From positions 4,358,011 through 4,422,010 of the forward strand of contig OZ220750.1 in NCBI GenBank assembly GCA_965117055.1: a DNA stretch of 64,000 bases, read 5' to 3'. How positions within the stretch are numbered: position 1 is the first letter of the stretch; the number at the start of each line of letters is the position of its first letter. Positions 1 through 64,000 of this stretch are shown piece after piece. The stretch is from Alphaproteobacteria bacterium (GTDB taxonomy: Bacteria; Pseudomonadota; Alphaproteobacteria; MPNO01). The notes below the pieces were generated by a model. That model made no database searches, was not told the origin of the DNA, and was given only the letters and a program-made list of their open reading frames with translations. The translations under genes and the position numbers were made by a program.

Positions 1-166
1 CGATCACCTTGAAGGACAGGCCGAGGAGGCTGCCGTCGCCTTCGCGTCGGTCGCGCGTTACTCCGGGAGTCGGATGGACGAGCGCCTGGCGGCGGCCGAC
101 GAGGCGGTTGAAAAGGGTCGACTTGCCGACATTGGGCCGCCCGACGATGGCGACTGTGAACGGCAT
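1..166 (-). CDS. der: GTPase Der (EngA), N-terminal 55 codons; gene continues past window start
   Basis: Reverse translation [43 protein letters not shown] with P-loop GRPNVGKS; its ATG overlaps the bamB stop (TGATG). Confidence 0.9.
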
Positions 167-1512
167 CACCTGAGCGCGATCAGCTCCGCGTCCTCGGTCA
201 GCAGGAACACCGTTTCTCCGGCGACCGCGGGCCCGATGAAAACCGAATCCGGCACTTCCACGCGGCCGAGCGGCTCGCCGGTATAGGGCGAGACGGACCA
301 GACCTCGCCGTCGCTGCTGGCGATGAGGAGCCGGTCGCTCGCCAGAACCGGGCCGGACCAGTGGATGGGGCCGGTCCTGTCCTCCTCGTCCTCGAATTGC
401 GGCAGCGCGCGAACCCAGCGCACCCGCCCGTCGGCGCGCGACAGGCAGACGAGCTGGCTGTCGTTGGAAACCAGGTAGACGAACTCTCCCGCGACCCAGG
501 CGGTGTAGGTGCCCCCGACCCGCTGCTCCCACAATCGGCGGCCCGTCCTCAGATCGATCGCCACCGTTCGACCGCTATTGCTCACGCCGATCACCCGACC
601 GCGGTCGATCACCGGCATTGCGCGGACATGCGCCAGGCTGGAGACGGGATCGGATTGACGGAGCGCCACCAGGCGGTCGGACCACAGCTCTCGCCCGTTG
701 GCCGCGCGCAAAGCGACCACCGCTCCGGAAGAGAACGGCGCCACGACGATCCCGCCGTCGACGGCGGGAGAGGCGCCGCCGGCCAGCCCGGCGGGCTCGG
801 CGATTTCCTCATGCGACCACAGGACCCGGCCCGAGGCGGCGTCGAGCGCGACGAGCTCGTTCGACAGGGTCACGACGAACACCCGGCCGCCGCGCGCGGT
901 GGGCGCCGCGCGAATCGGGTTGGACAGCCTGCGTCGCCACAACTCGGTTCCCGTCGCGGCGTCGAGAGCGAAGACCTGGGCGAAGCCGGTGGTGACGTAG
1001 AGCCTGCCCTCGGCGACCGCGAGCCCTCCGCCGAGGGTTCCGTCTTCCCGGGTCTCGTCCCCGAGCTCCCGGTTCCACAGGAACGACCCGTCGTCGAGAT
1101 CGAACACCCGCACCTCGGCGTCGACATCGAGGGTATAGACCCTGCCCTTGGCCACGACCGGCTGCGCCAGGAGTTGCCCGTCGTCGCCGGAACCGCGCCC
1201 GATGTCCACGCGCCAGCGCAAATCGAGCGAACCGGGCGCGGCCAGGTGATGCATCGCGTGGCTGGGGAGCCCGCCCGCTTGAGGCCAGTTCGCGTTGGCC
1301 GCGGGCGGCGGCAGGGCGACTTGCAGCCGGGCGATCCGGGGGTCGGGGGCGAGCGTCTCCTCAAGGCCGACGACGGGCAGGCGCTCGCCGGGCAGCGGCG
1401 GGTCTTCCGCTTCGCCGAAAAATCCGCCGCCGCACCCCGCGGTCAGCAGCAGCGTTCCGACCGCCCCCGCGCGCAAGACCTTTCGCATGCCTGCCATGCC
1501 GGACGGCATCAT
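166..1512 (-). CDS. bamB: Outer-membrane assembly lipoprotein BamB (PQQ-like beta-propeller)
   Basis: C-terminal 448 aa of ORF 166..2226; signal peptide plus lipobox [19 protein letters not shown]; repeated propeller blades; ATGA overlap with upstream gene; alternative start 1488. Confidence 0.85.
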
Positions 1513-2162
1513 GTGCCGGCGACCATTCTCAGCAGATGGGTGGCGCGCAGGCGCACATTCGGCGGCGCGTCGGCGTCGTCGACGATTCTCTGGAAATAGG
1601 TCTTCGCCTGTTCCGGATCGCCGGCATTGCGGGCGATCAGGCCCAGGGTCTCCAGGGCCAGATGACGCCACGCACCGTCCGGTCTCGCGAGCGGCTCGAT
1701 ATCGGCCGCGATCTTCCCGGTATCCGCGCCCGGGGCGTCGAGCGCGTTCTGCGCCGCGAGCAGCATGGCGAGATCGCGCATCGGCCGGTCGATCGTATCG
1801 TCCGCGGCGAGCGCGCCGAAGGCGCGGGCCGCGCCTGCGCGATCGCCGGAAGATGCGCGGAGCGCGGCCGCATGAAAGCGGGCGAGGACGCCATAGGCGG
1901 TATCGGACTCGGCGCCGAGCGCGCTGAACAGCGCCTCGGCGTCGCCGGTCTTGCCTTCCTCGGCGAGTGTCTTGGCGACCGAGAATTTGGCTCCCGCCTC
2001 GAGCTGCTGGTCGGTCCGGTATTCCTGCCAGCCCGTATAGGCGGCGATCCCCAGCACCACGACCACCGCGCCTCCGATGACGTATTTGCCGTAGCGCCGC
2101 CAGAGCTTTTCCGCCCGCTCCTGGCGCAGCTCCTCGTCGATCTCGCGAAAGATGTCGGCCAC
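1509..2162 (-). CDS. YfgM-like membrane-anchored TPR-like protein
   Basis: 217 aa with N-terminal TM helix (VIGGAVVVVLGIAAYTGW) followed by an Ala-rich helical domain; conserved position upstream of bamB-der. Confidence 0.7.
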   Translation of the reverse strand: MADIFREIDEELRQERAEKLWRRYGKYVIGGAVVVVLGIAAYTGWQEYRTDQQLEAGAKFSVAKTLAEEGKTGDAEALFSALGAESDTAYGVLARFHAAALRASSGDRAGAARAFGALAADDTIDRPMRDLAMLLAAQNALDAPGADTGKIAADIEPLARPDGAWRHLALETLGLIARNAGDPEQAKTYFQRIVDDADAPPNVRLRATHLLRMVAGT

Positions 2163-2373
2163 GCTCGGCCCTCCGCCGGGTCCGGTCCGTTTCGGCGGTC
2201 AGCACCGCCTGCGGTCCGCCGGGCAATGGGATTACAGCCTCGCGGCGAAAACCGCAACATTCGCGGCGGCCGCGACCGGAATACGGTCAAAGCGCTCTGG
2301 ACGGCGCCGCCCGAATAAGCGATATAGATAGGGTCACAAAACTGTCATCCCAAGGGGGCGCGGCGGCGGAAGA

Positions 2374-2706
2374 ATGGCGACGGTACTCGATTTTGGTGCC
2401 TACCGGCAGGAACCCAGATTCGTCTTTTTCGACCGCCACGACCTCAGCCGCCTTCTCACCCTCTACAGCCGCCGCGTCACCATGGGCGAATGGAAGGATT
2501 ACGCCATGGGCTCCGGCGACGGCATGGCGACGTTCTCGGTCTTCCGCCGCGCCTCCGACCGGCCGGCCTATACCGTGGTCAAGGTGGCGGCGGGCGACCG
2601 CGGCGAGACCGAGTACATGGTCTATGACGGCGCGCGGCGCCTTCGGCGGGGCGCCTCGCTGGGCGCGGTTCTCGAGCTGTTCGAGCCGAGGCTCCGGCTG
2701 GTCTGA
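2374..2706 (+). CDS. Small conserved protein (DUF2794-like, from memory)
   Basis: 110-aa ORF; motif FDRHDLSRLLTLYSRRVTMGEWKDYAM resembles the alphaproteobacterial DUF2794 family; clean intergenic context. Confidence 0.6.
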   Translation: MATVLDFGAYRQEPRFVFFDRHDLSRLLTLYSRRVTMGEWKDYAMGSGDGMATFSVFRRASDRPAYTVVKVAAGDRGETEYMVYDGARRLRRGASLGAVLELFEPRLRLV

Positions 2707-2712
2707 CCGGCC

Positions 2713-3423
2713 TCACTCGTCGATGAGGACGTGGCCGGTCGGCGTCCACTTGAAATAGGGCACCGGACCGTCGTCCCCGTTTCCGGCGACCTCCCCGAAG
2801 GAAGCGCCGAAATGGGTCAGCACTCTGCGGGTGATCTGGGCGAGTTCGAGCTTCAGCGCTTGCTCGACGGTAAACCATTTCAGCCCCAGCAGCTCTCCCG
2901 ACTCCCTTACCTCCCCCGTCACATGGTCGTGGGCCAGGACAAAGAACCGGGCGTTGAACCTGACCGGGCGGATCGGCGGCGTAACCGCGCGCGCAATGTA
3001 GGAAAGGGCGCCCAGCGCCGGTGCGAACCCCGCCCCGAAAAACCCCTCCCAACCGCGCGGCGGCGGAAGGCGGGGCTCGGGATCCGGCCCGCCGACGATC
3101 AGCCCGGTCTCTTCGAAGGTCTCGCGGATCGCGGCCACCGCCATCGCGCGCGCCCGCGCGGGGCTGAGCCGCCGTTCCAGCCGCGCCGAAGTCCCGGGAG
3201 CGAGCGGGGTCGCGCAGCGCACTCTCGAGTCCCGCGCGTCGATCCGCCCGCCCGGGAAGACGAATCGGTTGGGCATGAACCGATGCCTGGCGTGCCGCTC
3301 GCCCATCAGCACCTCCAGCACGCCGGCATTCTCCCGGTAGACGATCAGCGTCGCCGCGTCGCGCGGCCGCGCGAGGGGGTCGCCGGGCGCGCGCACCGGC
3401 GGCGGCGAGGGAGAGGAATTCAT
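2713..3423 (-). CDS. NUDIX hydrolase
   Basis: Nudix-box-like GGRIDARD...AAIRETFEETGL; start MNSSPSPP at 3423 forms an ATGA overlap with the fni stop. Confidence 0.8.
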   Translation of the reverse strand: MNSSPSPPPVRAPGDPLARPRDAATLIVYRENAGVLEVLMGERHARHRFMPNRFVFPGGRIDARDSRVRCATPLAPGTSARLERRLSPARARAMAVAAIRETFEETGLIVGGPDPEPRLPPPRGWEGFFGAGFAPALGALSYIARAVTPPIRPVRFNARFFVLAHDHVTGEVRESGELLGLKWFTVEQALKLELAQITRRVLTHFGASFGEVAGNGDDGPVPYFKWTPTGHVLIDE

Positions 3424-4523
3424 TGGCGTAGCGCTCGGCGGGGTATCGAGACCGTCCCGGAAATCCCGGATGGGAGCGCGGGCACGGCCTCCCAATCCGA
3501 TGTGCGTCTCAGGACCGCGCGGCGAAGCGCCTCGATATCGGGCGCGCCGACGCAGAACGCGGCGATCCTGAGCTCTTCGATCATCCGTGCCATGCGTTTC
3601 GCCGCCGCCCCGGCCGTGTCGACCCCATGCTCCAGCATCGGTGCCGCCGTGCCGACCAGCGAGGCCCCGAGCCGGATCGCCTTGGCCGCGTCGACACCGT
3701 CCCGGATGCCGCCGCTCGCGAAGACCGGGCTGTCGGGGACCGCCCGTACGACGTCGATCAGGGCGGCGGCCGTCGGGATCCCCCATCCGGCGAAGCTGTG
3801 CGCCACGGCCCGGAGCTCGGGATCGGACTGGCGGTGGGCCTCGACCTCGCTCCAGCTGGTGCCCCCCGCCCCCGAGACATCGACCGCCGCGAGCCCGCAA
3901 TCCACCAGTCGGGCGGCAACGGCAGCCCCTATACCGTTGCCCACCTCCTTGCCGACGATCGGAACGTCGAGCGATGCGGCGAGCTCCTCGACCTTGCGGT
4001 AGAGCCCGGTCCAGTCGCGGTCGCCGCCCGCCTGCACGGCCTCCTGCAGGGGGTTGAAATGGAGGAACAACGCGTCCGCGCCGATCGTCTCGACCGCGCG
4101 CCGCGCCTCGTCCGCGCCGTAGCCGTGGTTGAGCTGAACGGCGCCCAGATTGGCGAAGAGCAGGATGTTGGGGGCAACGTCGCGCACCCCGTAGGAAGCG
4201 ACCAGTGCCGGCTGTTCGATCATCGCGCGCTGGGAGCCGACGCCCATCGCGATGCCGAGAGACTCGGCGGCGGCGGCGAGGTTGCGGTTGATGTCCCGCG
4301 CGCGTTCCGTCCCGCCCGTCATGCTGGCGATCAGCAGCGGCGCCTTCAGGCGACGCCCGAACAGCCGCGTCGAAAGATCGACCGAGCCGAGATCGAGCTC
4401 GGGGAGGGCGACGTGCTCGAAGAAGAACCGCTCGAAACCCGTCGACACCCCCTTGCCGGAGACATCCTCCCCAAGGACGGTGTCGATATGCTCCTTCTTG
4501 CGGGTTTCGATATCGCCGCTCAT
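3420..4523 (-). CDS. fni: Type 2 isopentenyl-diphosphate delta-isomerase (FMN-dependent)
   Basis: 367 aa; TIM-barrel IDI-2 signatures MTGGT, GKEVGNG, SGAGGTSW, ASGGIRDG. Confidence 0.9.
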   Translation of the reverse strand: MSGDIETRKKEHIDTVLGEDVSGKGVSTGFERFFFEHVALPELDLGSVDLSTRLFGRRLKAPLLIASMTGGTERARDINRNLAAAAESLGIAMGVGSQRAMIEQPALVASYGVRDVAPNILLFANLGAVQLNHGYGADEARRAVETIGADALFLHFNPLQEAVQAGGDRDWTGLYRKVEELAASLDVPIVGKEVGNGIGAAVAARLVDCGLAAVDVSGAGGTSWSEVEAHRQSDPELRAVAHSFAGWGIPTAAALIDVVRAVPDSPVFASGGIRDGVDAAKAIRLGASLVGTAAPMLEHGVDTAGAAAKRMARMIEELRIAAFCVGAPDIEALRRAVLRRTSDWEAVPALPSGISGTVSIPRRALRQ

Positions 4524-4529
4524 CGCACC

Positions 4530-5339
4530 TCAGCCGGCGACGAGGCGCACCGTCTGCCACTCCTCGTCGAGCGCATCGAGATCGACATTCGCCGCGTCGT
4601 TAAGCGGCGCCATGTACCGCCCGGCGAACGAAACCTCGAGCCCGTCCTCGGCGAACGGGTAGGGATCGAGCGCATAGCTGGCGCCGTCGCGCGGGGTGAG
4701 CGCGACGGTGACGTCCTCGTGCCGCGACCTCGGCACGTGGGTGAAGGTCTGGGGCTTGCGGTCGGCCGCGCCGTTGCAGTTGAAGTAGAGCGCCATGGTG
4801 TCGAAGAACTGCAGCTGCTTGTAGTTCTGCATCACCTGGGCCTCGTCCACCCAGGAAACGGTATCGGGATTCTCCGCGAGCGCGTGCTTGAGGCGGGCCT
4901 GGCGTTCCAGCTCCCCGTTCAGCATGCCCTCCGCCGTGGCCCGGTTTTCCGCCGCGAGGTTGTCCAGCAGGACATGATCCGACATGCCGTAGCGGCCGTT
5001 GTAGAGGCCCCAGCTGTGCATGCTCGACAACAAGCCGCAATAGGCGTGGTGGCGGCTGTTGAAGTCGGGCGAGGCGGCGGAGGTCTTGACGATCTCCGAG
5101 AACGGCGTCTGGACGAGGTTGTAGGGCAGCCCGGTCGCCGGGTCGATCCTTCCCTCCGCGTCGAGATCCGCCCAGCCGGCATCGTGGTGGTCGACGATGT
5201 AGAGCACCGCTTCGCGCGGCTCGACCGGCTCGAACCCGTCATTGCCGAAGGCGCGCGCGAGTTGCCCGGCGAAGGTCGTGTGCTGGGCCATCGTGATGAC
5301 GAAACGCGGCTCTTCGGGGGGTGCGCTCTGGACGATCAT
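4530..5339 (-). CDS. DUF3891-like protein
   Basis: Start MIVQSAPPEE at 5339; motif AQHTTFAGQLA...IVDHHDAGWADLD recalls DUF3891; the upstream part of ORF 4530..5480 runs into a REP element. Confidence 0.6.
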   Translation of the reverse strand: MIVQSAPPEEPRFVITMAQHTTFAGQLARAFGNDGFEPVEPREAVLYIVDHHDAGWADLDAEGRIDPATGLPYNLVQTPFSEIVKTSAASPDFNSRHHAYCGLLSSMHSWGLYNGRYGMSDHVLLDNLAAENRATAEGMLNGELERQARLKHALAENPDTVSWVDEAQVMQNYKQLQFFDTMALYFNCNGAADRKPQTFTHVPRSRHEDVTVALTPRDGASYALDPYPFAEDGLEVSFAGRYMAPLNDAANVDLDALDEEWQTVRLVAG

Positions 5340-5492
5340 CTCTCGGGCCTCCGGATGGGGTTTGCCCGGACTATAGCACGCCGCCGGGCGCGAACCGCTT
5401 CCCTGTTGTCGCCCCGGACGGAGCGAAGCGGAGATCCGGGGTCCGGGACACGGTCGGACGGTGCTGGCGTCCGCCGCCACCGCCCCAATTTG

Positions 5493-5606
5493 TCGTCATG
5501 CCCGGACTTGTTCCCGGCATCCACGTCCCTCCACCGCCTCGTCCGCCCCCCGCTCGCACCGCGATGCCGCAAGACGTGGATGCCCGGAACAAGTCCGGGC
5601 ATGACG
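5493..5606. repeat. REPIN-like inverted doublet, family 1 (GTCATGCCCGGACTTGTTCCCGGCATCCACGTC)
   Basis: Left arm 5493-5527 and right arm 5573-5606 are near reverse complements; second copy at 44459-44573. Confidence 0.85.
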
Positions 5607-5646
5607 TGGTGGGGAAAGCGGGGCGACACCGGGGCACCGGACGCGC

Positions 5647-7203
5647 CTACTCCCACTCGATGGTGCCGGGCGGTTTCGAGGTCACGTCGTAGACCACCCG
5701 GTTGATGCCGCGAACCTCGTTGACGATCCGGGTGCCGATGCGCGCGATGGTCGCGTGGTCGAACGGGTAGCTGTCCGCCGTCATGCCGTCGGTGGACACC
5801 ACGGCGCGCAACGCGCACACCCGGTCGTAGCTCCGCTCGTCGCCCATCACGCCGACCGTGCGGACCGGCAGCAGCACCGCGAAAGCCTGCCAGATTTCGT
5901 CGTAGAGTCCGGCCGAGCGCAGCTCTTCGAGATAGATCGCGTCGGCCCGGCGCAGGATGTCGAGACTTTCCTCGGTGACTTCTCCGGGGATGCGGATCGC
6001 CAGACCCGGCCCCGGGAACGGATGCCGCCCTATCATGGTCTCGGGCAGGCCAAGCGTCCGCCCTAGCTCCCGCACCTCGTCCTTGAAGAGCTCGCGGAGC
6101 GGCTCGACCAGCGCCATGTCCATGCGCTCGGGCAGACCGCCGACATTGTGATGCGACTTGATTACCGCGCTGGGCCCGCCGGTCACCGAGACGGACTCGA
6201 TGACGTCGGGGTAGAGGGTGCCCTGGGCGAGGAATTCGGCGCCGCCCGCCGCCTCCGCCTCGGCCGCGAACACGTCGATGAACACGGCGCCGATGCGCTT
6301 CCTCTTCTCTTCCGGGTCGGTGACGCCCGCCAGCTCGCCGAGAAAGCGTTCCCTCGCGTCGACCGCGCGGAGCGGGATGTTGTAATGGCCGCGGAAGAGC
6401 TCGACCACCGATTCCGTCTCGCCGGCCCGCATCAGGCCGGTATCGACATAGACGCAGAAGAACCGCTCTCCCACCGCTTCGTGAAGCAGCACGGCGGTGA
6501 CGGCGCTGTCGACGCCGCCCGAGAGTCCGCAGACGACGCGCCCGTCCCCGACCTGCTCGCGCACCCGCTCGATCGCCCGGTCGCGATAGGCGGACATGGT
6601 CCAGTCCCCGCCGCAGCCGGCGATCCGGTGGGTGAAGCTCCTGAGCAGCGCCGCCCCGTCCGGCGTGTGGACGACCTCCGGATGGAACTGGACGCCGTAA
6701 TAGCCGCGGGCGTCGTCGGCGATCGCCGCGTAGGGCGCGCCTTCGCTGACGGCCGCGGGAGCGAATCCCTCGGGCAGCCGGGTTACCCGGTCGCCGTGGC
6801 TCATCCAGACCTGCGCGCGGTCGCCCTTCCGCCAGACATCCTCGAACAATCCGCAGGCCTCGGTCACGGTGAGTTCCGCGCGGCCGAACTCGCGTTCCTC
6901 GGCGCTCTGCACCGCCCCGCCGAGCGCCGCGCACATCGCCTGCTGGCCGTAGCAGATCCCGAGAACCGGAACGCCGAGGTCGAACACCGCGCCGGGGACC
7001 TGGGGCGCCTCTTCCCGCGTGATCGAGTCCGGCCCGCCCGAGAGCACCACGGCCTCGGGCGCAAAGTCCCGGATGGCGGCCTCGTCGTAAAACCACGGGT
7101 GAATTTCGCAGTAGACGCCGTTCTCGCGGATACGGCGCGCGATCAACTGCGTCACCTGGGAGCCGAAATCCAGGATCAGGACGGCCTCGCTGGAGCGCTC
7201 CAT
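5647..7203 (-). CDS. guaA: GMP synthase (glutamine-hydrolysing)
   Basis: 518 aa; GATase domain (ICYGQQ, HPE) plus ATP-PPase SGGVDS; C-terminal PPGTIEWE. Confidence 0.95.
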
Positions 7204-7218
7204 CCGGGGTCGCCGTCC

Positions 7219-7758
7219 CTAACCCTGGGGCGCGGCGAGAACCGCGGCGTCGGGCCAGCCGAAGGCGAGCTCCTCGATGGCCGCGCCGCCAAGCGATCCC
7301 GCCCGGCGGCCGACAAGCCGTCCGCCCAGCGCCTCGTAGAAGTACCGCGCCGGGTTGCCAGCCAGCACCCAGACGATCAACGACGGCCCCAGCGCGGCGG
7401 CGAGGTCGAGCGCGAGGCCGGAAAACAGACGCCGCCCGACGCCTCCGTCCTGACGATCGCCGTCGACATAGAGCGTGTAGACCTCGCTGTCATAGGCGAA
7501 TCCGCGCGCGCGGGCGGGGCCGCCGCCTGCGAATCCGATGACCCTGCCGTTCTCGGCCTCCGCGACCAAGGTCTTTTCGCCGGGCGTGGGATTCCGGATC
7601 GTCCGCGCCCAGCGTTCGGCCCGGCCCTCGGTGCGGCGCATGCCGACCAGGAGCTTGTCTGGCAACAGCCCGGGATAGGCGTCCTGCCAGCCGGCGACGT
7701 AGATCCGCGCGATCGCCGCGGAATCGCCGGGACGGGCGGGTCTCAGCAGCACCGTCAC
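7219..7758 (-). CDS. GNAT family N-acetyltransferase
   Basis: 179 aa; acetyl-CoA motif-A-like DGGVGRRLFSGL; lies between guaA and guaB. Confidence 0.8.
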   Translation of the reverse strand: MTVLLRPARPGDSAAIARIYVAGWQDAYPGLLPDKLLVGMRRTEGRAERWARTIRNPTPGEKTLVAEAENGRVIGFAGGGPARARGFAYDSEVYTLYVDGDRQDGGVGRRLFSGLALDLAAALGPSLIVWVLAGNPARYFYEALGGRLVGRRAGSLGGAAIEELAFGWPDAAVLAAPQG

Positions 7759-7764
7759 CGCGCC

Positions 7765-10866
<3,102 letters not shown>

Positions 10867-10874
<8 letters not shown>

Positions 10875-11376
10875 CTACTGCTCGCTCTTCGCTGGCGCCG
10901 GATGTTGCGAGCCGGGCTTCCACGAGCCCGATTCCCTTTTCAGACAAAGCCCAGACGCCACGCTTCGAATCCTTTCGGAGATGGCCGTCCCGAACCAGGA
11001 GAAAACGTGCCGTATGGATGGTATTCCACCAGCGTTCCTCGCCCGACGGGACGCGTTTGAAATCGTGAGGAAGCAGCCGCGCCTTCATACGTTCTCTCAT
11101 GGCCGGGCGCAGGTCTCGCACGCGCGCGGCGCCACCCAGTTCGTAGATAGCCTCTAGCAGCGGCACGAAAAACTCCTCCTCCGGTAGTTTGAGAAGGCGT
11201 TTACCGGTTGGTATCGACCGCCGCCCGGGATCCCGCCTGTTCGAGCCACCCTCGGCAAGGTAGCGCTCGGCAGCGTCCAAAGCTTTTCCAAGAGCCGAAT
11301 CCGCCGTGTCTTCCAACGGTTCCGCCCACACCTTCAGGCGGCGCATCGATTCGTCCGAAATGCGGATAGTCGGCAT
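10867..11376 (-). CDS. Winged-helix (Mrr_N-like) DNA-binding protein, co-operonic with Fic
   Basis: Start MPTIRISDES at 11376; LLEAIYELGGAARVRDL...WWNTIHTARFLLVRDGHLRKDSKRGVWALSEKG resembles the Mrr N-terminal wHTH; 8-nt overlap with the Fic start. Confidence 0.65.
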
Positions 11377-11415
11377 TCCACTGCCCCTTTTCGCCGGACT
11401 GCACGAGCTATGTCG

Positions 11416-11450
11416 GTAACAATAGTACAATATCACATTGTTACAATCAA
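11416..11450 (-). promoter_or_regulatory. Putative sigma70 promoter with overlapping operator palindrome for the wHTH-Fic operon
   Basis: Minus strand TTGATT-N17-TACTAT; inverted repeat GTAACAAT-N13-ATTGTTAC (11416-11423 / 11437-11444) spans the spacer. Confidence 0.4.
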
Positions 11451-11478
11451 AATCCAAGTCGAAGAATCTGCCGGCACC

Positions 11479-12180
11479 TCACCCCTCCCCGCCACCCCGG
11501 AATCCGCGGGCGACGAGGTAGAGCTCGGCGGATTCCGGGCGCGAGGCGGCGGGCTTGACACTGCGCACCTCGCGGAAGGCGCGCTTGAGCTCGGCCACGA
11601 AGCCGGCGTCGCCGCCTCCGTGGAACGCCTTGACCACGAACGCCCCGCCCGGCTTGAGCACGCGGCTCGCGACATCGAAGGCGAGCTCGGCGAGGCGCCG
11701 GTTGCGGATCTGGTCGGTGCTGCGGTGGCCGGTGGCGGCGATCGCCATGTCGGAAAGCACCAGGTCGACTTGGCCCGCGAGGCCGTCGATCAGCGTCTCC
11801 GCCGCCGCCTCGTCGTCGAGATCCACGAGCCGCGTCTCGGCGCCCGGCACGGGGTCCATCTCCGCGCGGTCGACGGCGACGACGCTGCCGCCGGCGGCGC
11901 GGTCCGCGGCGACCTGCGTCCAGCCCCCCGGCGCGGCGCCAAGGTCGAGAACCGCCGCGCCGGGACGCAACAGGGCGAACTTGTCGTCGATCTCGACCAG
12001 CTTCCAGGCGGCGCGCGAACGATAGCCGTGCTTCGCGGCGGCGGCGACATAGGGATCGTTGAGCTGGCGCCGCAGCCATCGCGTGGAGGAGGGCTTGCGC
12101 CCTTTGGCCGTCCTGACGCGGACGGTCGCCTGCCGCCCCCCGACCTTCTTGCCCCTCCCCTTCCGGTCACGCCCGGCCAT
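11479..12180 (-). CDS. rlmE: 23S rRNA (uridine2552-2'-O)-methyltransferase RlmE/FtsJ
   Basis: SSTRWLRRQLNDPYV, SAM motif VLDLGAAPGGW, DLVLSDMA; start chosen at MAGRDRKGRG (ORF extends to 12210). Confidence 0.85.
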   Translation of the reverse strand: MAGRDRKGRGKKVGGRQATVRVRTAKGRKPSSTRWLRRQLNDPYVAAAAKHGYRSRAAWKLVEIDDKFALLRPGAAVLDLGAAPGGWTQVAADRAAGGSVVAVDRAEMDPVPGAETRLVDLDDEAAAETLIDGLAGQVDLVLSDMAIAATGHRSTDQIRNRRLAELAFDVASRVLKPGGAFVVKAFHGGGDAGFVAELKRAFREVRSVKPAASRPESAELYLVARGFRGGGEG

Positions 12181-13210
12181 GCGCGGGACCGGTGCCGAGC
12201 TCGGCGGCAAGCTGGAGCAGGATTCCTTCCCTTACGCCGCGGTCGGCGACGCGAAGCCGTCCCGCCGGCCAGGTCCGGCAGATCGCTTCCAGAACCGCGC
12301 AGCCGGCGACCACGAGGTCGGCGCGTCCGGCGCCGATGGACGGGTGCGCGGCGCGTTCCGCGTAGGTCGAGCGGGACAGCCGGCCGCTGACCTGGTGAAT
12401 TTCGTCGAAGGTGAGATAGGAGCCGTCGACGACGGCGCGGTCGTAGCGTTTGAGGCCGAGATTGACGCCGGCGATCGTGGTCACCGTTCCCGCGGTCCCG
12501 AGCATCTGCATCTCGCCCCGCTCGATCCTGCGGCGAATGCCGTGCTCCTCGTCGAACGGCGCCAACATGGCGGCAATCTCGGCCACCGTGGCCTGGTATT
12601 CCCCGGCCGAGAAATCGCTCGGGCCGTGCCGTTCCGTCAGGGTGACGACGCCGACCGGCAGCGATATCCAGCCGAGGATGTCGGGCGCGCCGTTGCCGGA
12701 GAGCCTGAGCCAGACGATCTCGGCGCTGCCCCCTCCGACGTCGAAGATCAGCCCGTAGGGAACCGACGGATCGAACAGCGGCAGGCAACCCATCAGGGTG
12801 AGACGGGCTTCCTCGCGCGAGGAGATGATGTCGAGCTCGATTCCGGTCTCGCGCGCCACCCGGGCGAGGAAGCCGGTGCAGTTGGCGGCCCGCCGCGCCG
12901 CCTCGGTGGCGACATAGCGGGCGCGCGCGACCCGGTGACGGCGGATCTTCGCGGCGCACACGTTGAGCGCGTCGACCGTGCGGCCGATCGCCATCTCGCA
13001 GAGCTCGCCCGTGGCTTCGAGCCCCTGTCCGAGCCGGACGATGCGGGAGAAACCGTCGATCACCGTAAACCCGTCCGCGCTCGGTCTCGCGATCAGCAAC
13101 CGGCAGTTGTTCGTGCCGAGGTCGAGGGCGGCAATGGTGCGGCCCCGGCGGCGGCGCCTGCCCGCCTGCGTCCGGGGAGATCGCGTTCTGTGCCCTGGCC
13201 AATCGTCCAC
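12167..13210 (-). CDS. Ppx/GppA family phosphatase
   Basis: IAALDLGTNNCRLLIA, FDVGGGSAEIV, LGTAGTVTT (ASKHA fold); no in-frame ATG, so GTG at 13210 is proposed and the start is uncertain. Confidence 0.75.
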   Translation of the reverse strand: MDDWPGHRTRSPRTQAGRRRRRGRTIAALDLGTNNCRLLIARPSADGFTVIDGFSRIVRLGQGLEATGELCEMAIGRTVDALNVCAAKIRRHRVARARYVATEAARRAANCTGFLARVARETGIELDIISSREEARLTLMGCLPLFDPSVPYGLIFDVGGGSAEIVWLRLSGNGAPDILGWISLPVGVVTLTERHGPSDFSAGEYQATVAEIAAMLAPFDEEHGIRRRIERGEMQMLGTAGTVTTIAGVNLGLKRYDRAVVDGSYLTFDEIHQVSGRLSRSTYAERAAHPSIGAGRADLVVAGCAVLEAICRTWPAGRLRVADRGVREGILLQLAAELGTGPAHGRA

Positions 13211-13339
13211 GTCCGTCGCCCCTCCACGGCCAAATTCTACAGGCAACGTTAGATATCGAACAATCGGCGAGCGGGGCGGTCGGACACACGACCTTGATCG
13301 GCCACCGAATGGCGCTATTCTCTGCCCCGCCGAAGCTGC

Positions 13340-13413
13340 TGGGGGATAGTTTAACGGTAGAACTCTCGGCTCTGACCCGAGCAGTCCTGGTTCGAATCCA
13401 GGTCCCCCAGCCA
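13340..13413 (+). tRNA. tRNA-Gln (anticodon CUG)
   Basis: Hand-folded cloverleaf: acceptor TGGGGGA/TCCCCCA, anticodon stem CTCGG/CCGAG, loop CTCTGAC, T-arm CCTGG-TTCGAAT-CCAGG, 3' GCCA. Confidence 0.9.
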
Positions 13414-13502
13414 GATCCCGTTCTTCCAGGGATTTTCCCGGTCTTTGCCCGGCGAGCGCTTGGACGGCTCCGTTTGGTTGGAACCGCTTCATCCGCCCTC
13501 TT

Positions 13503-13534
13503 CCGTCATGGTCGGCCTTCGCCGACCATGACGG
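13503..13534. repeat. Single REP hairpin, family 2 (CCGTCATGGTCGGC-cttc-GCCGACCATGACGG)
   Basis: Perfect 14-bp palindrome downstream of tRNA-Gln; same core as the doublets at 19.6 and 24.6 kb. Confidence 0.85.
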
Positions 13535-13602
13535 TGAGGAGACAGGGGTAAAGGCGGTTCTATCTGAAACGGACACGCTATAGCGGCCCGGGCGTTCCCG
13601 GG

Positions 13603-14454
13603 TCAGCCCGCCCGGATGCCGCGCAGCCGCTCGCCGCGCCGGCGCAGCAGCTCCAGCGTCGTCAAGAGCAGGATCGAGACGCAGACGAGCAGCGTCGCCA
13701 CGGCGAGGATGGTCGGGCGGATCTCTTCCCTGATGCCCGAGAACATCTTCCACGGGATGGTGCGCTGCTCCACGGAGCCGACGAACAGCACCACCACGAC
13801 CTCGTCGAACGAGGTGATGAAGGCGAACAGCGCGCCTGCGACCACCCCCGGCAGGATCAGCGGCATGACGACCCTGAAGAAGGTCCGCACCGGGCTGGCG
13901 CCGAGGCTCGCCGCGGCGCGGGTCAGCGAACGGTCGAAACCGACCAGCGTCGCGGTGACGGTGATCAATACGAACGGCGTGCCGAGCGCCGCGTGCGCGA
14001 CGATGACCCCGAGATGGGTCGATGAAATCCCGATCCGCGTATAGAAGAAATACATCCCGGTGGCGGAGATGATCAGGGGCACGACCATCGGCGAGATCAG
14101 CAGCGCCATGACGCCGGTCTTGAAGGGAAACTCGGCGCGGCTCAGCCCGAGCGCCGCCAGCGTGCCGAGAAAGGTCGAGATCAGCGTCGCGAAAATCGCG
14201 ATGACCAGGCTGTTCCGGACCGCGTCCCGCCACGATTGCTCGGTGAAGAACTCGCGATACCACCTGGTGCTGTAACCGGCGGGATCGAGCGACAGCATTT
14301 CCGGGGTGAAGGTGAAATAGGGAAGCTCGTTGAAGCTCAACGGCACGATCACGAAGATCGGCCCGATCAGGAACACGAAGACCGCGGCGCAGATCGCGCG
14401 ATAGGCGTAGTGCCATGTCTTCTCGGCCGGGGATGCGTAGATCGGCGGGGGCAT
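13603..14454 (-). CDS. ABC transporter permease (PotC-like)
   Basis: 283 aa, about 6 TM helices, EAA-loop-like SLTRAAASLGASPVRTFFRVVMP. Confidence 0.85.
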   Translation of the reverse strand: MPPPIYASPAEKTWHYAYRAICAAVFVFLIGPIFVIVPLSFNELPYFTFTPEMLSLDPAGYSTRWYREFFTEQSWRDAVRNSLVIAIFATLISTFLGTLAALGLSRAEFPFKTGVMALLISPMVVPLIISATGMYFFYTRIGISSTHLGVIVAHAALGTPFVLITVTATLVGFDRSLTRAAASLGASPVRTFFRVVMPLILPGVVAGALFAFITSFDEVVVVLFVGSVEQRTIPWKMFSGIREEIRPTILAVATLLVCVSILLLTTLELLRRRGERLRGIRAG

Positions 14455-14462
14455 CGTCCGGC

Positions 14463-15725
14463 TCAGCCCAGCTTCAGATTGTCGATGCCCACGAGCCTGT
14501 CATAGAGCAGGTAGAGCGCAAGCACGAGAGCCAGCAGGAGGGCGCCGAGCGCGGCCGCGAGCCCCCAGTTCAGCGTCTCGCTGACATGGATGGCGATGAA
14601 ATTGGAGATGAAGGTCCCGGTGCGCCCGCCGACCAGCGCCGGGGTGATGTAGTAGCCGATGGAGAGGATGAACACCATGATGCAGCCGGCCCCCACGCCC
14701 GAGACCGTGTTCGGCATGTAGACCCTTACGAAGGCGGTGAACGGCGAGGCCCCGAGCGAGCGGGCGGCGCGCGTCAGGGACGCGGGAATCGTCTTCATCA
14801 CCGAATAGAGCGGCAGGATCATGAACGGCAGCAGGATGTGAACCATCGCCACGAAGGTGCCGGTCTTGTTGTGGATCATCTGGAGCCGCCCGTCCTCGGA
14901 AACCAGCCCGGTGAGGACCAGCAAATCGTTGAGCACGCCCTCGGTCTGCAACAGCGCGATCCACGACGTCGTCCGCACCAGAAGCGACGTCCAGAACGGC
15001 AACAGGACGAGAATCATCAATAGATTGCTGAGTCGCAGCGGCAGGGTCGCCAGGAGGTAGGCGACCGGATAGGCCAGCGCCAGGCAGAGCACGGTGATCA
15101 GCGCGCTCATCCAGAGCGTGCGCCAGAACAGCGTGAGGTAGATGCGGCGCGGCTCCGATTGCCTGACGATCTCGCCCCGGTCGTTCAGCTTCATGTCGAC
15201 GGAAGCGAGGAAATAGCCGCTCGTCAGGACGCCGGACTCGCGATGGATCAGCCGCCAGGTGTTCACGTCGCCCCAGCGCTTGTCGATCCTCAGGATCTGC
15301 TCCCGGTAGGGCGGATCGGCGATGCGCGCCGCCCGTCTTCCGGATTTCCTGAACAGGCTCGACATGCCGGGCTTCTCGTAGTTGAGCCGGCGCCCCACGC
15401 GGCCCAGCGTCTTCTCCTCGAAGGCGGTCCGCATGTCGAGAGCCAGGGCCTTGAAGACGTCCTCGCCCGGGACCTCCGCGCTTTGGGGATCCCAGTGCTC
15501 GATGGCAATGACGGTGCGCGGCAGGATCGACGGCACGATCCGGTTGTCGACGCTGCGGAACAGCATGTCGCCGATCGGCAGCAGGAAGGCGACCAGGATA
15601 AAGCCGAGCAGGGGCACCGCCAGCGATAGCGCGCGTATCCGGCCGCGTATCGATGCCCTCCGAAGGCTGACCTTCAGCGGTACCCCGTCGGCCGTCCGCA
15701 TGACCTCGTCTGTGGCCTTCGACAT
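14463..15725 (-). CDS. ABC transporter permease (PotB-like, extended N-terminus)
   Basis: 420 aa; EAA-loop-like LTRAARSLGASPFTAFVRVYMP; multiple TM helices. Confidence 0.85.
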   Translation of the reverse strand: MSKATDEVMRTADGVPLKVSLRRASIRGRIRALSLAVPLLGFILVAFLLPIGDMLFRSVDNRIVPSILPRTVIAIEHWDPQSAEVPGEDVFKALALDMRTAFEEKTLGRVGRRLNYEKPGMSSLFRKSGRRAARIADPPYREQILRIDKRWGDVNTWRLIHRESGVLTSGYFLASVDMKLNDRGEIVRQSEPRRIYLTLFWRTLWMSALITVLCLALAYPVAYLLATLPLRLSNLLMILVLLPFWTSLLVRTTSWIALLQTEGVLNDLLVLTGLVSEDGRLQMIHNKTGTFVAMVHILLPFMILPLYSVMKTIPASLTRAARSLGASPFTAFVRVYMPNTVSGVGAGCIMVFILSIGYYITPALVGGRTGTFISNFIAIHVSETLNWGLAAALGALLLALVLALYLLYDRLVGIDNLKLG

Positions 15726-15805
15726 CGGGGCGGCCCGGTCGTTGGGCTAAACCCGGACGCTGGCCGGGCGGGACGCTCTCTCCACCCCGCCCGGCCGCAA
15801 GCCCG

Positions 15806-16909
15806 CTACTTGGCGAGCCAGGCGTTGAACCGCTCGTCGAGCTCGGCCCGATGGTCCGCCCACCAGACGTAGTTGAATATCAGGGTGGTCTTCGCATTTT
15901 TCGGATTGGTCGGCATGTGCGGTTTCATGTCGATACCGAGCTTCGCGTGCTTGCCCACAAGCGCGATGGACGACTTTCGCGCCGGCCCGTAGGAAATGAA
16001 TTTCGCCTGGTCGGCCAGCCGCTGGGTGTCGGTGGCGAAGCGCAGGTATTTCTTGATTTCCGCGAGCTTCGTGGATCCTCTCGGCACGACCCACCCGTCC
16101 AGATCGAAGGCCTGCCAGTCCCACATCATGGCGATCGGCTGTTTCTTTTCGGCGATTGCCGAGAACAGGCGCCCGTTATAGGCCGACGCCATGACGACCT
16201 CGCCGTCCGCCAGAAGCTGCGGCGGCTGTGCGCCCTTGGTCCACCAGATAACGTGGTCCTTGATGGTGTCGAGCTTGGCGAACGCCCGCTTCACGCCTTC
16301 CGGCGTACTCAGCACCTTGTAGACATCCTTGCCGGGAACGCCGTCCGCGATCAGCGCCCACTCCAGATTCGTTTTCGCGACCTTTTGCAGTGCCCGCTTG
16401 CCGGGGAACGTCTTCAGGTCGAACACGTCGGCGATCGTCGAAGGCTGCTTCCCCTTGAAGGCGTCGGTGCGGTAGCCGAAGGTCGTCGAAAAAACGATCT
16501 GCGGAATGAAGCAGTTGGTTCCGCCGATCGTCAGGGAGCCCGCGATGAAGTCCTTCGTAGCCGGCGTGCCGTCGGGCGCGGCGGCAAGCCAGGTGTCCGG
16601 GTCGACGGCTTCGGCCAGCCCCTCGTCGCAGGCGACGATGGCATCCGCGGCCTCCATATCCACGATATCCCAGGTCACCTTGCCCGATTCGACCTGGGCC
16701 CTCAGCTTGGCGAGGCCCTCGGCGGCCGAATCGTCGTTAATGATCTTTACGCCCGGGTTCGCCGCCATATAAGGGTTGTGATACGCGTTCTGCTGGCTCG
16801 CCGTATAGGCGCCGCCCCACGACACGATGGTCAGATCGACCGCCTGGGCGCCGCCGGCGGACAGGGCGACGGCGGACACGACCGCCGCGGATTTCAGTAT
16901 TCGTTTCAT
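15806..16909 (-). CDS. ABC transporter periplasmic substrate-binding protein (polyamine-type family)
   Basis: 367 aa; signal peptide MKRILKSAAVVSAVALSAGGAQA; operon context. Confidence 0.85.
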   Translation of the reverse strand: MKRILKSAAVVSAVALSAGGAQAVDLTIVSWGGAYTASQQNAYHNPYMAANPGVKIINDDSAAEGLAKLRAQVESGKVTWDIVDMEAADAIVACDEGLAEAVDPDTWLAAAPDGTPATKDFIAGSLTIGGTNCFIPQIVFSTTFGYRTDAFKGKQPSTIADVFDLKTFPGKRALQKVAKTNLEWALIADGVPGKDVYKVLSTPEGVKRAFAKLDTIKDHVIWWTKGAQPPQLLADGEVVMASAYNGRLFSAIAEKKQPIAMMWDWQAFDLDGWVVPRGSTKLAEIKKYLRFATDTQRLADQAKFISYGPARKSSIALVGKHAKLGIDMKPHMPTNPKNAKTTLIFNYVWWADHRAELDERFNAWLAK

Positions 16910-16972
16910 CGGGACTCTCCCATTTCCGTGACAAAATGAGCCGGACCGTCCGGTCCGTACGCAATCGCCGCT

Positions 16973-18088
<1,116 letters not shown>

Positions 18089-18242
18089 TCAGTCTCTCGC
18101 CCGGGGCGGGCGAACCGACCGGCTCAAGCGAGCCCTGACCGGCATCCCGACCGCGTGAGCTCAAGCGGATTGCGCCGCCGGCGGCACGATAGCAGACACG
18201 GCCGCGCGGGCGAAGGCCGGAGCGCCGGAAAGGCGGGACGGG

Positions 18243-19445
18243 TCAACTTCGCACGATGTTGTGGTCCGGCCCGTAGGGAAACCCGGTGATGTCCTCGGCG
18301 CCGTCCTCCGTCACCACCAGGATGTCGTGCTCGCGGTAGCCGCCGGCGCCGGGCCGGCCCTCGGGAATCATGATCATCGGTTCCATCGACACCACCATGT
18401 TGGGTTCCAGCACGGTGGTCACGTCCTCGCGGAGCTCGAGCCCCGCCTCGCGGCCGTAGTAATGGCTCAGCACGCCGAAGGAGTGGCCGTAGCCGAAGGT
18501 GCGGTTCTCCAGCAGGCCATAACGCTCGTAGATCGTGTTGAGCTCGGCCGCGATGTCGCAGCACCGCGCCCCGGGCCGGATCAGCTCGATCCCCGCCTCG
18601 TGCACCTCGACATTGATCTCCCACAGCCGCAGGTGCTCGTCCGGGCACTCCTCGGCGAACAGCGTGCGTTCGAGCGCCGTGTAGTAGCCCGCCGGCATGG
18701 GAAAGCAGTTGAGGCTCAGGATGTCGCCGCGCTCGATCCGGCGCGAGGTGACCGGGTTGTGGGCGCCGTCGGTGTTGATGCCGGACTGGAACCAGGTCCA
18801 GGTATCCATCAGCTCGACATGGGGCTGGCCGCGGCCGATCTCGCGCACCATCGCCTGGGTGCCGTGCAGCGCCACCTCGTATTCCGGCACCCCGACCCCG
18901 ATCGCCTCCACGCAGGCCGCGCCGCCGATATCGGCGATGCGCGCGCTCTCGCGGATCCAGGCGATCTCCTCGTCGGACTTGACCATGCGCATGCGCATGG
19001 CGGGCTTGCCGACGTCGACGAGCTCCGCGGTGGGGAGCGCGCCCTGAAGCTTGCGCAGGTTCTCCAGCGTGATGTGGTCGAACTCGATGCCGAGCCGGCA
19101 ACCGTCCGCGATCAGCCGCTTCACGGCGGCGAAGTAGTTGTCCCGGTGCCAGTCGGTATAGACGAGGTTGTCGCCGAAGCTGCGCCGCCACGGCTGGCCC
19201 GCGTCGATATTGGCCGAAATCGTGGTCTGGTCCCGGTGCGTGACCGCCAGCCCGTAGCTGCGCCCGAAGGAGCAATAGAGGAAGTCGCTGAAATAGGCGA
19301 TGTTGTGATGGGAGGTGAAGAGGCACACATCGATCCGCCGCTCCGCCATGTGGGCGCGCAGGGCGGCGAGCCGGCGGTTCATCTCGGCGGAGGAAAAGGT
19401 CGGCTTGACCTTCTCTCCGTTCCTGATGGTCTTGAGCTGTTCCAT
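18243..19445 (-). CDS. Creatinase (creatine amidinohydrolase), M24 fold
   Basis: Start MEQLKTIRNGEK at 19445; near-colinear with remembered Pseudomonas creatinase blocks (FLYCSFGR, ISANIDGGQPWRR, WTWFQSGINTDGAHNPVT, FGYGHSFG, PGAGGYREHDI). Confidence 0.85.
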   Translation of the reverse strand: MEQLKTIRNGEKVKPTFSSAEMNRRLAALRAHMAERRIDVCLFTSHHNIAYFSDFLYCSFGRSYGLAVTHRDQTTISANIDAGQPWRRSFGDNLVYTDWHRDNYFAAVKRLIADGCRLGIEFDHITLENLRKLQGALPTAELVDVGKPAMRMRMVKSDEEIAWIRESARIADIGGAACVEAIGVGVPEYEVALHGTQAMVREIGRGQPHVELMDTWTWFQSGINTDGAHNPVTSRRIERGDILSLNCFPMPAGYYTALERTLFAEECPDEHLRLWEINVEVHEAGIELIRPGARCCDIAAELNTIYERYGLLENRTFGYGHSFGVLSHYYGREAGLELREDVTTVLEPNMVVSMEPMIMIPEGRPGAGGYREHDILVVTEDGAEDITGFPYGPDHNIVRS

Positions 19446-19600
19446 CGTCGTCACCCTGGCTGTCGGAGGCATCGCCGGCCGCCGAGAATATGCGGAACGG
19501 CCCGCCCGGGCGAATGTCCCGCCGGCCGGTTGCGGCGTAACGCGCCGCGGCCTGGAGCCTGTCCGATTCAGGCAGAAGCGTCTTTGCCCCTGCCTCCTCA

Positions 19601-19695
19601 TCGTCATGGTCGGCGCAGGCCGACCATCCACGAGTTTTTAAGGCGCTGGAAACAAAAACAAAACGTGGATGGTCGGCCTGCGCCGACCATGACGG
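19601..19695. repeat. REPIN doublet, family 2
   Basis: CGTCATGGTCGGCGCAGGCCGACCATCCACG and its exact reverse complement, separated by an A/T-rich spacer of about 27 nt. Confidence 0.9.
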
Positions 19696-19815
19696 AAGAA
19701 AACGGATGAAGCGGTTCCAGCTAAGACAGACGTGCTCTAGGCACGATGCGCGCGGTTCTATAAGTGTTCGGGACATGCAACCGATCGCGGCGACACCCGA
19801 CCTGCCGAGACCCGG

Positions 19816-20673
19816 ATGAAGCCGGCCCCGTTCACCTATCACCTGCCGGGGACGGTCGACGAAGCGGCGGCGCTCCTTTCCGCCCATGCCGGCGAGGACG
19901 CGCGGATTCTCGCGGGCGGCCAGAGCCTGGTGCCGACGATGGCGTTCCGGCTCGCGCGTCCGGCCCACCTGATCGACATAAACGGCATTTCCGGCCTCGA
20001 AGGCATCGCCGTAAATGCCGACTCGATGTCGATCGGCGCGCTCGCCCGGCATTGCGATTTCCACCGGCCGGTGGAGGACGGGCCGCTCGGCGCGCTGCTC
20101 TCAGGCGTAGTCCGCCATATCGGCCATTACCCGATCCGCATGCGGGGAACCTTCTGCGGCAGCCTCGCCCACGCCGACCCCGCGTCGGAATGGTGCCTGG
20201 TCGCGGCGACGCTGGACGCAAGGCTGACGGTGCGGAGCGTGCGCGGCGAGCGCGGGATCGAGGCGGCGCAATTCTTCGAATGGGCGATGACGACCGCCCT
20301 CGGCGACGACGAATTGCTGGTCCGGGCGGAACTGCCCCGCCTCGCGCCGGACACGCGCTGGGGCTTCCGGGAATTCGCCCGCCGCGCCGGCGATTTCGCG
20401 CTGGCGATGGCGCTCGCCGTCTACCGGGTCGAGGGCGGCGTCATCGTCGAGCCGAGGGTGGGGCTCGGCGGGGTGGAGGCCTGCCCCCGCCGCATTCCGG
20501 AGGGCGAGGCGGTTCTCGCGGGGAAGGCGCCGGGCCCGGACCTGTTCCGCGAGGCCGGCGCGGCGGTCTCCGAAGCGGTGGACGCGATGGCGGATTCCCA
20601 CGCGAGCGCGGAATACCGGAGCGAGATCGCCGCCGTCATGGTCGAGCGCGCATTGACGGACGCCGCCCGATGA
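19816..20673 (+). CDS. Molybdenum hydroxylase FAD-binding (medium) subunit, CoxM-like
   Basis: 285 aa; ILAGGQSLVPTMAFRLARP FAD-binding signature; ATGA coupling to next gene. Confidence 0.85.
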   Translation: MKPAPFTYHLPGTVDEAAALLSAHAGEDARILAGGQSLVPTMAFRLARPAHLIDINGISGLEGIAVNADSMSIGALARHCDFHRPVEDGPLGALLSGVVRHIGHYPIRMRGTFCGSLAHADPASEWCLVAATLDARLTVRSVRGERGIEAAQFFEWAMTTALGDDELLVRAELPRLAPDTRWGFREFARRAGDFALAMALAVYRVEGGVIVEPRVGLGGVEACPRRIPEGEAVLAGKAPGPDLFREAGAAVSEAVDAMADSHASAEYRSEIAAVMVERALTDAAR

Positions 20674-21155
20674 CCGCGCCGCGCGAGGTCTCCTTCACGG
20701 TCAACGGCGAGGCGTACACCGTCCGCGTCGAGCCGCGCAAGACGCTGGCCGATACGATCCGCGAGGATTGCGGGCTGACCGGCACCCATCTCGGCTGCGA
20801 GCACGGGGTGTGCGGCGCCTGCACGATCCTGCTCGACGGCGCGCCGGTGAGGAGCTGCCTGATGTTCGCGGCCCAGGCCGAGGGCGCCGAGATTCGGACG
20901 GTGGAAGGACTCGCCGACGGCGACGAACTGCACCCGCTGCAACGGGCGTTCATCGACAATCACGCGCTGCAATGCGGGTTCTGCACCCCGGGCTTCCTGA
21001 TGCTGGCCTTGGGCGTGCTGGAACGCGAACCCGATATCGACGAGGACGGGCTGCGCGAGGCGCTGGCGTCGAACCTCTGCCGCTGCACCGGCTATCTCAA
21101 CATTCTCGACGCGGTGAAGGACGCCGCGGCCGCGATGAAGGCCGGGCCGGGATGA
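20670..21155 (+). CDS. Molybdenum hydroxylase [2Fe-2S] (small) subunit, CoxS-like
   Basis: 161 aa; CEHGVCGACT and CGFCTPG...CRCTGY cysteine clusters. Confidence 0.9.
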   Translation: MTAPREVSFTVNGEAYTVRVEPRKTLADTIREDCGLTGTHLGCEHGVCGACTILLDGAPVRSCLMFAAQAEGAEIRTVEGLADGDELHPLQRAFIDNHALQCGFCTPGFLMLALGVLEREPDIDEDGLREALASNLCRCTGYLNILDAVKDAAAAMKAGPG

Positions 21156-23467
21156 CGTCGCGTCGCGCGGCGTGGATCGGCGAGCGGGTGGAGCGTCTCG
21201 AAGACCCGCCGCTGGTCGGGGGCGCGGGCCGGTTCGTCGCCGACATCTCGTTCCCCCGCCAGCTCCACATGCGGGTCGTTCGCTCCGACCGGGCTCATGC
21301 GGAGCTCCTTTCCGTCGACGCGACGGAGGCCCGGGCGGCGCCGGGCGTCGCCGCCGTCTGGACCGCGGTAGACGTCGCCGATATCGGCCCGATCGCGTTC
21401 CGGGCGACCCGGGTCAAGGGGCTGGAACCGTACCGGCAACACATCCTGGCGCGCGGAAAGGTCCGCTATGTCGGCGAGCCGGTCGCCGCGGTGTTCGCCG
21501 ACAGCCCGTACCGCGCGGAGGACGCCGCCGAGCTGGTCTCCGCGTCGTACCGCGACCTGCCGCCGATCCTGTCGGCGGAAGACGAACCGGGCCCGTTCGA
21601 TACGGAGCGCTCGACCGAGGCGCATGTGCTGGAGAAATCGCGGGGCGACATCGCCGCCGCGTTCGAGAACGCGCATGCGACGGTCGAGATCGAGGTTTCG
21701 GTCGGACGCCATTCCGCCGTGCCGATGGAAACCAGGGGCGCGGTCGCGGTCCACGACGCCGGGCGCGACATCCTCGAACTTTACGGCGCCACCAAGCGGC
21801 CGCATTTCAACCGCGACCAGATGGCCGCGGCGCTGGGCCGCCCGCCCTCCTCCGTCCAGTTCTACGAAGGCCATATCGGCGGCGGGTTCGGCGTGCGCGG
21901 CGAGCTCTACCCGGAGGAATACCTGGTCTGCGCGGCGGCGCTCCGCCTCGGCCGCCCGGTCAAGTGGATCGAGGACCGCTGGGAGCATCTGCAGGCGGCC
22001 AACCATTCGCGCGAGCAGACCCACCGCATCCGCGCGGCGGTGGATGCCGACGGCACGGTGCGCGGCATCGACGGCGCGTTCCTGCACGACCAGGGCGCCT
22101 ATATCCGCACCCACGGGGTCCGCGTGCCCGACATGACCGCCGGCATGATGCCGGGCCCCTACCGGATTCCGGCCTACCGGTCGCGCGGACATGTGCGGCT
22201 GACCAACAAGACGCCCGCCGCGACCTACCGCTCGCCCGGCCGCTACGAGGCGACATTCGCCCGCGAACGCCTGCTCGATGCCGTCGCCGCGCGCCTGAAT
22301 GCCGACCCGGTCGACATCAGGCGGCGCAACCTGATCGCGGCGGCGCAAATGCCGTTCGCGGGCGGCATCGACACCATCGACCACGAGGTGGTCTACGATT
22401 CGGGCGACTACGCGAGACTGCTCGACAAGGCGCTGGCGCGCGCCGGCTGGGACGAAATGCAGTCCGAAATGTCGACTCGCCGCGCGAACGGCGAGATGGC
22501 GGGTGCCGGGCTCGCGCTGTTCGTCGAGAAGAGCGGCCCCGGCCCCGCCGACGGGGTGCGCATCCGGGTCGACACGACGGGCGCGGTCGAGCTCCTCACC
22601 GGCGGCGCCTCGCTGGGCCAGGGCTTCGAGACCGTCATGGCGCAGATCTGCGCCGAAACGCTGGGGGTGGACTACCGCCGGGTGCGCGTGGTCCACGGCC
22701 GCACCGATCTCATCGATTACGGCTTCGGCGCGCATTCCTCGCGGGCGACCGTGATGACCGGCGAGGCGGTCCGGATCGCCAGCGGGAACCTGCGCGCCAG
22801 GGCCATCGAGGCGGCGGCGGAACTGCTCCAGGCGCCCGCCGACGCGCTCGATGTCGTCGACGGGCGGGCGGTGCGGACCGACCGCGAGGGCGGCGCCGAT
22901 ATCGGCCTCGGCGAGATCGCGCGCAGGCTGGCGCCGGGCTCGCCGTTGCTCGCCGGGCGCGATCCCGGCCTCTCGGCGGAAGGCTGGCACCGCACCGATT
23001 TGATGGCCTACCCCTACGGCGTCCACATCGCCGAGGTCCGCGTCGATGCAGGCACCGGCGCGGTCGATGTCGAGCGATTCTTCATCGCCTACGATGTCGG
23101 CCGCGCGGTGAACCCGATGCTGGTCGACGGCCAGCTGATGGGCGGCTGCGTGCAGGGACTTGGCGGGGCGCTGCTCGAGGAGTTCCGCTACGACGAGACC
23201 GGCGCGCCGCTCTCGGTCACCTTCGCCGACTACCTGATGCCGACGCTGGCCGAGACCCCGCCCATCGACCTGCTGCTCACCGAGGACGCGCCGAGCCCCT
23301 ATAACGGCCTCGGCGTCAAGGGCGCCGGCGAAGGCGGCATCAACGCGGTCGGCGGCGCCATCGCATCCGCCATCGACGCCGCGATAGGCATCCCCGGCGC
23401 CATCGACCGCCTGCCGGTGACGCCGGAGCGGCTGAGGGCGGTGCTGAAGGAGGCGGGGAGGGTGTAG
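21152..23467 (+). CDS. Molybdopterin-binding large subunit, xanthine dehydrogenase/aldehyde oxidase family
   Basis: 771 aa; start MTSRRAAWIGERVERLEDPPLV overlaps the upstream stop (ATGA); active-site region ATYRSPGR, not the CODH AYRCSFR motif. Confidence 0.9.
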   Translation: MTSRRAAWIGERVERLEDPPLVGGAGRFVADISFPRQLHMRVVRSDRAHAELLSVDATEARAAPGVAAVWTAVDVADIGPIAFRATRVKGLEPYRQHILARGKVRYVGEPVAAVFADSPYRAEDAAELVSASYRDLPPILSAEDEPGPFDTERSTEAHVLEKSRGDIAAAFENAHATVEIEVSVGRHSAVPMETRGAVAVHDAGRDILELYGATKRPHFNRDQMAAALGRPPSSVQFYEGHIGGGFGVRGELYPEEYLVCAAALRLGRPVKWIEDRWEHLQAANHSREQTHRIRAAVDADGTVRGIDGAFLHDQGAYIRTHGVRVPDMTAGMMPGPYRIPAYRSRGHVRLTNKTPAATYRSPGRYEATFARERLLDAVAARLNADPVDIRRRNLIAAAQMPFAGGIDTIDHEVVYDSGDYARLLDKALARAGWDEMQSEMSTRRANGEMAGAGLALFVEKSGPGPADGVRIRVDTTGAVELLTGGASLGQGFETVMAQICAETLGVDYRRVRVVHGRTDLIDYGFGAHSSRATVMTGEAVRIASGNLRARAIEAAAELLQAPADALDVVDGRAVRTDREGGADIGLGEIARRLAPGSPLLAGRDPGLSAEGWHRTDLMAYPYGVHIAEVRVDAGTGAVDVERFFIAYDVGRAVNPMLVDGQLMGGCVQGLGGALLEEFRYDETGAPLSVTFADYLMPTLAETPPIDLLLTEDAPSPYNGLGVKGAGEGGINAVGGAIASAIDAAIGIPGAIDRLPVTPERLRAVLKEAGRV

Positions 23468-23510
23468 AGGCGGGGTTGACGCCCCGCCACGCGCAACGAA
23501 CCGGCGGCGT

Positions 23511-23978
23511 TCAATCCCGCGCCAGCGCCGACTGAATGCGGAAGAACTCCTGTATTTCGCTGGAGACGTCGATCCGTTCGGAAAGCAGCGTCCCATGGGC
23601 GATCTGGTTGCGGACGCTATAGAGCTGCATGGTCCGCTTCCACTCGCCGCTGCCCTTCTCGAGAACCAGCGTCAGACGGTTTTCGAAGCTCAGGCCCGAG
23701 AGTCGGCGGTCGTCGGGATCGTACAGCGACCAGGCGCGACGATACCGCCAGTCCCCGTGCGACTGCGCGTGCCGGATAGTTTCCCGGCAGGCATCGTCTA
23801 TGTCGGTCTCCAACTGGCCCCAGGCGAGAACGAACCACGCTTGATCGTTGAGTTCCTGCTGGCGTGCGATGCCCTCGCGCTCGTCGACCTCCCCGGCCGC
23901 ATCGTGCTGCTCGCGCAAGTCCGCGAGAAAGCCGTCGATCCGTTCGTACGATCCCGCGATCGCCGCAAGGTCGCTCAC
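23511..23978 (-). CDS. Hypothetical protein with C-terminal HEPN-like Rx4H motif
   Basis: 155 aa from a GTG that overlaps the upstream stop (GTGA); YSVRNQIAHG matches the RNxxxH HEPN signature; otherwise unassigned. Confidence 0.5.
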   Translation of the reverse strand: MSDLAAIAGSYERIDGFLADLREQHDAAGEVDEREGIARQQELNDQAWFVLAWGQLETDIDDACRETIRHAQSHGDWRYRRAWSLYDPDDRRLSGLSFENRLTLVLEKGSGEWKRTMQLYSVRNQIAHGTLLSERIDVSSEIQEFFRIQSALARD

Positions 23979-24496
23979 CGCAGAAACCGTCTCAGCCAAT
24001 CCCGCGTGACGGACTCGCGGTCGCACCGGTGTTCGGCGGGAGCCGCCTGCCAATCCGGCTCCTCGAAGTTTTCGGCCACATCGACAATGAAGTAGCGTCG
24101 ACCCTGGTGCTTCATATCGACACGACCATTGTTGCCGATGATCCATAGCGCATGCGGTGCGAGCCTGACCACGTTGCCGTCCCGGCGGCGGAGTTCGAGC
24201 GTCGGCATCTGTTTCGCCGCGACCCCGAACTTCCGCATCAACTTTTCATGCATTAGAACGGGTGCGCCCGCATGGGCCTCCCATCCGTCCGGCAGCCACT
24301 CGCCAATCGCGGCGTAGAGCCCGTTCAGGCGCTCTTCCCAGTCATCGACGCGCCGCCTTATGTGCGCCGCATCGACCGTTTCGCTCGTAACCTCGTCGAG
24401 AACCGTGCTCATCGGACCTTTCCATACAGCCGCCTGTTCGGTGCTGCCGACCGTTGACCGCGCCGCGACGGCCTCTCTGTACCTTATAGGAAGCAT
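23975..24496 (-). CDS. Hypothetical protein, translationally coupled partner of the HEPN-motif protein
   Basis: ATG at 24496 preceded by GAAGGAG-N6; alternative start 24412 (MSTVLDEV); no recognisable domain. Confidence 0.5.
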   Translation of the reverse strand: MLPIRYREAVAARSTVGSTEQAAVWKGPMSTVLDEVTSETVDAAHIRRRVDDWEERLNGLYAAIGEWLPDGWEAHAGAPVLMHEKLMRKFGVAAKQMPTLELRRRDGNVVRLAPHALWIIGNNGRVDMKHQGRRYFIVDVAENFEEPDWQAAPAEHRCDRESVTRDWLRRFLR

Positions 24497-24584
24497 CGCG
24501 CGCTCCTTCAATGTCGAGGGCCGGAGCGGTTGGGGGGGCGGGGAGGGTGTAGGGCACGAGGCACCGAGTAGATCTGTTCTCCCC

Positions 24585-24683
24585 GTCGTCATGGTCGGCG
24601 CAGGCCGACCATCCACGAGTTTTTCTTTGTCGGCGGAACAAAAAAACAAAACGTGGATGGTCGGCCTGCGCCGACCATGACGG
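24585..24683. repeat. REPIN doublet, family 2
   Basis: Same inverted 31-mer arms as 19601-19695 with an A-rich spacer. Confidence 0.9.
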
Positions 24684-24750
24684 GGGAGCCCGGGAAACGG
24701 TTCCAAGTACAACGGCTAGGCTCTAGGTTATCGGGAATCGGAGGCCCGAA

Positions 24751-25005
24751 ATGTCGAGCAGTCAGAACGAAGCGGCCGAACGGCACCGCAGGCGCGTGAG
24801 GCGCGAAGGATGGATTCGCCGCGCCGTGAGATTGTGGCGGGTCGGTTCCATCCTCGACGGTCTCGCATGGCGCGGGGCGGCACGCGCCTGGCTGCGTGAG
24901 CGCTTCGGGCGGTCCCCGGACTTTAAGCGCCTGCTGGCCACTGCCCCGCTGGAGGGCATCGACATCGAACGGTCGCGCGACCCCGGCCGTAAGGTGGACC
25001 TCTGA
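24751..25005 (+). CDS. Type II antitoxin (VapB/FitA-like C-terminus)
   Basis: 84 aa; GGAGG SD; C-terminal ...LATAPLEGIDIERSRDPGRKVDL typical of PIN-partner antitoxins; followed by a vapC start. Confidence 0.55.
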   Translation: MSSSQNEAAERHRRRVRREGWIRRAVRLWRVGSILDGLAWRGAARAWLRERFGRSPDFKRLLATAPLEGIDIERSRDPGRKVDL

Positions 25006-25112
25006 AATACCCGATCGACACGAACGTCGTCCCGGAGTTGTGCGAGCACGACCGCTACGATGCGGCGGTCGCCGATTCGATGCCGTTCCTGAGTCCGCCC
25101 GAACCCGGATGA
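25002..25112 (+). pseudogene. vapC: Truncated PIN-domain toxin (vapC remnant, about 36 codons)
   Basis: Overlaps the antitoxin stop; reads LKYPIDTNVVPELCEH..., the canonical (L)LDTNV(I/V)SEL PIN N-terminus, then stops at 25110. Confidence 0.5.
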
Positions 25113-25161
25113 ACGTCGATATGTCTTTGACACCATATGCATACGATACCATGTTATTCCA

Positions 25162-25530
25162 GTGAACTGGACAGTAGAGTTGCACGTTGAGTTCGTGCCG
25201 GAATTTCGCGGTCTGCACCAAGACGTCCAGGATGAGATCTATGCCATCGCCCATCTGCTGGAGCATTTTGGACCGCAGCTCGGACGTCCTCGCGTGGACA
25301 CGTTGAACGGCTCGCACCATGTAAACATGAAAGAAATGCGCTTTGGCGCAGCCGGTGGAACATGGCGCCTCGCCTTCGCATTCGACCCCGAGCGCAAGGC
25401 CATACTGCTCGTTGCCGGAGACAAGTCGGGAAGCAGTTCCAGGCGGTTCTACCGGACGCTCATCCGCAAGGCCGACGAGCGCTTCGACCGTCACCTCGCC
25501 CGGCTTGCCGACAAAGGAGGATCGCGATGA
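25162..25530 (+). CDS. RelE/HigB-family toxin (Gp49/DUF891-like)
   Basis: 122 aa; ...WRLAFAFDPERKAILLVAGDKSGSSSRRFYRTLIRKADERF; ATGA overlap with the downstream HTH antitoxin. Confidence 0.75.
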   Translation: MNWTVELHVEFVPEFRGLHQDVQDEIYAIAHLLEHFGPQLGRPRVDTLNGSHHVNMKEMRFGAAGGTWRLAFAFDPERKAILLVAGDKSGSSSRRFYRTLIRKADERFDRHLARLADKGGSR

Positions 25531-25853
25531 ACGTGAGCCTGAAGGACATGATGGGGGACCTCGACCCCGCAAGGCGCCGCAAGATCGAGGATCGCGCCGC
25601 GGAGCTCATCGCCGAGGAGATGACTCTGCGGGAGTTGCGCAAGGCGCGGCAACTCACCCAGGTCAGCGTCGCGCGCGAGCTCGGCATCGGCCAGGACGGC
25701 GTCTCGCGGCTCGAACAGAGAAGCGACATTCTGCTGTCCACGCTGCGCAGGACGGTCGAGGCGATGGGGGGAAGCCTGTCGCTGATCGCCCGGTTTCCCG
25801 ACCGGCCACCGGTCGAGCTGTCGGGACTCGCCGAGCCGGATCCGCGCGACTGA
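25527..25853 (+). CDS. XRE-family HTH antitoxin (HigA-like)
   Basis: 108 aa; LRELRKARQLTQVSVARELGIGQDGVSRLEQRSD helix-turn-helix. Confidence 0.8.
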   Translation: MNVSLKDMMGDLDPARRRKIEDRAAELIAEEMTLRELRKARQLTQVSVARELGIGQDGVSRLEQRSDILLSTLRRTVEAMGGSLSLIARFPDRPPVELSGLAEPDPRD

Positions 25854-25880
25854 CCCGCGGAGCCCGCGAAGGAGTAGCCG

Positions 25881-28223
25881 ATGCCGACGCGATCCACCGC
25901 CGGGTTCGGCGTGGGCGCGAGCGTTCCGCGCAAGGAGGATGCGCGGTTCCTGCGCGGGCGCGGGCGCTATGTCGCCGACATCGCGATGCCGGGCGCGCTG
26001 GAGGTCGCGTTCCTGCGGAGTCCGCTCGGGCACGCGCGGATCCGCGATGTCGTCAAACCGGGCGGGGGAAATGTCTACCTCGCCGACGACCTGCCCGGTC
26101 TCAAACCGGTCCGCGTGGTGCCCGACATTCCGGGCTTCAAGCCGGCCGACCACTGGCCGCTCGCACGCGGCAAGGCGCGTTATGCGGGCGAGCCGATCGC
26201 GGCCTGCGTCGCCGCGACGCGGGCCGAAGCCGAGGACCTCGTTGCCGCCACGGTCGCGGACCTGGAACCCCTCCCCGCCGTCGTCGAGCCCCTCGCCGCG
26301 CGGAACGAACCGGCCGCCCTGGTGCACGAAGACTGGGGCGACAACGTCTATGTCGCGCTCCCCATCGCCGGCGGCGACATCGACTCGGTGCGCGGCGCGC
26401 CGGTCCGCGTCACCCGCGACTACCGCATGAACCGCCAGTCGACCATGCCGATGGAGGGGCGCGCCGTGCTCGCCCACTGGGACGAGCGTGCCGACGAGCT
26501 GGTGGTCCACCTGACCTCGCAGATCCCGCACATCATGCGGGTGGGCCTCGCCGAAATGCTGGGCCTCCAGATGCGCCAGGTCCGGGTGATCTCGCCCGAT
26601 GTGGGCGGCGGGTTCGGCGGCAAGGCGCGGATGATGCCGGAGGACCTCGCGGTCTGCGCCATCGCGCTCCAGACCGGCCGGCCGGTGCGCTGGATCGAGG
26701 ACGTGTCCGAGCATCTGAGCGCCGCCTGCCAGGCGCGCGAGCATGTTTACCGTATCACCGCCTATGCGGATGCGCGCGGCATCGTCGCCGGGATCGACGC
26801 CGAGATTACCATCGACGGGGGCGCCTACGCGCTCTGGCATACCGGCCCGTTCATGGAGACCGGCATGGCGGCGCGCAACCTGCCGGGCCCCTACCGGATC
26901 GAGCACTTCCGCGCCGAGACCTGGACGGTCGCCACCAACAAGCCGCCGCTCGGCGTCTATCGCGGCGTCGCGCGGCCGGGCGCCTGCTTCGCCATCGAGC
27001 GGACCGTCGACGAGGTCGCCCGGGAAGTCGGCCGCGATCCGCTGGATGTCAGGATCGACAACATGGTCGGGCCCGACGAGATGCCCTACCGCACGGTCTG
27101 CGACATGAAGTTCGACAACGGCGACTACCCGGAAGCGGTGCGCCGGGCGGCGCGGCTGGTCGACTACGAGGGCGTGCGCGCGCGTCAGGCCGGGCCATTG
27201 CCGGACGGGCGGCTGCTCGGCGTCGGGCTCGGCAGCTTCACCGAGCAATCCGCCCACGGCGCCGAGGAATGGGTGCGCCGCCGCACGCCGATCGTCGCGG
27301 GCTACGAGACCGCCACGGCCCGGATGCACGCCGACGGCACGCTGCACCTCCTGGTGGCGATCCACAGCCACGGCCAGGGGATGGAAACGACGCTCGCCCA
27401 GATCGCCTGCGAGGAGCTCGGCATCCACCCGGACGACGTCTCGGTCCGCTTCGGCGACACCGCCGTCTCGCCCTTCGGCATGGGCACCTTCGCCTCGCGC
27501 TCGATCGTGATGGGCGGCGGCGCGGTGTCGAACGCCTGCATCGCGCTGCGCGGCAAGATGGCCAGGATCGCCGCCCACCATCTGCAATGCGACGCCGGCG
27601 ACATCCGGTTCGCGGACGGCGAGGCGGCGGGGCCGTCGGGCTCGATCCCGCTCGCCGGGATCGGCCGCATCGCCCATCTGCGTCAGGAGCAGCTGCCCGA
27701 CGGCATGGACCCGGTGCTCGACGTGACCGAGACCTGGGAGCCCACCGAGTCCTCGGGCGTCTTCTCCTATTCCACCCATGCCACCGTGGTCGCGGTCGAC
27801 CCGGCGACCGGCGCGGTCGAGATCCTCGACTACGCCGTGGTCGAGGATTGCGGCACCGTGGTCAACCCGATGGTGGTCGACGGCCAGATCGCCGGCGGCA
27901 CCGCGCAGGGCATCGGCACCGCGCTCTACGAGGAGGTCGTGTTCGACGGCGACGGCCAGCCGCTCGCTACCACCTTCGCCGACTACCTCCTGCCCGGCGC
28001 GGCCGAGATCCCCGCGCTGTCTATCGGCCACATGGCGACGCCGGCGACATCGACCAAATTCGGCATGAAGGGAATGGGCGAAGGCGGCGCCATCGCCCCG
28101 CCGGCCGCCATCGCCAACGCGCTCGCCGACGCCTTCGCCGCGACGGGGGCGCAGTTCAACGAAACCCCGCTGACCCCGAGGCGGGTGCTCGCGGCGATCG
28201 GGGCGGCGGAGGGGGCGGAGTAG
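25881..28223 (+). CDS. Second molybdopterin-binding large subunit (xanthine dehydrogenase family), no adjacent small or medium subunits
   Basis: 780 aa; VPRKEDARFLRGRGRYVADI N-terminus; GVYRGVARPG active-site region; GMKGMGEGG near C-terminus. Confidence 0.9.
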   Translation: MPTRSTAGFGVGASVPRKEDARFLRGRGRYVADIAMPGALEVAFLRSPLGHARIRDVVKPGGGNVYLADDLPGLKPVRVVPDIPGFKPADHWPLARGKARYAGEPIAACVAATRAEAEDLVAATVADLEPLPAVVEPLAARNEPAALVHEDWGDNVYVALPIAGGDIDSVRGAPVRVTRDYRMNRQSTMPMEGRAVLAHWDERADELVVHLTSQIPHIMRVGLAEMLGLQMRQVRVISPDVGGGFGGKARMMPEDLAVCAIALQTGRPVRWIEDVSEHLSAACQAREHVYRITAYADARGIVAGIDAEITIDGGAYALWHTGPFMETGMAARNLPGPYRIEHFRAETWTVATNKPPLGVYRGVARPGACFAIERTVDEVAREVGRDPLDVRIDNMVGPDEMPYRTVCDMKFDNGDYPEAVRRAARLVDYEGVRARQAGPLPDGRLLGVGLGSFTEQSAHGAEEWVRRRTPIVAGYETATARMHADGTLHLLVAIHSHGQGMETTLAQIACEELGIHPDDVSVRFGDTAVSPFGMGTFASRSIVMGGGAVSNACIALRGKMARIAAHHLQCDAGDIRFADGEAAGPSGSIPLAGIGRIAHLRQEQLPDGMDPVLDVTETWEPTESSGVFSYSTHATVVAVDPATGAVEILDYAVVEDCGTVVNPMVVDGQIAGGTAQGIGTALYEEVVFDGDGQPLATTFADYLLPGAAEIPALSIGHMATPATSTKFGMKGMGEGGAIAPPAAIANALADAFAATGAQFNETPLTPRRVLAAIGAAEGAE

Positions 28224-28282
28224 GGTTGCGCAGTCGTCGTCGCGGGCACAAAGTACACTCAGATGTACATAAGGGATGCGAT

Positions 28283-28564
28283 GTGACCGAGAAGTATTCG
28301 ATCGCGGACGCACGCCGCAACCTGCCACGGCTGATTCGCGAGGCAGAGAACGGCAAGACCGTGGAGTTGACCCGGCGCGGAGAACCGGTCGCTGTGCTGG
28401 TCGGCCACCGGCAGTTCAGGCGGTTCTCCGGGAACCGGCGGGGCTTCGCGGCAGCGTACCGCGAATTCCTCGTGACGACCGACCTCTCCGAACTCGATCT
28501 CGACCCGGACGATCTGTTCGAGGGCGTACGGGACAAGAGCCCGGGCCGCGACGTGTCTTTGTGA
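28283..28564 (+). CDS. Phd/YefM-family antitoxin
   Basis: GTG start after AAGGGA; VTEKYSIADARRNLPRLIREAENGKTVELTRRGEPVAVLV is the Phd/YefM N-terminal fold signature. Confidence 0.7.
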   Translation: MTEKYSIADARRNLPRLIREAENGKTVELTRRGEPVAVLVGHRQFRRFSGNRRGFAAAYREFLVTTDLSELDLDPDDLFEGVRDKSPGRDVSL

Positions 28565-28567
28565 GCC

Positions 28568-28708
28568 GTGCGGTATTTGCTGGATACGTTTGTCGCAGTA
28601 AGGACAACAGGGGATTTGACCGATTCGTCTTTCGGACGAAAACATGCGCAATCGCGCGCGGAGATTGAACCCCTTCGCGGGCGGGTATCTTATATCGCCG
28701 GATACTAA
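28568..28708 (+). pseudogene. vapC: Truncated PIN toxin remnant (46 codons)
   Basis: VRYLLDTFVAV... begins 4 nt after the antitoxin stop and terminates early where base composition drops (islet boundary). Confidence 0.45.
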
Positions 28709-28769
28709 TATTCCCGTGCGACAGTGCTGCGCACGACTGCGCTTCACTTGAAGCGGAGCCGCTGTCTGC

Positions 28770-29561
28770 ATGCTTACGCCCCTCGACAGCTCCGAGGCCG
28801 AAGCACATCGAAGTATGCGGTCCCGCCGGAAGGCAAATGATATGCTGGTCAAATACTGCAAACGCGAGCACAACATAGCGAGAGGTTTCCGCACCATCCG
28901 TCTAGGAACCCTAAGGTCCTATCATGACGACGATCCCAACTTTCTGCGCGCCGATGATCACGAGGGGCGCTACAGCGTTTCCAAGGAACACGGCGTTGCC
29001 CTTAGAGGAAGGGAGGCAGCGGAGTTCGCCAATGTCGTTGGGGGGAACGCCGAGATTGCCGAGGGCGCAAAGGCGGTGCGCCACGAGCACTTCCCCAACT
29101 GTTTCATCTATTGTCTGAGCAAAGCCCCTCCGAGCCTCACCTTGGCGCACAGCCTTGATCCAGACTATGATGACTGGTTTGAGATTGCCGACGAAGCGCG
29201 TTTCACATCAAGGTTGTTCCGATTGTTTACCGAACAGGTACGATCGACCGACCTTGAACTGCCCAGTGGCATATCGTCGTTTCCTGATTGGAAGGTTCTC
29301 ACTATCGGTGATCCAGTGGTTTATGGCGAGCGGCAGGAGGTCCTTAATTCCGAGAACTTCGACGAGGTGATGGAGCCAGTTCGAAACTCGCTTAAACGGA
29401 TTTTCCTCAAGCCGCCCACCCACCAAGACATCAAAGAATACCGAATAGCTTTTGTGGTCACGGACAGCAAAAGAAGAGTGATCAGCGTTAAGGCACAACC
29501 AAAGGACATCCAGCTATTGCCGTCAGACCCAATCCTCTCGACCGTCGGCATAGCAGCTTGA
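28770..29561 (+). CDS. Hypothetical protein (orphan; weak DUF2971-like pattern)
   Basis: Low-GC ORF; likely start 28842 (MLVKYCKREH); motifs NCFIYCLS and IFLKPPTHQDIKEYRIAFV loosely recall DUF2971; no firm assignment. Confidence 0.5.
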   Translation: MLTPLDSSEAEAHRSMRSRRKANDMLVKYCKREHNIARGFRTIRLGTLRSYHDDDPNFLRADDHEGRYSVSKEHGVALRGREAAEFANVVGGNAEIAEGAKAVRHEHFPNCFIYCLSKAPPSLTLAHSLDPDYDDWFEIADEARFTSRLFRLFTEQVRSTDLELPSGISSFPDWKVLTIGDPVVYGERQEVLNSENFDEVMEPVRNSLKRIFLKPPTHQDIKEYRIAFVVTDSKRRVISVKAQPKDIQLLPSDPILSTVGIAA

Positions 29562-30029
29562 TCATTGCCGGGACCGACTACATCGGGCCTACATTACAGA
29601 ACGCCACTATGCTTGAATCCGCGAGCAGCTCGCAACGTGCACTTCCGAGATGCGACGTCGCAACTTTGTCCACCCGTCATTAGCGAGGGATTTCGTTTCC
29701 TACCAGAAGGGACCCTACGGTCGATGCGTACCGGCTTGCCGACGGTGTCCGTCGTTTTCGTCAGGGTTGCTCCCTCCCGCGCCAGGGTACCGCATCGTCG
29801 CCAAGGCGCACGATGAACGCCTCCAGTCCGACCATCGCAGCCGCGCCCCACCGCCGAGCCGTGGCCATGTCCTTTCGCCAAGCGTATCCTCGCCATGTAA
29901 TCAGGCTCCTGGTCTGGTCGCCTATTGAATTGGCTCAACCCGCGACATCCACGGGTCCCCGCTTTCCCGGAATCACATCGACAGGCCTCGAGATCAGCCA
30001 CTTCGATCCGTTCTGGATCGCCTGCGATA

Positions 30030-31016
30030 TCACCTTGGCGCCCTTATGTTGTAGGAGCGGCTCTGTCCGCGATGGGCGATTATGGGTCCCCCGGCGAATC
30101 TTAACCACTTTTGATCTGGCGAGAACACGTCGATGGGCACTAAACAAACGGATGGAATATAGAGGTCCCCCGCAGGTCTCTCGAAGAGCTCGTTCTCAAT
30201 CAGTTGTGTGTAAAGGTACAAAGCGGTTTCGATCACTATCGCGTGGTTGTACTGGACGCCGGCGACCAGCAAGTTGCTCAGGATGTAGGCGTCACTGTCC
30301 GCAATCATCTTGTCTCTGACGTCAGGTTGCCCAGTGGGCTTTAGCAGACGGTCCATAGGTGGAGAGTGAGCACCTTCAGTGTTGACTGTGACCTCTAGAA
30401 TTTTTCGCAGTGAAATGCCCTGTCCGTTGAATATCACCAACTGCTGAGCGAGCCAATCGTCGCAATCAAGAGTTGGAGTTGAGGTCATATCAAATAGGTT
30501 CTTACTGTGAATCATCCATGGATCATCGTTTGTTGGTTCGTGGAGCCACTCCGCCATTCCGGCCAATGGCCAGTGAATGGTGAATACAAGCTGTTGCTTT
30601 GACGGTTTGGAAATATAGGTCTTGCCCGCGTCTGGCTCGTCTATCTTGGTCATTTGCATGGCGAAGAACAACTCTCTTGAGATGGTCAGCGTTCTGCGGT
30701 CTACTGATATCTTTCGAACTCTGCTGAATAGGAGGTTTGCAGCTTTGCAAATTTCATCGTTCAGTAGCCGTGTCCTTCGGTCACCTCTGTCGCCGAGCAC
30801 CAACTTTCTGATGAACAAAGAGCAGGCCCTAGCCAGAGCCTTCGTCGTCTCGCCCTGCGGGTAGGTCCCCTCCAAAGCGGCAAACCCCGCGATTACCACC
30901 TGGAGGTCGATCATCGTCTCCAGGATTCTCATGCGTTGATCTCTTGCCGGATTCGGGGCTATAGGCACACCTTCTGATGGAACAAATGGCAGCTCTTCCG
31001 GCTCCTTGCTACTCAT
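30030..31016 (-). CDS. Hypothetical protein (orphan)
   Basis: 328 aa from ATG 31016 (GGAGAA SD); low-GC; convergent with 28770..29561; no recognisable motif. Confidence 0.5.
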   Translation of the reverse strand: MSSKEPEELPFVPSEGVPIAPNPARDQRMRILETMIDLQVVIAGFAALEGTYPQGETTKALARACSLFIRKLVLGDRGDRRTRLLNDEICKAANLLFSRVRKISVDRRTLTISRELFFAMQMTKIDEPDAGKTYISKPSKQQLVFTIHWPLAGMAEWLHEPTNDDPWMIHSKNLFDMTSTPTLDCDDWLAQQLVIFNGQGISLRKILEVTVNTEGAHSPPMDRLLKPTGQPDVRDKMIADSDAYILSNLLVAGVQYNHAIVIETALYLYTQLIENELFERPAGDLYIPSVCLVPIDVFSPDQKWLRFAGGPIIAHRGQSRSYNIRAPR

Positions 31017-31356
31017 TCTATTCTCCGCTTTCTCTATTGGAGAGGACGCGGTAGCGCCATTGGAATCCCCTCGGTGCTGAGTCGAGTCCCCTCGATAACA
31101 GCTACGTCTTCGCCTCACCAAAGCGTCCCGAGACTCCTACAAGGCCACGCGTGCCTGGCATCAACTCAACTGGCGCAGGTATCAGCCACTCGGCACCCAC
31201 CTCGATCGCTCCGTGTATCGGGCAACCTCCTCGATGACTGAATCGTCGCTCCCATCACAACTTGATCACCGAAAAGCCGCCCGAGTCCATCACGTGATCG
31301 ATGTTTCTGCGCGCCTATCTGGGCATCCGCATGTAGAGCGCGTCCATGTCGGCAGC

Positions 31357-31655
31357 AAGGCTGTCCTCGATCCTCCGGACGGCGAGGTGCGCGTCGAGGT
31401 GCGCTTCGACCGGGAAACGGTCTGGCTGACCGGACAACAGATGGCGGAGTTGTTCGGGCGGGACCGCTCCGTCGTGATCCGGCACATACGAAACGCCTTC
31501 CGAGAAGGAGAACTGGAACCGGAGGTAACTCGTGCAAAATTTGCATTGGTTCGATCCGAGGGGGGACGGAAGGTCTCGCGCGAGGTGGACCACTACACTC
31601 GACGTGATCGTCTCCGTCGGCTACCGCGTCAAGTCCCTGCGCGGCACGCGGTATA
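31357..31655 (+). pseudogene. RhuM-family protein remnant (frameshifted, truncated)
   Basis: EVRVEVRFDRETVWLTGQQMAELFGRDRSVVIRHIRNAFREGEL, then after a frameshift LDVIVSVGYRVKSLRGT; matches remembered RhuM blocks. Confidence 0.6.
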
Positions 31656-31799
31656 GTCAACCTGTTGGCGGAGCCCGCCGCGTAACCCGCTTCGGCGAAT
31701 ACGGTGTCGAGGCCGTCGATCTCGCCGACCTCCCCTCCTTGCCATAACCCGGCGACGCTGTTTCCATTCCGGATCGCGCTGTCCCGAAGGGAGACCCCC

Positions 31800-32840
31800 A
31801 TGCCGCTCACCTGCGCCCATCTGGTCGGCAGCCTGCCCTATCCGGACGCCGACACGACGTTCCGTGAGATTACGCGCCGCCTCGGCGGGCACCTCAAGCG
31901 CATTCCGGACGGCGAGACCGGGGAGCGGGCGCGCTGGATCTTCTGGCAGCGGGCCAAGGTCGCGGAGCACCCGGCGATGGAGATCGCGGCGGACGAGGAC
32001 ATGGCGCGGATCCACCAATGGGACGGCAAGCTGATCCGCGAGTGGGAGCTGTTCCGTTTCAGGCCGGACGTCGATCCGGCGGCGGTCGAATTCGATCCCG
32101 GCTACGCGCCCGAGGCCATCGCGTCCTACGCCCGGTTCGCCGCGCTGCGCGAAGCGGGCACGCTGCCCGAAGGGGTTCGCTTCCAGGTCTGCCTGCCGAC
32201 GCCGATGGCGGTCGGTTACTGGTTCGTCTCGCCCGCCGCGCGGCCCGATTTCTTCGCCGCCTACGAGCGCGCCTTCAAGGCCGATCTCGCGAAGATCTGC
32301 GCCGCGATCCCGCGCGAGGACCTGGCGATCCAATGGGACGTCTGCCAGGAGGTGCTGGCGTGGGAGGGCTATTTCCCGAACCGGCCGGACAGCTACAAGG
32401 AAGACATCGTGGGCATGCTGGCCCGGCTCGGCGACGCGGTGCCGGAGCCGGCCGAGCTCGGCTACCACCTCTGCTACGGCACGCCGAACGACGAGCACGT
32501 GGTGATGCCGGAAGATCTCGCCAACGCGGTGGAGATCGTCCACGGCATCCTCGCCGGGCTCGCGCGGTCATTGCAGTTCGTCCACGTCCCGGCGCCGAAG
32601 CACCGCGACGACGACGCCTATTACGCGCCGCTCGCGGGCCTGCGCCTGCCGGAGGGGTGCGAGCTCTATCTCGGCGTCATCCACCACGACGACCGTGAGG
32701 GCGACAGGCACCGCATCGCCGCCGCGTCGCGGACGGTGTCCGATTTCGGCATCGCCACCGAATGCGGCTGGGGCCGCGGCGACCCGGCCCGCGCCCCCGG
32801 CCTGCTCGACAGCCACCGGATCGTGCTGGAAGGGAGCTGA
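31800..32840 (+). CDS. Conserved hypothetical protein, possibly MetE/UROD-like metal-binding fold
   Basis: 346 aa from ATG 31800 (GAAGGGAGA SD); HLCYG and ECGWG resemble MetE-type zinc ligands; function not assignable. Confidence 0.55.
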   Translation: MPLTCAHLVGSLPYPDADTTFREITRRLGGHLKRIPDGETGERARWIFWQRAKVAEHPAMEIAADEDMARIHQWDGKLIREWELFRFRPDVDPAAVEFDPGYAPEAIASYARFAALREAGTLPEGVRFQVCLPTPMAVGYWFVSPAARPDFFAAYERAFKADLAKICAAIPREDLAIQWDVCQEVLAWEGYFPNRPDSYKEDIVGMLARLGDAVPEPAELGYHLCYGTPNDEHVVMPEDLANAVEIVHGILAGLARSLQFVHVPAPKHRDDDAYYAPLAGLRLPEGCELYLGVIHHDDREGDRHRIAAASRTVSDFGIATECGWGRGDPARAPGLLDSHRIVLEGS

Positions 32841-32911
32841 TCCGCGCTTGCCGTTGCCTCGGGTGCCGCGCTAGCCTGTCCCTACGCTCGCAGGGAAACA
32901 TGGAGGGCACG

Positions 32912-33874
32912 ATGAATCCCCGTCTCATCGCCGTCGCCGCGGCCGGCGCCGCCGCGCTCGCCGTCGCGACCGCCCAGGCCGCGCCCAAGGTGCTGGACCT
33001 GACCCACCCGCTCCCGACCTACAAGCCGATGGCCGACGATCCGACGAAGGCGGATCTGACCAAGCCCTGGGGCGATGCGAGAAAGTTCCCGAGCTTCGGC
33101 GCGCCGGCGATCCTCGCGATCGGCCAGTTTCCCACCAGCGACGGGCATTTCGATCTCGGGACCCTCACCGTCGGCGAGCATCACGGCACCCATATCGACA
33201 CCGCCGGCCACTACATCAACAACGAGAAATCGATGGAGCCCGGCGGCATCGCGCCGGGCAAGCGCAAGCTGGTCCACCAGCTCACCGCCGAGGACCTGAT
33301 CGGCAGGATCGTGCTGATCGACGTTTCCGGGCGCGTCCAGGCCGAGCTCGACAAGAACGGCGGCAAGCCCAGCCCGGACAAGTCGGTCACCGACTTCTCC
33401 AACTCCTCGCCCAACGTGGTCGGCGCCGACGACATCGCGGCGGTCGCCGACAAATTGCAGGACGGCGACTGGCTGGTGCTCAACTTCGGCTGGTCGCGCT
33501 TTTACTTCCAGGGCGCCGACTTCATGAAGGACCCCTATATCAACGGCTTCAACTATCCCGGGCTGAGCAAGGCGGGGGTCGACAAGCTGATCGAGGTGAT
33601 GGAAGCGAAGAAGATCAGGATCAGGGGCATCGTCGCCGACAATATCGGCATCGACTCGGGCGAGTCCGGGGTGGGCGACGACGACAAGTGGACCAATTCC
33701 TGGCACGCCCATGTCCGGCTCTTGCAGCGCGGCCTGCTGTTCGTGGAGAACGCGGCCAATCTCGGTCTGCTCGCCCAGGTCGACGACCCCGGCAAGTGCC
33801 TGCTGGCGGTGGGCGCGCCGAAGCACGTGCGCGGCACCGGCGGTCCCTCACGGGTGATGGCGATCTGCAACTGA
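32912..33874 (+). CDS. Secreted cyclase-family protein (kynurenine formamidase-like)
   Basis: Signal peptide MNPRLIAVAAAGAAALAVATAQA; HHGTHIDTAGH metal motif; alternative start 32900. Confidence 0.75.
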   Translation: MNPRLIAVAAAGAAALAVATAQAAPKVLDLTHPLPTYKPMADDPTKADLTKPWGDARKFPSFGAPAILAIGQFPTSDGHFDLGTLTVGEHHGTHIDTAGHYINNEKSMEPGGIAPGKRKLVHQLTAEDLIGRIVLIDVSGRVQAELDKNGGKPSPDKSVTDFSNSSPNVVGADDIAAVADKLQDGDWLVLNFGWSRFYFQGADFMKDPYINGFNYPGLSKAGVDKLIEVMEAKKIRIRGIVADNIGIDSGESGVGDDDKWTNSWHAHVRLLQRGLLFVENAANLGLLAQVDDPGKCLLAVGAPKHVRGTGGPSRVMAICN

Positions 33875-33898
33875 CGCCGGCAGCGCGGCGGATCGGGG

Positions 33899-35464
33899 TT
33901 ACTCCGCGCCGAGGAGGGAGAGCGCGAAACCGGCCGCCTTCCTGACCGTCCGGCTGTCGTCCCCGGCGGCGCGCTGCCTGAGCGGCGCTATCGCCGCCGG
34001 ATCGGCGAGATAGCCGAGGCTCTCGGCGGCGAGCCTGCGGACCTGCGCGTGACGGTCGGAAAGCCGGCCGATGAGCGGCGCCACCGCGCTGGCGTCGTCC
34101 AGCCGCCCCAGCGCCCGCGCCGCCGCCATCCGCACCTCGGCGCGGGAGTCCTTCAGGATGGCAAGAATCCGGGGCGCCGCGTCCGGTCTGCCGAGCACGG
34201 CGATCGACCTGACCGCGGCGGCGCGAAGCCTTCCATCGGAATCGCCGAGCCCGTCGGACCCCGCGAGGAACGCCGCCGCCTCGTCCGAATCCGTATAGCC
34301 GAGACCGTGGATCGCGGTGCGCCGGACCCGGTAAAGGGCATTCGCCACCACCACGTCCCCGGTCGTGGTCCCGGCCCGGTCGCGGCGCCGCGCGGCGGTC
34401 GTCAGCACGTCCTCTCCGCGCGCGGCGTCGAGCGCGAGGAGCGTGCGGAACGCCGCGTCGAGCAGGCTCGCTTCGGCCACCGTCCGGGCGGCGTCGCGGG
34501 AACGCTCCGGGCCGGTGCGGGCGAACAATCCCGCCGCGAGGCGCCGGGCGTAGGCCGCGACGGCGGGCGCATGATCGGGTCGACCGCGCCTTTCGAGAGC
34601 CCGGATCGCGGCGTGCTGCACCATCGGTTGGGGATCGTCGAGCAACGGAACCAGCGTGGAGGCCGTCTCCCGGTCGCCGACGGTCGCGAGCGCCACCGCG
34701 AGCGCGCTCCGCAGCCGGGGGTCCCGCGCCCGGTCGAGCATCGCGGTCAGCGGCGCCCTGGCGGAAGCCGCGCCGGTCCTGCCGAGCGCCCGGACGATGG
34801 GCAGCGCCTCCCGCTCGGTTCCCGCCCGCTCCAGCAACGTCAGCAACGGGGCCGCCGCGTCCGCATGACCGGTCGCGCCCAGCGCGGCGATCGCACGGGG
34901 CCGGAGCGAATCCGGTTTCCCGCCGTCCGCGAGAGCGACCGCCGCCAGCGCGGCCACGGCCGTCTTGTCGCGATAGCGCCCCAGCGCGTCGACCGCCCGG
35001 CGCTTGACCAGGACGTGCTCGCCGCCGCGCAGCACCGCGACCAGCCTCGCCCGGGCCCGGTCGCCGCGCACCCCACCGAGCGCCCAGGCGCAGTCGCCGC
35101 GCAACTCCTCGCGGCTCTCCCGGTCCAGGCACCGGAAAAGGACCGGCGCCGCCGACGGGTCCCCCAACTGCCCCAGCGCCAGATAGATGCGGCCGCGCAC
35201 CCCGTGATCCGGCTCCGGCGCGGCCAGCGTCGCCAGCAGATGGGGCACCGCCTCCTTCTGGCCGCGATGGCCGAGGGAATGGGCCGCCCGCTTGCGCACG
35301 CCCGGATCCGCGTAGCCGAGCGCCGCGATCAGCGCCTCATAGGGTATGCCCGCATGTTCCCAGCCGTTGGCGCCCGCCCCGCCCGGCGCGGCGAGGGCGA
35401 GGAGAACGGCCAGTCCCGTTACCCGCGGAACGGTTCGCCGGGTCGGATGCCCGTGCGGTCGCAC
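33899..35464 (-). CDS. HEAT-repeat (PBS-lyase-like) protein with signal peptide
   Basis: 521 aa; repeated units such as D..VR..AA.ALG..G...A...L...L.D. Confidence 0.75.
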   Translation of the reverse strand: MRPHGHPTRRTVPRVTGLAVLLALAAPGGAGANGWEHAGIPYEALIAALGYADPGVRKRAAHSLGHRGQKEAVPHLLATLAAPEPDHGVRGRIYLALGQLGDPSAAPVLFRCLDRESREELRGDCAWALGGVRGDRARARLVAVLRGGEHVLVKRRAVDALGRYRDKTAVAALAAVALADGGKPDSLRPRAIAALGATGHADAAAPLLTLLERAGTEREALPIVRALGRTGAASARAPLTAMLDRARDPRLRSALAVALATVGDRETASTLVPLLDDPQPMVQHAAIRALERRGRPDHAPAVAAYARRLAAGLFARTGPERSRDAARTVAEASLLDAAFRTLLALDAARGEDVLTTAARRRDRAGTTTGDVVVANALYRVRRTAIHGLGYTDSDEAAAFLAGSDGLGDSDGRLRAAAVRSIAVLGRPDAAPRILAILKDSRAEVRMAAARALGRLDDASAVAPLIGRLSDRHAQVRRLAAESLGYLADPAAIAPLRQRAAGDDSRTVRKAAGFALSLLGAE

Positions 35465-35465
35465 G

Positions 35466-35639
35466 CTATCTCCCCTTCCCTCTCCAGAACCTTTCGTAGT
35501 CGCGCAGGATCGCCTTGCCGGTATCGACGTCGCCCGACAGCAGGCACTCGACGCCTTCCGTGAGCAGCTCCTCGCGGAAGACCGGGTCCCGTTCGATACG
35601 GGCCTGCACCGTTGCCTTGAAATCGCGCGTCAGGGGCAT
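35466..35639 (-). pseudogene. Truncated HTH antitoxin-like gene (N-terminal 57 codons only)
   Basis: MPLTRDFKATVQARIERDPVFREELLTEGVECLLSGDVDTGKAILRDY matches the N-terminus of an addiction-module antidote family; HTH part missing; REP hairpin at 35668-35698 upstream. Confidence 0.45.
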
Positions 35640-35818
35640 GATTCCGGACCTCCTGTCTCTGGCAAGATTGTCGCCCCGGACTTGTTCGGGGGTGACAACC
35701 GGGGCGAACGGCACGGCATGATCGTCGCCGAACCGGCCCGTGCCCGGAAAGCGTTTGTCGCACGAGACCCTTCTCGCGTTCAACATCTCCCTAAGGCGAC
35801 CGCTCTTGGGAAATCCCC

Positions 35819-37219
35819 CTAAAACCTGAGCCTCGCCTTCAGCACCTTGCCGGCCGGGCCCTTGGGGAGGGCGGGTTCGATGCGCACGTGGCGGGGGTAT
35901 TTGTAGCCCGCCATCCGGTCGCGGCAGAAGGCGACGATGTCCTCGGCCTCCGCCGCGTGCGCCCGCTTGAGGCTGACGAAGGCCGCGATGTCCTCGCCGA
36001 GGTCGTCGTCCGGGATGCCGATCACCGCGGCCTCGGCGACCGCCGGGTGGGTCATCAGCACCGCCTCGACCTCGCCGGGCGCCACGGTGTAGCCGCCGCG
36101 CAGGATCATGTCCTTCTTGCGCCCGACGATCCGCACATAGCCCTCGCGAGAGAGCGTGGCGAGGTCGCCGGTCCGGAACCATTCGCCTTCGAACACGGCT
36201 TCGGTGTCCTCGGGACGGCCCAGATAGCCGGTCATCCGCGCGGGGCTCCTGATCCAGAGCTCGCCGGTCTCGCCCGCATCCAGCGCCGCCCCGCCGTCGT
36301 CCACGACTTTCAGATCGACGCCCGGCACCGCGCGCCCGATCGCGTCGGGCAGGTCGGCGGGGTCCGCCGCGCGGTAGGAGATCGGCCGGAACAGCTCGGT
36401 CATGCCGTAGCCGCGCACGATGCGCGTGCCGGTCTTCCCGCGCCACAGGCTCGCGAGCTCCCACGGGCACGGCGCCGCGCCGGAGAGCGCGTAGCGCAGG
36501 CTGGAGAGGTCGGCGCCGGCGAGCGCCGGGCTGTCGAGGATGCGCCGGAACATCGTGGCGACGCCGGGGAAGACGGTCACGCGGTGGCGTTCGATGGCAG
36601 CCAGCGCGTCGCCGGGATCGAAGCGCGCGAGGAAGGCGACCGACCCGCCGGAAAGGAGCGGCGCGAGAACCGATCCGAAAACGCCGAGCGAATGAGCGAG
36701 CGGCAGCGCCGACAGCGAGACGTCGTCCCCGGAGAGGTCCATCACCGGGCCGCGCCAGGATTCGAGCGCCCACGCGACCGCCGCCTGGGACAGGAGAACG
36801 CCCTTGGGATCGCCGGTGCTGCCCGAGGTGTAGAGCACGATGGCGGCGTCGCCGGGGTCGGTTCCGACGGCGGGGAACGTCGCCGCGTCCTCGCCGATCC
36901 GCTCGATCAGGCGGTCCGGCGCGAAGTCGTCGAGGATGCGCCCGCGCTCGCCCGCCGCGAGCCTCGGGTTGAGCGGCAGCACCGTGGCGCCCGTCTTGAG
37001 CCCACCGAACAGCGCGACGACGAGTTCGGCCGGGTCTTCGAGCCCGAGCGCGACGCGGCTGCCGCGCCCGATGCCATCCGCCGCCAGGGAAGCCGCGACC
37101 GCCCCCGCCCTGCCCTCGAAGCGCCGCCAGTCGACGGGCTCCCCGTCCGACAGCAGCACCTTCTTGCCGGGCCGCTTCCGGGCCTCGTTCTCCAGCGATT
37201 GCGCGAGATGGGCGGCCAT
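35819..37219 (-). CDS. AMP-dependent acyl-CoA synthetase/ligase
   Basis: Start MAAHLAQSLE at 37219; AMP-binding box LYTSGSTGDPKG; GYGMTE; GDL...DGY..I.GR.KD. Confidence 0.85.
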   Translation of the reverse strand: MAAHLAQSLENEARKRPGKKVLLSDGEPVDWRRFEGRAGAVAASLAADGIGRGSRVALGLEDPAELVVALFGGLKTGATVLPLNPRLAAGERGRILDDFAPDRLIERIGEDAATFPAVGTDPGDAAIVLYTSGSTGDPKGVLLSQAAVAWALESWRGPVMDLSGDDVSLSALPLAHSLGVFGSVLAPLLSGGSVAFLARFDPGDALAAIERHRVTVFPGVATMFRRILDSPALAGADLSSLRYALSGAAPCPWELASLWRGKTGTRIVRGYGMTELFRPISYRAADPADLPDAIGRAVPGVDLKVVDDGGAALDAGETGELWIRSPARMTGYLGRPEDTEAVFEGEWFRTGDLATLSREGYVRIVGRKKDMILRGGYTVAPGEVEAVLMTHPAVAEAAVIGIPDDDLGEDIAAFVSLKRAHAAEAEDIVAFCRDRMAGYKYPRHVRIEPALPKGPAGKVLKARLRF

Positions 37220-37224
37220 CGCGG

Positions 37225-38583
37225 CTACGGCAGCAGCGCCTCCACGTCGATGCCGTCCCACACCTCGGACGGGAAGCTGTGGCGCGGGGTGAAGGCGTCG
37301 AGGCTCGGCTTGGCGGTCGCGTCGACGCCCCATTTGGCGGTGAACCCGTCATTGCCGGCGGTCGACGGATCGAGATCGGAGCCGCGCGCGCCCGGGATCA
37401 CCAGGATGTCGCGGTCGGGCTGGCAGCGCGTCGCGATCGCCCAGTTGACCTCGCGGTCGTCGAACACGTCGATGTCGTGGTCCACCACCACGACGCGCTT
37501 CATGTAGAGGTCGGCGCCGAGCACGGCCATCATCGCGTTCTTCGCCTGGCCCTCCAGCCGCTGCTCGATGGCGACGAAGCAGGTGAACGGGCTCGGCACC
37601 CGCACCGCCTTCACCGAGGGGATCATCGCCCTGACCGCGCGGTAGAGATTGGCCTCCATCGGAATGGTCGAGAGCAGCATGTGGTCGAGATGGCCGACGG
37701 TGATGTCATGGAACATCGCGCCTTCGCGGTGGGTGACGGCGTTGACCTGCACCACCTCGCGGTCGCGCGCGCCGAGGCTGTAGCCGGTGAACTCGCCGAA
37801 CGGCCCCTCGGCGATCCGGGCGCGCGGCAGGATCTCGGCCTCGAGGATCATCTCCGCCTGGGCGGGGACCAGCACGTCGGAGGTCTCGCAGCGCACCAGC
37901 TCCAGCGGTTCGTCGAGCAGCCCGCCCATGATCCCGCGCTCGTCCTCGTCGATCGAGCCGATGGCGAGGCAGCCGAGCGCGATCGCCGGATGCACGCCGA
38001 TGGCGAAGGCGACGGGCAGCGCCTCGCCGCGCGACTCGGCGATCTGGTAGTACTCCCAGAGATGCTTGCCGAGCGTCAGGTGGATCGAGGTGGTGTCCCT
38101 GCCGGTGATCATCAACCGGTTATAGGCGCAATTCCACATCTCGCCGTCGGGGTCTTTGGCGAACGAGATCGCCGCGGTGATATAGGCCCCGCCGTCACCC
38201 TGGTGGTGTTCGAGCTGGGGCAAGCGCGAGAGGTCGATCTCGGCCCCCTTGAGCACCACGTCCTTGCACGGCCCGGTATTGACCTCGCGCGGCGCGACGG
38301 GTTCCTCCATCGCCTTCAGGTACTTCTTCAGCATCCCGCGGGGCGGCGCGTTCATCGCCATCGCGAGCCGCGACCGGCTGGCATGGAGGTTGGTGAGCAC
38401 CGGGTAGTCGCTGCCCCTGACGTTCTCGAACAGGAGAACCGGGCGGCGCTTCGCCTCCTTCTCGATCTTGACCACCGCGGCAGTCACCTCGTGGCCGGGG
38501 TCCATCTCGCGGGAGACGGTCACGAACTCGTCCGGCCGTTCGCCGCGCACGCGTTCGAGATAGGAGGGGAGGTCCTGGGCCAT
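37225..38583 (-). CDS. UbiD-family (prFMN-dependent) decarboxylase
   Basis: 452 aa from MAQDLPSYLERV; EGPFGEFTGY and other UbiD blocks; no ubiX in window. Confidence 0.85.
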   Translation of the reverse strand: MAQDLPSYLERVRGERPDEFVTVSREMDPGHEVTAAVVKIEKEAKRRPVLLFENVRGSDYPVLTNLHASRSRLAMAMNAPPRGMLKKYLKAMEEPVAPREVNTGPCKDVVLKGAEIDLSRLPQLEHHQGDGGAYITAAISFAKDPDGEMWNCAYNRLMITGRDTTSIHLTLGKHLWEYYQIAESRGEALPVAFAIGVHPAIALGCLAIGSIDEDERGIMGGLLDEPLELVRCETSDVLVPAQAEMILEAEILPRARIAEGPFGEFTGYSLGARDREVVQVNAVTHREGAMFHDITVGHLDHMLLSTIPMEANLYRAVRAMIPSVKAVRVPSPFTCFVAIEQRLEGQAKNAMMAVLGADLYMKRVVVVDHDIDVFDDREVNWAIATRCQPDRDILVIPGARGSDLDPSTAGNDGFTAKWGVDATAKPSLDAFTPRHSFPSEVWDGIDVEALLP

Positions 38584-38660
38584 GCTACGCCTTCGCCGGT
38601 CGGGGTCCGGCGGCACGCTAGCGAAAGGGGCTTGGGCTCACAAGGCGCGGGGCGGAACGA

Positions 38661-39110
38661 TCAATCCGGCGTGTAGTGCTCGACGCCGTCGAGGTCCTCG
38701 TCGCGGCCGCGCAGCTCGATCACGTTGAGGTCGGGGTCGCGCACGAAGACCGAGACGTTGCCGTCCTCGCCGAACCTGACCGGGCCCTGGCGGATCTCGA
38801 TGCCGTTCCGTTCAAGCGCCTTCACGGTGTCGGCGACGGAGGAGACGCGGAGCGCGACATGGGTGATGCCGGCGTATTTGGTGCCTTCCACGTCCATCAG
38901 CACGTTGCGCCCGCCATGGTCGTCGTTGGCGTTGACGATCAGATTGATCTCGACGCCCTGGGGGTTCCTGATGATGAGCACCGCGTCGAACGCGACCTCG
39001 CGCTCCAGCTCGAAGCCGAGGGTGCGGTAGAAATCGAGCGCCCGGTGCGGATCGGCAACCCGGATCCCGATATGGTCGACCTGCTCGATGGCGATGGCGC
39101 CGGCGGTCAT
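38661..39110 (-). CDS. VOC/glyoxalase-family protein
   Basis: 149 aa; VDHIGIRV...THVALRV paired beta-alpha-beta-beta-beta modules. Confidence 0.8.
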   Translation of the reverse strand: MTAGAIAIEQVDHIGIRVADPHRALDFYRTLGFELEREVAFDAVLIIRNPQGVEINLIVNANDDHGGRNVLMDVEGTKYAGITHVALRVSSVADTVKALERNGIEIRQGPVRFGEDGNVSVFVRDPDLNVIELRGRDEDLDGVEHYTPD

Positions 39111-39253
39111 TTTCGGTCTCCCGCTTTGGGTGGCGGCATTCTAGCCGGGCGGCGCGGTCGGGCGATAGCGGCGCGTGCGGGAGCGGCGCAGCCGGACCGG
39201 AAAGTTCTCCTTATGGTAGTGCAAAATTGGTATAGCTCCATTATATTGGGCGA

Positions 39254-39640
39254 ATGAGCGACGAGATCCTCACCATGCTCGGAGTGGGCGCGACGCTGCT
39301 GGCGTCGGGCGCGTCGTTCGCCCTGTTCATGTTCCGCCAATTGGTTCGCCTCGAGGGCAGGATGGGCGGGCTCGAGGGCAGGATGGGCGGGCTCGAGGGC
39401 AGGATAGGTGTGCTGGAAGGCCGGTTCGACGGGCTTGAGAGCAGGATCGGTGTGCTCGAAGGTCGGTTCGACGCGCTCGAAATCAGATTCGACAGGCTCG
39501 AGGACAGGTTCGTTCGGCTGGAAGAAAAGGTCGACGACCTCGCGAAGGGCCATCAGGCGCTCGCCCGCGAGCTTTCCGAGTTCCGCGGCGAGACCCGCGG
39601 GCGGCTGGGCGAGCTTGCGGCCGGGAGCGTCGCGGGGTGA
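39254..39640 (+). CDS. Membrane-anchored heptad-repeat (coiled-coil) protein
   Basis: N-terminal TM helix LGVGATLLASGASFALFMF, then nine LEGRxGx-type heptads. Confidence 0.55.
   Translation: MSDEILTMLGVGATLLASGASFALFMFRQLVRLEGRMGGLEGRMGGLEGRIGVLEGRFDGLESRIGVLEGRFDALEIRFDRLEDRFVRLEEKVDDLAKGHQALARELSEFRGETRGRLGELAAGSVAG
39350..39538 (+). repeat. Nine in-frame 21-bp tandem repeats
   Basis: LEGRMGG LEGRMGG LEGRIGV LEGRFDG LESRIGV LEGRFDA LEIRFDR LEDRFVR LEEKVDD read directly. Confidence 0.85.
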
Positions 39641-39695
39641 GCGACGGGATCCTCGCCATGCCTGGAGTGGGGCGACGCTGCTTGCGCCGGGCGGA
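39637..39695 (+). pseudogene. Degenerate duplicate of the 5' end of the heptad-repeat gene
   Basis: GTGAGCGACGGGATCCTCGCCATGCCTGGAGTGGGGCGACGCTGCTTGCG parallels ATGAGCGACGAGATCCTCACCATGCTCGGAGTGGGCGCGACGCTGCTGGCG, with an indel. Confidence 0.35.
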
Positions 39696-39738
39696 CCCGG
39701 GCGCCTCGGCGACCTTCCGGCCACCGCGTAATCGCCCC

Positions 39739-40587
39739 TCAATTCTCCCTTGCCACGGCGCTTTCGTGCCAGCGCCTGAGGATCGCGTGCTGCAGCCAGC
39801 CGAGGGCGGCGAAGATCGCGATTCCGGCGAGCGAGATCAGCAGCAGCGCCGCGAACATGCGGGGGATGTTGAGCCGGTAGCCGGATTCGAGGATCCGCCA
39901 GGCGAGCCCCGACGCGGTGCCGCCGGTGCCGGCGACGAACTCCGCCACCACCGCGCCGATCAGCGCGAGCCCGCCGGCGATGCGGAGCGAGGACAGGTAA
40001 TAGGGCAGCGCGCTCGGCACACGCAGCCGCCACAGCACCTGGCGCCGGCTGGCCCCGTAGAGCTCGAACAGGTTGTGCAGATTGTGATCGACGCTCTTCA
40101 GTCCGAGCGTGGTGTTGGCGACCACCGGGAAGAAAGCGACGATCCAGGCGCAGATCAAGAGCGCGATCTCGATGTCCTCGACCCAGACGATGATCAGCGG
40201 CGCGATCGACACCACCGGCGTCACCTGGATTATCACCGCGTAGGGGAACAGGCTCGCCTCCAGCCAGCGCGAGCGGGCGAACAGGATCGCGATGCCGAGC
40301 CCGCCGAACGCCGCCAGCAGGAACGCGCCCAGCGCCGTCTTCATCGTGTTGAGGAGCGAGGGCAGCAGGGTCTGCCAGTCCTTCGCCAGCGTCTCCAGGA
40401 CCAGCAGCGGCCCCGGCAGCACGTAGTGCTTCACCTCCCAGGCGCGCACCGCGCCCTCCCAGACGGCGAGGACGGCGATTCCGATCAGGAGCGGCGCGAT
40501 CGTCCGCGCGGCGCGGCCGGTCGCGTGCGCCGCGCCGGCGGAGTCGGGGGCGCGCGGCTCCCCGCTCACATCCGGCCGTGGAACCAC
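39739..40587 (-). CDS. ABC transporter permease (NitT/TauT-type)
   Basis: About 6 TM helices; LKSVDHNLHNLFELYGASRRQVLWRLRVPSALPY EAA loop; alternative GTG start 40569 (GTGA overlap with amidase stop). Confidence 0.8.
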   Translation of the reverse strand: MVPRPDVSGEPRAPDSAGAAHATGRAARTIAPLLIGIAVLAVWEGAVRAWEVKHYVLPGPLLVLETLAKDWQTLLPSLLNTMKTALGAFLLAAFGGLGIAILFARSRWLEASLFPYAVIIQVTPVVSIAPLIIVWVEDIEIALLICAWIVAFFPVVANTTLGLKSVDHNLHNLFELYGASRRQVLWRLRVPSALPYYLSSLRIAGGLALIGAVVAEFVAGTGGTASGLAWRILESGYRLNIPRMFAALLLISLAGIAIFAALGWLQHAILRRWHESAVAREN

Positions 40588-41846
40588 TTGGCGACGGCGA
40601 GCGTGGCGGCATCCTCGCCGCGGCTGCCGATCAGCTGCACGCCGATCGGCAGCCCGTTCGGGCCGGTCGCGAAGGGGAGCGTCACGCAGGGCAGGTGGAG
40701 CAGCGTCCAGGTGGTCTGGAAGATCGGATCGCCGGTCGTCCCGAGCCCCTCCGGCGCCTCGCCCGGCGCGCTCGGGGTGAGCAGCACGTCGCGGTCGCCG
40801 AACGCTCCGCCGGCCGCCGCGCGGCAGGCCCTGGCATGGCTCTGCGCCGCGCCGAGCGTCGCCTCGTCGTAGCCCAGCCCCTCCTCGATCATGCCGCGCA
40901 GCCGCTCGCTCAGCCGGTCGCGATGGTCGGCGTATTGCCGCGCGAGGCTCTGGGTGAGGCCGGCGTTGAGGATCACCCGGTGGCTGTCGGGGATCGCCTC
41001 GAAGTCGTCCGGCAGGTCGAGATCGGCCACGTCGGCGCCGAGATCGGAGAGCTTCGCCGCCGCGCGCTCGACCGCCCCGCGGCTCACCGCGTCGGCCTTC
41101 TTCCAGTGATGGGTGCGGCAGAGCCCGATCCGGGGCGGACGGCCCGGACCGTCGGCCGGGACGGCGGGATCGGCGCCGCGCACGACGTCGTAGAACAGCG
41201 CCACGTCGTCGACCGACCGGGCCATGTAGCCGAGCGTGTCGAAGGTCGGCTCGAGCGCCAGGATCCCGGTGAGATCGACCGTCCCGTGGGTCGGCTTCAA
41301 CCCGACCGCGCCGCAGAACGCGGCCGGGCGGATCAGCGAGCCCGCGGTCTGGTTGCCGAAGGCGATCGGCACCATCGACGCGCCGACCGCCGCCGCCGAA
41401 CCGCTCGACGACCCGCCGGGCGTGTGGCCCGGGTTGTGCGGGTTCTTCGTCTTGCCGGGCTGGAAGGTGGCGAACTCGGTGGAGACGGTCTTTCCCATCA
41501 GCACCGCGCCGGCCCGGCGCATCGCCGCGACGCAGGCCGCGTCGCGCTCCGGGCGGTGGCCGCCGTGGATGGCGGGCGCGCCGTACTCGGTGGGGAGCTC
41601 GCCCGAATCGATCACGTCCTTCACCGCGAACGGCACGCCGTGCAGCGGCCCCCCGGACGGAGACGAATCGGCCTCGCGCGCGCCCCGGATGGCGTAGTCG
41701 GGATCGAGATGCGCCCAGGCCTCCACGTCCGCGTCGCGGTCCTCGATCCGCTCCAGGCAGGACCGGACCAGCGCTTCGGAGGTGATCTCGCCGGCGGCGG
41801 TTTTCCGTCCGGCCTCGGCCGCCGTGAGCCGCCAGAGTTCGCTCAT
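40566..41846 (-). CDS. Amidase (amidase-signature family)
   Basis: 426 aa; GGSSSGSAAAV signature; catalytic Lys context FAVKDVID. Confidence 0.85.
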   Translation of the reverse strand: MSELWRLTAAEAGRKTAAGEITSEALVRSCLERIEDRDADVEAWAHLDPDYAIRGAREADSSPSGGPLHGVPFAVKDVIDSGELPTEYGAPAIHGGHRPERDAACVAAMRRAGAVLMGKTVSTEFATFQPGKTKNPHNPGHTPGGSSSGSAAAVGASMVPIAFGNQTAGSLIRPAAFCGAVGLKPTHGTVDLTGILALEPTFDTLGYMARSVDDVALFYDVVRGADPAVPADGPGRPPRIGLCRTHHWKKADAVSRGAVERAAAKLSDLGADVADLDLPDDFEAIPDSHRVILNAGLTQSLARQYADHRDRLSERLRGMIEEGLGYDEATLGAAQSHARACRAAAGGAFGDRDVLLTPSAPGEAPEGLGTTGDPIFQTTWTLLHLPCVTLPFATGPNGLPIGVQLIGSRGEDAATLAVAKWFHGRM

Positions 41847-41953
41847 GTCGTGTTCCTTCCCGGAAACCGCCCGCCCGTCTTAGCCGAGCCCGCGGCAGGA
41901 CGCCAGCAGGAATGGACGGCCTTCCCGACCCGTCATGGTCCTCGCAGGCCGCT

Positions 41954-42083
41954 CCCCCTCACCCCGACCCTCTCCCCCGCGGGGAGAGGGGGCGTCGCTG
42001 CATCGCCTCGGCCTTATCTTCTCCCCTCCCGCTTGCCCCGGATCGCAGTCCGGGGCTTGCGGGAGGGGCCGGGGGAGGGTGGG
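41954..42083. repeat. Composite REP, families 4 and 5
   Basis: CCCCTCACCCCGACCCTCTCCCCCGCGGGGAGAGGGGG plus CTTCTCCCCTCCCGCTTGC...GCGGGAGGGGCCGGGGGAGGGTG; same pair recurs 7 or more times in the window. Confidence 0.85.
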
Positions 42084-42188
42084 GCATCGATTCGCGCCTT
42101 CCGCGCGTCCGGCCTCGACTCCCGAATGTCCCTATCGCATAAATCCCGAACGCCTGCTTTCCCTTTTCGGGCAAAGCGGAGCCGCCCC

Positions 42189-42812
42189 TCAGGCGGTCTC
42201 CTCGGGCACCGGCGGGCGGGCGTCGAGCACCGGGGCGGCCCAGGCGAGCGCGATGTCCTCCATCTCGCGGGCGTTGGTCGAGTAGAGGTTGAAGGTCCCC
42301 TTCTCGCGGCCCGGCTTGACCCGCTTGACGTAGCGCGGCCCGTCGTCGGCGAGCTGCACGATGCACAGCTTGCCGATGCACTCGGACGGCACGCCTTCGT
42401 AGTCGCGGGTGTAGAACAGCAGCCACCCCTCCTCGATGGGCAGCATCGAATCGCCCTCGACCTCGACCGCCACCGTCTGCTGCGCGTCGAGCCCGTTGGG
42501 GCAGCGAACCATGCGGAGTCCCTGGCCCATCGCGTGGTCGTCGATGGCGTTGACCTCGGCCCCGGCGCCGACCCTGCCGACGACGGCCACGTTGGCCAGC
42601 CCCTCGACCAGGTCGAGCACGTTGCAGTCGAGCGCGGTCGCCACGTCGGTCAGCCGGTCGAGCGTGATCGAGACCTTGCCGGTCTCCCATTTGTGAAGGT
42701 GCCCGGCCGAGGTGCCGAGCATCCCGGCGAGCACCTGGAGGGTCAGCCCGCGGCGCTTGCGCCACTGCCTGATCCGGTTGGAGATCGCGGTTCCGTCGGG
42801 TCGGAGCGCCAT
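42189..42812 (-). CDS. CI/LexA-like phage repressor (XRE HTH plus S24 peptidase)
   Basis: 207 aa; IRQWRKRRGLTLQVLAGMLGTSAGHLHKWETG HTH; VEGDSMLP serine motif and downstream KRV lysine region. Confidence 0.85.
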   Translation of the reverse strand: MALRPDGTAISNRIRQWRKRRGLTLQVLAGMLGTSAGHLHKWETGKVSITLDRLTDVATALDCNVLDLVEGLANVAVVGRVGAGAEVNAIDDHAMGQGLRMVRCPNGLDAQQTVAVEVEGDSMLPIEEGWLLFYTRDYEGVPSECIGKLCIVQLADDGPRYVKRVKPGREKGTFNLYSTNAREMEDIALAWAAPVLDARPPVPEETA

Positions 42813-42830
42813 GTCTTTCGTCTCCCGGTT

Positions 42831-42885
42831 GAAAAATTATGCCGATTGTCGCTTGACATAATTTTTCCTATGAAGAAAAATGGGT
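42831..42885. promoter_or_regulatory. Immunity-region operator and divergent promoter
   Basis: Perfect 11-bp inverted repeat GAAAAATTATG (42831-42841) / CATAATTTTTC (42857-42867) overlapping TTGACA (42853-42858); third half-site GAAAAAT at 42875. Confidence 0.5.
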
Positions 42886-42914
42886 AGATCAGATATGAGC
42901 AGGAGATAACCCAT

Positions 42915-43340
42915 ATGCAGAAAAATCGCAAGCGGCTTTCGGGCCCCGAGGCGGAACGGCTCCAAAGGCTGTCGGCAAGCGGGGTCGAGCTCCGCCACCT
43001 CGAATGGACGTTCGGCATTCCCGCCGACGGCCTGGAAGCCCTGCTGGACGAGTTGCGGCGCGGTTACCGCAACGCGCCGCCGGCGCCCGAGCCCGACGAA
43101 GCGGCGGAGCCGGAGGGCGCCGGCCCGCCGCTCCCCTCGCCGCCGCTCGAACGCGCCCTCGAAGCGCTCGGCGACCGGGTGACCGCGACGCTGGCGGGCT
43201 ACGCGCTCGACGGCGCGCCGGCCTCGATCCCGGACCTGATCCGGGCCGCCCGCGCGGAAGGCGTCCGCATCCCCTATCCCGGGATCGATCCGCTGCCCCG
43301 GACCTGGGCGGCCGGACCGAGCGCCCGGCACGCCGCCTGA
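42915..43340 (+). CDS. Hypothetical early phage protein (Cro-position)
   Basis: 141-aa ORF divergent from the repressor; SD-like GAGCAGGAGA; no motif recognised. Confidence 0.4.
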   Translation: MQKNRKRLSGPEAERLQRLSASGVELRHLEWTFGIPADGLEALLDELRRGYRNAPPAPEPDEAAEPEGAGPPLPSPPLERALEALGDRVTATLAGYALDGAPASIPDLIRAARAEGVRIPYPGIDPLPRTWAAGPSARHAA

Positions 43341-43365
43341 AACCATCGCCTGGAAAGGAGAGACC

Positions 43366-44001
43366 ATGGCAAGCGAAGCACGACCCGAAGCCCCGGATCG
43401 CGGTCCGGGGCAAGCCCCCATTGCCGACGAGAACATCGGCCCCACCCCCGAGACCGCCGCCAGGCTGCGGCGCGACCTCGTCGCCCGGCTGGCGCAAGAG
43501 GGCCGGCTCGGCCGCGAGCAGGTCCGCGCGGCGCTCGAGGTGCGCCGCGTCTGGGAGGCGTTCGGGCGCGGCCTGTTCCCCGGCGCGCGCGCGATCGCGC
43601 CGGTCGGCCAGCGCACGAGGCGCGCCATGTTCGTCGACCCGATCGACCGCCTCACGGTCGAGGAGGAGCGCGCCTGGCGGCTCCGCTACCGGCCCTGGGC
43701 GCGCGAGATGGCGGTCACCGTCGCGGCCGGCGCGATCCGCACCACCCGGCTCCAGCTGATCCTCGACGTGGTGGTCGACAATCACGGGCTGCGCGAGGTC
43801 GAGGGCTGGTACCGCATGCGCCACGGCGGCGCCATCGAGCACATCCGCGCCGCGCTCCACCGCTACGCCGAGATCGCCGGCTGGGTCGATGAACCGTACC
43901 CCGAGACGCGGAAATCGGCGGCGATCCGCGTCAACCAGGACAACCGGATGGGGCAAGAAACGCCCGGAGATCCGGACGAAGACGAAAAAGATTACCTGTG
44001 A
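43366..44001 (+). CDS. Hypothetical phage protein (candidate late regulator by position)
   Basis: 211-aa ORF with GGAGAG SD; last gene before the promoter-terminator cassettes and terminase genes. Confidence 0.5.
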   Translation: MASEARPEAPDRGPGQAPIADENIGPTPETAARLRRDLVARLAQEGRLGREQVRAALEVRRVWEAFGRGLFPGARAIAPVGQRTRRAMFVDPIDRLTVEEERAWRLRYRPWAREMAVTVAAGAIRTTRLQLILDVVVDNHGLREVEGWYRMRHGGAIEHIRAALHRYAEIAGWVDEPYPETRKSAAIRVNQDNRMGQETPGDPDEDEKDYL

Positions 44002-44010
44002 AGAAATTTG

Positions 44011-44090
44011 TTGCTTGACCCGGGACGCGATCGACCCCATATTTCCTATACTACGCGAAGTGGGGGCGCCGGAGACCGGCGCCCCTTTTT
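44011..44090 (+). promoter_or_regulatory. Promoter-plus-terminator cassette A
   Basis: CTTGACC-N17-CATATT (44015-44043), then perfect 10-bp GC hairpin GGGGCGCCGG-aga-CCGGCGCCCC plus T5 (44063-44090). Confidence 0.5.
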
Positions 44091-44100
44091 CGTCCCAAGC

Positions 44101-44205
44101 CCTCCCCCGGCCCCTCCCGCAAGCGGGAGGGGAGAAGGTAGAGAAGAGCCGGCGCCGCGAGTCTCCCTCTCCCCCAGCGGGGGAGAGGGCCGGGGTGAGG
44201 GGCGG
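44101..44205. repeat. Composite REP, families 5 and 4 (inverted orientation)
   Basis: CCTCCCCCGGCCCCTCCCGCAAGCGGGAGGGGAGAAG ... CTCTCCCCCAGCGGGGGAGAGGGCCGGGGTGAGGGG. Confidence 0.85.
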
Positions 44206-44330
44206 GCCGAAATAGCGCATGGAACGGATTCGGGGGTCCAGAGGCGGATTTTGGGGTGGAATCGGAAGGGAGAAAAAGGACCTTGATTTCAAGGGTTTAG
44301 AGACCAAATTATCCTTAACAAGCATTTTTT

Positions 44331-44416
44331 CTTGACTCGGGACGCGTTTTGGGGTAAATTCCCTACACTACGCGAAATGGGGGAGAGGGGCGCCGGAGGG
44401 TTCGGCGCCCCTTTCT
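44331..44416 (+). promoter_or_regulatory. Promoter-plus-terminator cassette B
   Basis: CTTGACT-N17-TAAATT (44331-44360), then hairpin GGGGCGCCG-gagggtt-CGGCGCCCC plus TTTCT (44387-44416). Confidence 0.5.
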
Positions 44417-44458
44417 CGTCCCGGGCGGTGTGGGGGTTCTCCGGCACCTTACCCCTTT

Positions 44459-44573
44459 GTCGTCATGGCCGGACTTGTTCCGGCCATCCACGTCTTGCAG
44501 CACCTCGGTGCGGGCCGGGAGCGGGCGAGGCGGCGGAGGGACGTGGATGCCCGGAACAAGTCCGGGCATGACG
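44459..44573. repeat. REPIN doublet, family 1
   Basis: GTCGTCATGGCCGGACTTGTTCCGGCCATCCACGTC ... GACGTGGATGCCCGGAACAAGTCCGGGCATGACGG; homologous to 5493-5606. Confidence 0.85.
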
Positions 44574-44630
44574 GGGAGGGGATTCGGGCCGGAACGATTC
44601 CGGCCTGCTCGGTTCACGACGACCCGATCC

Positions 44631-44733
44631 ACCCTCCCCCGGCCCCTCCCGCGAGCGGGAGGGGAGGAGTGGAGAGGAGTCGGCGCCACAACTCTCCCTC
44701 TCCCCGGCGGGGAGAGGGCCGGGGTGAGGGGCG
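44631..44733. repeat. Composite REP, families 5 and 4
   Basis: Same architecture as 44101-44205. Confidence 0.85.
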
Positions 44734-44860
44734 GGCCGGAATCGCACATGAGACGGATTCGGGGGTTCCGGGGCCGATTTCGGCCAGGAATCGGAAGGGA
44801 GAAAAAAGGCCGTTATTTCGGGGGGTTAGCGATTAATTTACTCTGAACACGTATTTTTTG

Positions 44861-44947
44861 CTTGACTCGGGACGCGTTTTGGGGTAAATTCCCTACACTA
44901 CGCGAAATGGGGGAGAGGGGCGCCGGAGGGTTCGGCGCCCTTTTTCG
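44861..44947 (+). promoter_or_regulatory. Promoter-plus-terminator cassette C (48 nt upstream of terS)
   Basis: Near-identical to cassette B over about 100 bp: CTTGACT-N17-TAAATT (44861-44890), hairpin 44917-44940 plus TTTTT. Confidence 0.5.
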
Positions 44948-44994
44948 TTGCCGGGCCGGACGCCCGGCCATCCGCAAGAGAAAGGGACAGGATC

Positions 44995-45405
44995 GTGCCA
45001 GGCCCATCGAAGGCCGAGGCGGCCATGCGCGCGGTCGCACGGAGAGACATCGCGCGGCGCATCGGACCGCCGCCCGGGCGCCCGCCGCCGATCGACGAGC
45101 AGAATGTCGCCGGGATCGCCGCGTTCGGCTGCACCCGCAAGGAGGCGGCGGCGTGGTTCGGGGTGCCGGCGGCCGAGTTCAGGGAGCGGCTCAAGGAACC
45201 CGCGCTCAAGGACGCCTGGGCGCAAGGCAGGGCGCGCGGGCGGGTGCTGATCCGCCAGACCCAGTTCCGGCTGGCCGAGAACAGCCCGCCGATGGCGCAG
45301 CATCTCGGCCGCACGATGCTGGGCCAGGACACGCCCGCCAGGGCGCCCGCGCGGAAGAAACCCGCGCGGATCGTCATCGACACGGGGATCGACCGTGGCG
45401 AGTAG
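44995..45405 (+). CDS. Terminase small subunit (HTH-type)
   Basis: 136 aa, GTG start; IAAFGCTRKEAAAWFGVPAAEF HTH; overlaps the terL start; position. Confidence 0.6.
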   Translation: MPGPSKAEAAMRAVARRDIARRIGPPPGRPPPIDEQNVAGIAAFGCTRKEAAAWFGVPAAEFRERLKEPALKDAWAQGRARGRVLIRQTQFRLAENSPPMAQHLGRTMLGQDTPARAPARKKPARIVIDTGIDRGE

Positions 45406-46714
45406 GGTCAGCACCGGCTACCGGCCGCGCCCGCTCCAGGCCGGCATCCACCGCCGCCTCAAGCGCTTCAGCGTGCTGGTCTGCCACCGCCGCTTCGGCA
45501 AGACGGTGCTCTGCGTCAACGAGCTCGTCGACCACGCGGTGCGCGCGACCCGCGGGAGCCCGCGCTACGCCTATATCGCGCCGCTCTACCGCCAGGCCAA
45601 GCAGGTCGCGTGGGACTACCTCAAGCACTACACGAAGGCGATCCCGGACCGGCGGGTGCACGAGACCGAGCTCCGCGTCGACCTCCCCAACGGGGCGCGC
45701 ATCCAGCTCTACGGCGCCGACAACCCGGATTCGCTGCGCGGCATCTATCTCGACGGGGTGGTGCTCGACGAGTACGCGCAGATGAGCCCGCATCTCTGGG
45801 GCGAGGTGATCCGCCCGGCGCTCGCCGACCGCGAGGGCTGGGCGGTCTTCATCGGCACGCCCAAGGGGCACAACGAATTCTGGCGCAAATACCGCGCGGC
45901 GTGCGCCGACCCCGACTGGTACGCGGCGCTGTTCCCGGCCTCCGAGACCCGCATCCTGCCGGAGCCTGAGCTCGAGGCCGCGCGCCGCGACATGACGCCG
46001 GAGCAGTACGCGCAGGAGTTCGAGTGCTCCTTCGAGGCGGCGATCCGGGGCGCCTATTACGGCAAGGCGATGGCGGAAGCCCAGCGTACCGGGCGCATCC
46101 GCGCGGTGCCGCACGACCCGGCGCTGCCGGTCGACACCGCCTGGGACCTCGGGGTGGGCGATCCGACGGCGATCTGGTTCGTCCAGCTCGCCGGGCCCGA
46201 GATCCACCTGCTCGACTACTACGAGGCGGCGGGCGAGGGGCTCGACCACTATGCGCGGATACTCCAGGCCAAGGCGGCCGAGCGCGGCTGGGTCTATGGC
46301 AGCCACTACGCGCCGCACGACGCGCTGGCGCGCGAGCTCGGCACCGGGCGGACGCGCGAGGAGCAGGCGCGCCGCCTCGGGGTCGCGCTCACCGTGGTGC
46401 CGCGCCACGGGATCGAGGACGGCATCAACGCGGCGCGCGCGATCCTGCCGCGCTGCTGGTTCGACGCGGCGCGCACCGAGCCCGGCATCGAATGCCTGCG
46501 CCAGTACCGCGCCAAGGTCGACGGCGCGACGGGCACGATCGGCGATGCGCCGGTGCACGACCAGTTCAGCCACGGGGCGGACGCCTTCCGCTACCTCGCG
46601 ATGGGCGTGCGCGACCGCTTCGCCCCGCCCCCGCCGCGCGGCGGGGACACGATCGACGACCATCTGCGCCGCCATTTCGCGGCCAGGCGCAGCGCCCGCG
46701 ACGGGCTGATCTGA
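45395..46714 (+). CDS. Terminase large subunit
   Basis: 439 aa; Walker A-like CHRRFGKTV, Walker B VVLDEY, nuclease half with DLGVGDPTAIW and HGADAFRY. Confidence 0.9.
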   Translation: MASRVSTGYRPRPLQAGIHRRLKRFSVLVCHRRFGKTVLCVNELVDHAVRATRGSPRYAYIAPLYRQAKQVAWDYLKHYTKAIPDRRVHETELRVDLPNGARIQLYGADNPDSLRGIYLDGVVLDEYAQMSPHLWGEVIRPALADREGWAVFIGTPKGHNEFWRKYRAACADPDWYAALFPASETRILPEPELEAARRDMTPEQYAQEFECSFEAAIRGAYYGKAMAEAQRTGRIRAVPHDPALPVDTAWDLGVGDPTAIWFVQLAGPEIHLLDYYEAAGEGLDHYARILQAKAAERGWVYGSHYAPHDALARELGTGRTREEQARRLGVALTVVPRHGIEDGINAARAILPRCWFDAARTEPGIECLRQYRAKVDGATGTIGDAPVHDQFSHGADAFRYLAMGVRDRFAPPPPRGGDTIDDHLRRHFAARRSARDGLI

Positions 46715-46726
46715 GGGCGGCGAGCG

Positions 46727-46828
46727 GCCCCCTCACCCCGGCCCTCTCCCCGCCGGGGAGAGGGAGAGTTGCGGGGCCGACTTCCCCTCTCTTCTCCCCT
46801 CCCTCTGGGAGGGGTCGGGGGAGGGTGC
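46727..46828. repeat. Composite REP, families 4 and 5
   Basis: CCCCCTCACCCCGGCCCTCTCCCCGCCGGGGAGAGGGAGAG ... CTTCTCCCCTCCCTCTGGGAGGGGTCGGGGGAGGGTG. Confidence 0.85.
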
Positions 46829-46860
46829 CGGCCACGACGACGAACGAACAGGAGAACCGG

Positions 46861-48591
46861 ATGAAAACCGACACCGACAGCGCCGGACCCGACGAAACCG
46901 TCCGCTACTGGCGCGGCGAGCTGGAGCGGGCGGAGCGCGCCGAGCGCGACTGGATGCGGCGCGCGGAGAAGACCGTCGAGCGCTACCGCGCCGAGAAGCG
47001 CGTCGACGGCCAGCGCCGCTTCAACATCCTCTGGGCCAATACCGAGCTCCTCAAGCCCGCGGTCTATTCGCGGACGCCCGCGCCCGACGTGCGGCGGCGC
47101 TGGCTCGACGACGACCCGGCGGGGCGCGAGGCGGCCTCGGCGCTCGAACGCGCGCTCTCCTATCTCATCGACGACGGCGGGTTCGACGCGGCGATGGAGG
47201 CGGTGCGCGACGACATGCTGCTGCCCGGCCGCGGCGTGGCCCGGATCGTCTACGAGCCGGTCATCGCGCGGCGGCCGCTCGCGCGGGCGGGCGAGGTCTT
47301 CCTGCTCGACGGGCGGCCGGCGGAGCCCGACGGGTTCGACGGCGAGACCCCGTATGTCGAGGAGATCGTCGACGAGCGCGTCTTCTGCCGGCACGTGTTC
47401 TGGAAGGACTACCGCGAGCAGCCGGCGCGGTGCTGGGACGAGGTCGGCTGGATCGCCTTCCGCCACTCGCTGACCCGGGCCGAGCTGGTCGAGCGGTTCG
47501 GCGCGGCGGGAAGGCGGATCCCGCTCGAAGGCACCGTGAGCGCCTACGATGGACGCGGCGGGGAAGGCGCCGCGCCCGAGGACGCGAGGCGCGCCGTGGT
47601 CTGGGAGATCTGGGACAAGGCGAAGCGCCGCCGCGTGGTGATCGCGGACGGCTTCGACCGCGCGGTGGAGGAGACCGGCGACCCGCTCGGCCTCGCCGGC
47701 TTCTTCCCCATCCCGGAGCCGCTCTACGCCGTGAAGACCTCGGATTCGCGCATTCCCATCCCCGAGTTCACCCTCTACCAGGACCAGGCGCTGGAGCTCG
47801 ACGAGCTCACCACCCGCAAGCGGCATTTGATCGCGGCGCTCAAGGCGCGCGGCGTCTATGCCGGGGTGCTGGGCGAGATCGAGCGGCTGCTGACCGAGGC
47901 CGGCGAGAACGAGATGATCCCGGTCAAGGACTGGGACCGGTTCCGCGACAAGGGCGGGCTCGCCGCCGCCATCGAGTGGCTGCCGATCGAGCGCATCGCC
48001 CAGGTGATCGTCTCGCTGAACGGCCACATCGCCCAGCTCAAGGGCGAGATCTTCGAGATCACCGGGCTGTCGGACATCCTGCGCGGCTCGACCCGGGCGA
48101 GCGAGACCGCCACCGCGCAGCGGCTCAAGGGCTCGTTCGGCGCGCTCCGGATGCAGCCCCGCCAGCGCCCGATGGAGCGCTTCGTGCGCGACGTGCTCCG
48201 CCTCAAGGCGGAGGTGATCGCCGAGCATTTCCGCCCCGAGACGCTGGCCCGGATGACCGGCAGGCCGGTGCCGCCGGCGGTTCTCGCGCTGCTCCGCGAC
48301 GAGCGGCTGCGCGGCTTCCGGATCGACGTCGAGACCGAATCGACGGTCCAGCCCGACGCCGAGGCCGAGCGCCGCAACGCGGTCGAGTTCCTCGCCGCCT
48401 CGACGCAGTTCTTCACCGGGATCGCGCCGCTGATCGCCGCCGCGCCGCAATCGGCGCCGATGTTCCTCGAGATGTTCCGCACCGCCGCGCGCAGCTTCAA
48501 GCCGGGACGGCGGCTGGAGGAGGTCATCGCCCGGACGAGCGAGGCGCTGATCCGCGAGGCCGAGGCGGAAAGCGGCGGGAGGACGCCATGA
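46861..48591 (+). CDS. Portal protein (podovirus head-to-tail connector type)
   Basis: 576 aa; FNILWANTELLKPAVYSRTPAPDVRRR N-terminal block; position after terL. Confidence 0.8.
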   Translation: MKTDTDSAGPDETVRYWRGELERAERAERDWMRRAEKTVERYRAEKRVDGQRRFNILWANTELLKPAVYSRTPAPDVRRRWLDDDPAGREAASALERALSYLIDDGGFDAAMEAVRDDMLLPGRGVARIVYEPVIARRPLARAGEVFLLDGRPAEPDGFDGETPYVEEIVDERVFCRHVFWKDYREQPARCWDEVGWIAFRHSLTRAELVERFGAAGRRIPLEGTVSAYDGRGGEGAAPEDARRAVVWEIWDKAKRRRVVIADGFDRAVEETGDPLGLAGFFPIPEPLYAVKTSDSRIPIPEFTLYQDQALELDELTTRKRHLIAALKARGVYAGVLGEIERLLTEAGENEMIPVKDWDRFRDKGGLAAAIEWLPIERIAQVIVSLNGHIAQLKGEIFEITGLSDILRGSTRASETATAQRLKGSFGALRMQPRQRPMERFVRDVLRLKAEVIAEHFRPETLARMTGRPVPPAVLALLRDERLRGFRIDVETESTVQPDAEAERRNAVEFLAASTQFFTGIAPLIAAAPQSAPMFLEMFRTAARSFKPGRRLEEVIARTSEALIREAEAESGGRTP

Positions 48592-48812
48592 CGCGCTACG
48601 TCTGGAGCCGGGAAGAGGGCCGCTGGGTGCCCGCGGGGACCGCGCCGCCACGCCTGCAGATCGTCAACCGCGACGCGCCGTTCGCCGAGGGCGTGAGGAG
48701 CATGGCCGACGGCAAACGCTACACCGCCCGCCGCGCCTGGGACGAGCACTTGCGCGCGCACGGCATGGTCGAGATCGGCAACGACGCGGTGGAGCGACCC
48801 CCCTCACCCTGA
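48588..48812 (+). CDS. Small hypothetical phage protein
   Basis: 74 aa; ATGA coupling to portal; last codons run into a REP element. Confidence 0.4.
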   Translation: MTRYVWSREEGRWVPAGTAPPRLQIVNRDAPFAEGVRSMADGKRYTARRAWDEHLRAHGMVEIGNDAVERPPSP

Positions 48813-48900
48813 CCCTCTCCCCCGCTGGGGGAGAGGGGATTCGCCTGCCCATCCCGCCTCTTCTTCTCCCCTCCCGCTTGCGGGAGGGGCCGGGGGAGGG
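48798..48900. repeat. Composite REP, families 4 and 5
   Basis: CCCCCCTCACCCTGACCCTCTCCCCCGCTGGGGGAGAGGGG ... CTTCTCCCCTCCCGCTTGCGGGAGGGGCCGGGGGAGGG. Confidence 0.85.
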
Positions 48901-48922
48901 CGGACCGAACGGAGACAAAGAC

Positions 48923-49336
48923 ATGCCCATCCTCGAAACCCTGTTCGGCAGCCGCGCGGCGCAGCCCATCGAGGCGGTCGGGCGCGTCATCGACGACCTG
49001 TTCACCTCGGACGAGGAACGGCTCGGCAAGGAGGCGCTGCTGACCCGCCTCGCCCAGCGGCCGGCGCTCGCCCAGATCGAGGTCAACCGGATCGAGGCGC
49101 AGCATCGCTCGGTCTTCGTCGCCGGCTGGCGCCCGTTCATCGGCTGGATCTGCGGCGCCGCGCTCGCCTGGAACTTCATCCTGCGCGACGCCCTGGTCTG
49201 GGCCTTCGCGGTATGGGCGCCGGGCACCCCGGTGCCGGCGGCCTTCCAGCTCGAACACCTGCTGACGGTGCTCCTCAGCCTCCTCGGCCTCGGCGGCCTG
49301 CGCACCTTCGAGAAGTTCGGGGGGCGGACGAAGTGA
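48923..49336 (+). CDS. 3TM holin-like protein (GTA-release holin family, DUF3154-like)
   Basis: 137 aa; QIEVNRIEAQHRSVFVAGWRPFIGWICGAALAWNF followed by further TM segments. Confidence 0.6.
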   Translation: MPILETLFGSRAAQPIEAVGRVIDDLFTSDEERLGKEALLTRLAQRPALAQIEVNRIEAQHRSVFVAGWRPFIGWICGAALAWNFILRDALVWAFAVWAPGTPVPAAFQLEHLLTVLLSLLGLGGLRTFEKFGGRTK

Positions 49337-49404
49337 CTGTCGCTCCTTGACCTGTCCCACCAACCGTTTACGGTTGCGCCGTCGAACCTTGCAGGGAGGC
49401 CGCC

Positions 49405-49728
49405 ATGACGGGAGATGCGCGGCGACCGAACGCTTTGCGCTTCGTGATCTTCGAGGAAGAGGGTGCATGGGTCGCGATGTGCCTGGAACGCTACATCGGT
49501 ACGCAGGGCCGCACGAAGGAAGAGGCCATCGACGGCCTGAAGATCGTCTACCGTGCCGAGCTCGACGAGTCCGTGGCCCGCACCGGCGAGCCGTTCGGCG
49601 GCATTCGGCGAGCACCGAAGAAATTCTGGGAGATGCACGAGTCGGACGATCCGTCGATCCTTCGCGGCCGCATATGCGACGACGGGGTCGGCGCGGGAAT
49701 GGGAGAGCGGCTTGAAATCGCGGCGTAG
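49405..49728 (+). CDS. HicB-fold-like small protein
   Basis: 107 aa; ALRFVIFEEEGAWVAMCLERYIGTQGRTKEEAIDGLKIVYRAEL fits the HicB N-domain pattern; weak. Confidence 0.4.
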   Translation: MTGDARRPNALRFVIFEEEGAWVAMCLERYIGTQGRTKEEAIDGLKIVYRAELDESVARTGEPFGGIRRAPKKFWEMHESDDPSILRGRICDDGVGAGMGERLEIAA

Positions 49729-49730
49729 GC

Positions 49731-50015
49731 ATGATCGCGGAACGCACTCCCCCGGGCCCTGCCTTTGACGACTACTGCAAATGGCTTACGGAAGAGGGCG
49801 GCAGCGTCCGGCACCGACAGAACCGATGGGGCGGCTACGCTGTGCTGCACTCGCCGGATGGCACCCTTTGCGTCGTGATCCCGAAGACGGCCATGAACGA
49901 GATGCTGGTCTCGGAGTTGATCGAGTATCTCGATACCCGGCTCGGACTGGTCTCGCCGTGGCGGAGGCATCCACCGATGCCCCAGGGGGATGCCGATGAC
50001 GACCCCGAAGCCTGA
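49731..50015 (+). CDS. Hypothetical small protein (possible HicA-like partner)
   Basis: 94-aa ORF starting 3 nt after the previous stop; pattern W...GG....H.......GGYAVLHSPDGTLCVVIPK only loosely HicA-like. Confidence 0.35.
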   Translation: MIAERTPPGPAFDDYCKWLTEEGGSVRHRQNRWGGYAVLHSPDGTLCVVIPKTAMNEMLVSELIEYLDTRLGLVSPWRRHPPMPQGDADDDPEA

Positions 50016-50084
50016 CAAGGACCGCTTCATCGAGATGACGCGGGATCTGGACCGCGACGAAGATCCGGCAAACCGGAGGGACCC

Positions 50085-50363
50085 ATGAAATACGTATTGC
50101 TCGGCAAGCAGAGCGGCGAGTGGCTCGGCAGGCACGACCGGCGCAACCGGCTCGCCCGCGCCAAGGCCAAGGAGCTCGGGATCAAGATCCAGTCGGTGCT
50201 CTACACCCAGGGCGAATACGACTTCGTCGACACGGTCGAGGCGCCCTCGCCCGAGGCGATGCTCAAGTTCTCGGTGTGGTACGCCAAGCAGGGCTTCGGC
50301 TCCTTCCAGAGCATGCCCGCCTTCGACGGCAAGACCATGGCCGAGGCGTCGAAGGAGGAGTAG
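50085..50363 (+). CDS. GYD-domain protein
   Basis: 92 aa; MKYVLLGK...YTQGEYDFVDTVEAPSPEAMLKFSVWYAKQG matches the GYD family. Confidence 0.7.
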   Translation: MKYVLLGKQSGEWLGRHDRRNRLARAKAKELGIKIQSVLYTQGEYDFVDTVEAPSPEAMLKFSVWYAKQGFGSFQSMPAFDGKTMAEASKEE

Positions 50364-50376
50364 CGGGGCGCCCCAA

Positions 50377-50512
50377 CTGTCACCCCGGACTTGATCCGGG
50401 GTCCAGGCCCCGGACTGGGATCCGGGGCAGGCCTGCCCCGGACCGCGATCCGGGGAAGCCCGGCGAGGCGGAGCGTGTGGCTCTGGACCCCGGCTCAAGG
50501 CCGGGGTGACAA
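50377..50512. repeat. REP cluster, family 3 (four CCCCGGA-N5-TCCGGGG hairpins)
   Basis: Outer arms TGTCACCCCGGACTTGATCCGGGGTCCAG (50378-50406) and CTGGACCCCGGCTCAAGGCCGGGGTGACA (50483-50511). Confidence 0.9.
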
Positions 50513-50532
50513 TCGAGGCGGTTCGGAAGGCC

Positions 50533-50823
50533 ATGCGGACCTACTGGGTCTACATCCTCGCGAGCGGGCGCAACGGCACGCTCTATGTGGGCGTGACCAA
50601 CGACATCGTCCGGCGGGTCGCGCAGCATCGGGACGGCACGGGTGCGTCCTTCACCCGCAAATACAAGGTGACACGGCTCGTGCACGTGCAGCCGTTCGAG
50701 GATATCGAGTACGCCATCGCGCAGGAGAAGCGGCTGAAGAATTGGCGGCGGGAATGGAAGCTCACGTTGATCGAACGGGAGAATCCGGAGTGGCGGGACT
50801 TGTACGAAGACATCACCGCCTGA
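50533..50823 (+). CDS. Small GIY-YIG nuclease-family protein (copy 1)
   Basis: YWVYILASGRNGTLYVGVTNDIVRRVAQHR ... EKRLKNWRREWK; the ORF can also start at GTG 50506, inside the REP arm. Confidence 0.8.
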   Translation: MRTYWVYILASGRNGTLYVGVTNDIVRRVAQHRDGTGASFTRKYKVTRLVHVQPFEDIEYAIAQEKRLKNWRREWKLTLIERENPEWRDLYEDITA

Positions 50824-50847
50824 TGCCGCCCCCCTGACCGCACAGAC

Positions 50848-50934
50848 TGTCACCCCGGACTTGATCCGGGGTCCAGGGAAACAGGCAAGAACGATGCCCG
50901 CCGCTCTGGACCCCGGATCAAGTCCGGGGTGACA
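50848..50934. repeat. REPIN doublet, family 3
   Basis: 29-mer 50848-50876 and its exact reverse complement 50906-50934. Confidence 0.9.
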
Positions 50935-50979
50935 TCGGGGGTGCAGGAGGTTGCGGCACCCCTTTGGAGGCTGAACGAG

Positions 50980-51435
50980 ATGACCGAGGTCGCGAAACGG
51001 CGCATGCGGTACGGGTACACCGAGTGCGGCCTGGATAACGTATTTATCGAGGGGATCGAGATGCGCGGCGATGAGGTGCTGTACATCCCGGCGGTCAACG
51101 AACTGCACAAGACGATCGCCCGGGGCATCGTCGAGAGCGGAACGGGCATCAGCGGGCAGGAGCTCAGGTTCCTGCGGACGATGATGGCGTTCACCCAAGC
51201 GGAGCTGGCAAGGCACGTCCACCACGACGCCCAGTCGATCGCGCGATGGGAAAAAAACCAGACGCCGATCCAGCCGGCATCCGAGATCGTCATCCGCCTG
51301 CTGGCCGTCGAGAAACTGAACCTCGGCGAGCGCGGTCCGATCGAGAAAATCGCCGCCAGATGCGTGCCGGCCGAAACCCGCGCGGACATCGTGATCGACG
51401 GAAGCGGCCCCCCGAGATACAGGCTCGCGGCCTGA
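50980..51435 (+). CDS. MqsA/YgiT-like XRE HTH regulator (orphan antitoxin-like)
   Basis: YGYTECGLDNVFIEG...ISGQELRFLRTMMAFTQAELARHVHHDAQSIARWEKN; no zinc-finger cysteines; no adjacent toxin. Confidence 0.6.
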   Translation: MTEVAKRRMRYGYTECGLDNVFIEGIEMRGDEVLYIPAVNELHKTIARGIVESGTGISGQELRFLRTMMAFTQAELARHVHHDAQSIARWEKNQTPIQPASEIVIRLLAVEKLNLGERGPIEKIAARCVPAETRADIVIDGSGPPRYRLAA

Positions 51436-51464
51436 TTTCGGGGCCATAATCGTCGAACTCTCCC

Positions 51465-51489
51465 ACGGCCCATCGGGGCCGTTTTTTTC
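51465..51489 (+). terminator. Intrinsic terminator
   Basis: ACGGCCC-atcg-GGGCCGT followed by TTTTTTC. Confidence 0.55.
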
Positions 51490-51534
51490 TGCCGCGTAAC
51501 GGGCAGAGTCACACACCAACCCCCCGGAGGAAAC

Positions 51535-52524
51535 ATGACGGACGACACCAACGGGGCGGCTTCGGCCGCCGCGCGGAACAGCCTGCGCGAAGACCTGGAA
51601 GAGGCGTGGGACCGGCTTTCCTCGGAAGCCGGAGAACCGGAACCGGAGGCGAAGGCCGCTTCCGTCGAGGACGAGGACGAAACGGCCGTCCCGGAGGACG
51701 ACGCCGCGCCGGAGGACGAGCCCGAAACCGCCGTCGTCCCCCTCGCCCACTGGCCGGCGGAGTGGCGCGAGCGGTTCCAGGCGCTGCCGGAAGACGCCAA
51801 GCCCTACGCGCTCGACCTCCACCGGCAATTCGAGAAGGCGCATTCCGACCGCAGCCAGGCGCTCGCCGAGCGCGAGAAGGAGCTCGACGGGCTCCGGGCG
51901 GTCGACGCGGCGCTCGCCCCGTGGCGCGAGACCATGCGGGCCGAGGGGCTGACCGACGGCGAGGCGGTGAAGCGGCTGATGGACGCGCGGGCGGCGCTCG
52001 AACGCGACCCCGGGGCCGCGCTGTCGGCGATCGCCGAGTCCTACGGCATCGCGCCGCCGGCCGGCGCCGCCGCCGCCCCGCCCGAGCGGCGGGACGCGCT
52101 GACGGAGACGCTCGAGCGCTACGCCGCCGAGCAGCACGAGCTCCGCCTGATCGCCGCGATGGAGGCCGAGCTCGATTCCCGCGCCCGCGCGGTCGACGCG
52201 GCGGGCGAGAAGCGATTTCCCCATTTCGAGGCGGTCCGGCCGAAGCTCGCCGCGCTGATGCGCGCCGGCGCGGCGGACGGCTTCGAAGACGCCTACGAAC
52301 AGGCCGTCTGGGCCGATCCCGCTCTCCGGCAGAAGGCGCTGGAAGCGCGCGATGCCGAGCTGGCGGCACGGCGCGAAAGCGCCCGCAAGGCCGAGGTGGA
52401 GAAGGCGAGGAACGCCGGACGGGCCGCGCTCAGCGGCTCCGAACCGGCGAAATCCGCGCTGCCGCCCGCCCGGTCGCATCGCGAGGAGCTTGAGCGCGTG
52501 TGGGACCGGATGGTCGGCGCGTAA
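51535..52524 (+). CDS. Scaffolding protein (by position and composition)
   Basis: 329 aa, acidic, Ala/Glu-rich, helical; immediately upstream of the capsid gene. Confidence 0.55.
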   Translation: MTDDTNGAASAAARNSLREDLEEAWDRLSSEAGEPEPEAKAASVEDEDETAVPEDDAAPEDEPETAVVPLAHWPAEWRERFQALPEDAKPYALDLHRQFEKAHSDRSQALAEREKELDGLRAVDAALAPWRETMRAEGLTDGEAVKRLMDARAALERDPGAALSAIAESYGIAPPAGAAAAPPERRDALTETLERYAAEQHELRLIAAMEAELDSRARAVDAAGEKRFPHFEAVRPKLAALMRAGAADGFEDAYEQAVWADPALRQKALEARDAELAARRESARKAEVEKARNAGRAALSGSEPAKSALPPARSHREELERVWDRMVGA

Positions 52525-52549
52525 CAACCCCAACGAAAGGAAACGACAC

Positions 52550-53515
52550 ATGGCGAACGCCAATCTGGGCGATCTGGTCACGACCACGCTGCGCAACCGG
52601 CGCGGCCAGCTCGCCGACAACATCCTCAACCACAACGCGGTGCTCCGCTTCCTCAACCGGACGGGCAACGTGGACCCGGCGGACGGCGGGCGGACCCTGG
52701 TGGAAGAGCTCGAATACGCCGAGAACCAGACCTTCAAGTACTATTCCGGCTACGAGGCGCTCGACGTCTCGCCGTCCGACGTCTTCGACTCCGCCGAGTT
52801 CGAGTGGAAGCAGGCCGCCGTGGTGGTCTCGGTCTCGGGCGCCGAGGAGCGCAAGAACGCCGGCAAGGAGCAGTCGCTCCGCCTCGTCGACCGGCGCATC
52901 AAGAACGCCGAGAAGACGATGATGAACAACCTGTCGGAGGGCGTCTATTCCGACGGCACCGGCTCGTCGGGCAAGCAGATCGGCGGGCTCAAGGCGCTGG
53001 TCGCGGACGACCCCACGACCGGAACCGTCGGCGGCATCGACCGCGCCTCGTTCGAGTTCTGGCGCAACCAGGTCTACGACTTCTCGGAAGCCTCCGTCGA
53101 GGCGGGTTCGGAGACGATCCAGAAGGCGATGAACGCGCTCTGGCTCAAATGCCTCAGGGGCGCCGACGCGCCGACCCTGATCGTCGCCGACACCGCGTAT
53201 TTCAACCACTACTGGCAGTCGCTGCAGGCGATCCAGCGGATCTCGTCGGAGGAGGACGCGGGCGCCGGCTTCCGCTCGATCCGGTTCTACGGGCCGGGCG
53301 GCTCGGCCCCGGTGATGTACGACGACAAGTGCCCGGAAGAGCACATGTACATGCTGAACACCGACTACCTGTTCTGGCGCCCGCACAAGGACGCCAACAT
53401 GGAGCCGCTGGAGAAGCGGCAATCGGTCAACCAGGACGCGACCGTGATCCCGGTCGTCTTCATGGGCAACCTCACCATGTCCAACGCCGCCCGCCAGGGC
53501 GTGATGCACGCGTAG
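52550..53515 (+). CDS. Major capsid protein
   Basis: 321 aa from MANANLGDLVTTTLRNRRGQLADNI; AAGGAAA SD; position after scaffold; podovirus coat-like blocks. Confidence 0.8.
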   Translation: MANANLGDLVTTTLRNRRGQLADNILNHNAVLRFLNRTGNVDPADGGRTLVEELEYAENQTFKYYSGYEALDVSPSDVFDSAEFEWKQAAVVVSVSGAEERKNAGKEQSLRLVDRRIKNAEKTMMNNLSEGVYSDGTGSSGKQIGGLKALVADDPTTGTVGGIDRASFEFWRNQVYDFSEASVEAGSETIQKAMNALWLKCLRGADAPTLIVADTAYFNHYWQSLQAIQRISSEEDAGAGFRSIRFYGPGGSAPVMYDDKCPEEHMYMLNTDYLFWRPHKDANMEPLEKRQSVNQDATVIPVVFMGNLTMSNAARQGVMHA

Positions 53516-53519
53516 CGGC

Positions 53520-54100
53520 ACGGGGCGGCGGTCCTCCGACCGCCGCCCGCCTCCCCCCGTCATGCTCGGCGAAGGCCGAGCATCCACGAGTTTTTTCCTT
53601 GGCGGAGGGAGAACAAAAAAACAAATCGTGGATGCTCGGCCTTCGCCGAGCATGACGGGGGGGGGGAGAGGGAGACCCACCTTTCCCCCCCCCCCTCCCG
53701 CTTGCGGGAGGGACCGGGGGAGGGCGGCGATCGTGTCGACAGGGCGGCGGTCGGAGAACCACCGCCCGCCCTCTCCTCCGTCATGCTCGGCGGAGGCCGA
53801 CCATCCACGAGTTTTTTCTTCGGCGGAGGGAGAACAAAAAAACAAATCGTGGATGCTCGGCCTTCGCCGAGCATGACGATAGGGGGGAGAGGGAGACCCA
53901 CCTTCCCCCCTCCCGCTTGCGGGAGGGGCCGGGGGAGGGCGGCGATCCTGTCGACAGGGCGGCGGTCGGAGAACCACCGCCCGCCCTCTCCTCCGTCATG
54001 CTCGGCGGAGGCCGACCATCCACGAGTTTTTTCTTCGGCTGCGGAACAACAAAAAAGCAAATCGTGGATGCTCGGCCTTCGCCGAGCATGACGATGGGGG
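53520..54100. repeat. Tandem array (about 2.5 units of 215-220 bp) of composite REPs (family 2 variant REPIN plus family 5 plus GC hairpin)
   Basis: Unit starts CCGTCATGCTCGG at 53558, 53778 and 53993; arms GTCATGCTCGGCGAAGGCCGAGCATCCACGAG / reverse complement. Confidence 0.9.
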
Positions 54101-54103
54101 TGA

Positions 54104-54394
54104 TCAGGGCAGGAAGGTCTCGACAAGGTCGTTCCAGTCCGGGTTGGACTCGTGGATCAACCGGACCTTCCAGGCCCGCCGCCACCGCTTGATCGCCTTC
54201 TCCCGCCGGATCGCTTCGCGGATGTCGTCGTGAGGTTCGGCGTAAACGAGGCGTGTCAGCCCGTAACGCTTGGTGAAGCCGTCGATCAGGCCTTCGCGGT
54301 GCTCGTGAACGCGGCGCGCGAGGTCGGCGGTCACGCCGACATAGAGGGTGCCGTCGGGCCGGTTCGTCACGATGTAGACCCAGCCGCCCGCCAT
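54104..54394 (-). CDS. Small GIY-YIG nuclease-family protein (copy 2)
   Basis: GGWVYIVTNRPDGTLYVGVTADLARRVHEHR ... EKAIKRWRRAWK; the ORF can extend to an ATG inside the upstream REP arm. Confidence 0.8.
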   Translation of the reverse strand: MAGGWVYIVTNRPDGTLYVGVTADLARRVHEHREGLIDGFTKRYGLTRLVYAEPHDDIREAIRREKAIKRWRRAWKVRLIHESNPDWNDLVETFLP

Positions 54395-54440
54395 CCGTCG
54401 ATGCTGGCGGCGAGAGCGACAGGACGCAACCTCCTCCCCC

Positions 54441-54478
54441 GTCATGCTCGGCGAAGGCCGAGCATCCACGAGTTTTTT
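54441..54478. repeat. REP half-unit, family 2 variant
   Basis: CGTCATGCTCGGCGAAGGCCGAGCATCCACGAG, 46 nt upstream of GIY-YIG copy 2. Confidence 0.85.
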
Positions 54479-54540
54479 TCTTTGGCGGGGGGCCGGATTG
54501 TCGGCCCCTCTTTCCACAACACCAACCGAAAGGACGATCC

Positions 54541-55104
54541 ATGGAACCGGTTCCGGACGATGTCGGCTACTGGGAGAATTTCGCGGCCGGGCAGCAGGGC
54601 GGCGGGCGGGACGACTGCATCCCGCATTTCTACATGCGCGCGGTGCGCAACGCGGCGCGGAGCGAGGCGGAAGGGCGGCCGGTGTTCGACGAGGCCCCCT
54701 ACGTCAAGGTGCTGGTGCCGGGCGACCGCAACAGCATCGTCGACCGCAGGGTGGGCGATTCCGACCGCGAGCGCTGGCCCGGGCAATGGGCCGCCTTCCT
54801 CGCCAGGCGCGAGCGCCCGGCCGGCACGCCGATCGGGCACTGGCCCTATCTCACCGTCGCCCGCGCCGCCGAGCTCAAGGCGCTGGAGCTGCTGACCGTC
54901 GAGCAGGTGGCCGGGGCCGACGACGCGCTGGTCGAACGCATCGGCGGGGACGCCGCCGCGCTGGTCGAGCGCGCCCGGCAGTTCCTCCAGCCGCAATCCG
55001 AGACCGAGACCGAGCTCAGGGAGCAGATCGCCGCGCTCAAGCGCGACGTCGACGTGTGGAGGGGGCTCGCCGAGTCGAACAACCCGCCGGAGGACGCGGA
55101 ATGA
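54541..55104 (+). CDS. Hypothetical phage structural-module protein
   Basis: 187-aa ORF; codon usage like neighbours; ATGA coupling to next gene. Confidence 0.5.
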   Translation: MEPVPDDVGYWENFAAGQQGGGRDDCIPHFYMRAVRNAARSEAEGRPVFDEAPYVKVLVPGDRNSIVDRRVGDSDRERWPGQWAAFLARRERPAGTPIGHWPYLTVARAAELKALELLTVEQVAGADDALVERIGGDAAALVERARQFLQPQSETETELREQIAALKRDVDVWRGLAESNNPPEDAE

Positions 55105-55805
55105 GCCTGCTCGACATCTGCCGCGAGGCCGCCGCCGAGGCCGGGGTGGCGCCGCCCGGCGCGGTGATCGGCAGCGCCGAGACCACCGCGATCCGCCTGC
55201 TCGCCGCCGCGCGCCAGGAGATCTTCTCGATGGCGGAGAGCGCGGACTGGAGCGCGCTGGTCGCGGAGCACCGCTTCGCCGCCGCCGCCGGGACCGCGCA
55301 GCCGGACGGGCTGCCGGCGGATTTCGCCCGGATCGTCGACGGCACCGCGTGGGACCGCGCGCGCGCCCGTCCGCTCGACGGGCCGCTCTCCGCCCAGCGC
55401 TGGCAGGCGCTCCGCGCCTCGGGCGGCGGCGCGGCGGCGCGGCCGGCCTTCCGGATCTTCGGCGGCGCGTTCCACCTCCACCCCGCCCCGACGCAAGCCG
55501 GCGGCGAGATCGCCTTCGAATACGTCACCCGCGACCTCGTCGCCGCGCCCTCGGGCGCCAGGCGGCGGAGCTGGGAGGCCGACGACGACCGCTTCGTGCT
55601 GTCGGAAGAGATCGCGGCGATGGGCGTCAAGTGGCGCTTCAAGAAGGCGGTCGGCCTCGCCTATGACGACGACCTCGACGAGTACCTCGGGGTGCTCGGC
55701 CGCGCCATCGCGCGGGACGGCGGCAGGCCGGTGTTGCGGGCGGGCGGCGCGGCGCCCCCCTTCCCCGCCGCCGCCACCCCGGCGGGCGATTTTCCGGAGG
55801 CCTGA
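55101..55805 (+). CDS. Hypothetical phage tail/adaptor protein (by position)
   Basis: 234-aa ORF in the capsid-to-tail interval. Confidence 0.5.
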   Translation: MSLLDICREAAAEAGVAPPGAVIGSAETTAIRLLAAARQEIFSMAESADWSALVAEHRFAAAAGTAQPDGLPADFARIVDGTAWDRARARPLDGPLSAQRWQALRASGGGAAARPAFRIFGGAFHLHPAPTQAGGEIAFEYVTRDLVAAPSGARRRSWEADDDRFVLSEEIAAMGVKWRFKKAVGLAYDDDLDEYLGVLGRAIARDGGRPVLRAGGAAPPFPAAATPAGDFPEA

Positions 55806-55807
55806 CG

Positions 55808-57361
55808 ATGCTCAAGCGACGACGCGCGAGACGGCGCGGCGGCTCCGCGATCACGGTGACCGTGCCGGCGCCGGTGGGCGGGCTGAACACGCGGGACTCG
55901 CTCAACCTGATGCCGCCGACCGACGCGGTCCGGCTCGACAACTGGAACCCGGGGATCAGCGCGCTCTCGGTGCGCGAGGGCTACCGGCCGCTCGCGGCGG
56001 GGATCGCGGCGGGTCCGGTCGAGACGCTGGCCGCCTTCCACGCCGGCACGGTGAGCAAGTCGATCGCCGCGGTCTCCGGCGGGCTCTACGAGATTTCCGG
56101 CGCGCCGCATCTGCTCGCCGGGGGCTTCGACTCGGACCGCTGGCAGACCGCCGCTTTCAACGGCCGGCTCGGGCTGGTCAACGGCATCGACCCGCCGCAG
56201 GTCTTCGACGGCAGCGGCATCGGCGCCATGCCGGTATCGGGTCCGGAGCTCGCGCCGGAACGGCTGCTCGGCATCATGACGCACCGCTCTCGCACCTACT
56301 TTCTGGAGCGCGACAGCCAGGATTTCTGGTACTCCGACGTGAACGCGCTGGGCGGCCGGCTCGCCCGGTTCCCGCTTTCGCGGGTCGGGCAGTTCGGCGG
56401 CAACCTGGTCTGCATGGGCTCGTGGAACGTCGAGGGCGGCTCCGACGTCTGGGGCGGCGGCGGGATCGGCGAGGACCTCGCGGTGTTCTGCATGTCGTCC
56501 GGCGACATCGTGGTCTATCGCGGCGACGATCCCGGCTCCGACTGGTCCCTGGTCGGCGTGTTCCGCGCCGGCGCGCCGGTCGACGTGCGCGGCGTCGCGC
56601 GGCGCGGCTCCGACCTGCTCGCGCTGACCTCCGAGGGGCTGATCTCGATCTCGCGGCTGGTGAGCGAGGGCTCGCTCACCCCGAACGGCGTGGTCTCGGA
56701 CAAGATCCGCCCGACCCTGGTCGACGCGGTGCGGCGCCACGGCGCCAATACCGGCTGGCAGGTGCTGGTCCATTCCCGCGCCGGGCGGACGATCGTCAAC
56801 GTGCCGCTCGGCGGCGGGCGGTTCGAGCAATACGCGATGGACACCCAAACCGGCGCCTGGGCGCGCTGGACCGGGATCGACGGGCATTGCTGGGGCGTGT
56901 TCGACGAGAACGCCCATTTCGGCGCGGCCGCCGGGACGGTCAACCGGATCGCCGGGAACAGCGACGCGGGCGCGCCGATTACGGGCGACGTGCAGACCGC
57001 CTTCAACGCGTTCGGACGGCGCGGCGTCGTGAAGCGCTGCATCGGGCTCCGCCCGGTGCTGCGCGGCCGGTCGGAGGCGCGGATCGGGCTCGGCGCGCTG
57101 GCCGATTTCCGGGACGGCGAGCCGCCGGCGGCCGCCGCCGGATTCGGCCCGACGGCGCCCGGCTGGGACGAGGCGGGCACCTCCTGGGAAGACTGGGACG
57201 ATCTCGTCTGGGAAGGCGGCGGCGAGGCCGCGATCGCCGAATGGCGCGCCGCCGACGGGCTCGGCTACGCGCTGGCCGCCCGCCTCACCTCGTCGAGCAC
57301 CGACGAACTCGAATGGGAAACGCTGAGCTGGCAGCTCGAAACGGGACGGGGACTGATCTGA
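55808..57361 (+). CDS. Phage tail protein (tubular-protein-like by position)
   Basis: 517 aa; N-terminus VPAPVGGLNTRDSLNLMPPTDAVRLDNWNP typical of podoviral tail proteins; 1-nt overlap with the fibre gene. Confidence 0.55.
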   Translation: MLKRRRARRRGGSAITVTVPAPVGGLNTRDSLNLMPPTDAVRLDNWNPGISALSVREGYRPLAAGIAAGPVETLAAFHAGTVSKSIAAVSGGLYEISGAPHLLAGGFDSDRWQTAAFNGRLGLVNGIDPPQVFDGSGIGAMPVSGPELAPERLLGIMTHRSRTYFLERDSQDFWYSDVNALGGRLARFPLSRVGQFGGNLVCMGSWNVEGGSDVWGGGGIGEDLAVFCMSSGDIVVYRGDDPGSDWSLVGVFRAGAPVDVRGVARRGSDLLALTSEGLISISRLVSEGSLTPNGVVSDKIRPTLVDAVRRHGANTGWQVLVHSRAGRTIVNVPLGGGRFEQYAMDTQTGAWARWTGIDGHCWGVFDENAHFGAAAGTVNRIAGNSDAGAPITGDVQTAFNAFGRRGVVKRCIGLRPVLRGRSEARIGLGALADFRDGEPPAAAAGFGPTAPGWDEAGTSWEDWDDLVWEGGGEAAIAEWRAADGLGYALAARLTSSSTDELEWETLSWQLETGRGLI

Positions 57362-58389
57362 TGACCGCTCTGACAGGCAAGAAACCGAAGGACACCTACC
57401 GGGACCTGCTGCAGGTCTCCAACGCCAACCGGGGGATCGACGACTCGCTCCGCCCGGTCGAGGACGGCGAGGGCACGCCGAGCGCGCTCGAGCTTTCCGC
57501 CGCGCGGGTCTCGGTCGGCGGCAACGAGCTGGTGCTCGACCGCGACGGCGACACCTCGATCGCGGCCGCCACCGACGACCGGATCGATGTGCGCGTCGGC
57601 GGCGCGGATCGCCTCTCGCTCGGCGCCGATTCGCTCGACATCAAGCTCGCGGGCGCCGAGGATTTCCGCTTCCGCGAGGATGCCCTGGACGTGCTCGCGG
57701 GCTCGACGCTCACGGTGAAGAGCGGCGCGACGCTGGCGATGGAGACCGGCGCGGCGCTGACCGGCGTGCCGGTGGTCCCGACCGGCATGGTCGCGCCCTT
57801 CGCCGGGCCGGCCGCGCCGGAAGGCTGGCTCCCCTGCGACGGGCGCGAGGTCTCGCGGACCGGTTACGCCGCGCTCTTCGCCGCCATCGGAACCGCCTAC
57901 GGGGCCGGCGACGGGGTGGATACGTTCGCGCTGCCCGATCTCCGCGGCCGGACGGTCGCGGGGCTGGACGACATGGGCGGCACCGCCGCCGGCCGCCTGA
58001 CCGGGCGTTCCGGCGGCGTCGACGGGGCCGCGCTCGGCGCATCCGGCGGCGCCGAGACCCACACCCTCGCCGAAGCCGAAATCGCCGAGCACGACCACGG
58101 CCCCGGTTCCTTCGAGGGAGAGGCGAGCGGAACCACGGACAGCGGCGGCGCCCACACCCACAACCTCTCGAGGCGCGCGGGTTCGGGAACCGGCAACGCC
58201 AGCAGCTACCGGCTCACCGGCAGCGGCAGCGGCGGAAGCGCCAGGGACGCAACCCTGAGCGCGGGCGCCCACACGCACGACTTCTCGGCGGACGTGACGC
58301 TGACCGGCCGCTCCGGGACGGCGGGCGGCGGAGAACCGCACAACAACGTCCAGCCGACGATCGTCCTCAACTACATCGTCAAGACCTGA
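57361..58389 (+). CDS. Tail fibre with phage tail-collar domain
   Basis: GMVAPFAGPAAPEGWLPCDGREVSRTGYAALFAAIGTAYGAGDGVDTFALPDLRGR...HNNVQPTIVLNYIVK collar signature. Confidence 0.8.
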   Translation: MTALTGKKPKDTYRDLLQVSNANRGIDDSLRPVEDGEGTPSALELSAARVSVGGNELVLDRDGDTSIAAATDDRIDVRVGGADRLSLGADSLDIKLAGAEDFRFREDALDVLAGSTLTVKSGATLAMETGAALTGVPVVPTGMVAPFAGPAAPEGWLPCDGREVSRTGYAALFAAIGTAYGAGDGVDTFALPDLRGRTVAGLDDMGGTAAGRLTGRSGGVDGAALGASGGAETHTLAEAEIAEHDHGPGSFEGEASGTTDSGGAHTHNLSRRAGSGTGNASSYRLTGSGSGGSARDATLSAGAHTHDFSADVTLTGRSGTAGGGEPHNNVQPTIVLNYIVKT

Positions 58390-58395
58390 CGCGGT

Positions 58396-58504
58396 CCCCC
58401 CTCACCCCGGCCCTCTCCCCGCTGGGGAGAGGGAGAGTCGCGGCGGCGCCGACCCCTCCTAATCTTCTCCCCTCCCGCTTGCGGGAGGGGCCGGGGGAGG
58501 GTGG
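58396..58504. repeat. Composite REP, families 4 and 5
   Basis: CCCCCTCACCCCGGCCCTCTCCCCGCTGGGGAGAGGGAGAG ... CTTCTCCCCTCCCGCTTGCGGGAGGGGCCGGGGGAGGGTG. Confidence 0.85.
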
Positions 58505-58541
58505 ACCCCCAGAACCACCGACCCAACCCCAGGAGAACGCC

Positions 58542-58838
58542 ATGGCCATCGCGCAATACAAGATCCTCGACGTGACCGATGACGGTTTCGTCACCGTCAA
58601 ATGGGCGAGCGACGACGGGCCCGCCGTCACCTATCCGGTGCCGTTCGACGACGACGGGACCCCGCTCGCCGGGGCGGCGCTCGAGGACTGGCTCGCCGGG
58701 CTGTGGGACGACGACATCGAGCAGCGCATCGACCGGAGCAAGTCGTTCGAGGCGGTCCGCGCCGCCAAGCGCGCGACCTTCAAAAACATCCAGGACAAGG
58801 TAAACGCCCGGCGCCGCCCGCCGGCGGAAACCCCCTGA
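58542..58838 (+). CDS. Small hypothetical phage protein
   Basis: 98 aa from MAIAQYKILDV; AGGAGAA SD. Confidence 0.4.
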   Translation: MAIAQYKILDVTDDGFVTVKWASDDGPAVTYPVPFDDDGTPLAGAALEDWLAGLWDDDIEQRIDRSKSFEAVRAAKRATFKNIQDKVNARRRPPAETP

Positions 58839-58882
58839 CCCGCTCGCCCTCCCCCACACCCAACCAACACAAGGAGACCACA

Positions 58883-59434
58883 TTGCTGACGCTCGCCTTC
58901 GGCCGCGACGCGGAGATCGCCCGCTGGGTCGGCGACCGGCTCGGGATCGACGATTTCGGCGCTTGCGCCGCGATCGGCGTCGTCGAGGACGGTCGGCCGA
59001 TCGCCGGGATCGTCTATTCGGGCTGGCGCGACCCGCCGGGCGCGCTGGAGATGACGGTCGCCTCGACCTCGCCGCGCTGGTGCCGGCGCTGGGTGCTCGA
59101 CGCGCTGTTCCGCTACCCGTTCGAACAGCTCGGCGCGCGCCGCGTGCAGGCCACGATCCGGCGCGGCAACCGGACCGCCAGGCGGTTCGTCGAACGGCTC
59201 GGCTTCCGCTACGAGGGCATGGCGCGGGAAGCCTGGCCGACCGGAGAAGACGCCGCCCTCTATTCGATGCTGCGGCGCGAATGCCGCTGGACAGGAGACA
59301 GAGATGGGAAAGAAAGCCCCCAAGCCGCCCCCCGTACCGGACCCCGCCGCGCTGGTCGCGGCCCAGGCCCGGGCCAACCGGATCAGCCGGTTCACCCCGC
59401 AGGGCGACCTGCTCTACGGCACGGTGAGCGATGA
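58883..59434 (+). CDS. GNAT-like acetyltransferase in the virion module (3' end overlaps next gene)
   Basis: TTG start 6 nt after AAGGAG; ...RRVQATIRRGNRTARRFVERLGFRYEGMAREA GNAT motif A/B region; no stop until 59434. Confidence 0.5.
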   Translation: MLTLAFGRDAEIARWVGDRLGIDDFGACAAIGVVEDGRPIAGIVYSGWRDPPGALEMTVASTSPRWCRRWVLDALFRYPFEQLGARRVQATIRRGNRTARRFVERLGFRYEGMAREAWPTGEDAALYSMLRRECRWTGDRDGKESPQAAPRTGPRRAGRGPGPGQPDQPVHPAGRPALRHGER

Positions 59435-60155
59435 CGGGAATTTCGCCTTCGACCCCGGGGCGTCGACCCACGCGACGATGGTGACCGAGACCCCGTATCA
59501 GCGGGAGTTCCGCGCCCTCCAGGAGGCGATCGGCCGGGTGCTGGCCGACCGGGCGCTGGACCGGGCGCGCGGGCTGGATTCGGGCCGGCTCGACACCGAG
59601 GGCCTGCCGCCGGAATTCGACGGGGAAGACCTCGCGAGCTTGCGCGGCCGCGCCGAACGGGCGGCGTACCGGCGCGCGCTCGACCTGCTCGAACCCGAGA
59701 TCGAGCGCGGCGAGAACCGCCTCCGCCAGAGCCTCGCCAACCGGGGCCTCCCGATCGCGCCCGGCAGCGCGGGCGGCGACGAGTACGGCCGGTTCCTCGA
59801 CGCCGGCAACCGCGCGCGGCAGGACGCGGCCCATGCGGCGGTGGCGCAGGGCGGGGCGGAGGCCGACCGCGAATTCGGCCGCGCCGCCGCCGCGCGCGAC
59901 CGCGCCTTCGCCGAACGCGCGGCGCTGCGCCGCCAGCAGTTCAACGAGCTCGCGGCGCTGCTCGGCGGGCAGCAGATCGCGCCGGTCGGCCTGCCCTCCT
60001 TCGCGCCCGCCGCTCCGGTCGACGTGCTGGGCGCCAACGCGCTCGCCCAGCGCGCCGGGCGCGACCGCTACAACGCCGAGTTGCAGCAGTGGAACCGGTT
60101 GGGCCGCGGGCTCGGCGGCGCGCTGGACCGGGCGGCGCTGCTGTTCCGGCAATGA
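59304..60155 (+). CDS. Hypothetical phage protein (internal-virion-protein-like by position)
   Basis: 283 aa, Ala/Arg-rich, helical; GGAGACAGAG SD. Confidence 0.5.
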   Translation: MGKKAPKPPPVPDPAALVAAQARANRISRFTPQGDLLYGTVSDDGNFAFDPGASTHATMVTETPYQREFRALQEAIGRVLADRALDRARGLDSGRLDTEGLPPEFDGEDLASLRGRAERAAYRRALDLLEPEIERGENRLRQSLANRGLPIAPGSAGGDEYGRFLDAGNRARQDAAHAAVAQGGAEADREFGRAAAARDRAFAERAALRRQQFNELAALLGGQQIAPVGLPSFAPAAPVDVLGANALAQRAGRDRYNAELQQWNRLGRGLGGALDRAALLFRQ

Positions 60156-60187
60156 CGCCGACCCACCCGACCGCCACAGGAGGAACC

Positions 60188-60403
60188 ATGGACGACCGCT
60201 ACACCGAATCCGCCGCGCCGTTCAACGGCGAGGACCGCCTGCTCCTCGCCCGCCTCGACGAGCGCACCCGGGCGATCCACCAGCAGCTCGAGAAATTCGT
60301 CACCCGCGACTCCTTCCGCCCGGTGATGCTGATCGCCTACGGCATGATGGCCTCCGTCGCGCTCGCCCTCCTCGGCGCAGTGCTGGAGCAGGTGTTGGGG
60401 TAG
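60188..60403 (+). CDS. Small membrane protein
   Basis: 71 aa; GGAGGAA SD; C-terminal TM helix VMLIAYGMMASVALALLGAVL. Confidence 0.4.
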   Translation: MDDRYTESAAPFNGEDRLLLARLDERTRAIHQQLEKFVTRDSFRPVMLIAYGMMASVALALLGAVLEQVLG

Positions 60404-60442
60404 GGGGGCGTTACGGTCAGCGAGGATCCTCCCCATACCCCC

Positions 60443-60478
60443 TTGACTAACAGTGTTTTTACATATATTAACACTGCT
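60443..60478 (+). promoter_or_regulatory. Putative promoter with operator palindrome for the vapBC-like operon
   Basis: TTGACT-N17-TATTAA; inverted repeat AACAGTGTT / AACACTG(C)T flanks the -10 region. Confidence 0.45.
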
Positions 60479-60499
60479 GGTCACAGGAGGGAGCGAACA

Positions 60500-60922
60500 G
60501 TGAAATACCAGCTTCTGGAAGCCCATCTGCTCGAATGCAGGGAGTCGGCGGTACCGATGACGTTCGACGAGGTCGAGGAAATCATCGGGACCGGGCTGCC
60601 GCCGTCGGCCTTCAAGCATCGGTCCTGGTGGTCGAATAACCCTTCCAACAGTGTTATTACCCATGCCTGGCTCAGCGCCGGGTATAAATCGGCGGAGGTG
60701 GACATGACGGGTCAAAAGCTGGTGTTCCGCAAGTCGGGTCCCGACGGCTCGCTTTCCGACACGGGCGACGCCGGCCCTCCGACGGTCGATCCGGAGGCCG
60801 CCGGGATGCCGCGCCAAAGCATCCTCGACCGCATCTCGGGCGCGCTCAAGGGCACGGTGACGGTGAAACCGGGGACCGACCTGACGCAACCCGTGGACGT
60901 GGAATGGGAGGCGGCCCGGTAG
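60500..60922 (+). CDS. Composite antitoxin-like protein (unassigned N-domain plus VapB-type C-terminal tail)
   Basis: GTG after AGGAGGGAG; KYQLLEAHLL...MTFDEVEEIIGTGLPPSAFKHRSWWSN; tail GALKGTVTVKPGTDLTQPVDVEWEA; 6 nt before the PIN gene. Confidence 0.6.
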   Translation: MKYQLLEAHLLECRESAVPMTFDEVEEIIGTGLPPSAFKHRSWWSNNPSNSVITHAWLSAGYKSAEVDMTGQKLVFRKSGPDGSLSDTGDAGPPTVDPEAAGMPRQSILDRISGALKGTVTVKPGTDLTQPVDVEWEAAR

Positions 60923-60928
60923 CCGGCG

Positions 60929-61342
60929 ATGCCCGTGTTCCTGCTCGATACCTGCGCGGTGATCTGGATCGCGCGGGACGAACCGTTGCGCGAGCCCGCC
61001 GCGAGCGCGTTGGCGGAACTGTACGCCGAGGAGGGCCGGTTGGCGGTGTCCCCGATCACCGCGTGGGAGGTCGCGATGCTGGCGGCGAAGGGGCGCATGG
61101 CTCTGGCGCTCAGGCCCGAGATCTGGTTCGACAGGATTTGCGCGATACCCGGCGTCGCTCTCGCCGAGATGCCGCCGTCGGTGCTGATCGCGTCCTGCTC
61201 CCTGCCGGGCTCCCTGCACGCCGATCCCGCGGACCGCATCCTCGCGGCGACCGCGCGGGCGTTCGGATACACGCTGGTGACCCGCGACCGCCGCCTGCTC
61301 GACTACGGCGGCGAGGGGCATGTGCAGGTCATGGCGTGCTGA
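60929..61342 (+). CDS. vapC: PIN-domain toxin VapC
   Basis: 137 aa; MPVFLLDTCAVIW..., SPITAWEV, DPADRILAATA, LVTRD acidic quartet. Confidence 0.85.
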   Translation: MPVFLLDTCAVIWIARDEPLREPAASALAELYAEEGRLAVSPITAWEVAMLAAKGRMALALRPEIWFDRICAIPGVALAEMPPSVLIASCSLPGSLHADPADRILAATARAFGYTLVTRDRRLLDYGGEGHVQVMAC

Positions 61343-62036
61343 GGCCCGCCTCCCCGACCGGCTCGACGCAGGCAGGTTCGTCGTTGGCGGGCTTGTTGAC
61401 CAGGGTGCTCACCGGGTGGGCTGTCATCGCGTCTGCCGGGTAGGAGCCGAGCTCCACAGCCTCGCCGGCGAGCCACGGGTCGCGGGCGTCGGGCGGGAGG
61501 ATGACCGGCATCCGGTGGTGGACCCGGGCGACCAGCGCGTTGGCGGAGGTCGTCAGGATCGTGCAGGTCTCGATCCCGTCGCCGGGCGCGAGCTCCGCCA
61601 TCGATCCGGGCAGCGGGACGCCGGCGCGCACCGTCCAGCGCTCCCACAGCCCGGCGAAGGCGAACGCCCCGCCCCCGGCCGGCTCGAACAGCCAGGGCTG
61701 CCTGCCCTTCTCGCGGCGCGCCCACTCGTAGAACCCGTCGGCCGGGATCAGGCAGCGCCTTGCCCGCCAGGCGGCGCGGAAGGAGGGCTTCTCGCTCGCC
61801 GTCTCGGCGCGGGCGTTGATCGTCCGATAGCCGATTTTCGGGTCCTTCGCCCAGGCCGGGATCAGCCCCCAGCGCAGCATCGAGAGCCGGCGTTCCCCCT
61901 CTTCCGCGCGAACCGCCGCGACCTCCTGCCCCGGCGCCACGTTGTAGCGCGGCCGCAAATTCGCCGCCGGCCCGGCGAGGCCGAGGAGCTCCTGGATCTC
62001 CCGTAGGGAGAAGCGCTGGGTGAACCGCCCGCACAT
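61329..62036 (-). CDS. SOS-response-associated peptidase (SRAP/YedK)
   Basis: MCGRF N-terminal catalytic Cys2; NVAPGQ, RWGLIPAW, NARAET, PADGFYEW, HHRMPVIL. Confidence 0.9.
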   Translation of the reverse strand: MCGRFTQRFSLREIQELLGLAGPAANLRPRYNVAPGQEVAAVRAEEGERRLSMLRWGLIPAWAKDPKIGYRTINARAETASEKPSFRAAWRARRCLIPADGFYEWARREKGRQPWLFEPAGGGAFAFAGLWERWTVRAGVPLPGSMAELAPGDGIETCTILTTSANALVARVHHRMPVILPPDARDPWLAGEAVELGSYPADAMTAHPVSTLVNKPANDEPACVEPVGEAGLSTP

Positions 62037-62263
62037 GGGAGGAGATTAGGAGATTGGAGGAGCGAGCCGAAGCCCTTGGGGCGGCGTGGGCGGGAGGTCA
62101 AGGGGAAACGAGAAACCACTTGTCAAGTCTTTTATTGTTGATTCCCGAAGGGCCCCTCTCTAGATTTCCGAACTAGAATCCTGCGGGGCCGGGAAGGAGT
62201 TCTCGATCCGAGCCCTCGGCGCGTCAAGGGAAAGGAGGATACCGCCTGACGCGGTACAGAATC

Positions 62264-62452
62264 ATGGATATCGAACTTACGGCGCTGAAGCAACGCCTGT
62301 TCAGAGATTCCAAGGTGAGGAACATCAAGTTCTTCCCTGGACCCGATGGCGATGCCTCACCAGAGGATTTCGCTCGAGAGATCAACAAGTTTTTTGCCGA
62401 TGCAGAGCACTCTCCAAAGACCTTCGATCCAGCAGCGGACCTCGATGAATAG
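62264..62452 (+). CDS. Small hypothetical protein
   Basis: 62-aa ORF in low-GC DNA, AAAGGAGGA SD at about 12 nt, followed by a strong terminator. Confidence 0.4.
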   Translation: MDIELTALKQRLFRDSKVRNIKFFPGPDGDASPEDFAREINKFFADAEHSPKTFDPAADLDE

Positions 62453-62475
62453 GTTACCCTCGCCACCCCACACAA

Positions 62476-62505
62476 GGGCACCTGAAACACACAGGTGCCC
62501 TTTTT
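62476..62505 (+). terminator. Intrinsic terminator
   Basis: GGGCACCTG-aaacaca-CAGGTGCCC followed by TTTTT. Confidence 0.7.
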
Positions 62506-62506
62506 G

Positions 62507-63073
62507 ATGTCGTATCGTGAGCTCTATGACCGCGCGCAAGGCCAGCCGGGCAAAGTGTCGACCAGGTGGATACGGGATCAGGTCATCGACATTACCCCCG
62601 TAACCGCCGTCAAAGAGCAGTGGACAGGCCTGATCGATGAGACCCGGATCCGCGGCTTCTACGTCGAGGGGCCGCTCGGCCCACCCATCGTACTGGCTGA
62701 AAATGAAGTTCTCATAACCCTGGCCCGGACCTTGAACCGGGACTGGAGACGGATCGTTTACACCAAGGAGCTCATGCACGCGTTCGACACGGACGAAGAA
62801 AAAGCGGACACGCCGGAAAAGTTCGAACTCCAGATGGAAGACCTGGGCGACCCTTCCGCCGATATGTCGCCTCAGGCCAGAGCCGAGATAAAGGCGTTCT
62901 GGAGAGCTCTCGGGGTGCTCTGCAGTGCAGAGCTAAGGGAACAGTTCCGGTTGGCGGTTGAACGGCAAGAGATGAGTGCTGCTGTGGTTGCCGCTCGGTT
63001 ACGTATACCGGAACGGTATATCCGTCACCTTGTGCGCGACGATTTCCAAAACATTGTTGACGGATTGATGTAA
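62507..63073 (+). CDS. Hypothetical protein with degenerate ImmA/IrrE-like motif
   Basis: ATG 2 nt after the terminator U-tract (track start 62495 lies inside the hairpin); RRIVYTKELMHAFD resembles HExxH with first His replaced by Lys. Confidence 0.45.
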   Translation: MSYRELYDRAQGQPGKVSTRWIRDQVIDITPVTAVKEQWTGLIDETRIRGFYVEGPLGPPIVLAENEVLITLARTLNRDWRRIVYTKELMHAFDTDEEKADTPEKFELQMEDLGDPSADMSPQARAEIKAFWRALGVLCSAELREQFRLAVERQEMSAAVVAARLRIPERYIRHLVRDDFQNIVDGLM

Positions 63074-63120
63074 GGCCTCGGCGGTCACCGTTCGAGGACA
63101 AGCTATTGATGCTCCACAAC

Positions 63121-64000
63121 TAGGCGTTAACCCAAGTTTAACAGCCTATTTTGAAGTTTGTTGTTTGTCAGTGTGTTACCGGGCCGGTTTTGGGCGTATG
63201 GCACTACATTCGGGTGATTTACGCCGGATTGTCGATCAGACGATCATCTTCTTGATGCCTCCTGGAGCGGGGTCGGCGCCGAGTGCCCGATAGATGGCCT
63301 GCTGGCGGTGTTCGGCGCGGGTGGGCTTTCGCACATGAAGGGTGCGGCCGTCCTTTCGCCGGAATGTGGCGGTGACGCGCTGCTGGCCGTGGAGGATGGC
63401 GCGCAGCGTGTCCCAGCTTGCGTGTTCGCCGTGGTCTCGCAAGCGCCGGCGGATGGTCTGCACCAGCTGGTAGGCGATCACGGTGATGAAGAGGTGGCCG
63501 TCGGAGCGCTTCTGGGTGCGGTGGAAGATGGGGCGCAGGCCGAGCTCGGACTTGAGCGAGCGGAAGACGGCCTCGACATCGGTGAGCGTGGTATAGCTGC
63601 GCCACAGCGTCTCCTCGTCCCAGTCGTCCAGGTTGGTGCGCAGACAGTAGACGCCGGGGTGGGAGATCATGGTTCCGGCGCGCGGGCGGCGCTGCCAGGT
63701 GACGGCGCGGGCCTTTTCTCCGCTGTCGTCGGCGCGGACGTCGACGACGTAGTGGGCGCCGGCGCCGCGGCTCTTCTCCCTGATGCGGCCGATGCGCTGC
63801 CAGACATGGTCGAGCCTCTTGCGGGTGCGCGGCCGCTTGAGCCCGTCATCGAGCTTGCGGAGCTCGTCCTCGAAGCGCGCGGCGAAGCGTTCGGCGATGC
63901 CGCGCTCCTTCTTCGCCCGCGCCTCGGAGTAGCAGTAGAGCCGCGCTTCCCCGCTCCGGGCGTCGACCTCCTTGTGGACATGAACCGTCTGCCGCGAGCG
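63121..64000 (-). mobile_element. Insertion sequence (partial; end of element somewhere in 63121-63235)
   Basis: Transposase ORF plus AT-rich terminal region; inverted repeats cannot be defined without the other end. Confidence 0.5.
63236..64000 (-). CDS. DDE transposase (IS4/IS1634-like), C-terminal part; ORF open to window end
   Basis: In-frame translation from 64000: ...LYCYSEARAKKERGIAERF...YVVDV...MISHPGVYCLRTN...LWRSYTTLTDVEAVFRSLKSELGLRPIFH...HLFITVIAYQL. Confidence 0.75.
   Translation of the reverse strand, partial: RSRQTVHVHKEVDARSGEARLYCYSEARAKKERGIAERFAARFEDELRKLDDGLKRPRTRKRLDHVWQRIGRIREKSRGAGAHYVVDVRADDSGEKARAVTWQRRPRAGTMISHPGVYCLRTNLDDWDEETLWRSYTTLTDVEAVFRSLKSELGLRPIFHRTQKRSDGHLFITVIAYQLVQTIRRRLRDHGEHASWDTLRAILHGQQRVTATFRRKDGRTLHVRKPTRAEHRQQAIYRALGADPAPGGIKKMIV

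Follow-up and report, generated by a model that had tools for sequence, protein, structure and literature searches.

The question raised by this locus is whether two convergent genes of no assignable family, lying in a patch of low G+C content, form one inherited unit of defense cargo or came to lie side by side as separate acquisitions. In the window, by which we mean the whole 64-kb stretch of DNA that was analyzed, G+C content measured in 300-nt windows was 0.70 to 0.74 in the Mo-hydroxylase gene (25.8 to 28.2 kb) and 0.67 to 0.75 to the right of 31.7 kb, and it fell to 0.477 to 0.64 over the interval from 28.65 to 31.2 kb, where positions 30450 to 30749 gave the lowest value (0.477). The 1-kb bins at 29 to 30 kb (0.567) and 30 to 31 kb (0.522) were the lowest of the entire window. 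The original prediction, made from the sequence, had described an abrupt drop in G+C content, and such a drop was found (from 70 to 74% down to 48 to 60% over about 28.6 to 31.2 kb); the foreign composition, the insertion at a TA locus, and the RhuM remnant alongside were likewise borne out. Both of the predicted convergent open reading frames, here called ORF1 and ORF2, were present, with starts at 28842 (239 aa) and 31016 (328 aa) favored by homolog lengths and by GGAG-type ribosome-binding sites. Neither had been assignable at the outset, and neither found a match in Pfam, NCBIfam, PADLOC, or PHROGs. The analysis described below indicated that the low-G+C patch is a partly decayed TA/defense hotspot that holds two separately mobile captured genes.

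RhuM-family and VapBC (Phd-PIN) genes are usual residents of defense/TA islands, and remnants of both were located at the edges of the patch. On the left, the product of an intact Phd/VapB-type gene matched P1 Phd (3hry; E = 3.7e-4) and VapB46 (6jqy; E = 1.5e-3) in phmmer searches of PDB sequences and shared 44% identity over 34 aa with the Phd of one of the fetched homolog loci (L008; such loci are numbered with an L throughout). This gene is now an orphan antitoxin. A vapC gene cut at codon 46 (position 28708) had been proposed next to it; a 46-codon ORF does run from 28568 to 28708, but only its first ~6 codons can be vapC, because the DNA from 28586 onward is ~90% identical to the region upstream of the ORF1 homologs in L001 and L004, where no Phd gene lies upstream of this shared leader DNA. 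The stub is probably the start of a PIN toxin gene, judging from its place after Phd and from its LLDT motif, and blast-type comparison detected no further vapC/PIN fragment elsewhere in the islet. Of the antitoxin and full PIN toxin that characterize a VapBC module, the antitoxin was there and the toxin was cut to ~6 codons; the module is therefore disrupted. On the right, residues 53 to 131 of the ORF at 31213 to 31656 matched only positions ~10 to 94 of the 327-to-346-position PDC-S05/S23 profiles, so that about the N-terminal 100 of ~330 residues of a RhuM-like protein remain, with no full-length profile match. Because the next few RhuM-like residues are held by a second frame (31532 to 31747), with a frameshift near 31585, the gene is frameshifted and 3' truncated; the partial PADLOC match and the broken frame agree with the frameshifted RhuM-family gene that had been predicted at this side.

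The patch had been read as one islet, with the implication of a two-gene unit. DNA homology gave two independent modules instead (Table 1). In blastn comparisons with the fetched loci, the ORF1 cassette was 89.7% identical to L001 7745-8811 and 89.6% identical to L004 7780-8822, loci in which the gene contexts differ from that of the window, and 73% identical to L005 and L002/L003. The ORF2 cassette was 90.8% identical over 1305 bp to L006 3535-2231, and the ORF2 coding sequence was ~78.6% identical to L007 and L009. Each cassette is thus ~90% identical to a solo copy elsewhere, which ruled out a single inherited two-gene islet; cassettes with DNA of ~90% identity are thus shared among different contexts, on metagenomic contigs of 7.5 Mb, 215 kb, and 11.6 kb. 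For the spacer between the cassettes, neither blastn nor blastx gave a match past the cassette ends in any fetched locus.

The left ends of homology varied among copies of the ORF1 cassette (28586 versus 28620/28621), and the leader element that forms the 5' end of the cassette proved to be repeated, with six copies among the loci examined; the window has one copy, versus none expected by chance. Two copies (L001 3095-3272 and L005 10236-10370) precede unrelated genes, and the proteins encoded downstream of them were unrelated to each other. A structured RNA was rejected as an explanation of the leader, given no Rfam match, a stability no greater than that of shuffled sequences (z = -1.1), and little covariation among the six copies. 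An IS end was rejected as well, since the IS of L005, which sits downstream of the leader, comes with perfect 17-bp inverted repeats of its own. Integron cassettes have attC sites with R''/R' boxes (RYYYAAC ... GTTRRRY) at their ends and come with intI or a cassette array; inspection by eye revealed no canonical attC R boxes in the leader or at the cassette ends.

A DUF2283-like/HTH_17 gene (the HTH_17 assignment being weak) precedes ORF2 in L006, L007, and L009. In the window, all that was found upstream of ORF2 was a 35-codon HTH_17-like remnant that shared 57% identity over 35 aa with the product of L007 7479-7904 (tblastn; E = 2e-9); the partner gene is otherwise absent, and there is no HigB gene. 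Because this ~100-nt sequence recurs in diverged form directly after the ORF2 stop codon, ORF2 is bracketed by imperfect direct repeats, and both copies could be aligned with the copies in L006 and L007. The window tolerates a solo ORF2 without its partner.

Table 1. Features of the hotspot, in positions of the 64-kb window
Feature	Position	Strand	Basis or remark
Phd/VapB-type antitoxin gene, intact, 93 aa, GTG start	28283..28564	+	phmmer versus PDB sequences
vapC (PIN) 5' stub, ~6 codons (VRYLLD), probable	28568..28585	+	Translation; cassette homology starts at 28586
ORF1 cassette, ~1.08 kb	28586..29663	+	Limits by DNA homology
Repeated leader element, ~190-200 bp, 5' end of ORF1 cassette	28586..28790	+	
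ORF1 CDS, 239 aa, unannotated superfamily	28842..29561	+	32 close homologs of ~238 aa
Spacer between cassettes, origin not matched	29664..29913	.	G+C content ~0.60-0.64
ORF2 cassette, ~1.3 kb	29914..31217	-	Limits by DNA homology
Second, diverged copy of the ~100-nt sequence, directly after ORF2 stop	29929..30021	-	tblastn; 58% identity, 31 aa, E = 1e-7
ORF2 CDS, 328 aa	30030..31016	-	77 homologs
3'-terminal remnant, ~35 codons, of DUF2283-like/HTH_17 gene	31108..31212	-	tblastn
RhuM-like (PADLOC PDC-S05/S23) remnant	31369..31650	+	PADLOC matches, E = 1e-25

ORF1 and ORF2 are conserved genes under purifying selection, with dN/dS values of 0.30 to 0.45 for ORF1 and 0.22 to 0.26 for ORF2, and both cassettes carry intact genes. 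The ORF1 superfamily comprised 357 representative clusters at E <= 1e-3 out of 1.84e9 clusters, and a homolog search with a broader alignment added almost nothing. A loose DUF2971-like pattern had been noted in ORF1 by the original prediction, and the superfamily backed this weakly. PF11185 (DUF2971) was the only Pfam family to recur, in 11 of 104 members, all below threshold (best E = 0.022), which suggests remote homology rather than membership; the ORF1 of the window itself matched nothing in Pfam, PF11185 included, at either E <= 1 or E <= 10. Three PDC-S31 models matched 8, 6, and 5 of the 104 sequences, all distant superfamily members (best E = 4e-5), and no PADLOC model, PDC-S31 included, matched the window ORF1 or its close family at E <= 1. 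No paper mentioning PDC-S31 was found in the literature. DUF2971 is a predicted ADP-ribosyltransferase (ART) that resembles DarT and AbiGi and has large inserts between the core strands (PMC12522546), and one DUF2971 gene makes up Aristaios, an antiphage system of the Abi type (PMC11381338).

In the ORF1 superfamily, residues K4, D38, E41, Y161, K190, E199, and R201 were each missing from no more than one of the 104 sequences; K4 was found in 103, and E199, followed by [YF]-R201, in 104. The motif [C/S]91-x-[S/T]93 occurred in 88 of them, with 93 Cys and 11 Ser at position 91 and 79 Ser and 9 Thr at position 93. The catalytic triad of ARTs consists of H, R, or K on strand 1, then Y or SxS, and then E or ExE opening a late strand. 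In a low-confidence AF2 model of ORF1 (pLDDT 67.5; pTM 0.60; one of five models folded), K4, positions 91 to 93, and E199 fell within or bordered predicted strands 2-4, 88-93, and 200-207, and the conserved residues are compatible with an R/K-SxS-E type of site, assigned by eye. Foldseek comparison of this model with the PDB returned no ART, and no match was stronger than E = 0.3; the model is too poor to exclude an ART fold. Sequence-profile searches of PDB sequences with ORF1 gave no link to a solved structure. Neighbors of ORF1 homologs included HEPN_AbiV and SIR2_2, AbiEi/AbiEii and Mrr, and IS21/transposases. The homologs of L002/L003 were found amid housekeeping genes, and on a 3.2-kb Escherichia coli plasmid the ORF1-superfamily gene was the only cargo. 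A plasmid or phage origin was rejected, as the window proteins had no match in PLSDB, where only distant ORF1-superfamily members were found, and neither the ORF1 nor the ORF2 family was found in IMG/VR.

The ORF2 family was represented in 52 GTDB species genomes from more than 10 phyla, among them metagenome-assembled genomes from sponge metagenomes; a scan of JGI metagenomes gave 7 loci of sponge-metagenome origin, none informative on partners. The AF2 model of ORF2 was confident (pLDDT 83.8; pTM 0.82; all five models in agreement). Comparison of this model with the PDB and BFVD by Foldseek returned no fold match (best E = 0.3; TM <= 0.2), and no sequence-profile link to a solved structure was found. 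The domain had no PADLOC match, and no enzymatic or binding function could be read from it. The N terminus of the window protein is a 25-residue low-confidence segment with no HTH_3 match, and a HigA-type HTH was present only in longer relatives. In 8 loci, the ORF2 domain was fused C-terminally to such a HigA HTH, and in five of these (L065, L021, L027, L032, and L055) HigB was directly upstream; about 75% of ORF2 loci had no recognizable toxin upstream. Recurrent neighbors, which were identified by clustering and spot annotation, were most commonly IS/transposase, integrase, and resolvase/recombinase genes. One ORF2 homolog was carried on a circular 56-kb contig in an island with CBASS, type I R-M, and ImmA/IrrE genes, and another was the cargo of an ICE, next to genes for a relaxase, a resolvase, and HTH_17 and RHH proteins. 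The gene hsdR was directly upstream in L012 and L054, Phd-PIN was upstream in L008, GmrSD was also among the defense-island neighbors, and HicB was among the TA neighbors of ORF1/ORF2 homologs.

Whether ORF1 and ORF2 belong together was addressed by examining the flanks of ORF2 genes (up to 10 kb on each side). Of 57 ORF2 loci, 4 (the window included) had an ORF1-superfamily gene no more than 4 kb from ORF2, and the other 53 had none. In L036 and L037, the ORF1-like gene was directly upstream of ORF2 and co-directional, with gaps of 176 and 29 bp, respectively; in L046 it was 3.7 kb away, and in the window the pair is convergent. A frame at L037 7462-9033 was considered as a third operon gene and rejected as unlikely to be a gene: homologs were lacking, and its sequence is arginine-rich and shadow-like. 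The four pairs were mutually divergent and came from different phyla. Because the ORF1 superfamily makes up only 357 of 1.84e9 clusters, chance adjacency with ORF2 is very unlikely, and the minority association was judged to be well above what chance predicts. ORF2 was absent from all ~10 other contexts of the ORF1 family, and most members of both families were solo. With separate cassettes, ~90% identical solo copies, and co-occurrence in a minority only, the two-gene unit implied by the original prediction was not upheld. That prediction had also named what would speak against defense cargo, namely, homologs that are scattered, never co-occur, and are not enriched near defense or mobile genes. 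The homologs are in fact scattered, and most of them do not occur together; defense and mobile genes are, however, found near them, and in a minority of cases the two do occur together. The predicted defense role thus gained from homologs residing amid TA, defense, and mobile genes, but the window proteins had no PADLOC model match and an antiphage function is a prediction only; support for a defense/TA reading of the two genes is wholly contextual.

The reading that we prefer, to which we give about an even chance, is that the interval from 28.25 to 31.7 kb, with a core gene on either side, is a small accessory hotspot in which horizontally acquired modules of the TA/defense type piled up and truncated one another, ORF1 being DUF2971/PDC-S31-like and ORF2 being a protein of the "antitoxin slot." The Phd-VapC pair lost all but ~6 vapC codons when, or after, the ORF1 cassette came to lie there; the ORF2 cassette is placed in inverted orientation beside it, minus its usual upstream HTH_17-type partner gene; and the RhuM-like gene has been worn down to a frameshifted N-terminal stub. 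ORF1 may be a remote relative of DUF2971/PDC-S31 proteins and, like Aristaios, an ART-like single-gene effector of the abortive-infection or toxin type, with K4, [C/S]91-x-[S/T]93, and E199 as a candidate R/K-SxS-E catalytic triad. ORF2 is predicted to be a nontoxic accessory protein, either a neutralizer or a sensor/regulator joined to a DNA-binding partner; its recurrence in fusion with HigA downstream of HigB, directly behind ORF1-like genes, and behind an HTH_17 gene points to such a slot. The two proteins may cooperate in trans in the window, though they came there separately.

A stronger association between the two genes is conceivable. They might form a genuine two-gene toxin-antidote/defense system, in which an ART-like toxin would be paired with a dedicated neutralizer (e.g., a hydrolase that reverses the modification or an antitoxin that acts by binding) as an analogue of DarT-DarG or AbiGi-AbiGii, and the window pair would be a working one. 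The proximity in 4 of 57 loci, with the upstream, co-directional arrangement of L036 and L037, argues for this system, as do the improbability of chance adjacency, the divergence of the four pairs across phyla, and the antitoxin position of the ORF2 domain after HigB elsewhere. We nevertheless consider it doubtful: the window genes are convergent rather than operonic and reside on separate cassettes with solo copies, ORF1-like genes are missing from 53 of 57 ORF2 loci and ORF2 from all ~10 other ORF1 contexts, and solo ORF1 genes, such as that on the 3.2-kb plasmid, argue that ORF1 needs no antidote. We hold as similarly doubtful the broader proposal that the ORF2 domain and ART-type proteins like ORF1 constitute a previously undescribed toxin-antidote/defense partnership, with ORF2 as a promiscuous neutralizer or phage sensor of new fold that was recruited by HigB (via HigA), by ORF1-like ARTs, and possibly by others and that spread horizontally over more than 10 phyla, largely in association with sponges.

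It is unlikely that the genes are baggage of mobile elements with no role in phage defense, with ORF2 as a sensor/effector domain of element regulators (HTH_17 or XRE) that govern excision, transfer, or addiction, ORF1 as an unrelated enzyme, and the TA/defense association as a product of shared integration hotspots. The pairing or fusion of ORF2 with DNA-binding domains, its place in ICE cargo, the prevalence of IS, integrase, and resolvase genes among its neighbors, the direct repeats that flank it, and the failure of both window proteins to match a PADLOC model are all consistent with this explanation. It accords poorly with the repeated occurrence of ORF2 right after toxin genes (HigB and ORF1-like) and in CBASS, R-M, and GmrSD islands, with the matches of the ORF1 superfamily to the candidate defense models PDC-S31, and with the lack of both families in IMG/VR and of PLSDB matches to the window proteins. 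The surroundings are plainly decayed, as seen from the vapC stub, the RhuM stub, and the truncated HTH_17 gene, and ORF1 and ORF2 could on that ground be taken for decaying or spurious frames in the junk DNA that old insertions leave behind. For practical purposes this reading is refuted, and we regard it as highly improbable: both ORFs are full length relative to dozens of homologs, dN/dS values range from 0.22 to 0.45, active-site-like residues are conserved, and the structure model of ORF2 is confident.

If the assignment of ORF1 is right, it would extend the DUF2971/Aristaios type of single-gene ART-like effector into a space of 357 clusters that profile libraries leave without annotation and that includes the gene carried as cargo by a small E. 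coli plasmid. ORF2 would be a structurally unmatched domain that joins a short list of modules reused with different toxins. Pairs suited to experiment are the ORF1-like gene followed by ORF2 (L036/L037) and HigB followed by HigA::ORF2 (L065). The locus illustrates how TA/defense hotspots turn over, with new arrivals truncating their predecessors and single-gene cassettes shared among different genomic contexts. The ORF2 family spans more than 10 phyla in sponge microbiomes, a type of community known for its wealth of defense genes.

Compared with known systems, the flanking remnants are members of the RhuM (PDC-S05/S23) and VapBC (Phd-PIN) families; both are degraded, and they are context, separate from the two orphan genes. 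With the lactococcal single-gene system Aristaios (DUF2971; PF11185), the likeness of ORF1 is remote: the window protein reaches no PF11185 score, the best superfamily match (E = 0.022) does not attain the gathering threshold, the invariant glutamate is single (E199) rather than part of an ExE motif, and an ART fold is not confirmed. PDC-S31 is, like ORF1, a single-gene candidate, matched by 8 of 104 superfamily members and not by the window ORF1; PDC systems are candidates only. As in HigBA systems, at least five loci have a HigB-like toxin gene followed directly by a gene for a HigA-type HTH protein, whose C-terminal part is the ORF2 domain. Canonical HigA is ~100 aa long and needs no extra domain, whereas the extension beyond HigA in these relatives is 330 aa, and the window ORF2 has neither an HTH nor a HigB neighbor. 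With respect to DarTG and AbiG, ORF2 has no macrodomain or AbiGii signature, the pairing occurs in a minority of loci, and the window genes are convergent and separately acquired, but the order of an ART-like gene followed by a ~330-aa partner in L036 and L037 resembles that of darT-darG and abiGi-abiGii.

Base composition was computed in 300-nt windows and 1-kb bins across the window. In 300-nt windows, G+C content was 0.70 to 0.74 in the Mo-hydroxylase gene (25.8 to 28.2 kb) and 0.67 to 0.75 right of 31.7 kb but went down to 0.477 to 0.64 at 28.65 to 31.2 kb (lowest at 30450 to 30749); the lowest 1-kb bins of the entire window were 29 to 30 kb (0.567) and 30 to 31 kb (0.522). The predicted abrupt drop and pair of convergent ORFs were both found. 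Start codons were set by homolog lengths, and GGAG-type ribosome-binding sites precede both. Neither of these two proteins had a match in Pfam, NCBIfam, PADLOC, or PHROGs. Searches gave 32 close homologs of ORF1, almost all of about 238 aa and with numerous invariant residues, and 77 homologs of ORF2. Since dN/dS values versus homologs (Nei-Gojobori) were 0.30 to 0.45 for ORF1 and 0.22 to 0.26 for ORF2, both are under purifying selection; they are real genes whose proteins evolve fairly fast.

The original prediction regarded this region as a single two-gene islet. Instead, blastn of the window versus loci fetched around homologs, which gave the cassette limits, revealed separate cassettes whose copies, about 90% identical, lie apart in other genomes (see table); in the genomes of the L001, L004, and L006 copies, ORF1 and ORF2 are not adjacent. 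The L001 copy of the ORF1 cassette is flanked by an HEPN_AbiV gene and a SIR2_2 gene, and the L004 copy follows an NYN_YacP gene. The inter-cassette 250 bp (29664 to 29913) matched none of the fetched loci. At the left edge, a vapC gene truncated at codon 46 had been proposed. Since homology to the cassette copies begins at 28586, inside the 46-codon ORF starting at 28568, the vapC part, judged from sequence, can be at most the first six codons (VRYLLD), and the truncation moves to about codon 6. No other PIN fragments were found in the islet. The upstream antitoxin is a genuine Phd/VapB-type protein, and the RhuM-like gene at the right side is frameshifted, as predicted, and reduced to an N-terminal stub. 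The picture is that of a hotspot in which later arrivals truncated earlier ones. Together, these results show a TA/defence-type hotspot holding two independently mobile, selected single-gene cassettes.

Coordinates of features in the window and at homologous loci (L numbers)
Feature	Position	Arrangement	Match or gap	Similarity or note
ORF1	28842-29561	plus strand; convergent with ORF2	gap to ORF2, ~470 bp	239 aa
ORF2	31016-30030	minus strand		328 aa
ORF1 cassette	28586-29663		L001 7745-8811	89.7% DNA identity, blastn
ORF1 cassette	28621-29663		L004 7780-8822	89.6% DNA identity, blastn
ORF2 cassette	29914-31217		L006 3535-2231	90.8% DNA identity, blastn
Leader copies	28586-28790		L001 3095-3272 and 7745-7960; L004 7780-7960; L005 7779-7960 and 10236-10370	
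Direct repeats bracketing ORF2	31212-31108 and 30021-29929	minus strand		two diverged ~100-nt copies, imperfect
122-aa ORF	25162-25530			
XRE-type HTH gene	25524-25853	follows 122-aa ORF		109 aa
L036 ORF1-like gene		directly upstream of ORF2, same strand	gap, 176 bp	HMM E 2.9e-25
L037 ORF1-like gene		directly upstream of ORF2, same strand	gap, 29 bp	HMM E 8.8e-13
L046 ORF1-like gene		downstream of ORF2, same strand	gap, 3.7 kb	HMM E 2e-10
~480-aa neighbour family	L020 8173-9639			
~480-aa neighbour family	L037 7291-8676	minus strand		
L067 ORF1-superfamily gene	NZ_CP018971.1 1755-2516	overlaps rep stop by 10 nt		annotated hypothetical

The rest of the 46-codon ORF is part of a leader of about 190 bp that travels with ORF1, is rich in short GC hairpins, and also precedes unrelated genes in L001 and L005. 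Its role may be that of a mobile promoter, leader, or recombination site. A structured RNA was considered and rejected, the structure signal being unconvincing and covariation not clear; an Rfam search gave no match. An IS end was ruled out at L005, where an IS with its own perfect 17-bp inverted repeats separates one leader copy from its gene. No attC boxes were seen in the leader by eye. The direct repeats bracketing ORF2 are the 3' end of the DUF2283-like/HTH_17-type gene lying upstream of ORF2 in L006, L007, and L009, of which the window retains only a 35-codon tail; the L006 counterparts lie at about 2140 to 2290 and 3400 to 3560. Such repeats could represent an att-like duplication from site-specific insertion into the end of an HTH_17-like gene. 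The sole tRNA gene in the window, tRNA-Gln (CTG) at 13340 to 13413, lies 15 kb away from the islet, for which it is no obvious integration site.

When 57 ORF2 loci were searched with a broad ORF1-superfamily HMM, an ORF1-like gene was close to ORF2 in 4, including the window. ORF1 and ORF2 are not an obligate pair. The four pairs come from different phyla and are mutually divergent (24 to 33% identity for the ORF1-like proteins, 35 to 44% for ORF2). Because the ORF1 superfamily makes up only 357 of 1.84e9 clusters, far fewer than one chance co-occurrence would be expected, by informal estimate, in about 1.1 Mb of flanks; the co-occurrences far exceed this, and the association is therefore real. 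It could be functional, or it could reflect a very specific niche common to both. The ORF1-like protein of L036 (7936 to 9780; Latescibacterota MAG) is 614 aa long. A long charged linker connects its ORF1-like domain to a C-terminal domain without a Pfam match, and an IS4-type transposase gene cuts off the 3' end of the ORF2 homolog there.

The AlphaFold2 model of ORF2 (41 sequences; pLDDT, 83.8; pTM, 0.82; 5/5 models in agreement) retrieved nothing from PDB or BFVD with Foldseek (best E, 0.3; TM, <=0.2). Members of the family were found in 52 GTDB species genomes, each of them a MAG, including Dehalococcoidia and other Chloroflexota, Terriglobia, Vicinamibacterales, Latescibacterota, Gemmatimonadota, Alpha- and Gammaproteobacteria, Acidimicrobiia, Nitrospirales, Binatia, and Rhodothermales. 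The few matches in metagenome collections carried the accession prefixes MKWU, LXNI, and LXNJ, which denote Mediterranean sponge metagenomes (PMC5099237, PMC5649159). No neighbour gene is common to the entire family, and the commonest recurrent neighbours are transposases, rve integrases, and tyrosine and serine recombinases. In eight loci, a HigA-type HTH is fused to the ORF2 domain, with a HigB-like toxin gene immediately 5' in five and an IS intervening in a sixth; PADLOC matches to these fusions were confined to the HTH parts. ORF2 also lies directly downstream of hsdR (L012, L054), downstream of HicB, XRE, and Phd-PIN (L008), in an ICE as cargo (L007), or adjoining GmrSD (L021); in L066, it follows a CBASS operon, the R-M/ImmA island concerned being on a circular contig of 56 kb. 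ORF2 would recurrently occupy the second, antitoxin position, apparently tolerated in the window without its DNA-binding partner, and may be a nontoxic partner-type domain, either neutraliser or sensor/regulator. A family of proteins of about 480 aa, encoded in four loci (L020, L037, L045, L047) no more than about 1.5 kb from the ORF2 homolog, has a C-terminal R-x4-H motif ("RSGIVH"), HEPN-like by eye, and no PDB sequence match.

The window may contain other patches of this type. A second module of two small genes (25162 to 25853; G+C dip, 0.55 to 0.60), immediately upstream of the gene for the Mo-hydroxylase, looks like another candidate toxin/XRE-antitoxin pair; its HTH gene has 75% DNA identity to L021 11063 to 11392, directly after HigB-HigA::ORF2, and the putative toxin had no PDB match. 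Possibly, 60938 to 63000 is another accessory patch: a full-length PIN-domain gene (about 60938 to 61306; tblastn with the L008 PIN, E 3e-10) adjoins an SRAP-like gene (61356 to 62037; 72% DNA identity to L004 4459 to 5143), and G+C dips to 0.577 at 62001 to 63000.

Besides HEPN_AbiV/SIR2_2 at one locus (L001), the neighbours of ORF1 homologs include IS21 and other transposases and, on a circular 105-kb contig, AbiEi/AbiEii, Mrr, and IS; the L002 and L003 homologs lie among housekeeping genes. The original prediction of defence cargo is supported by the TA, defence, and mobile contexts of homologs; an anti-phage role of ORF1 or ORF2 is putative. A family-profile HMMER scan of 1.84 billion representatives (E<=1e-3) delimited the ORF1 superfamily, whose members are mostly 230 to 280 aa. 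Distant members occur in Hymenobacter (beside conjugative tra genes), Proteus, and Aeromonas (beside tmexCD-toprJ), and one is the sole cargo of E. coli plasmid pEC545_5 (3164 bp, Rep/Rop), a tractable model for tests of the family.

Sampled superfamily members carried no Pfam domain except for one C-terminal ankyrin fusion. When 104 members were scanned individually versus Pfam and PADLOC, the only recurrent Pfam family was DUF2971 (11 members, every match sub-threshold; best E, 0.022), and the only recurrent PADLOC models were PDC-S31 models (8, 6, and 5 members; best E, 4e-5). K190, E199, and R201 are present in all 104 and K4, D38, E41, and Y161 in 103; at position 91, 93 members have C and 11 have S, and at position 93, 79 have S and 9 have T, an enzyme-like set. 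In a poor AF2 model, K4, the C/SxS motif, and E199 map to predicted strands or their edges and, assigned by eye, may fit an ADP-ribosyltransferase (ART) site of the R/K-SxS-E type. Against this reading, Foldseek found no ART with that model, and profile searches of PDB sequences were empty. DUF2971 proteins are predicted ARTs, relatives of DarT and AbiGi in which large inserts lie between the core strands (PMC12522546). We infer that ORF1 acts as an ART-like effector of the type represented by DUF2971 and Aristaios, the latter being a DUF2971 protein of lactococcal plasmids that acts as a single-gene abortive-infection-type antiphage system (PMC11381338).

Follow-up and report, generated by a model that had tools for sequence, protein, structure and literature searches.

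REP/BIME and Correia-type repeats are GC-rich intergenic palindromes that are present in many copies and sometimes have promoter or terminator activity. At the late promoter of phage lambda, a -10-like hexamer is located at +1 to +6. Promoter-loaded antitermination, represented by lambda Q and recently by BrrG and GafZ, is known as a device of one promoter and one operon. The sequence NANNNT just after the -10 element is the pause element required by Q and BrrG (bioRxiv 10.1101/2024.11.20.624540). In BaGTA of Bartonella, the promoter P(bgtA-K) has the structure TTGACA-N17-TATCAT with NANNNT 5 bp after the -10 element, where it is required for activity, and the leader terminator is bypassed by the promoter-bound processive antiterminator BrrG (bioRxiv 10.1101/2024.11.20.624540). 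In Caulobacter, the GafZ-binding element lies between -35 and -10 and the factor travels with RNA polymerase past terminators; GafY and GafZ are the two halves of GafA of Rhodobacter, the CcGTA terminator consists of three GC-rich direct repeats (150 bp) without promoters, and GafZ has a single target (PMC11150451). Putative mobile promoters have been described as homologous promoter sequences located before non-homologous genes within one genome (Nijveen, Matus-Garcia, van Passel; PMC3575422).

The locus analysed here lies in a window of 64,000 nt, the whole stretch of alphaproteobacterial DNA that was studied, and contains three cassettes (A, B and C) between regulatory genes and the packaging genes of a podovirus-like element. 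The relevant genes are the following:

42189-42812, minus strand: gene of a CI/LexA-like repressor (HTH_3 and Peptidase_S24), divergent from the regulatory genes
42853-42881, plus strand: promoter-like site TTGACA-17-AAAAAT, putative promoter of the ORF141-ORF211 operon (10/12 consensus matches)
42915-43340, plus strand: ORF141, small protein resembling a regulator, predicted to begin with a three-helix HTH (N-terminal)
43366-44001, plus strand: ORF211, a candidate for the late regulator, with the start of cassette A 13 nt past its stop
44995-45405, plus strand: putative small terminase gene terS, GTG start, first gene after cassette C
45395-46714, plus strand: large terminase gene terL (Pfam Terminase_6N, 2.1e-08; phrog_2, 1.7e-40)

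The repressor matched Pfam HTH_3 (2.2e-10) and Peptidase_S24 (2.4e-07), as well as phrog_4, transcriptional repressor (4.8e-20), and its gene is equally placed in loci L001-L005 and L096-L099. ORF141 has 32 homologues, all within the same clade, and ORF211 has 69; neither protein matched a family in Pfam, PHROG or NCBIfam. The AF2 model of ORF141 (pLDDT 70) gave no Foldseek match in PDB below E 0.6, with weak HTH-type matches only, while for ORF211 (pLDDT 74) the matches to KorA, FocB and sigma-28 were weak and non-significant, and a profile of the ORF211 family searched against PDB sequences returned only noise. Comparison of both proteins with Q-lambda, Q21, Q82 and any solved antiterminator revealed no sequence or fold similarity, the best Foldseek E-values being 1.6 and 0.68, to generic HTH proteins. 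Homologues of ORF141 and ORF211 are fused into one protein in P0038 and P0045. The name of terS follows from its position before terL, since no family match was found in Pfam, PHROG or NCBIfam. The capsid (NF033394 capsid_maj_Podo, 8.6e-92) and the portal (phrog_12082) are of the podovirus type rather than of an RcGTA-type head-tail cluster, and the holin alone touches a GTA-named Pfam family (GTA_holin_3TM in orthologous loci; phrog_3427 holin in the window). No integrase was found on either side of the podovirus-like element, which several related species carry at the same place in the chromosome.

The cassettes and their parts, delimited by repeats, alignment, promoter scan and folding and, for B and C, also by stem-pairing comparison, are as follows:

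44006-44096, plus strand: cassette A, a 'type II' short family member
44015-44020, 44022-44029 and 44038-44043, plus strand: cassette A promoter (-35 TTGACC, GGGACGCG and -10 CATATT, respectively)
44047-44052, 44062-44086 and 44086-44090, plus strand: cassette A second hexamer TATACT, hairpin and T-run
44323-44422, plus strand: cassette B
44332-44337, 44339-44346 and 44355-44360, plus strand: cassette B promoter (-35 TTGACT, GGGACGCG and -10 TAAATT)
44364-44369, 44381-44417 and 44412-44416, plus strand: cassette B second hexamer TACACT, extended hairpin (GC core 44387-44411) and weak T-run
44853-44952, plus strand: cassette C
44862-44867, 44869-44876 and 44885-44890, plus strand: cassette C promoter (-35 TTGACT, GGGACGCG and -10 TAAATT)
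44894-44899, 44912-44946 and 44941-44945, plus strand: cassette C second hexamer TACACT, hairpin and T-run

Three homologous cassettes had been reported in a preliminary description of this DNA; they are real and lie where it placed them, and B and C are indeed near-identical (93% identity over 102 nt). A repeat finder returned three-copy families for the -35 part (44006, 44323 and 44853), the leader (44041, 44358 and 44888) and the 3' arm with the T-run (44077, 44403 and 44933), and the three-way alignment of A, B and C has a mean column identity of 82%. The promoter-like elements noted earlier were recovered by a consensus scan as a near-consensus sigma-70 site in each cassette, TTGACC-17-CATATT at 44015-44043 and TTGACT-17-TAAATT at 44332-44360 and 44862-44890. 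Four promoter-like sites were detected in 4 kb, compared with 0.3 +/- 0.6 in shuffled sequences; three of them are the cassettes, and the remaining one, at 42853, is the putative divergent early promoter. In the window, the 22-nt leader core was found three times (0 expected), and the hairpin pattern GGCGCCG-N3-11-CGGCGCC was also found three times (0.38 expected), at the cassettes only. Folding energies of the A, B and C hairpins are -32.1, -33.3 and -28.0 kcal/mol, with z-scores of -4.8, -3.9 and -3.6, respectively. The 48-nt gap between the end of cassette C and the GTG of terS (44995) was also described correctly. The hairpin had been placed about 25-30 nt downstream of the promoter; measured from the -10 element, the hairpin of A starts at 19 nt, and the GC core of B and C at 27 nt because a 7-nt insertion lengthens the stem. 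Its interpretation as a terminator with a T-run is credible in each cassette, although a strict terminator scan scores A alone and the T-run of B is weak (TTTCT). Absent from the earlier list is a conserved -10-like hexamer, TATACT or TACACT, 3 nt past the first -10 element. Each cassette comprises a credible sigma-70 promoter and a credible intrinsic terminator no more than about 10 nt from the predicted start. Neither a LexA box (GAAC-N7-GAAC) nor a CtrA box was seen in the cassettes by eye.

The cassettes are interleaved with other repeats, and B and C each close one copy of a unit of about 325 nt that is duplicated in tandem with a period of 530 nt:

44100-44215, no strand assigned: REP-type GC-rich repeat, copy 1 (D5 and D6 direct repeats; I4, I5 and I6 inverted repeats)
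44100-44426: tandem unit 1, beginning with REP copy 1
44211-44322, plus strand: upstream part of the long 'type I' element to which cassette B belongs, kept in dispersed copies from about -165 to -1
44461-44573, no strand assigned: palindromic repeat between the tandem units, with 34-nt arms 94% complementary (inverted repeat I1)
44632-44745, no strand assigned: REP-type repeat, copy 2 (D5, D6; 77-95% identical to copy 1)
44632-44956: tandem unit 2, beginning with REP copy 2
44740-44852, plus strand: upstream part of the type I element to which cassette C belongs (D1, family alignment)

The first REP, an upstream part of about 115 nt and cassette B recur as the second REP, its upstream part and cassette C with 77-95% identity (families D1, D2, D5 and D6; in D1, 44692-44859 is 79% identical to 44163-44330). 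The duplicated stretch exceeds the cassette, including both the REP and the upstream part, which corrects the earlier account of a triplicated cassette with REP insertions: REP-type repeats do lie between the copies, but the triplication is a by-product of the 530-nt tandem duplication. The upstream part of B contains GATTC/GAATC repeats, an A-run, a small hairpin (44281-44294) and then an AT-rich UP-like tract; the small hairpin also reads as a terminator-like site on the minus strand (44294-44281). GANTC sites are located at 44227 and 44259 in the upstream part of B and at 44739, 44756 and 44788 near that of C. The possibility that the type I upstream part is a small minus-strand gene was considered and dropped, no minus-strand promoter being seen by eye. 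The palindrome motif GTCATGCCCGGACTTGTTCCGGGCATCCACG of 44461-44573 also flanks cassettes in other genomes. Repeats of the same REP type were also seen in ORF translations at about 41912-42142 and 46700-46860.

In relatives, two to five cassettes are present between the ORF211-type gene and terS at every syntenic locus. In L001-L005, L027, L041, L063, L069, L085 and L055/L071, one cassette lies 7-13 nt past the ORF211 stop and another 106-134 nt before terS; in L001-L005, L027, L041, L063, L069 and L085, the terS orthologues start 106-134 nt after a cassette's CTTGAC. The cassettes adjoining terS at syntenic loci have strong U-runs of 5-6 T. ORF211 homologues are followed by a cassette in L001-L005 and by an analogous one in L098, where a homologue with 47% identity stands beside a different terminase and portal type. 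At the stop of this homologue, the arrangement CTTGAC..CACACT..GC hairpin..TTTCGTTTTCG was found with a different spacer sequence, and the counterpart of GGGACGCG in the same place is GCCAGACG. Related strains carry cargo genes caught between cassettes. A search of the inter-cassette cargo ORFs of L004 and L005 with PADLOC returned no matches; one cargo ORF of these loci had a weak retropepsin-like Pfam match.

The preliminary description tied the cassettes to phage late genes and considered that a genome-wide distribution, as just another REP family, would speak against this link. A scan of species-representative genomes, with a search pattern in which some positions including GGGACGCG were fixed, revealed about 110 copies in 11 Defluviicoccus-clade genomes before unrelated genes, so that the exclusive tie to late genes is largely refuted. 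The cassettes are nevertheless not an ordinary REP family, since promoter and hairpin are coupled and their orientation is biased toward downstream genes. From three to about 30 copies are present per genome, upstream of genes encoding a cell-wall amidase, PDC-S11-like defence candidates, aldehyde dehydrogenase, SelA, Rieske oxygenase, rhodanese, UbiD and others. Judged from these sequences, the cassettes are a repeat family shared by related Defluviicoccus-type genomes, a reusable module and not a switch unique to phage late genes. A search of IMG/VR viral contigs for an ORF211 relative, the leader motif and the promoter pattern yielded none of them; the module is thus not seen in catalogued free or predicted viruses.

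This distribution brings in a mobile promoter without a dedicated antiterminator as one explanation, possible although rather doubtful in our estimate: an intergenic repeat with a strong constitutive promoter could have been spread by recombination or an unknown transposition route, the hairpin acting as a leaky attenuator, as an mRNA-stabilising 5' stem-loop and as an insulator against upstream read-through, while the terS locus would be a mere duplication with late-gene control located elsewhere. Consistent with this, RHO2_bin_2 (about 27 or more copies) and CBDBCV (about 20, including orthologues of those in RHO2_bin_2) carry the homologous promoter before non-homologous genes within one genome, among them terS and the genes for aldehyde dehydrogenase, SelA, Rieske oxygenase and rhodanese. 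The type I element ends at about -165 and +95, and this conserved unit of about 260 nt, found among other REPs, extends far beyond the needs of a promoter. Many dispersed copies have a weak U-run (TTTCCGTT), and a hairpin no more than about 10 nt from the predicted 5' end would suit a 5' stabiliser. In about 10 copies the hairpin is missing and a ribosome-binding site follows at once, as in promoters driving genes directly. Recombination between cassette copies is indicated by a 68-nt junction duplicate in L002. Higher conservation of the cassette than of its flanking genes, as under purifying selection on the whole unit, was rejected: in orthologous copies of two genomes, the promoter is 86-92% and the upstream part 77-81% identical, compared with 94-96% for adjacent genes, so that the copies evolve faster than their neighbours. 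In the source species, a copy upstream of an unlinked amidase gene is decayed precisely at the 'functional' motifs; it was examined on a 9-kb contig, reached via an identical amidase protein, whose organism is the same or nearly so. On the other hand, inspection of the family by eye revealed neither a transposase nor the terminal inverted repeats and target duplications of a MITE-type element, the type I ends showing only a weak end-to-end resemblance, and the copies beside terS have strong U-runs. A mobile promoter also leaves unexplained the recurrence of the same architecture after the distant ORF211 homologue and two further properties that emerged from the comparison of copies.

The first of these is the retention of promoter and terminator-like hairpin together in about 85% of copies. 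In the 870 kb examined, 81 hairpins had a promoter upstream and only about 5 were true orphans, several apparent orphans being degenerate cassettes, and the idea of the hairpin as an independent REP was rejected on these counts; among 106 non-identical copies used as the conservation set, 103 have a hairpin of -10 kcal/mol or stronger. The second is the pattern of invariant positions. Outside the search pattern, A34 and T38, corresponding to A2 and T6 of the second hexamer, are invariant in 106/106 copies, and hexamer positions 33, 35, 36 and 37 vary; assuming a start 7 nt after the first -10, this hexamer spans approximately -3 to +3. GGGACGCG directly follows the -35 element in all copies, but its invariance is not independent evidence, because it was part of the search pattern; relaxed searches gave the variants GGGACGTG, GGGACGGG and GGGACACG.

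In phages, pac or cos sites are often found immediately before terS, and the cassettes could in principle act as DNA, either as a pac or recombination site for terminase or another protein or as a RAYT-mobilised REP, with incidental promoter hexamers. Besides the terS-proximal position, this would be compatible with dispersed copies serving a host-DNA-packaging particle and with the resemblance of the GC palindrome to REP hairpins. We consider it very improbable: a hairpin lacking the promoter is very rare, unsystematic inspection showed no RAYT gene beside any copy, the orientation is biased relative to genes, and the A2/T6 invariance, the two hexamers at sigma-70 spacing, the CTTGAC -35 element and the AT-rich upstream tract are all features of promoters. 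Covariation in the hairpin, suggested earlier as a check, was observed as compensatory stem changes in L065, L072 and L083 with a variable loop; the seven loop-proximal pairs are 100% paired in 89 copies, and the A-rich 5' flank co-varies with the U-run. A compensated stem with free loop and stem sequence fits RNA or hairpin structure rather than sequence-specific DNA recognition.

Such a structure could also belong to multi-copy small RNA genes, in which an RNA of about 40-50 nt, consisting of a short 5' tail and the GC hairpin, would be the functional product, e.g., a protein decoy or an antisense regulator. A promoter and terminator inherited as a unit are the anatomy of a small RNA gene, the hairpin is kept with compensatory changes, and about 10 copies are directed toward a convergent gene's 3' end (recognisable enzymes, as checked by translation), tail-to-tail regions in which a free-standing gene would fit. 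However, the parts expected to confer specificity vary, namely positions 39, 41, 42 and 45 of the transcript 5' tail and the whole loop, which differs in sequence and ranges from 3 to 9 nt in length; conservation is much higher in the promoter than in the transcript, and the hairpin-less copies are plainly mRNA promoters. In tandem gene arrays, the cassette is always co-directional with the next gene by crude gene calls, although orientation counts are approximate because the GC3-based gene caller over-extends starts. The sole threshold match to Rfam in the whole window is a tRNA, and matches with E up to 10 in 43900-45050 were all far below threshold, the best being generic hairpins. Three small ncRNA genes, proposed initially as the alternative, are therefore a weaker interpretation than a gated promoter, and we regard small RNA genes as quite improbable.

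Our tentative reading, in which doubt still slightly outweighs confidence, is that a domesticated podovirus-like element has a propagated promoter module, probably gated by antitermination, of which each cassette is one copy. As predicted from the family, the module is an AT-rich UP-like tract, CTTGAC-N17-(T/C)A(T/G/A)ATT with GGGACGCG in the spacer, NANNNT 3 nt past the -10 element, and a hairpin of 9-11 bp, GC-rich and with a U-run, that starts about 10 nt past the predicted start; by gene assignment, it marks the boundary between the regulatory block (S24 repressor, ORF141 and ORF211) and the packaging, head and lysis genes. One could hypothesise that host RNA polymerase starts at every cassette and, unaided, terminates at the hairpin with an RNA of about 40-50 nt. 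Upon inactivation of the repressor, whose divergent S24 gene suggests the route of induction, ORF211, probably with ORF141, would bind the spacer element and engage polymerase held at the NANNNT hexamer; rendered terminator-resistant, the polymerase would read past whatever hairpins and REPs lie ahead and transcribe terS and the late genes, in the manner known from lambda Q, BaGTA BrrG and Caulobacter GafZ. The three copies would represent the product of the 530-nt tandem duplication and of recombination between copies, not a designed triple lock, and the same recombination could have trapped the cargo genes of related strains. Copying of the module to other chromosomal sites in the clade would make it a propagated promoter and possibly create a dispersed regulon.

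Gating is favoured by a candidate loading element in the -35/-10 spacer and NANNNT after the -10, as expected of a Q-type loading site, by the A2/T6 invariance, the conserved and promoter-coupled hairpin and the constant placing of cassettes at syntenic loci, and the same architecture with another sequence at the distant ORF211 homologue in L098 supports it. The fusion of ORF141 and ORF211 homologues, a parallel to GafY and GafZ within GafA, speaks for it as well. Against it stand the absence of any detectable likeness of ORF141 or ORF211 to Q or other antiterminators, and the position of the second hexamer, closer to the start than in lambda. Metabolic genes such as those for aldehyde dehydrogenase and SelA hardly belong in the regulon of a lysis-inducing element, and a gated promoter facing a convergent 3' end has no obvious use; the hairpin-less copies, the lower conservation than in neighbouring genes and the decayed amidase-linked copy also argue against gating.

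A further extension of the gated-promoter reading, which we consider unlikely, is that a dispersed switch derived from a domesticated podovirus-like (GTA-like) element wires the amidase, several PDC-S11-like candidates and, in some species, dozens of metabolic genes to ORF141/ORF211 as a new antiterminator family loading at the promoter like Q or GafZ. If true, it would be the first case of a dispersed regulon arising through the spread of a qut-like site. The whole putative control site (promoter, candidate loading element, -10-like hexamer and terminator) fits into a compact 90-nt unit, which in this clade of wastewater Alphaproteobacteria has been multiplied in front of the late operon and has also reached tens of unrelated genes. 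Gating would mean that a domesticated phage regulator gains a host regulon by site copying and would point to a new antiterminator family; if gating is false, the cassettes are still a clean natural case of promoter propagation with a built-in insulator, and their 106 natural variants approximate a mutational scan of a sigma-70 promoter in an organism with 70% GC.

Among known systems, the mobile promoters are similar in that a highly similar promoter-bearing intergenic sequence precedes non-homologous genes within and between related genomes, but the unit described here also has a terminator close to the promoter and a -10-like hexamer, and the places in which it resides include the late-operon control region of a phage-derived element. 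REP/BIME elements share the GC-rich intergenic palindromes, and true REP families are interleaved with the cassettes; however, the cassette hairpin is no independent repeat, the copies number tens rather than hundreds, and no terminal inverted repeats were recognised. The CcGTA locus resembles this one in gene order, with a repressor (RogA there) over a pair of small neighbouring activator genes that other species carry as a fusion; this likeness concerns the arrangement alone. It also shares the spacer element between -35 and -10, repeated GC-rich terminators, and a fixed place in the chromosome with accessory loci elsewhere. In contrast, the structural genes here are podovirus-type and not RcGTA-type, and many promoter cassettes correspond to promoterless repeats and a single GafZ target there. 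With BaGTA, the locus shares an alphaproteobacterial domesticated phage element, a near-consensus promoter, NANNNT and a leader terminator, while BrrG is structurally Q21-like, unlike ORF141 and ORF211, and a single promoter with an 864-bp leader stands in place of a compact repeated cassette.

The lambdoid PR'-tR' arrangement was the comparison made at the outset. At the sequence level, it holds for the promoter, the terminator and the place after a regulator and before terS, but not for the regulator itself, ORF141 and ORF211 having no detectable relation to Q. As in lambda, a sigma-70 promoter lies between a regulator gene and the packaging and lysis genes (after ORF211 both here and in L001-L005), with a candidate loading element in the -35/-10 spacer and a NANNNT hexamer, a candidate pause element, after the -10; the hexamers TTGACT and TAAATT of cassettes B and C are those of lambda PR'. 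An intrinsic terminator, predicted here, would likewise limit transcription to a short RNA unless overridden, and the cargo genes of related strains lie between promoter and late genes like 'moron' genes. Unlike lambda, with its Q protein, single copy and terminator about 190 nt from the start, the present locus has no detectable Q-like protein, a terminator about 10 nt from the start, a second hexamer that overlaps the predicted start, and two to five copies per locus of a cassette that is also dispersed through the genomes of its clade.

Three homologous stretches, each comprising a candidate promoter, a second −10-like hexamer and a GC-rich hairpin, were read in positions 43200–45300, between ORF211 and the terminase gene terS:

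44006–44096, forward strand, cassette A
44323–44422, forward strand, cassette B
44853–44952, forward strand, cassette C

The homology of the three cassettes, proposed in the preliminary description, was confirmed by repeat families, a promoter scan, leader and hairpin counts, and folding. The repeat finder recovered three-copy families covering the −35 part, the leader, and the 3′ arm with the T-run; the mean column identity of the A/B/C alignment was 82%, and the reported near-identity of B and C corresponded to 93% over 102 nt. The consensus scan retrieved the expected promoter-like elements, TTGACC-17-CATATT in A and TTGACT-17-TAAATT in B and C, with four sites per 4 kb versus 0.3 in shuffled sequences, the fourth being the early promoter facing ORF141. 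Three occurrences of the leader core were counted versus zero expected, and three of the hairpin pattern versus 0.38, the latter being absent from the rest of the 64 kb. The hairpins fold with energies of −32.1, −33.3, and −28.0 kcal/mol (z-scores of −4.8 to −3.6). Taken together, the repeat families, scan, counts and energies indicate that these are real repeats and not chance resemblances. A hairpin followed by a T-run had been assigned to every cassette; all three hairpins are present, but the T-run of B is poor. A feature missed earlier is the second −10-like hexamer (TATACT or TACACT), located 3 nt past the first −10.

Cassettes B and C each close the right-hand side of a unit of about 325 nt that is duplicated in tandem with a 530-nt period (repeat finder); the unit consists of a REP, an upstream part of about 115 nt, and the cassette; a separate palindromic repeat (44461–44573) lies between the two units. 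At least two REP-type families other than the cassette, the palindromic repeat among them, fill the intergenic DNA (41912–42142, 44100–44215, 44632–44745 and 46700–46860; 44461–44573), one of the CCCTCCCC..GGGAGGGG / CTCTCCCC..GGGGAGAG type and the other a GTCATGCCCGGACTTGTTCCGGGCATCCACG palindrome, and create long spurious ORFs on both strands.

The gene order around the cassettes is as follows:

Left flank: host amidase gene, REP, divergent HTH and S24 repressor (42189–42812, reverse strand), ORF141 (42915–43340, forward strand), ORF211 (43366–44001, forward strand)
Right flank: terS, terL (Terminase_6N), portal (phrog_12082)
Further right, to about 61.3 kb: holin, podovirus-type major capsid (NF033394, 8.6e-92), phrog_5107 amidase, other virion proteins

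Neither ORF141 nor ORF211 matched a family in Pfam, PHROG or NCBIfam, and neither flank of the element (42150–61350) yielded an integrase. ORF211 has 69 homologues, those from named source genomes belonging to Defluviicoccus MAGs, while IMG/VR yielded no relatives. Among the fetched loci of related genomes, synteny extends from the amidase gene to the portal at ORF211 identities of 85% down to 71%, and the amidase and repressor flank is kept in L096 (56%) and L099 (59%); the same amidase gene adjoins the element in L001–L005, L096 and L099, over identities from 85% to 56%. REPs also occur inside the element, between terL and the portal (~46700–46860). The element looks podovirus-like and chromosomally fixed, and it may be domesticated or resemble a GTA, even though the structural genes that it carries are not of the RcGTA type.

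Several neighbouring features were also recorded. A GIY-YIG nuclease gene lies on the opposite strand within the structural cluster (54104–54517, reverse strand), and another lies between the two cassettes of L069, a locus of a related MAG. The right end of the element (60443–62036) abuts DUF7662, PIN-domain toxin and SOS-response-associated peptidase (SRAP) genes; a DDE transposase fragment is present at 63236–63670. The low GC content at 29000–31000, 52–57% versus about 70%, points to an independent foreign insert.

In every syntenic locus, one cassette lies 7–13 nt past the ORF211 stop and one about 110–130 nt ahead of the terS start, with 2 to 5 cassettes per locus and an ORF211–terS gap of 487 to 4600 nt. 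L002, L003 and L004 encode identical ORF211 proteins, and two of the three carry 1.3–1.8 kb of low-GC cargo between cassettes, as well as a second copy, 68 nt long, of the stretch where the ORF211 3′ end meets the cassette; this indicates that the copies recombine and trap genes in a moron-like manner. The distant ORF211 homologue of L098 (47% identity) neighbours a terS of the Sf6 type and a portal of the Mu type; from its stop codon onward come CTTGAC, a CACACT hexamer, a GC hairpin and TTTCGTTTTCG, with a different spacer sequence. The architecture therefore predates the sequence family and is linked to the ORF211-type gene.

A scan of species-representative genomes used just the promoter part, CTTGACNNGGGACGCGNTNNNNNNNANATT, in which 19 bases are fixed; we estimate about 4 chance matches for it. 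The scan gave 89 stretches, three of which, from other phyla (L011, L089, L090), are evident chance matches. The remainder come from 11 alphaproteobacterial MAGs, including Defluviicoccus; each genome has 3 to about 30 matches, distributed along the chromosome, and nearly all matches include the entire cassette with its hairpin. Two subfamilies were distinguished: type I (B, C) is long, with conservation from about −165 to +95, and type II (A) is short. The downstream genes are diverse: terS, an Amidase_2 + PG_binding gene, a ~250-aa protein gene, and genes for aldehyde dehydrogenase, SelA, Rieske oxygenase, rhodanese, UbiD, hydantoinase, and others. For most copies the next gene has the same orientation and starts 77–160 nt downstream; about 10 point at the stop codon of a genuine convergent gene (for instance, MBL hydrolase, RidA, P450 or acyl-CoA synthetase). 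The cassettes are therefore not confined to late genes: they belong to a dispersed repeat family and are not a late-operon-specific device, and the triplication is an artefact of duplication within that family.

The gene most commonly placed behind a cassette encodes the ~250-aa protein, which combines an N-terminal domain matching PADLOC PDC-S11 (3.5e-61) with a C-terminal XRE HTH; it is present in 2–3 copies per genome, about 115–120 nt past the cassette (loci L018, L020, L023, L024, L030, L033, L046, L054, L058, L075, L082, L084 and L095), and might act in defence or else be the cassette's DNA-binding partner. The Amidase_2 + PG_binding gene occupies a conserved host locus beside a molybdopterin oxidoreductase gene (795 aa), with a cassette upstream in several genomes (L029, L052, L073, L081, L100:3560–3700). 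The cassette upstream of the orthologue P0107, from the source or a near-identical organism, is decayed (GGGATATG, CATATA, weakened stem). Since the family is widespread in Proteobacteria and annotated as AmpD-like, this amidase may be a host enzyme and not an endolysin.

Comparison of natural variants showed that A34 and T38, positions 2 and 6 of the second hexamer, are invariant in 106/106 copies without being fixed by the search pattern, while their neighbours vary, as expected of a −10-type element that functions. The hairpin, which begins at position 47 (about +10), is kept in 103/106 copies, with free loops (3–9 nt), compensatory stem variants, and an A-rich 5′ flank co-varying with the U-run. 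In 870 kb of fetched DNA, 81 hairpins have a promoter upstream versus about 5 without, and about 10 promoters lack a hairpin and lead into ribosome-binding sites. Between two genomes, orthologous cassettes have diverged more than the genes beside them, so the whole unit is not more constrained than coding sequence.

GANTC sites, the CcrM methylation motif (44227, 44259, 44334; 44739, 44756, 44788, 44864), are 6–8 times enriched in type I elements (3–4 per 222 nt versus 2.2–2.4 per kb), one overlapping the −35 hexamer (TTGACTC), which hints at a methylation or cell-cycle input. A small hairpin at 44281–44294, with a conserved ATTTC loop, a co-varying stem and a preceding A-run on the forward strand, reads as a putative intrinsic terminator on the reverse strand, about 40–50 nt upstream of the −35, and type I copies elsewhere have it at the equivalent position; outgoing transcription would thus be halted on both sides of the long element.

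Initiation, termination, pausing and antitermination at the cassettes are all deduced from sequence. The start-to-hairpin distance leaves no room for a riboswitch or competing fold, so regulated read-through, if any, needs a factor loading at the promoter or binding the hairpin. This factor would be ORF211, probably together with ORF141. A gated promoter with element-encoded antitermination is ranked first, tentatively and at somewhat under even chances, because of the layout of promoter, spacer, NANNNT and terminator, the position of ORF211, and the ORF141–ORF211 fusions. Counting against it are the metabolic downstream genes, the convergent placements, the weak U-runs in many dispersed copies, the decayed copy in the source species, and the lack of a Q-like fold for ORF141 or ORF211 when predicted structures were compared with the PDB. 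The main rival, somewhat less probable, is a propagated promoter whose hairpin would act as a leaky attenuator, 5′ stabiliser and insulator (cf. PMC3575422). The two are compatible; the family may have begun as the late control site and spread later. Small-RNA genes, improbable, and a DNA site, very improbable, fit less well than either.

The fused form of the regulators, a single protein of 298–325 aa, was found in P0038, P0045 and L006:6001–6978. The L006 gene adjoins an HTH gene of repressor type, for which no Peptidase_S24 match is on record, and neither a terminase nor a cassette lies near it, so the regulator pair can persist without structural genes.

The likeness to lambda PR′-tR′ drawn earlier is apt at the level of architecture, but no known antiterminator is present and the arrangement is not late-operon-specific. 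Lambda Q acts with a constitutive-type promoter, a spacer element, NANNNT after the −10, and a terminator, and ORF211 occupies the position of Q. In Bartonella BaGTA, BrrG uses NANNNT 5 bp past the −10 and processively bypasses a leader terminator (bioRxiv 10.1101/2024.11.20.624540), while Caulobacter GafZ has a binding element between −10 and −35 and bypasses three GC-rich direct repeats (PMC11150451). In sequence, the cassettes show the layout of these three systems: a promoter of constitutive type, a candidate spacer element that the search pattern itself fixed, an NANNNT hexamer directly behind the −10, and a predicted terminator. Counterparts of GafY and GafZ make up the two halves of GafA (PMC11150451), and ORF141 and ORF211 are likewise fused in some genomes.

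Follow-up and report, generated by a model that had tools for sequence, protein, structure and literature searches.

The locus at positions 50368-50944 of the window (the whole stretch of 64,000 nucleotides analysed) is very probably an Ssn/SRM unit, that is, the gene of an Ssn nuclease together with the hairpin repeats that its product would recognize, forming a semi-selfish module that may be gained, lost, and relocated. The Ssn family of single-domain GIY-YIG nucleases (cd10448) was defined by Chenal et al. (2025, Nat Commun 16:2388; PMC11893778), with SsnA of Neisseria meningitidis (NMV_0044/NMB0047) as its prototype. Ssn nucleases bind the NTS/SRM hairpin repeats solely as single-stranded DNA (ssDNA) and cut a few nucleotides upstream of them, and four Ssn proteins were shown biochemically to cleave their own repeat as ssDNA. 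SsnA of N. meningitidis (Nm SsnA) did not bind RNA or double-stranded DNA (dsDNA) and displayed no activity on dsDNA. The same authors found SRM in 71% of the homologue regions, and on both flanks in 42%; their description of the SRM-ssn-SRM architecture includes a comparison with RAYT/REP and IS200/IS605-REP/BIME (PMC11893778). A previous phylogenomic study of GIY-YIG proteins, from 2006, had considered the standalone prokaryotic members as Slx1-like and did not mention repeats. A preliminary description of the present DNA had proposed that a nuclease with its cognate REPs was an undescribed kind of unit. Its reading of a nuclease with its own repeats is correct in substance, though previously described, as the pairing was already published in 2025 as Ssn/SRM; a minimal nuclease travelling with its own hairpin repeats therefore opens no new category (PMC11893778).

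Organization of the ssn1 Locus

The 29-mer TGTCACCCCGGACTTGATCCGGGGTCCAG was present in three exact copies, at 50378-50406 (+), 50848-50876 (+), and 50906-50934 (-), and in a fourth copy with two mismatches at 50483-50511 (-). A census of the 64 kb allowing up to three mismatches returned these four matches and no others, against none in 100 shuffles. As stated in the preliminary description, the 96-aa GIY-YIG gene (50533-50823) is bracketed by its own repeat family, with all four copies of the 64 kb located within 160 nt of it. The mismatches of the fourth copy are compensatory (CCCCGGA/TCCGGGG to CCCCGGC/GCCGGGG), and the stem is retained (-10.5 kcal/mol). Folded as ssDNA, single copies of this family (family A) reached about -10.5 to -10.9 kcal/mol (z -3.6 to -4.1), and the two doublets that they form -42.8 and -58.2 kcal/mol (z -10.5 and -7.9, respectively).

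The outer left SRM (50368..50406, +) comprises an exact 29-mer, with its core GTCA-CCCCGGA-CTTGA-TCCGGGG-TCCA at 50379-50405, and, ahead of it, an extension of the inverted repeat by about 10 nt; it pairs with 50906-50944 as a 39-nt inverted repeat. It is also the left edge of the conserved block, where homology with two related loci, L004 and L005, begins. The inner left SRM (50483..50511, -) is inverted and constitutes with 50378-50406 a REPIN-like doublet, in whose spacer (50408..50455) two hairpins of another palindrome family (CCCCGGACTGGGATCCGGGG and CCCCGGACCGCGATCCGGGG; 50408-50427 and 50436-50455) are nested. This other palindrome type occurs as well at 42036 and 43391 in the window, and one copy was found at the same place in L004 and none in L005. 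Several repeat families are abundant in the window. On the right side, the inner SRM (50848..50876, +; exact 29-mer) and the inverted outer SRM (50906..50944, -), which has its own extension of about 10 nt and marks the right block boundary, form an exact REPIN-like doublet with a spacer of 29 nt. The repeats of the window are thus arranged as inverted doublets (50378/50483 and 50848/50906), and the block between the outer SRM extensions spans 577 bp. The outer pair displays the canonical orientation (+ upstream, - downstream); the SRMs nearest to ssn1 are oriented - upstream and + downstream, a minority orientation found in 1 of 46 pairs in the sample.

The published SRM motif (HGTCWY N0-2 YYVSBRH N0-5 WNVSBRG N0-2 RNCYNB; PMC11893778) was matched by three of the four copies (50378-50406, 50848-50876, and 50906-50934), the copy at 50483-50511 failing at one degenerate position and passing our detector of GTCA, a perfect stem, and TCCA. 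Six matches to the published motif were found in the window, against 0.74 expected from shuffles. The GTC before the palindrome and the C after it are the positions that weigh most for cleavage and binding (PMC11893778).

The start codon of ssn1 lies 21 nt after the nearest SRM, and the next SRM begins 24 nt after the stop codon. The in-frame GTG within the repeat arm, already pointed out for this gene, lies at 50506 and gives a 105-aa ORF; in the alignment, homologues begin at the ATG. Such short distances would fit hairpins acting mainly in cis on ssn expression, either through autoregulation by Ssn binding or by stabilizing or terminating mRNA, and E. coli REPs are known to stabilize upstream mRNA. 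Cis regulation was also the first idea of the authors who defined the family (PMC11893778). We consider it unlikely as the main function, given that Nm SsnA bound neither RNA nor dsDNA (PMC11893778) and that these motifs are also scattered over regions remote from ssn genes. Moreover, a promoter and terminator scan of the locus detected no sigma-70-like promoter, no intrinsic terminator pattern, and no T-tracts of terminator type after the hairpins.

The Ssn1 Protein and Its Prophage Context

Ssn1, encoded at 50533..50823 (+), is a 96-aa protein, within the size range of the family (about 90-105 aa), in which the Pfam GIY-YIG domain (E=2.6e-16) spans residues 4-76 and no second domain is present. 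It was 55% identical by BLASTP (E=3e-33) to the NTS-flanked SsnA orthologue of Neisseria gonorrhoeae (94 aa), and tblastn against N. gonorrhoeae DNA gave 55.1% identity with E=1e-22, below the threshold of E<1e-10 used in the defining work. The comparison was made with this orthologue, which has the Y6, Y17, and E64 whose mutation abolished the activity of Nm SsnA (PMC11893778); the corresponding Y7, Y18, and E65 of Ssn1 were invariant in an alignment of 24 sequences. The identity of Ssn1 as a member of the Ssn family is thus settled by sequence homology to a characterized family. Judged by its dN/dS against relatives (0.14-0.40), ssn1 is under purifying selection, with its function retained. 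NCBIfam assigned no family to Ssn1, and a sequence search of the PDB detected only the distant UPF0213 structures 1ZG2 and 1YWL (E=3e-8 and 5e-7, respectively). No identical sequences are on record for the 96-aa/105-aa GIY-YIG protein or for the neighboring HTH protein. The host, from the source name of the closest homologue alone, appears to be a Defluviicoccus-like alphaproteobacterium.

The unit is inserted in a prophage head-gene block, as the preliminary description had recognized. Upstream are the terminase (about 45251-46712) and portal (46861-48591) genes, both assigned from the homologous genes of loci L001 and L004, followed by GTA_holin_3TM (48878-49336) and GYD (50085-50363); downstream are the gene of an HTH protein (50980-51435), an ORF of scaffold size without a Pfam match (51535-52524), for which position was the only criterion of assignment, and an SU10-type capsid gene (52550-53515). 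The ssn1 unit occupies the intergenic slot between GYD and HTH (GYD|HTH). Searches of viral contigs with the GYD and HTH neighbors found no relatives, and portal-related viral contigs (32-42% identity) carried neither ssn nor SRM.

A position between phage head genes is typical of free-standing homing endonuclease genes, and weak similarities point in the same direction (a T5orf172 match for Ssn1 and, for the second paralogue Ssn2, a sub-threshold match to a group I intron endonuclease model). It is nevertheless very improbable that Ssn1 is a classical phage GIY-YIG homing endonuclease of the Seg/I-Tev type, cutting the duplex DNA of competitors and unrelated to the palindromes. At just 96 aa it lacks a DNA-binding domain, chromosomes harbor its close relatives as often as phages do, homologues from isolated phages are at most 37% identical, and its best characterized relative is inactive on dsDNA (PMC11893778). 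Neither do the hairpins show terminator-like T-tracts, and the sole gene-less allele found, in the related phage L284, is not a clean target site.

Association of the Gene with Its Repeats Across Homologues

The association was analysed in 150 homologous loci (83 metagenomic and 67 viral-contig homologues) by means of our own detector (GTCA-perfect hairpin-TCCA), stricter than the published motif. Among the metagenomic homologues, 53 of 83 presented such a hairpin within 150 nt of the gene and 32 of 83 on both sides, figures close to the published 71 and 42% (PMC11893778). The density of these hairpins was 1.94/kb near the genes vs. 0.097/kb elsewhere in the metagenomic set, and 1.32 vs. 0.050/kb in the viral-contig set, so that within 150 nt of the gene they were 20-26 times denser than elsewhere. 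Gene and flanking palindromes therefore form a specific pair, as had been proposed. The alternative that a REP-rich genome fills most of its intergenic gaps, and that a short gene came to be flanked by the same REP by coincidence, could draw on the abundance of several repeat families in the window; it is refuted by the clustering of the four copies of the 64 kb within 160 nt of ssn1 and by the density statistics of two independent collections; gene and repeat are, besides, found together at three sites unrelated to one another.

Exact matches to the Neisseria NTS consensus flanked 13 homologues, whose identity to Ssn1 was 55-64%. Protein identity and SRM similarity correlated with r=-0.22, none of 500 permutations being as extreme, in an analysis uncorrected for shared ancestry. 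The motif tracks ssn homologues across phyla, and the GTCA and TCCA flanks were conserved in every repeat family seen. The activity of Nm SsnA was abolished when the stem sequence was altered with the hairpin kept (PMC11893778); a specificity of Ssn1 for the CCCCGGA stem is predicted from co-occurrence. The family-A core was found in at least 120 genome stretches, mostly of Sphingomonadaceae; an ssn gene was present in only four of these, each time within about 50 nt of the repeat, and gene-less family-A doublets were located in L001, L004 (7882/7934), and L005 (19986/20045).

Doublets resembling REPINs and dispersed throughout genomes are also what a RAYT (Y1/HUH transposase) acting from elsewhere in the genome would generate, with the GIY-YIG gene as a passenger or a favored landing site. 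In the REPs associated with RAYTs the hairpin adjoins a conserved 5' head of GTAG type, in place of which the present repeats have GTCA and TCCA flanks. The preliminary description had reported no Y1 transposase in the window, and tblastn with E. coli RayT gave no homologue there, the enclosed gene being a GIY-YIG gene, nor in 1.94 Mb of related and repeat-bearing loci, which include 120 stretches carrying the family-A core (best E=0.42). The motif moreover follows ssn homologues across phyla, and direct binding and cutting of such motifs by Ssn proteins has been shown in vitro (PMC11893778), all of which makes ordinary RAYT-driven REPINs a most unlikely explanation.

A Second Paralogue with a Different Repeat Family

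A second ssn gene, identified by tblastn and BLASTP, lies as a separate unit 3.3 kb away (54104..54394, -). Its product, Ssn2, is 53% identical to Ssn1 and 53% to the 94-aa Neisseria SsnA orthologue (BLASTP E=7e-35). The SRMs around it (53559..54468) belong to another family (family B; GTCA-TGCTCGGC-GAAG-GCCGAGCA-TCCA), with one copy upstream of ssn2 (54441-54468) and three tandem doublets downstream (53559-54092) with a period of 215-221 nt. Three SRM families were distinguished by their stems: A (CCCCGGA), B (TGCTCGGC/TGGTCGGC), and C (TGCCCGGA). Ssn1 and Ssn2 thus carry different SRM families, and so do their respective nearest relatives, which for the two paralogues of the window agrees with the idea that each one has a distinct repeat family. 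Downstream of the capsid gene, where the window harbors ssn2 and its three doublets, loci L001 and L281 present a gene-less doublet of another family.

Distribution and Possible Mobility of the Unit

Units with the same SRM family and with proteins 80-93% identical were found at three unrelated sites: GYD|HTH (the window and L001-L003), terminase|portal (L004), and a chromosomal Sua5|RidA site (L005). Homology of the units ends about 10 nt outside the outer SRMs, and among relatives the SRM cores are almost identical while the doublet spacers diverge. The preliminary description had seen in the insertion a sign of recent mobility. This was overstated, since the same phage slot, GYD|HTH, is also filled in a relative, and the genes of the two are separated by a dS of about 0.2; the insertion is therefore not recent.

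As regards empty sites among relatives, the phage L284 does have the GYD|HTH slot without ssn, and to that extent a gene-less allele exists; a clean empty site was not obtained. Other repeats and a degenerate remnant of an SRM occupy the slot in L284, which leaves the boundaries of an insertion undefined, and L284 was rejected as an empty site. Because of these other repeats and the remnant, loss by recombination is equally possible there. No alignment could be obtained between the terminase|portal junctions of the window, of L001, and of L004, which provided no clean empty site either, and no target-site duplication was seen at the compared units. In sphingomonad loci L039 and L103 the units are in tandem, one of them with an internally deleted gene, and L052 contains a gene-less doublet whose spacer ends resemble ssn UTRs. 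Breakpoints inside SRM hairpins were found at a foreign junction in L003 and at an IS insertion in L039. The comparison of related phage sequences shows slot polymorphism; the different slots and the presence or absence of the gene support mobility of the unit indirectly, and do not prove it.

A further reading is compatible with the Ssn/SRM unit and adds a claim about how it spreads. The SRM-ssn-SRM block would be an autonomous mobile element in which Ssn nicks SRMs in ssDNA, for instance at replication forks, and host repair or recombination between SRM copies carries the gene, or doublets devoid of it, to new sites that bear SRMs, as a nuclease-only analogue of RAYT/REPIN or of homing. Mobility of the NTS-ssn-NTS block as the source of repeat expansion was raised as a hypothesis, and left open, by Chenal et al. 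(PMC11893778). The occurrence of one SRM family with such similar proteins at three unrelated sites, the GYD|HTH slot without ssn in L284, the end of homology close to the outer SRMs, the presence of ssn2 and three doublets behind the capsid gene of the window vs. a gene-less doublet of another family in L001 and L281, the tandem units, the gene-less doublet of L052, and the breakpoints within hairpins are all in its favor. Against it, apart from the missing clean empty site and target-site duplication, GIY-YIG catalysis is hydrolytic and proceeds without a covalent intermediate, so strand transfer would need host functions; the two ends are predicted to be cut on opposite strands, unlike in IS200/IS605; and the window slot, common to a relative at dS about 0.2, documents no recent event. 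On balance we regard this reading as plausible and somewhat less likely to be right than wrong.

Predicted Activity and Significance

Returning to the Ssn/SRM unit as such, the activity of Ssn1 can be predicted on the basis of its homology with the four biochemically characterized Ssn proteins. Ssn1 would bind GTCA-CCCCGGA-loop-TCCGGGG-TCCA only in ssDNA, and only on the strand reading GTCA...TCCA, would cut a few nucleotides 5' of the motif, and would not act on duplex DNA or RNA. Given the canonical orientation of the outer SRM pair, the predicted cuts would lie on opposite strands, just beyond each end of the 577-bp block. The family-A motif is dispersed elsewhere in related genomes as gene-less doublets, and related phages and chromosomes have probably gained, lost, and relocated the module of nuclease and repeats. 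Cleavage of ssDNA by Ssn1 and the positions of the cuts are predictions, as would be any role, for example in the restriction of incoming ssDNA or in the spread of repeats.

With this locus, the Ssn/SRM pairing is also known from a prophage and from an apparently Defluviicoccus-like alphaproteobacterium. The co-residence of two paralogues with different repeat families fits the existence of many co-evolving enzyme-site pairs, possible tools for ssDNA, and the slot polymorphism bears on the open question of whether the NTS-ssn-NTS block is mobile and drives repeat expansion. More tentatively still, SRM-ssn-SRM might be an autonomous nuclease-only element copied into intergenic sites that already bear SRMs, with temperate phages as carriers, a proposal that we hold to be possible and rather doubtful; if true, this would be the first documented Ssn unit in alternative slots of a phage lineage and of a chromosome.

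Comparison with Known Systems

Standalone GIY-YIG proteins of the UPF0213/YhbQ type (PDB 1ZG2 and 1YWL) share with Ssn1 a minimal GIY-YIG domain of about 100 aa, but they are distant, lack the C-terminal K-W-R-x-W-K / N-P-x-W-x-D-L motif typical of Ssn, and have not been reported in association with repeats. The phage homing endonucleases (Seg proteins and I-TevI) have the same catalytic domain and are likewise encoded between conserved phage genes; they possess DNA-binding domains and cut duplex DNA, whereas Ssn1 is a bare catalytic domain whose characterized relatives cut only ssDNA. The dRS3 repeats of Neisseria (ATTCCC-N8-GGGAAT; NIMEs) form the palindromic core of NTS and are thus members of the repeat superfamily seen here. 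Like the repeats of the window, they cluster around genes and mark hotspots of recombination or insertion; they differ from the present repeats in the stem sequence, and were described without flanks that give an orientation and without a link to a nuclease.

RAYT with REP/REPIN/BIME resembles the locus in the presence of a single gene flanked by palindromic repeats thought to be its substrate, in the dispersal of these repeats as inverted doublets, and in the recognition, in ssDNA, of a hairpin together with its short conserved flank. Fold and chemistry are unrelated (hydrolytic GIY-YIG here, HUH with a covalent tyrosine intermediate there), the flanks are GTCA/TCCA instead of the GTAG head of RAYT REPs, and mobilization of SRMs by Ssn is a candidate property.

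With respect to the Ssn/SRM of Neisseria, the stem is CCCCGGA in the window vs. ATTCCCGCG, the flanks are inverted doublets, whereby the nearest repeats are reversed from the usual orientation, and the unit resides in a prophage head module, with two paralogues of distinct SRM families 3.3 kb apart; the role in transformation shown in Neisseria may not carry over to the host of the window. Common to both are a GIY-YIG protein of one domain and about 95 aa (the window proteins share 53-55% identity with the Neisseria orthologue), which in Ssn1 retains the catalytic Tyr, Tyr, and Glu, oriented GTC-palindrome-C hairpins that fit the SRM motif on both flanks of the gene, and repeats dispersed through the genome, with different Ssn proteins accompanied by different repeat variants.

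Hairpin repeats around ssn1

The 96-aa ORF ssn1 (50533-50823, forward strand) encoded a GIY-YIG domain (E = 2.6e-16) and was bracketed by a 29-mer hairpin repeat, TGTCACCCCGGACTTGATCCGGGGTCCAG, here named family A of the Ssn-related motifs (SRM). Three copies were exact (50378-50406 and 50848-50876 on the forward strand, 50906-50934 on the reverse strand), and the fourth (50483-50511, reverse strand) carried two mismatches, one on each side of the stem, with pairing preserved; the bracketing and all four positions agreed with the preliminary description. These were the only matches at up to three mismatches in the whole 64 kb, and shuffled sequence gave none. Two hairpins from a different palindrome family lay between the upstream arms. 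Single SRMs and doublets (inverted pairs of SRMs) folded as single strands much more strongly than shuffles (z from -3.6 to -10.5). The gene started 21 nt past the repeat end; an in-frame GTG within the repeat would give 105 aa, and homologues use the ATG. Values of dN/dS against relatives were 0.14-0.40, and ssn1 is under purifying selection.

The flanking genes placed ssn1 inside a prophage head module, as had been proposed, in the order terminase, portal, GTA-type holin, GYD, ssn1, HTH, a scaffold-sized ORF (without Pfam match and named from position alone) and SU10-type capsid. Other features were found in the window. Between holin and GYD (49405-50015), two small neighbouring ORFs of 107 and 94 aa, with 3 nt from stop to start and no Pfam match, were missing in the otherwise collinear related phage L001, which suggests a further cassette insertion that may be a toxin-antitoxin-like pair. 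A non-SRM composite repeat, CCCCCTCACCCCGGCCCTCTCCCCGC-GGGGAGAGGG followed by TTCTCCCCTCCCGCTTGCGGGAGGGGCCGGGGGAGGG, occupied several prophage intergenic gaps (41954-42085, 46728-46789, 48799-48906, and 58397-58507). Just 5' of the terminase region, a tandem duplication of about 530 bp (44163-44956; copies 79-93% identical) included G-rich palindromes, and a tandem array of five to six 21-nt units, CTCGAGGGCAGGATGGGCGGG, which degenerate along its length (39350-39475), probably corresponds to a heptapeptide repeat in a coding region.

A second paralogue and further repeat families

The paralogue ssn2 (54104-54394, reverse strand; 53% identical to Ssn1) was located 3.3 kb from ssn1, downstream of the capsid gene, the two units thus enclosing the HTH, scaffold and capsid genes. 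Its SRM family B, GTCATGCTCGGCGAAGGCCGAGCATCCA (region 53469-54491), differed from that of ssn1; a distinct repeat family for each paralogue was therefore found for this pair in the window. Downstream of ssn2, an SRM doublet and its attached G-rich palindrome made up a three-unit tandem array (period 215-221 nt). At the ssn2 position, L001 and L281, another related phage, had no ssn gene, just a doublet from a third family.

This family C, GTCATGCCCGGACTTGTTCCGGGCATCCA, formed gene-less inverted doublets in the window (5495-5605 and 44462-44572), in L001 (8151-8259) and in L281 (9006-9115). It fits the published SRM motif. Within the window no ssn gene neighboured it, and the genome may encode a third, cognate paralogue at another place. 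Gene-less doublets of a family-B variant, GTCATGGTCGGCGCAGGCCGACCATCCA, appeared about 5 kb apart (19603-19693 and 24588-24681, with a further match at 13508-13539); they lay inside an apparent duplicated region of about 4.7-5 kb with further direct repeats (22128/26860 and 23093/27846). The hairpins may have a cis-regulatory role as an added function, although a purely cis-regulatory one would leave the dispersed SRM copies unexplained, and a scan for promoter or terminator patterns at ssn1 found none.

Hairpin enrichment beside homologues

Ssn1 had 4966 homologues at E ≤ 1e-10, the closest (93% identity) being in the same phage slot of a Defluviicoccus MAG. The SRM-like families of the window shared the format GTCA-perfect stem-loop-TCCA (16 perfect instances), which was tried on homologues fetched blind. 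A hairpin within 150 nt accompanied 53 of 83 genes from metagenomes (32 on both sides) and 25 of 67 from viral contigs (14 on both sides), with densities of 1.94/kb near the genes vs. 0.097/kb elsewhere and 1.32/kb vs. 0.050/kb, respectively. The nearest upstream SRM was in plus orientation in 48 of 59 cases and the nearest downstream one, just past the stop codon, in minus orientation in 56 of 65. Stems varied widely among loci, with constant GTCA and TCCA flanks. In a set of 77 gene-repeat pairs, similarity of the proteins went with similarity of the repeats (r = -0.22; none of 500 permutations as extreme, without correction for common descent). A repeat-core scan of one genome per species returned at least 120 stretches, mostly from Sphingomonadaceae; only four of those listed contained a GIY-YIG homologue, each time with gene and repeat no more than about 50 nt apart.

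The density ratios, together with the fact that the block recurs at three sites, exclude a chance association of ssn1 with its repeats. That the repeats are REPINs driven by a RAYT is very improbable: they lack the GTAG head typical of RAYT REPs, and tblastn with E. coli RayT against the window and 1.94 Mb of loci gave a best E of 0.42, in agreement with the earlier statement that the window has no Y1 transposase.

Slot variation and possible mobility

The repeat-gene-repeat block recurred, with proteins 80-82% identical to Ssn1, at two unrelated sites, the terminase-portal interval of the related phage L004 and a chromosomal locus between Sua5/YciO-type and RidA-type genes (L005), and homology of the block ended about 10 nt beyond the outer repeats. 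The ssn unit is phage-borne and variable in position within one phage lineage. It occupied the interval between GYD and HTH in the window and in phages L001-L003; in L284 these two genes were adjacent without ssn, and their interval contained a degenerate remnant of the motif along with other repeats. The composite non-SRM repeat of the window prophage filled this slot in L284 (5817-5925). In L281 (5638-6468) and L282 (5728-6468) a DUF4258 gene directly 5' of the HTH gene, with which it may form a toxin-antitoxin pair, replaced GYD and ssn; because of this replacement, the region 5' of the HTH gene is apparently a hotspot for cassette exchange in this lineage.

Losses and breakpoints also involved the repeats. 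L001 had lost its upstream doublet via a deletion leaving only TCACCCCGGA. Among sphingomonads, where the ssn gene lay within a single inverted pair, L052 had next to the ssn pair a second pair that resembled it at the spacer ends but enclosed no gene, and L039 and L103 had tandem units plus a copy whose gene carried an internal deletion. Rearrangement points fell at SRM hairpins in L003 (7330-7340), L039 (1700-2730) and L284 (3655-5141): in L003 homology to L001 stopped in the downstream SRM loop (CCCCGGATCAAG|TTTTTT) and AT-rich foreign DNA followed, in L039 an SRM between two tandem ssn units had its stem interrupted by an IS, and in L284 about 430 nt separated an IS110-family transposase gene from a family-C SRM.

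Movement or copying of the block by inter-repeat recombination would produce such patterns. Mobility of the unit is supported indirectly by the slot variation and the gene-less relatives but stays unproven, and the proposal that it was recent is overstated: the related loci compared showed neither a clean empty site nor a target duplication, GIY-YIG chemistry does not readily provide for strand transfer, and the slot occupied in the window is old (dS to L001 about 0.2). No follow-up publications on Ssn-unit mobility were found in the literature searched.

Relationship to SsnA and predicted action of Ssn1

SsnA of N. meningitidis is a 94-aa single-domain GIY-YIG protein (cd10448) whose ligand is the hairpin repeat NTS, CGTCATTCCCGCGMAVGCGGGAATCYRG, containing dRS3; it binds NTS only as ssDNA and only on one strand, cuts a few nt upstream of NTS and loses cleavage with Y6A, Y17A or E64A, and three more Ssn homologues cleave their own repeats (Chenal et al., PMC11893778). 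An orthologue from a N. gonorrhoeae chromosome in PLSDB (94 aa, with Y6, Y17 and E64 present and exact NTS copies around the gene) was 55% identical to Ssn1 (E = 3e-33) and 53% to Ssn2 (E = 7e-35); Y7, Y18 and E65 of Ssn1 align to the catalytic residues of SsnA. PLSDB contains two 2.17-Mb N. gonorrhoeae records (NZ_CP119142.1 being one), evidently chromosomes labelled as plasmids; in NZ_CP119142.1 the orthologue has ATT/ATA instead of ATG at the 94-aa start position and is unannotated in the PLSDB table. The exact NTS consensus also stood beside 13 fetched homologues, 55-64% identical to Ssn1. Three of the four family-A copies fit the published degenerate SRM sequence, which matched the window six times against 0.74 expected from shuffles. 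Judged by sequence, the locus is an Ssn/SRM unit; the enrichment, the motif match and the SsnA homology uphold the suggested pairing of nuclease and cognate repeat.

By homology, Ssn1 would target the single-stranded GTCA-CCCCGGA-CTTGA-TCCGGGG-TCCA strand and cut a few nt 5' of it. The outer copies are in opposite orientations (plus at 50378, minus at 50934), and the predicted cuts therefore fall just beyond both ends of a 577-bp block (~50368-50944), on opposite strands; those at the inner copies would lie between each doublet and ssn1. Among relatives the 27-nt motif cores varied at one loop position only, with synonymous sites diverged by 0.2-0.47 and doublet spacers unalignable. Given the near-constant cores and the purifying selection, enzyme and sites are both maintained, or the sites are homogenised. 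A homing endonuclease cutting duplex DNA is unlikely, as Ssn1 is a bare 96-aa catalytic domain, its characterised relatives ignore dsDNA and homologues from isolated phages reach no more than 37% identity. Ssn1 could serve its host in restricting ssDNA that enters the cell, as in Neisseria, in repeat spread, or in a phage-related role.

The unit, initially considered undescribed, belongs to a pairing reported by Chenal et al. (PMC11893778), who found SRMs in 71% of Ssn homologue regions (on both flanks in 42%) and an Ssn encoded in 81% of the genomes whose SRM count exceeded 200. What this locus adds is the phage context, co-resident paralogues with distinct motifs, and a slot polymorphism that makes the mobility question testable. 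The RAYT-like architecture noted earlier is likewise confirmed, and the same parallel was drawn for the insertion-sequence-like NTS-ssnA-NTS layout, which was compared to IS200/IS605 transposases with REP/BIME (PMC11893778).
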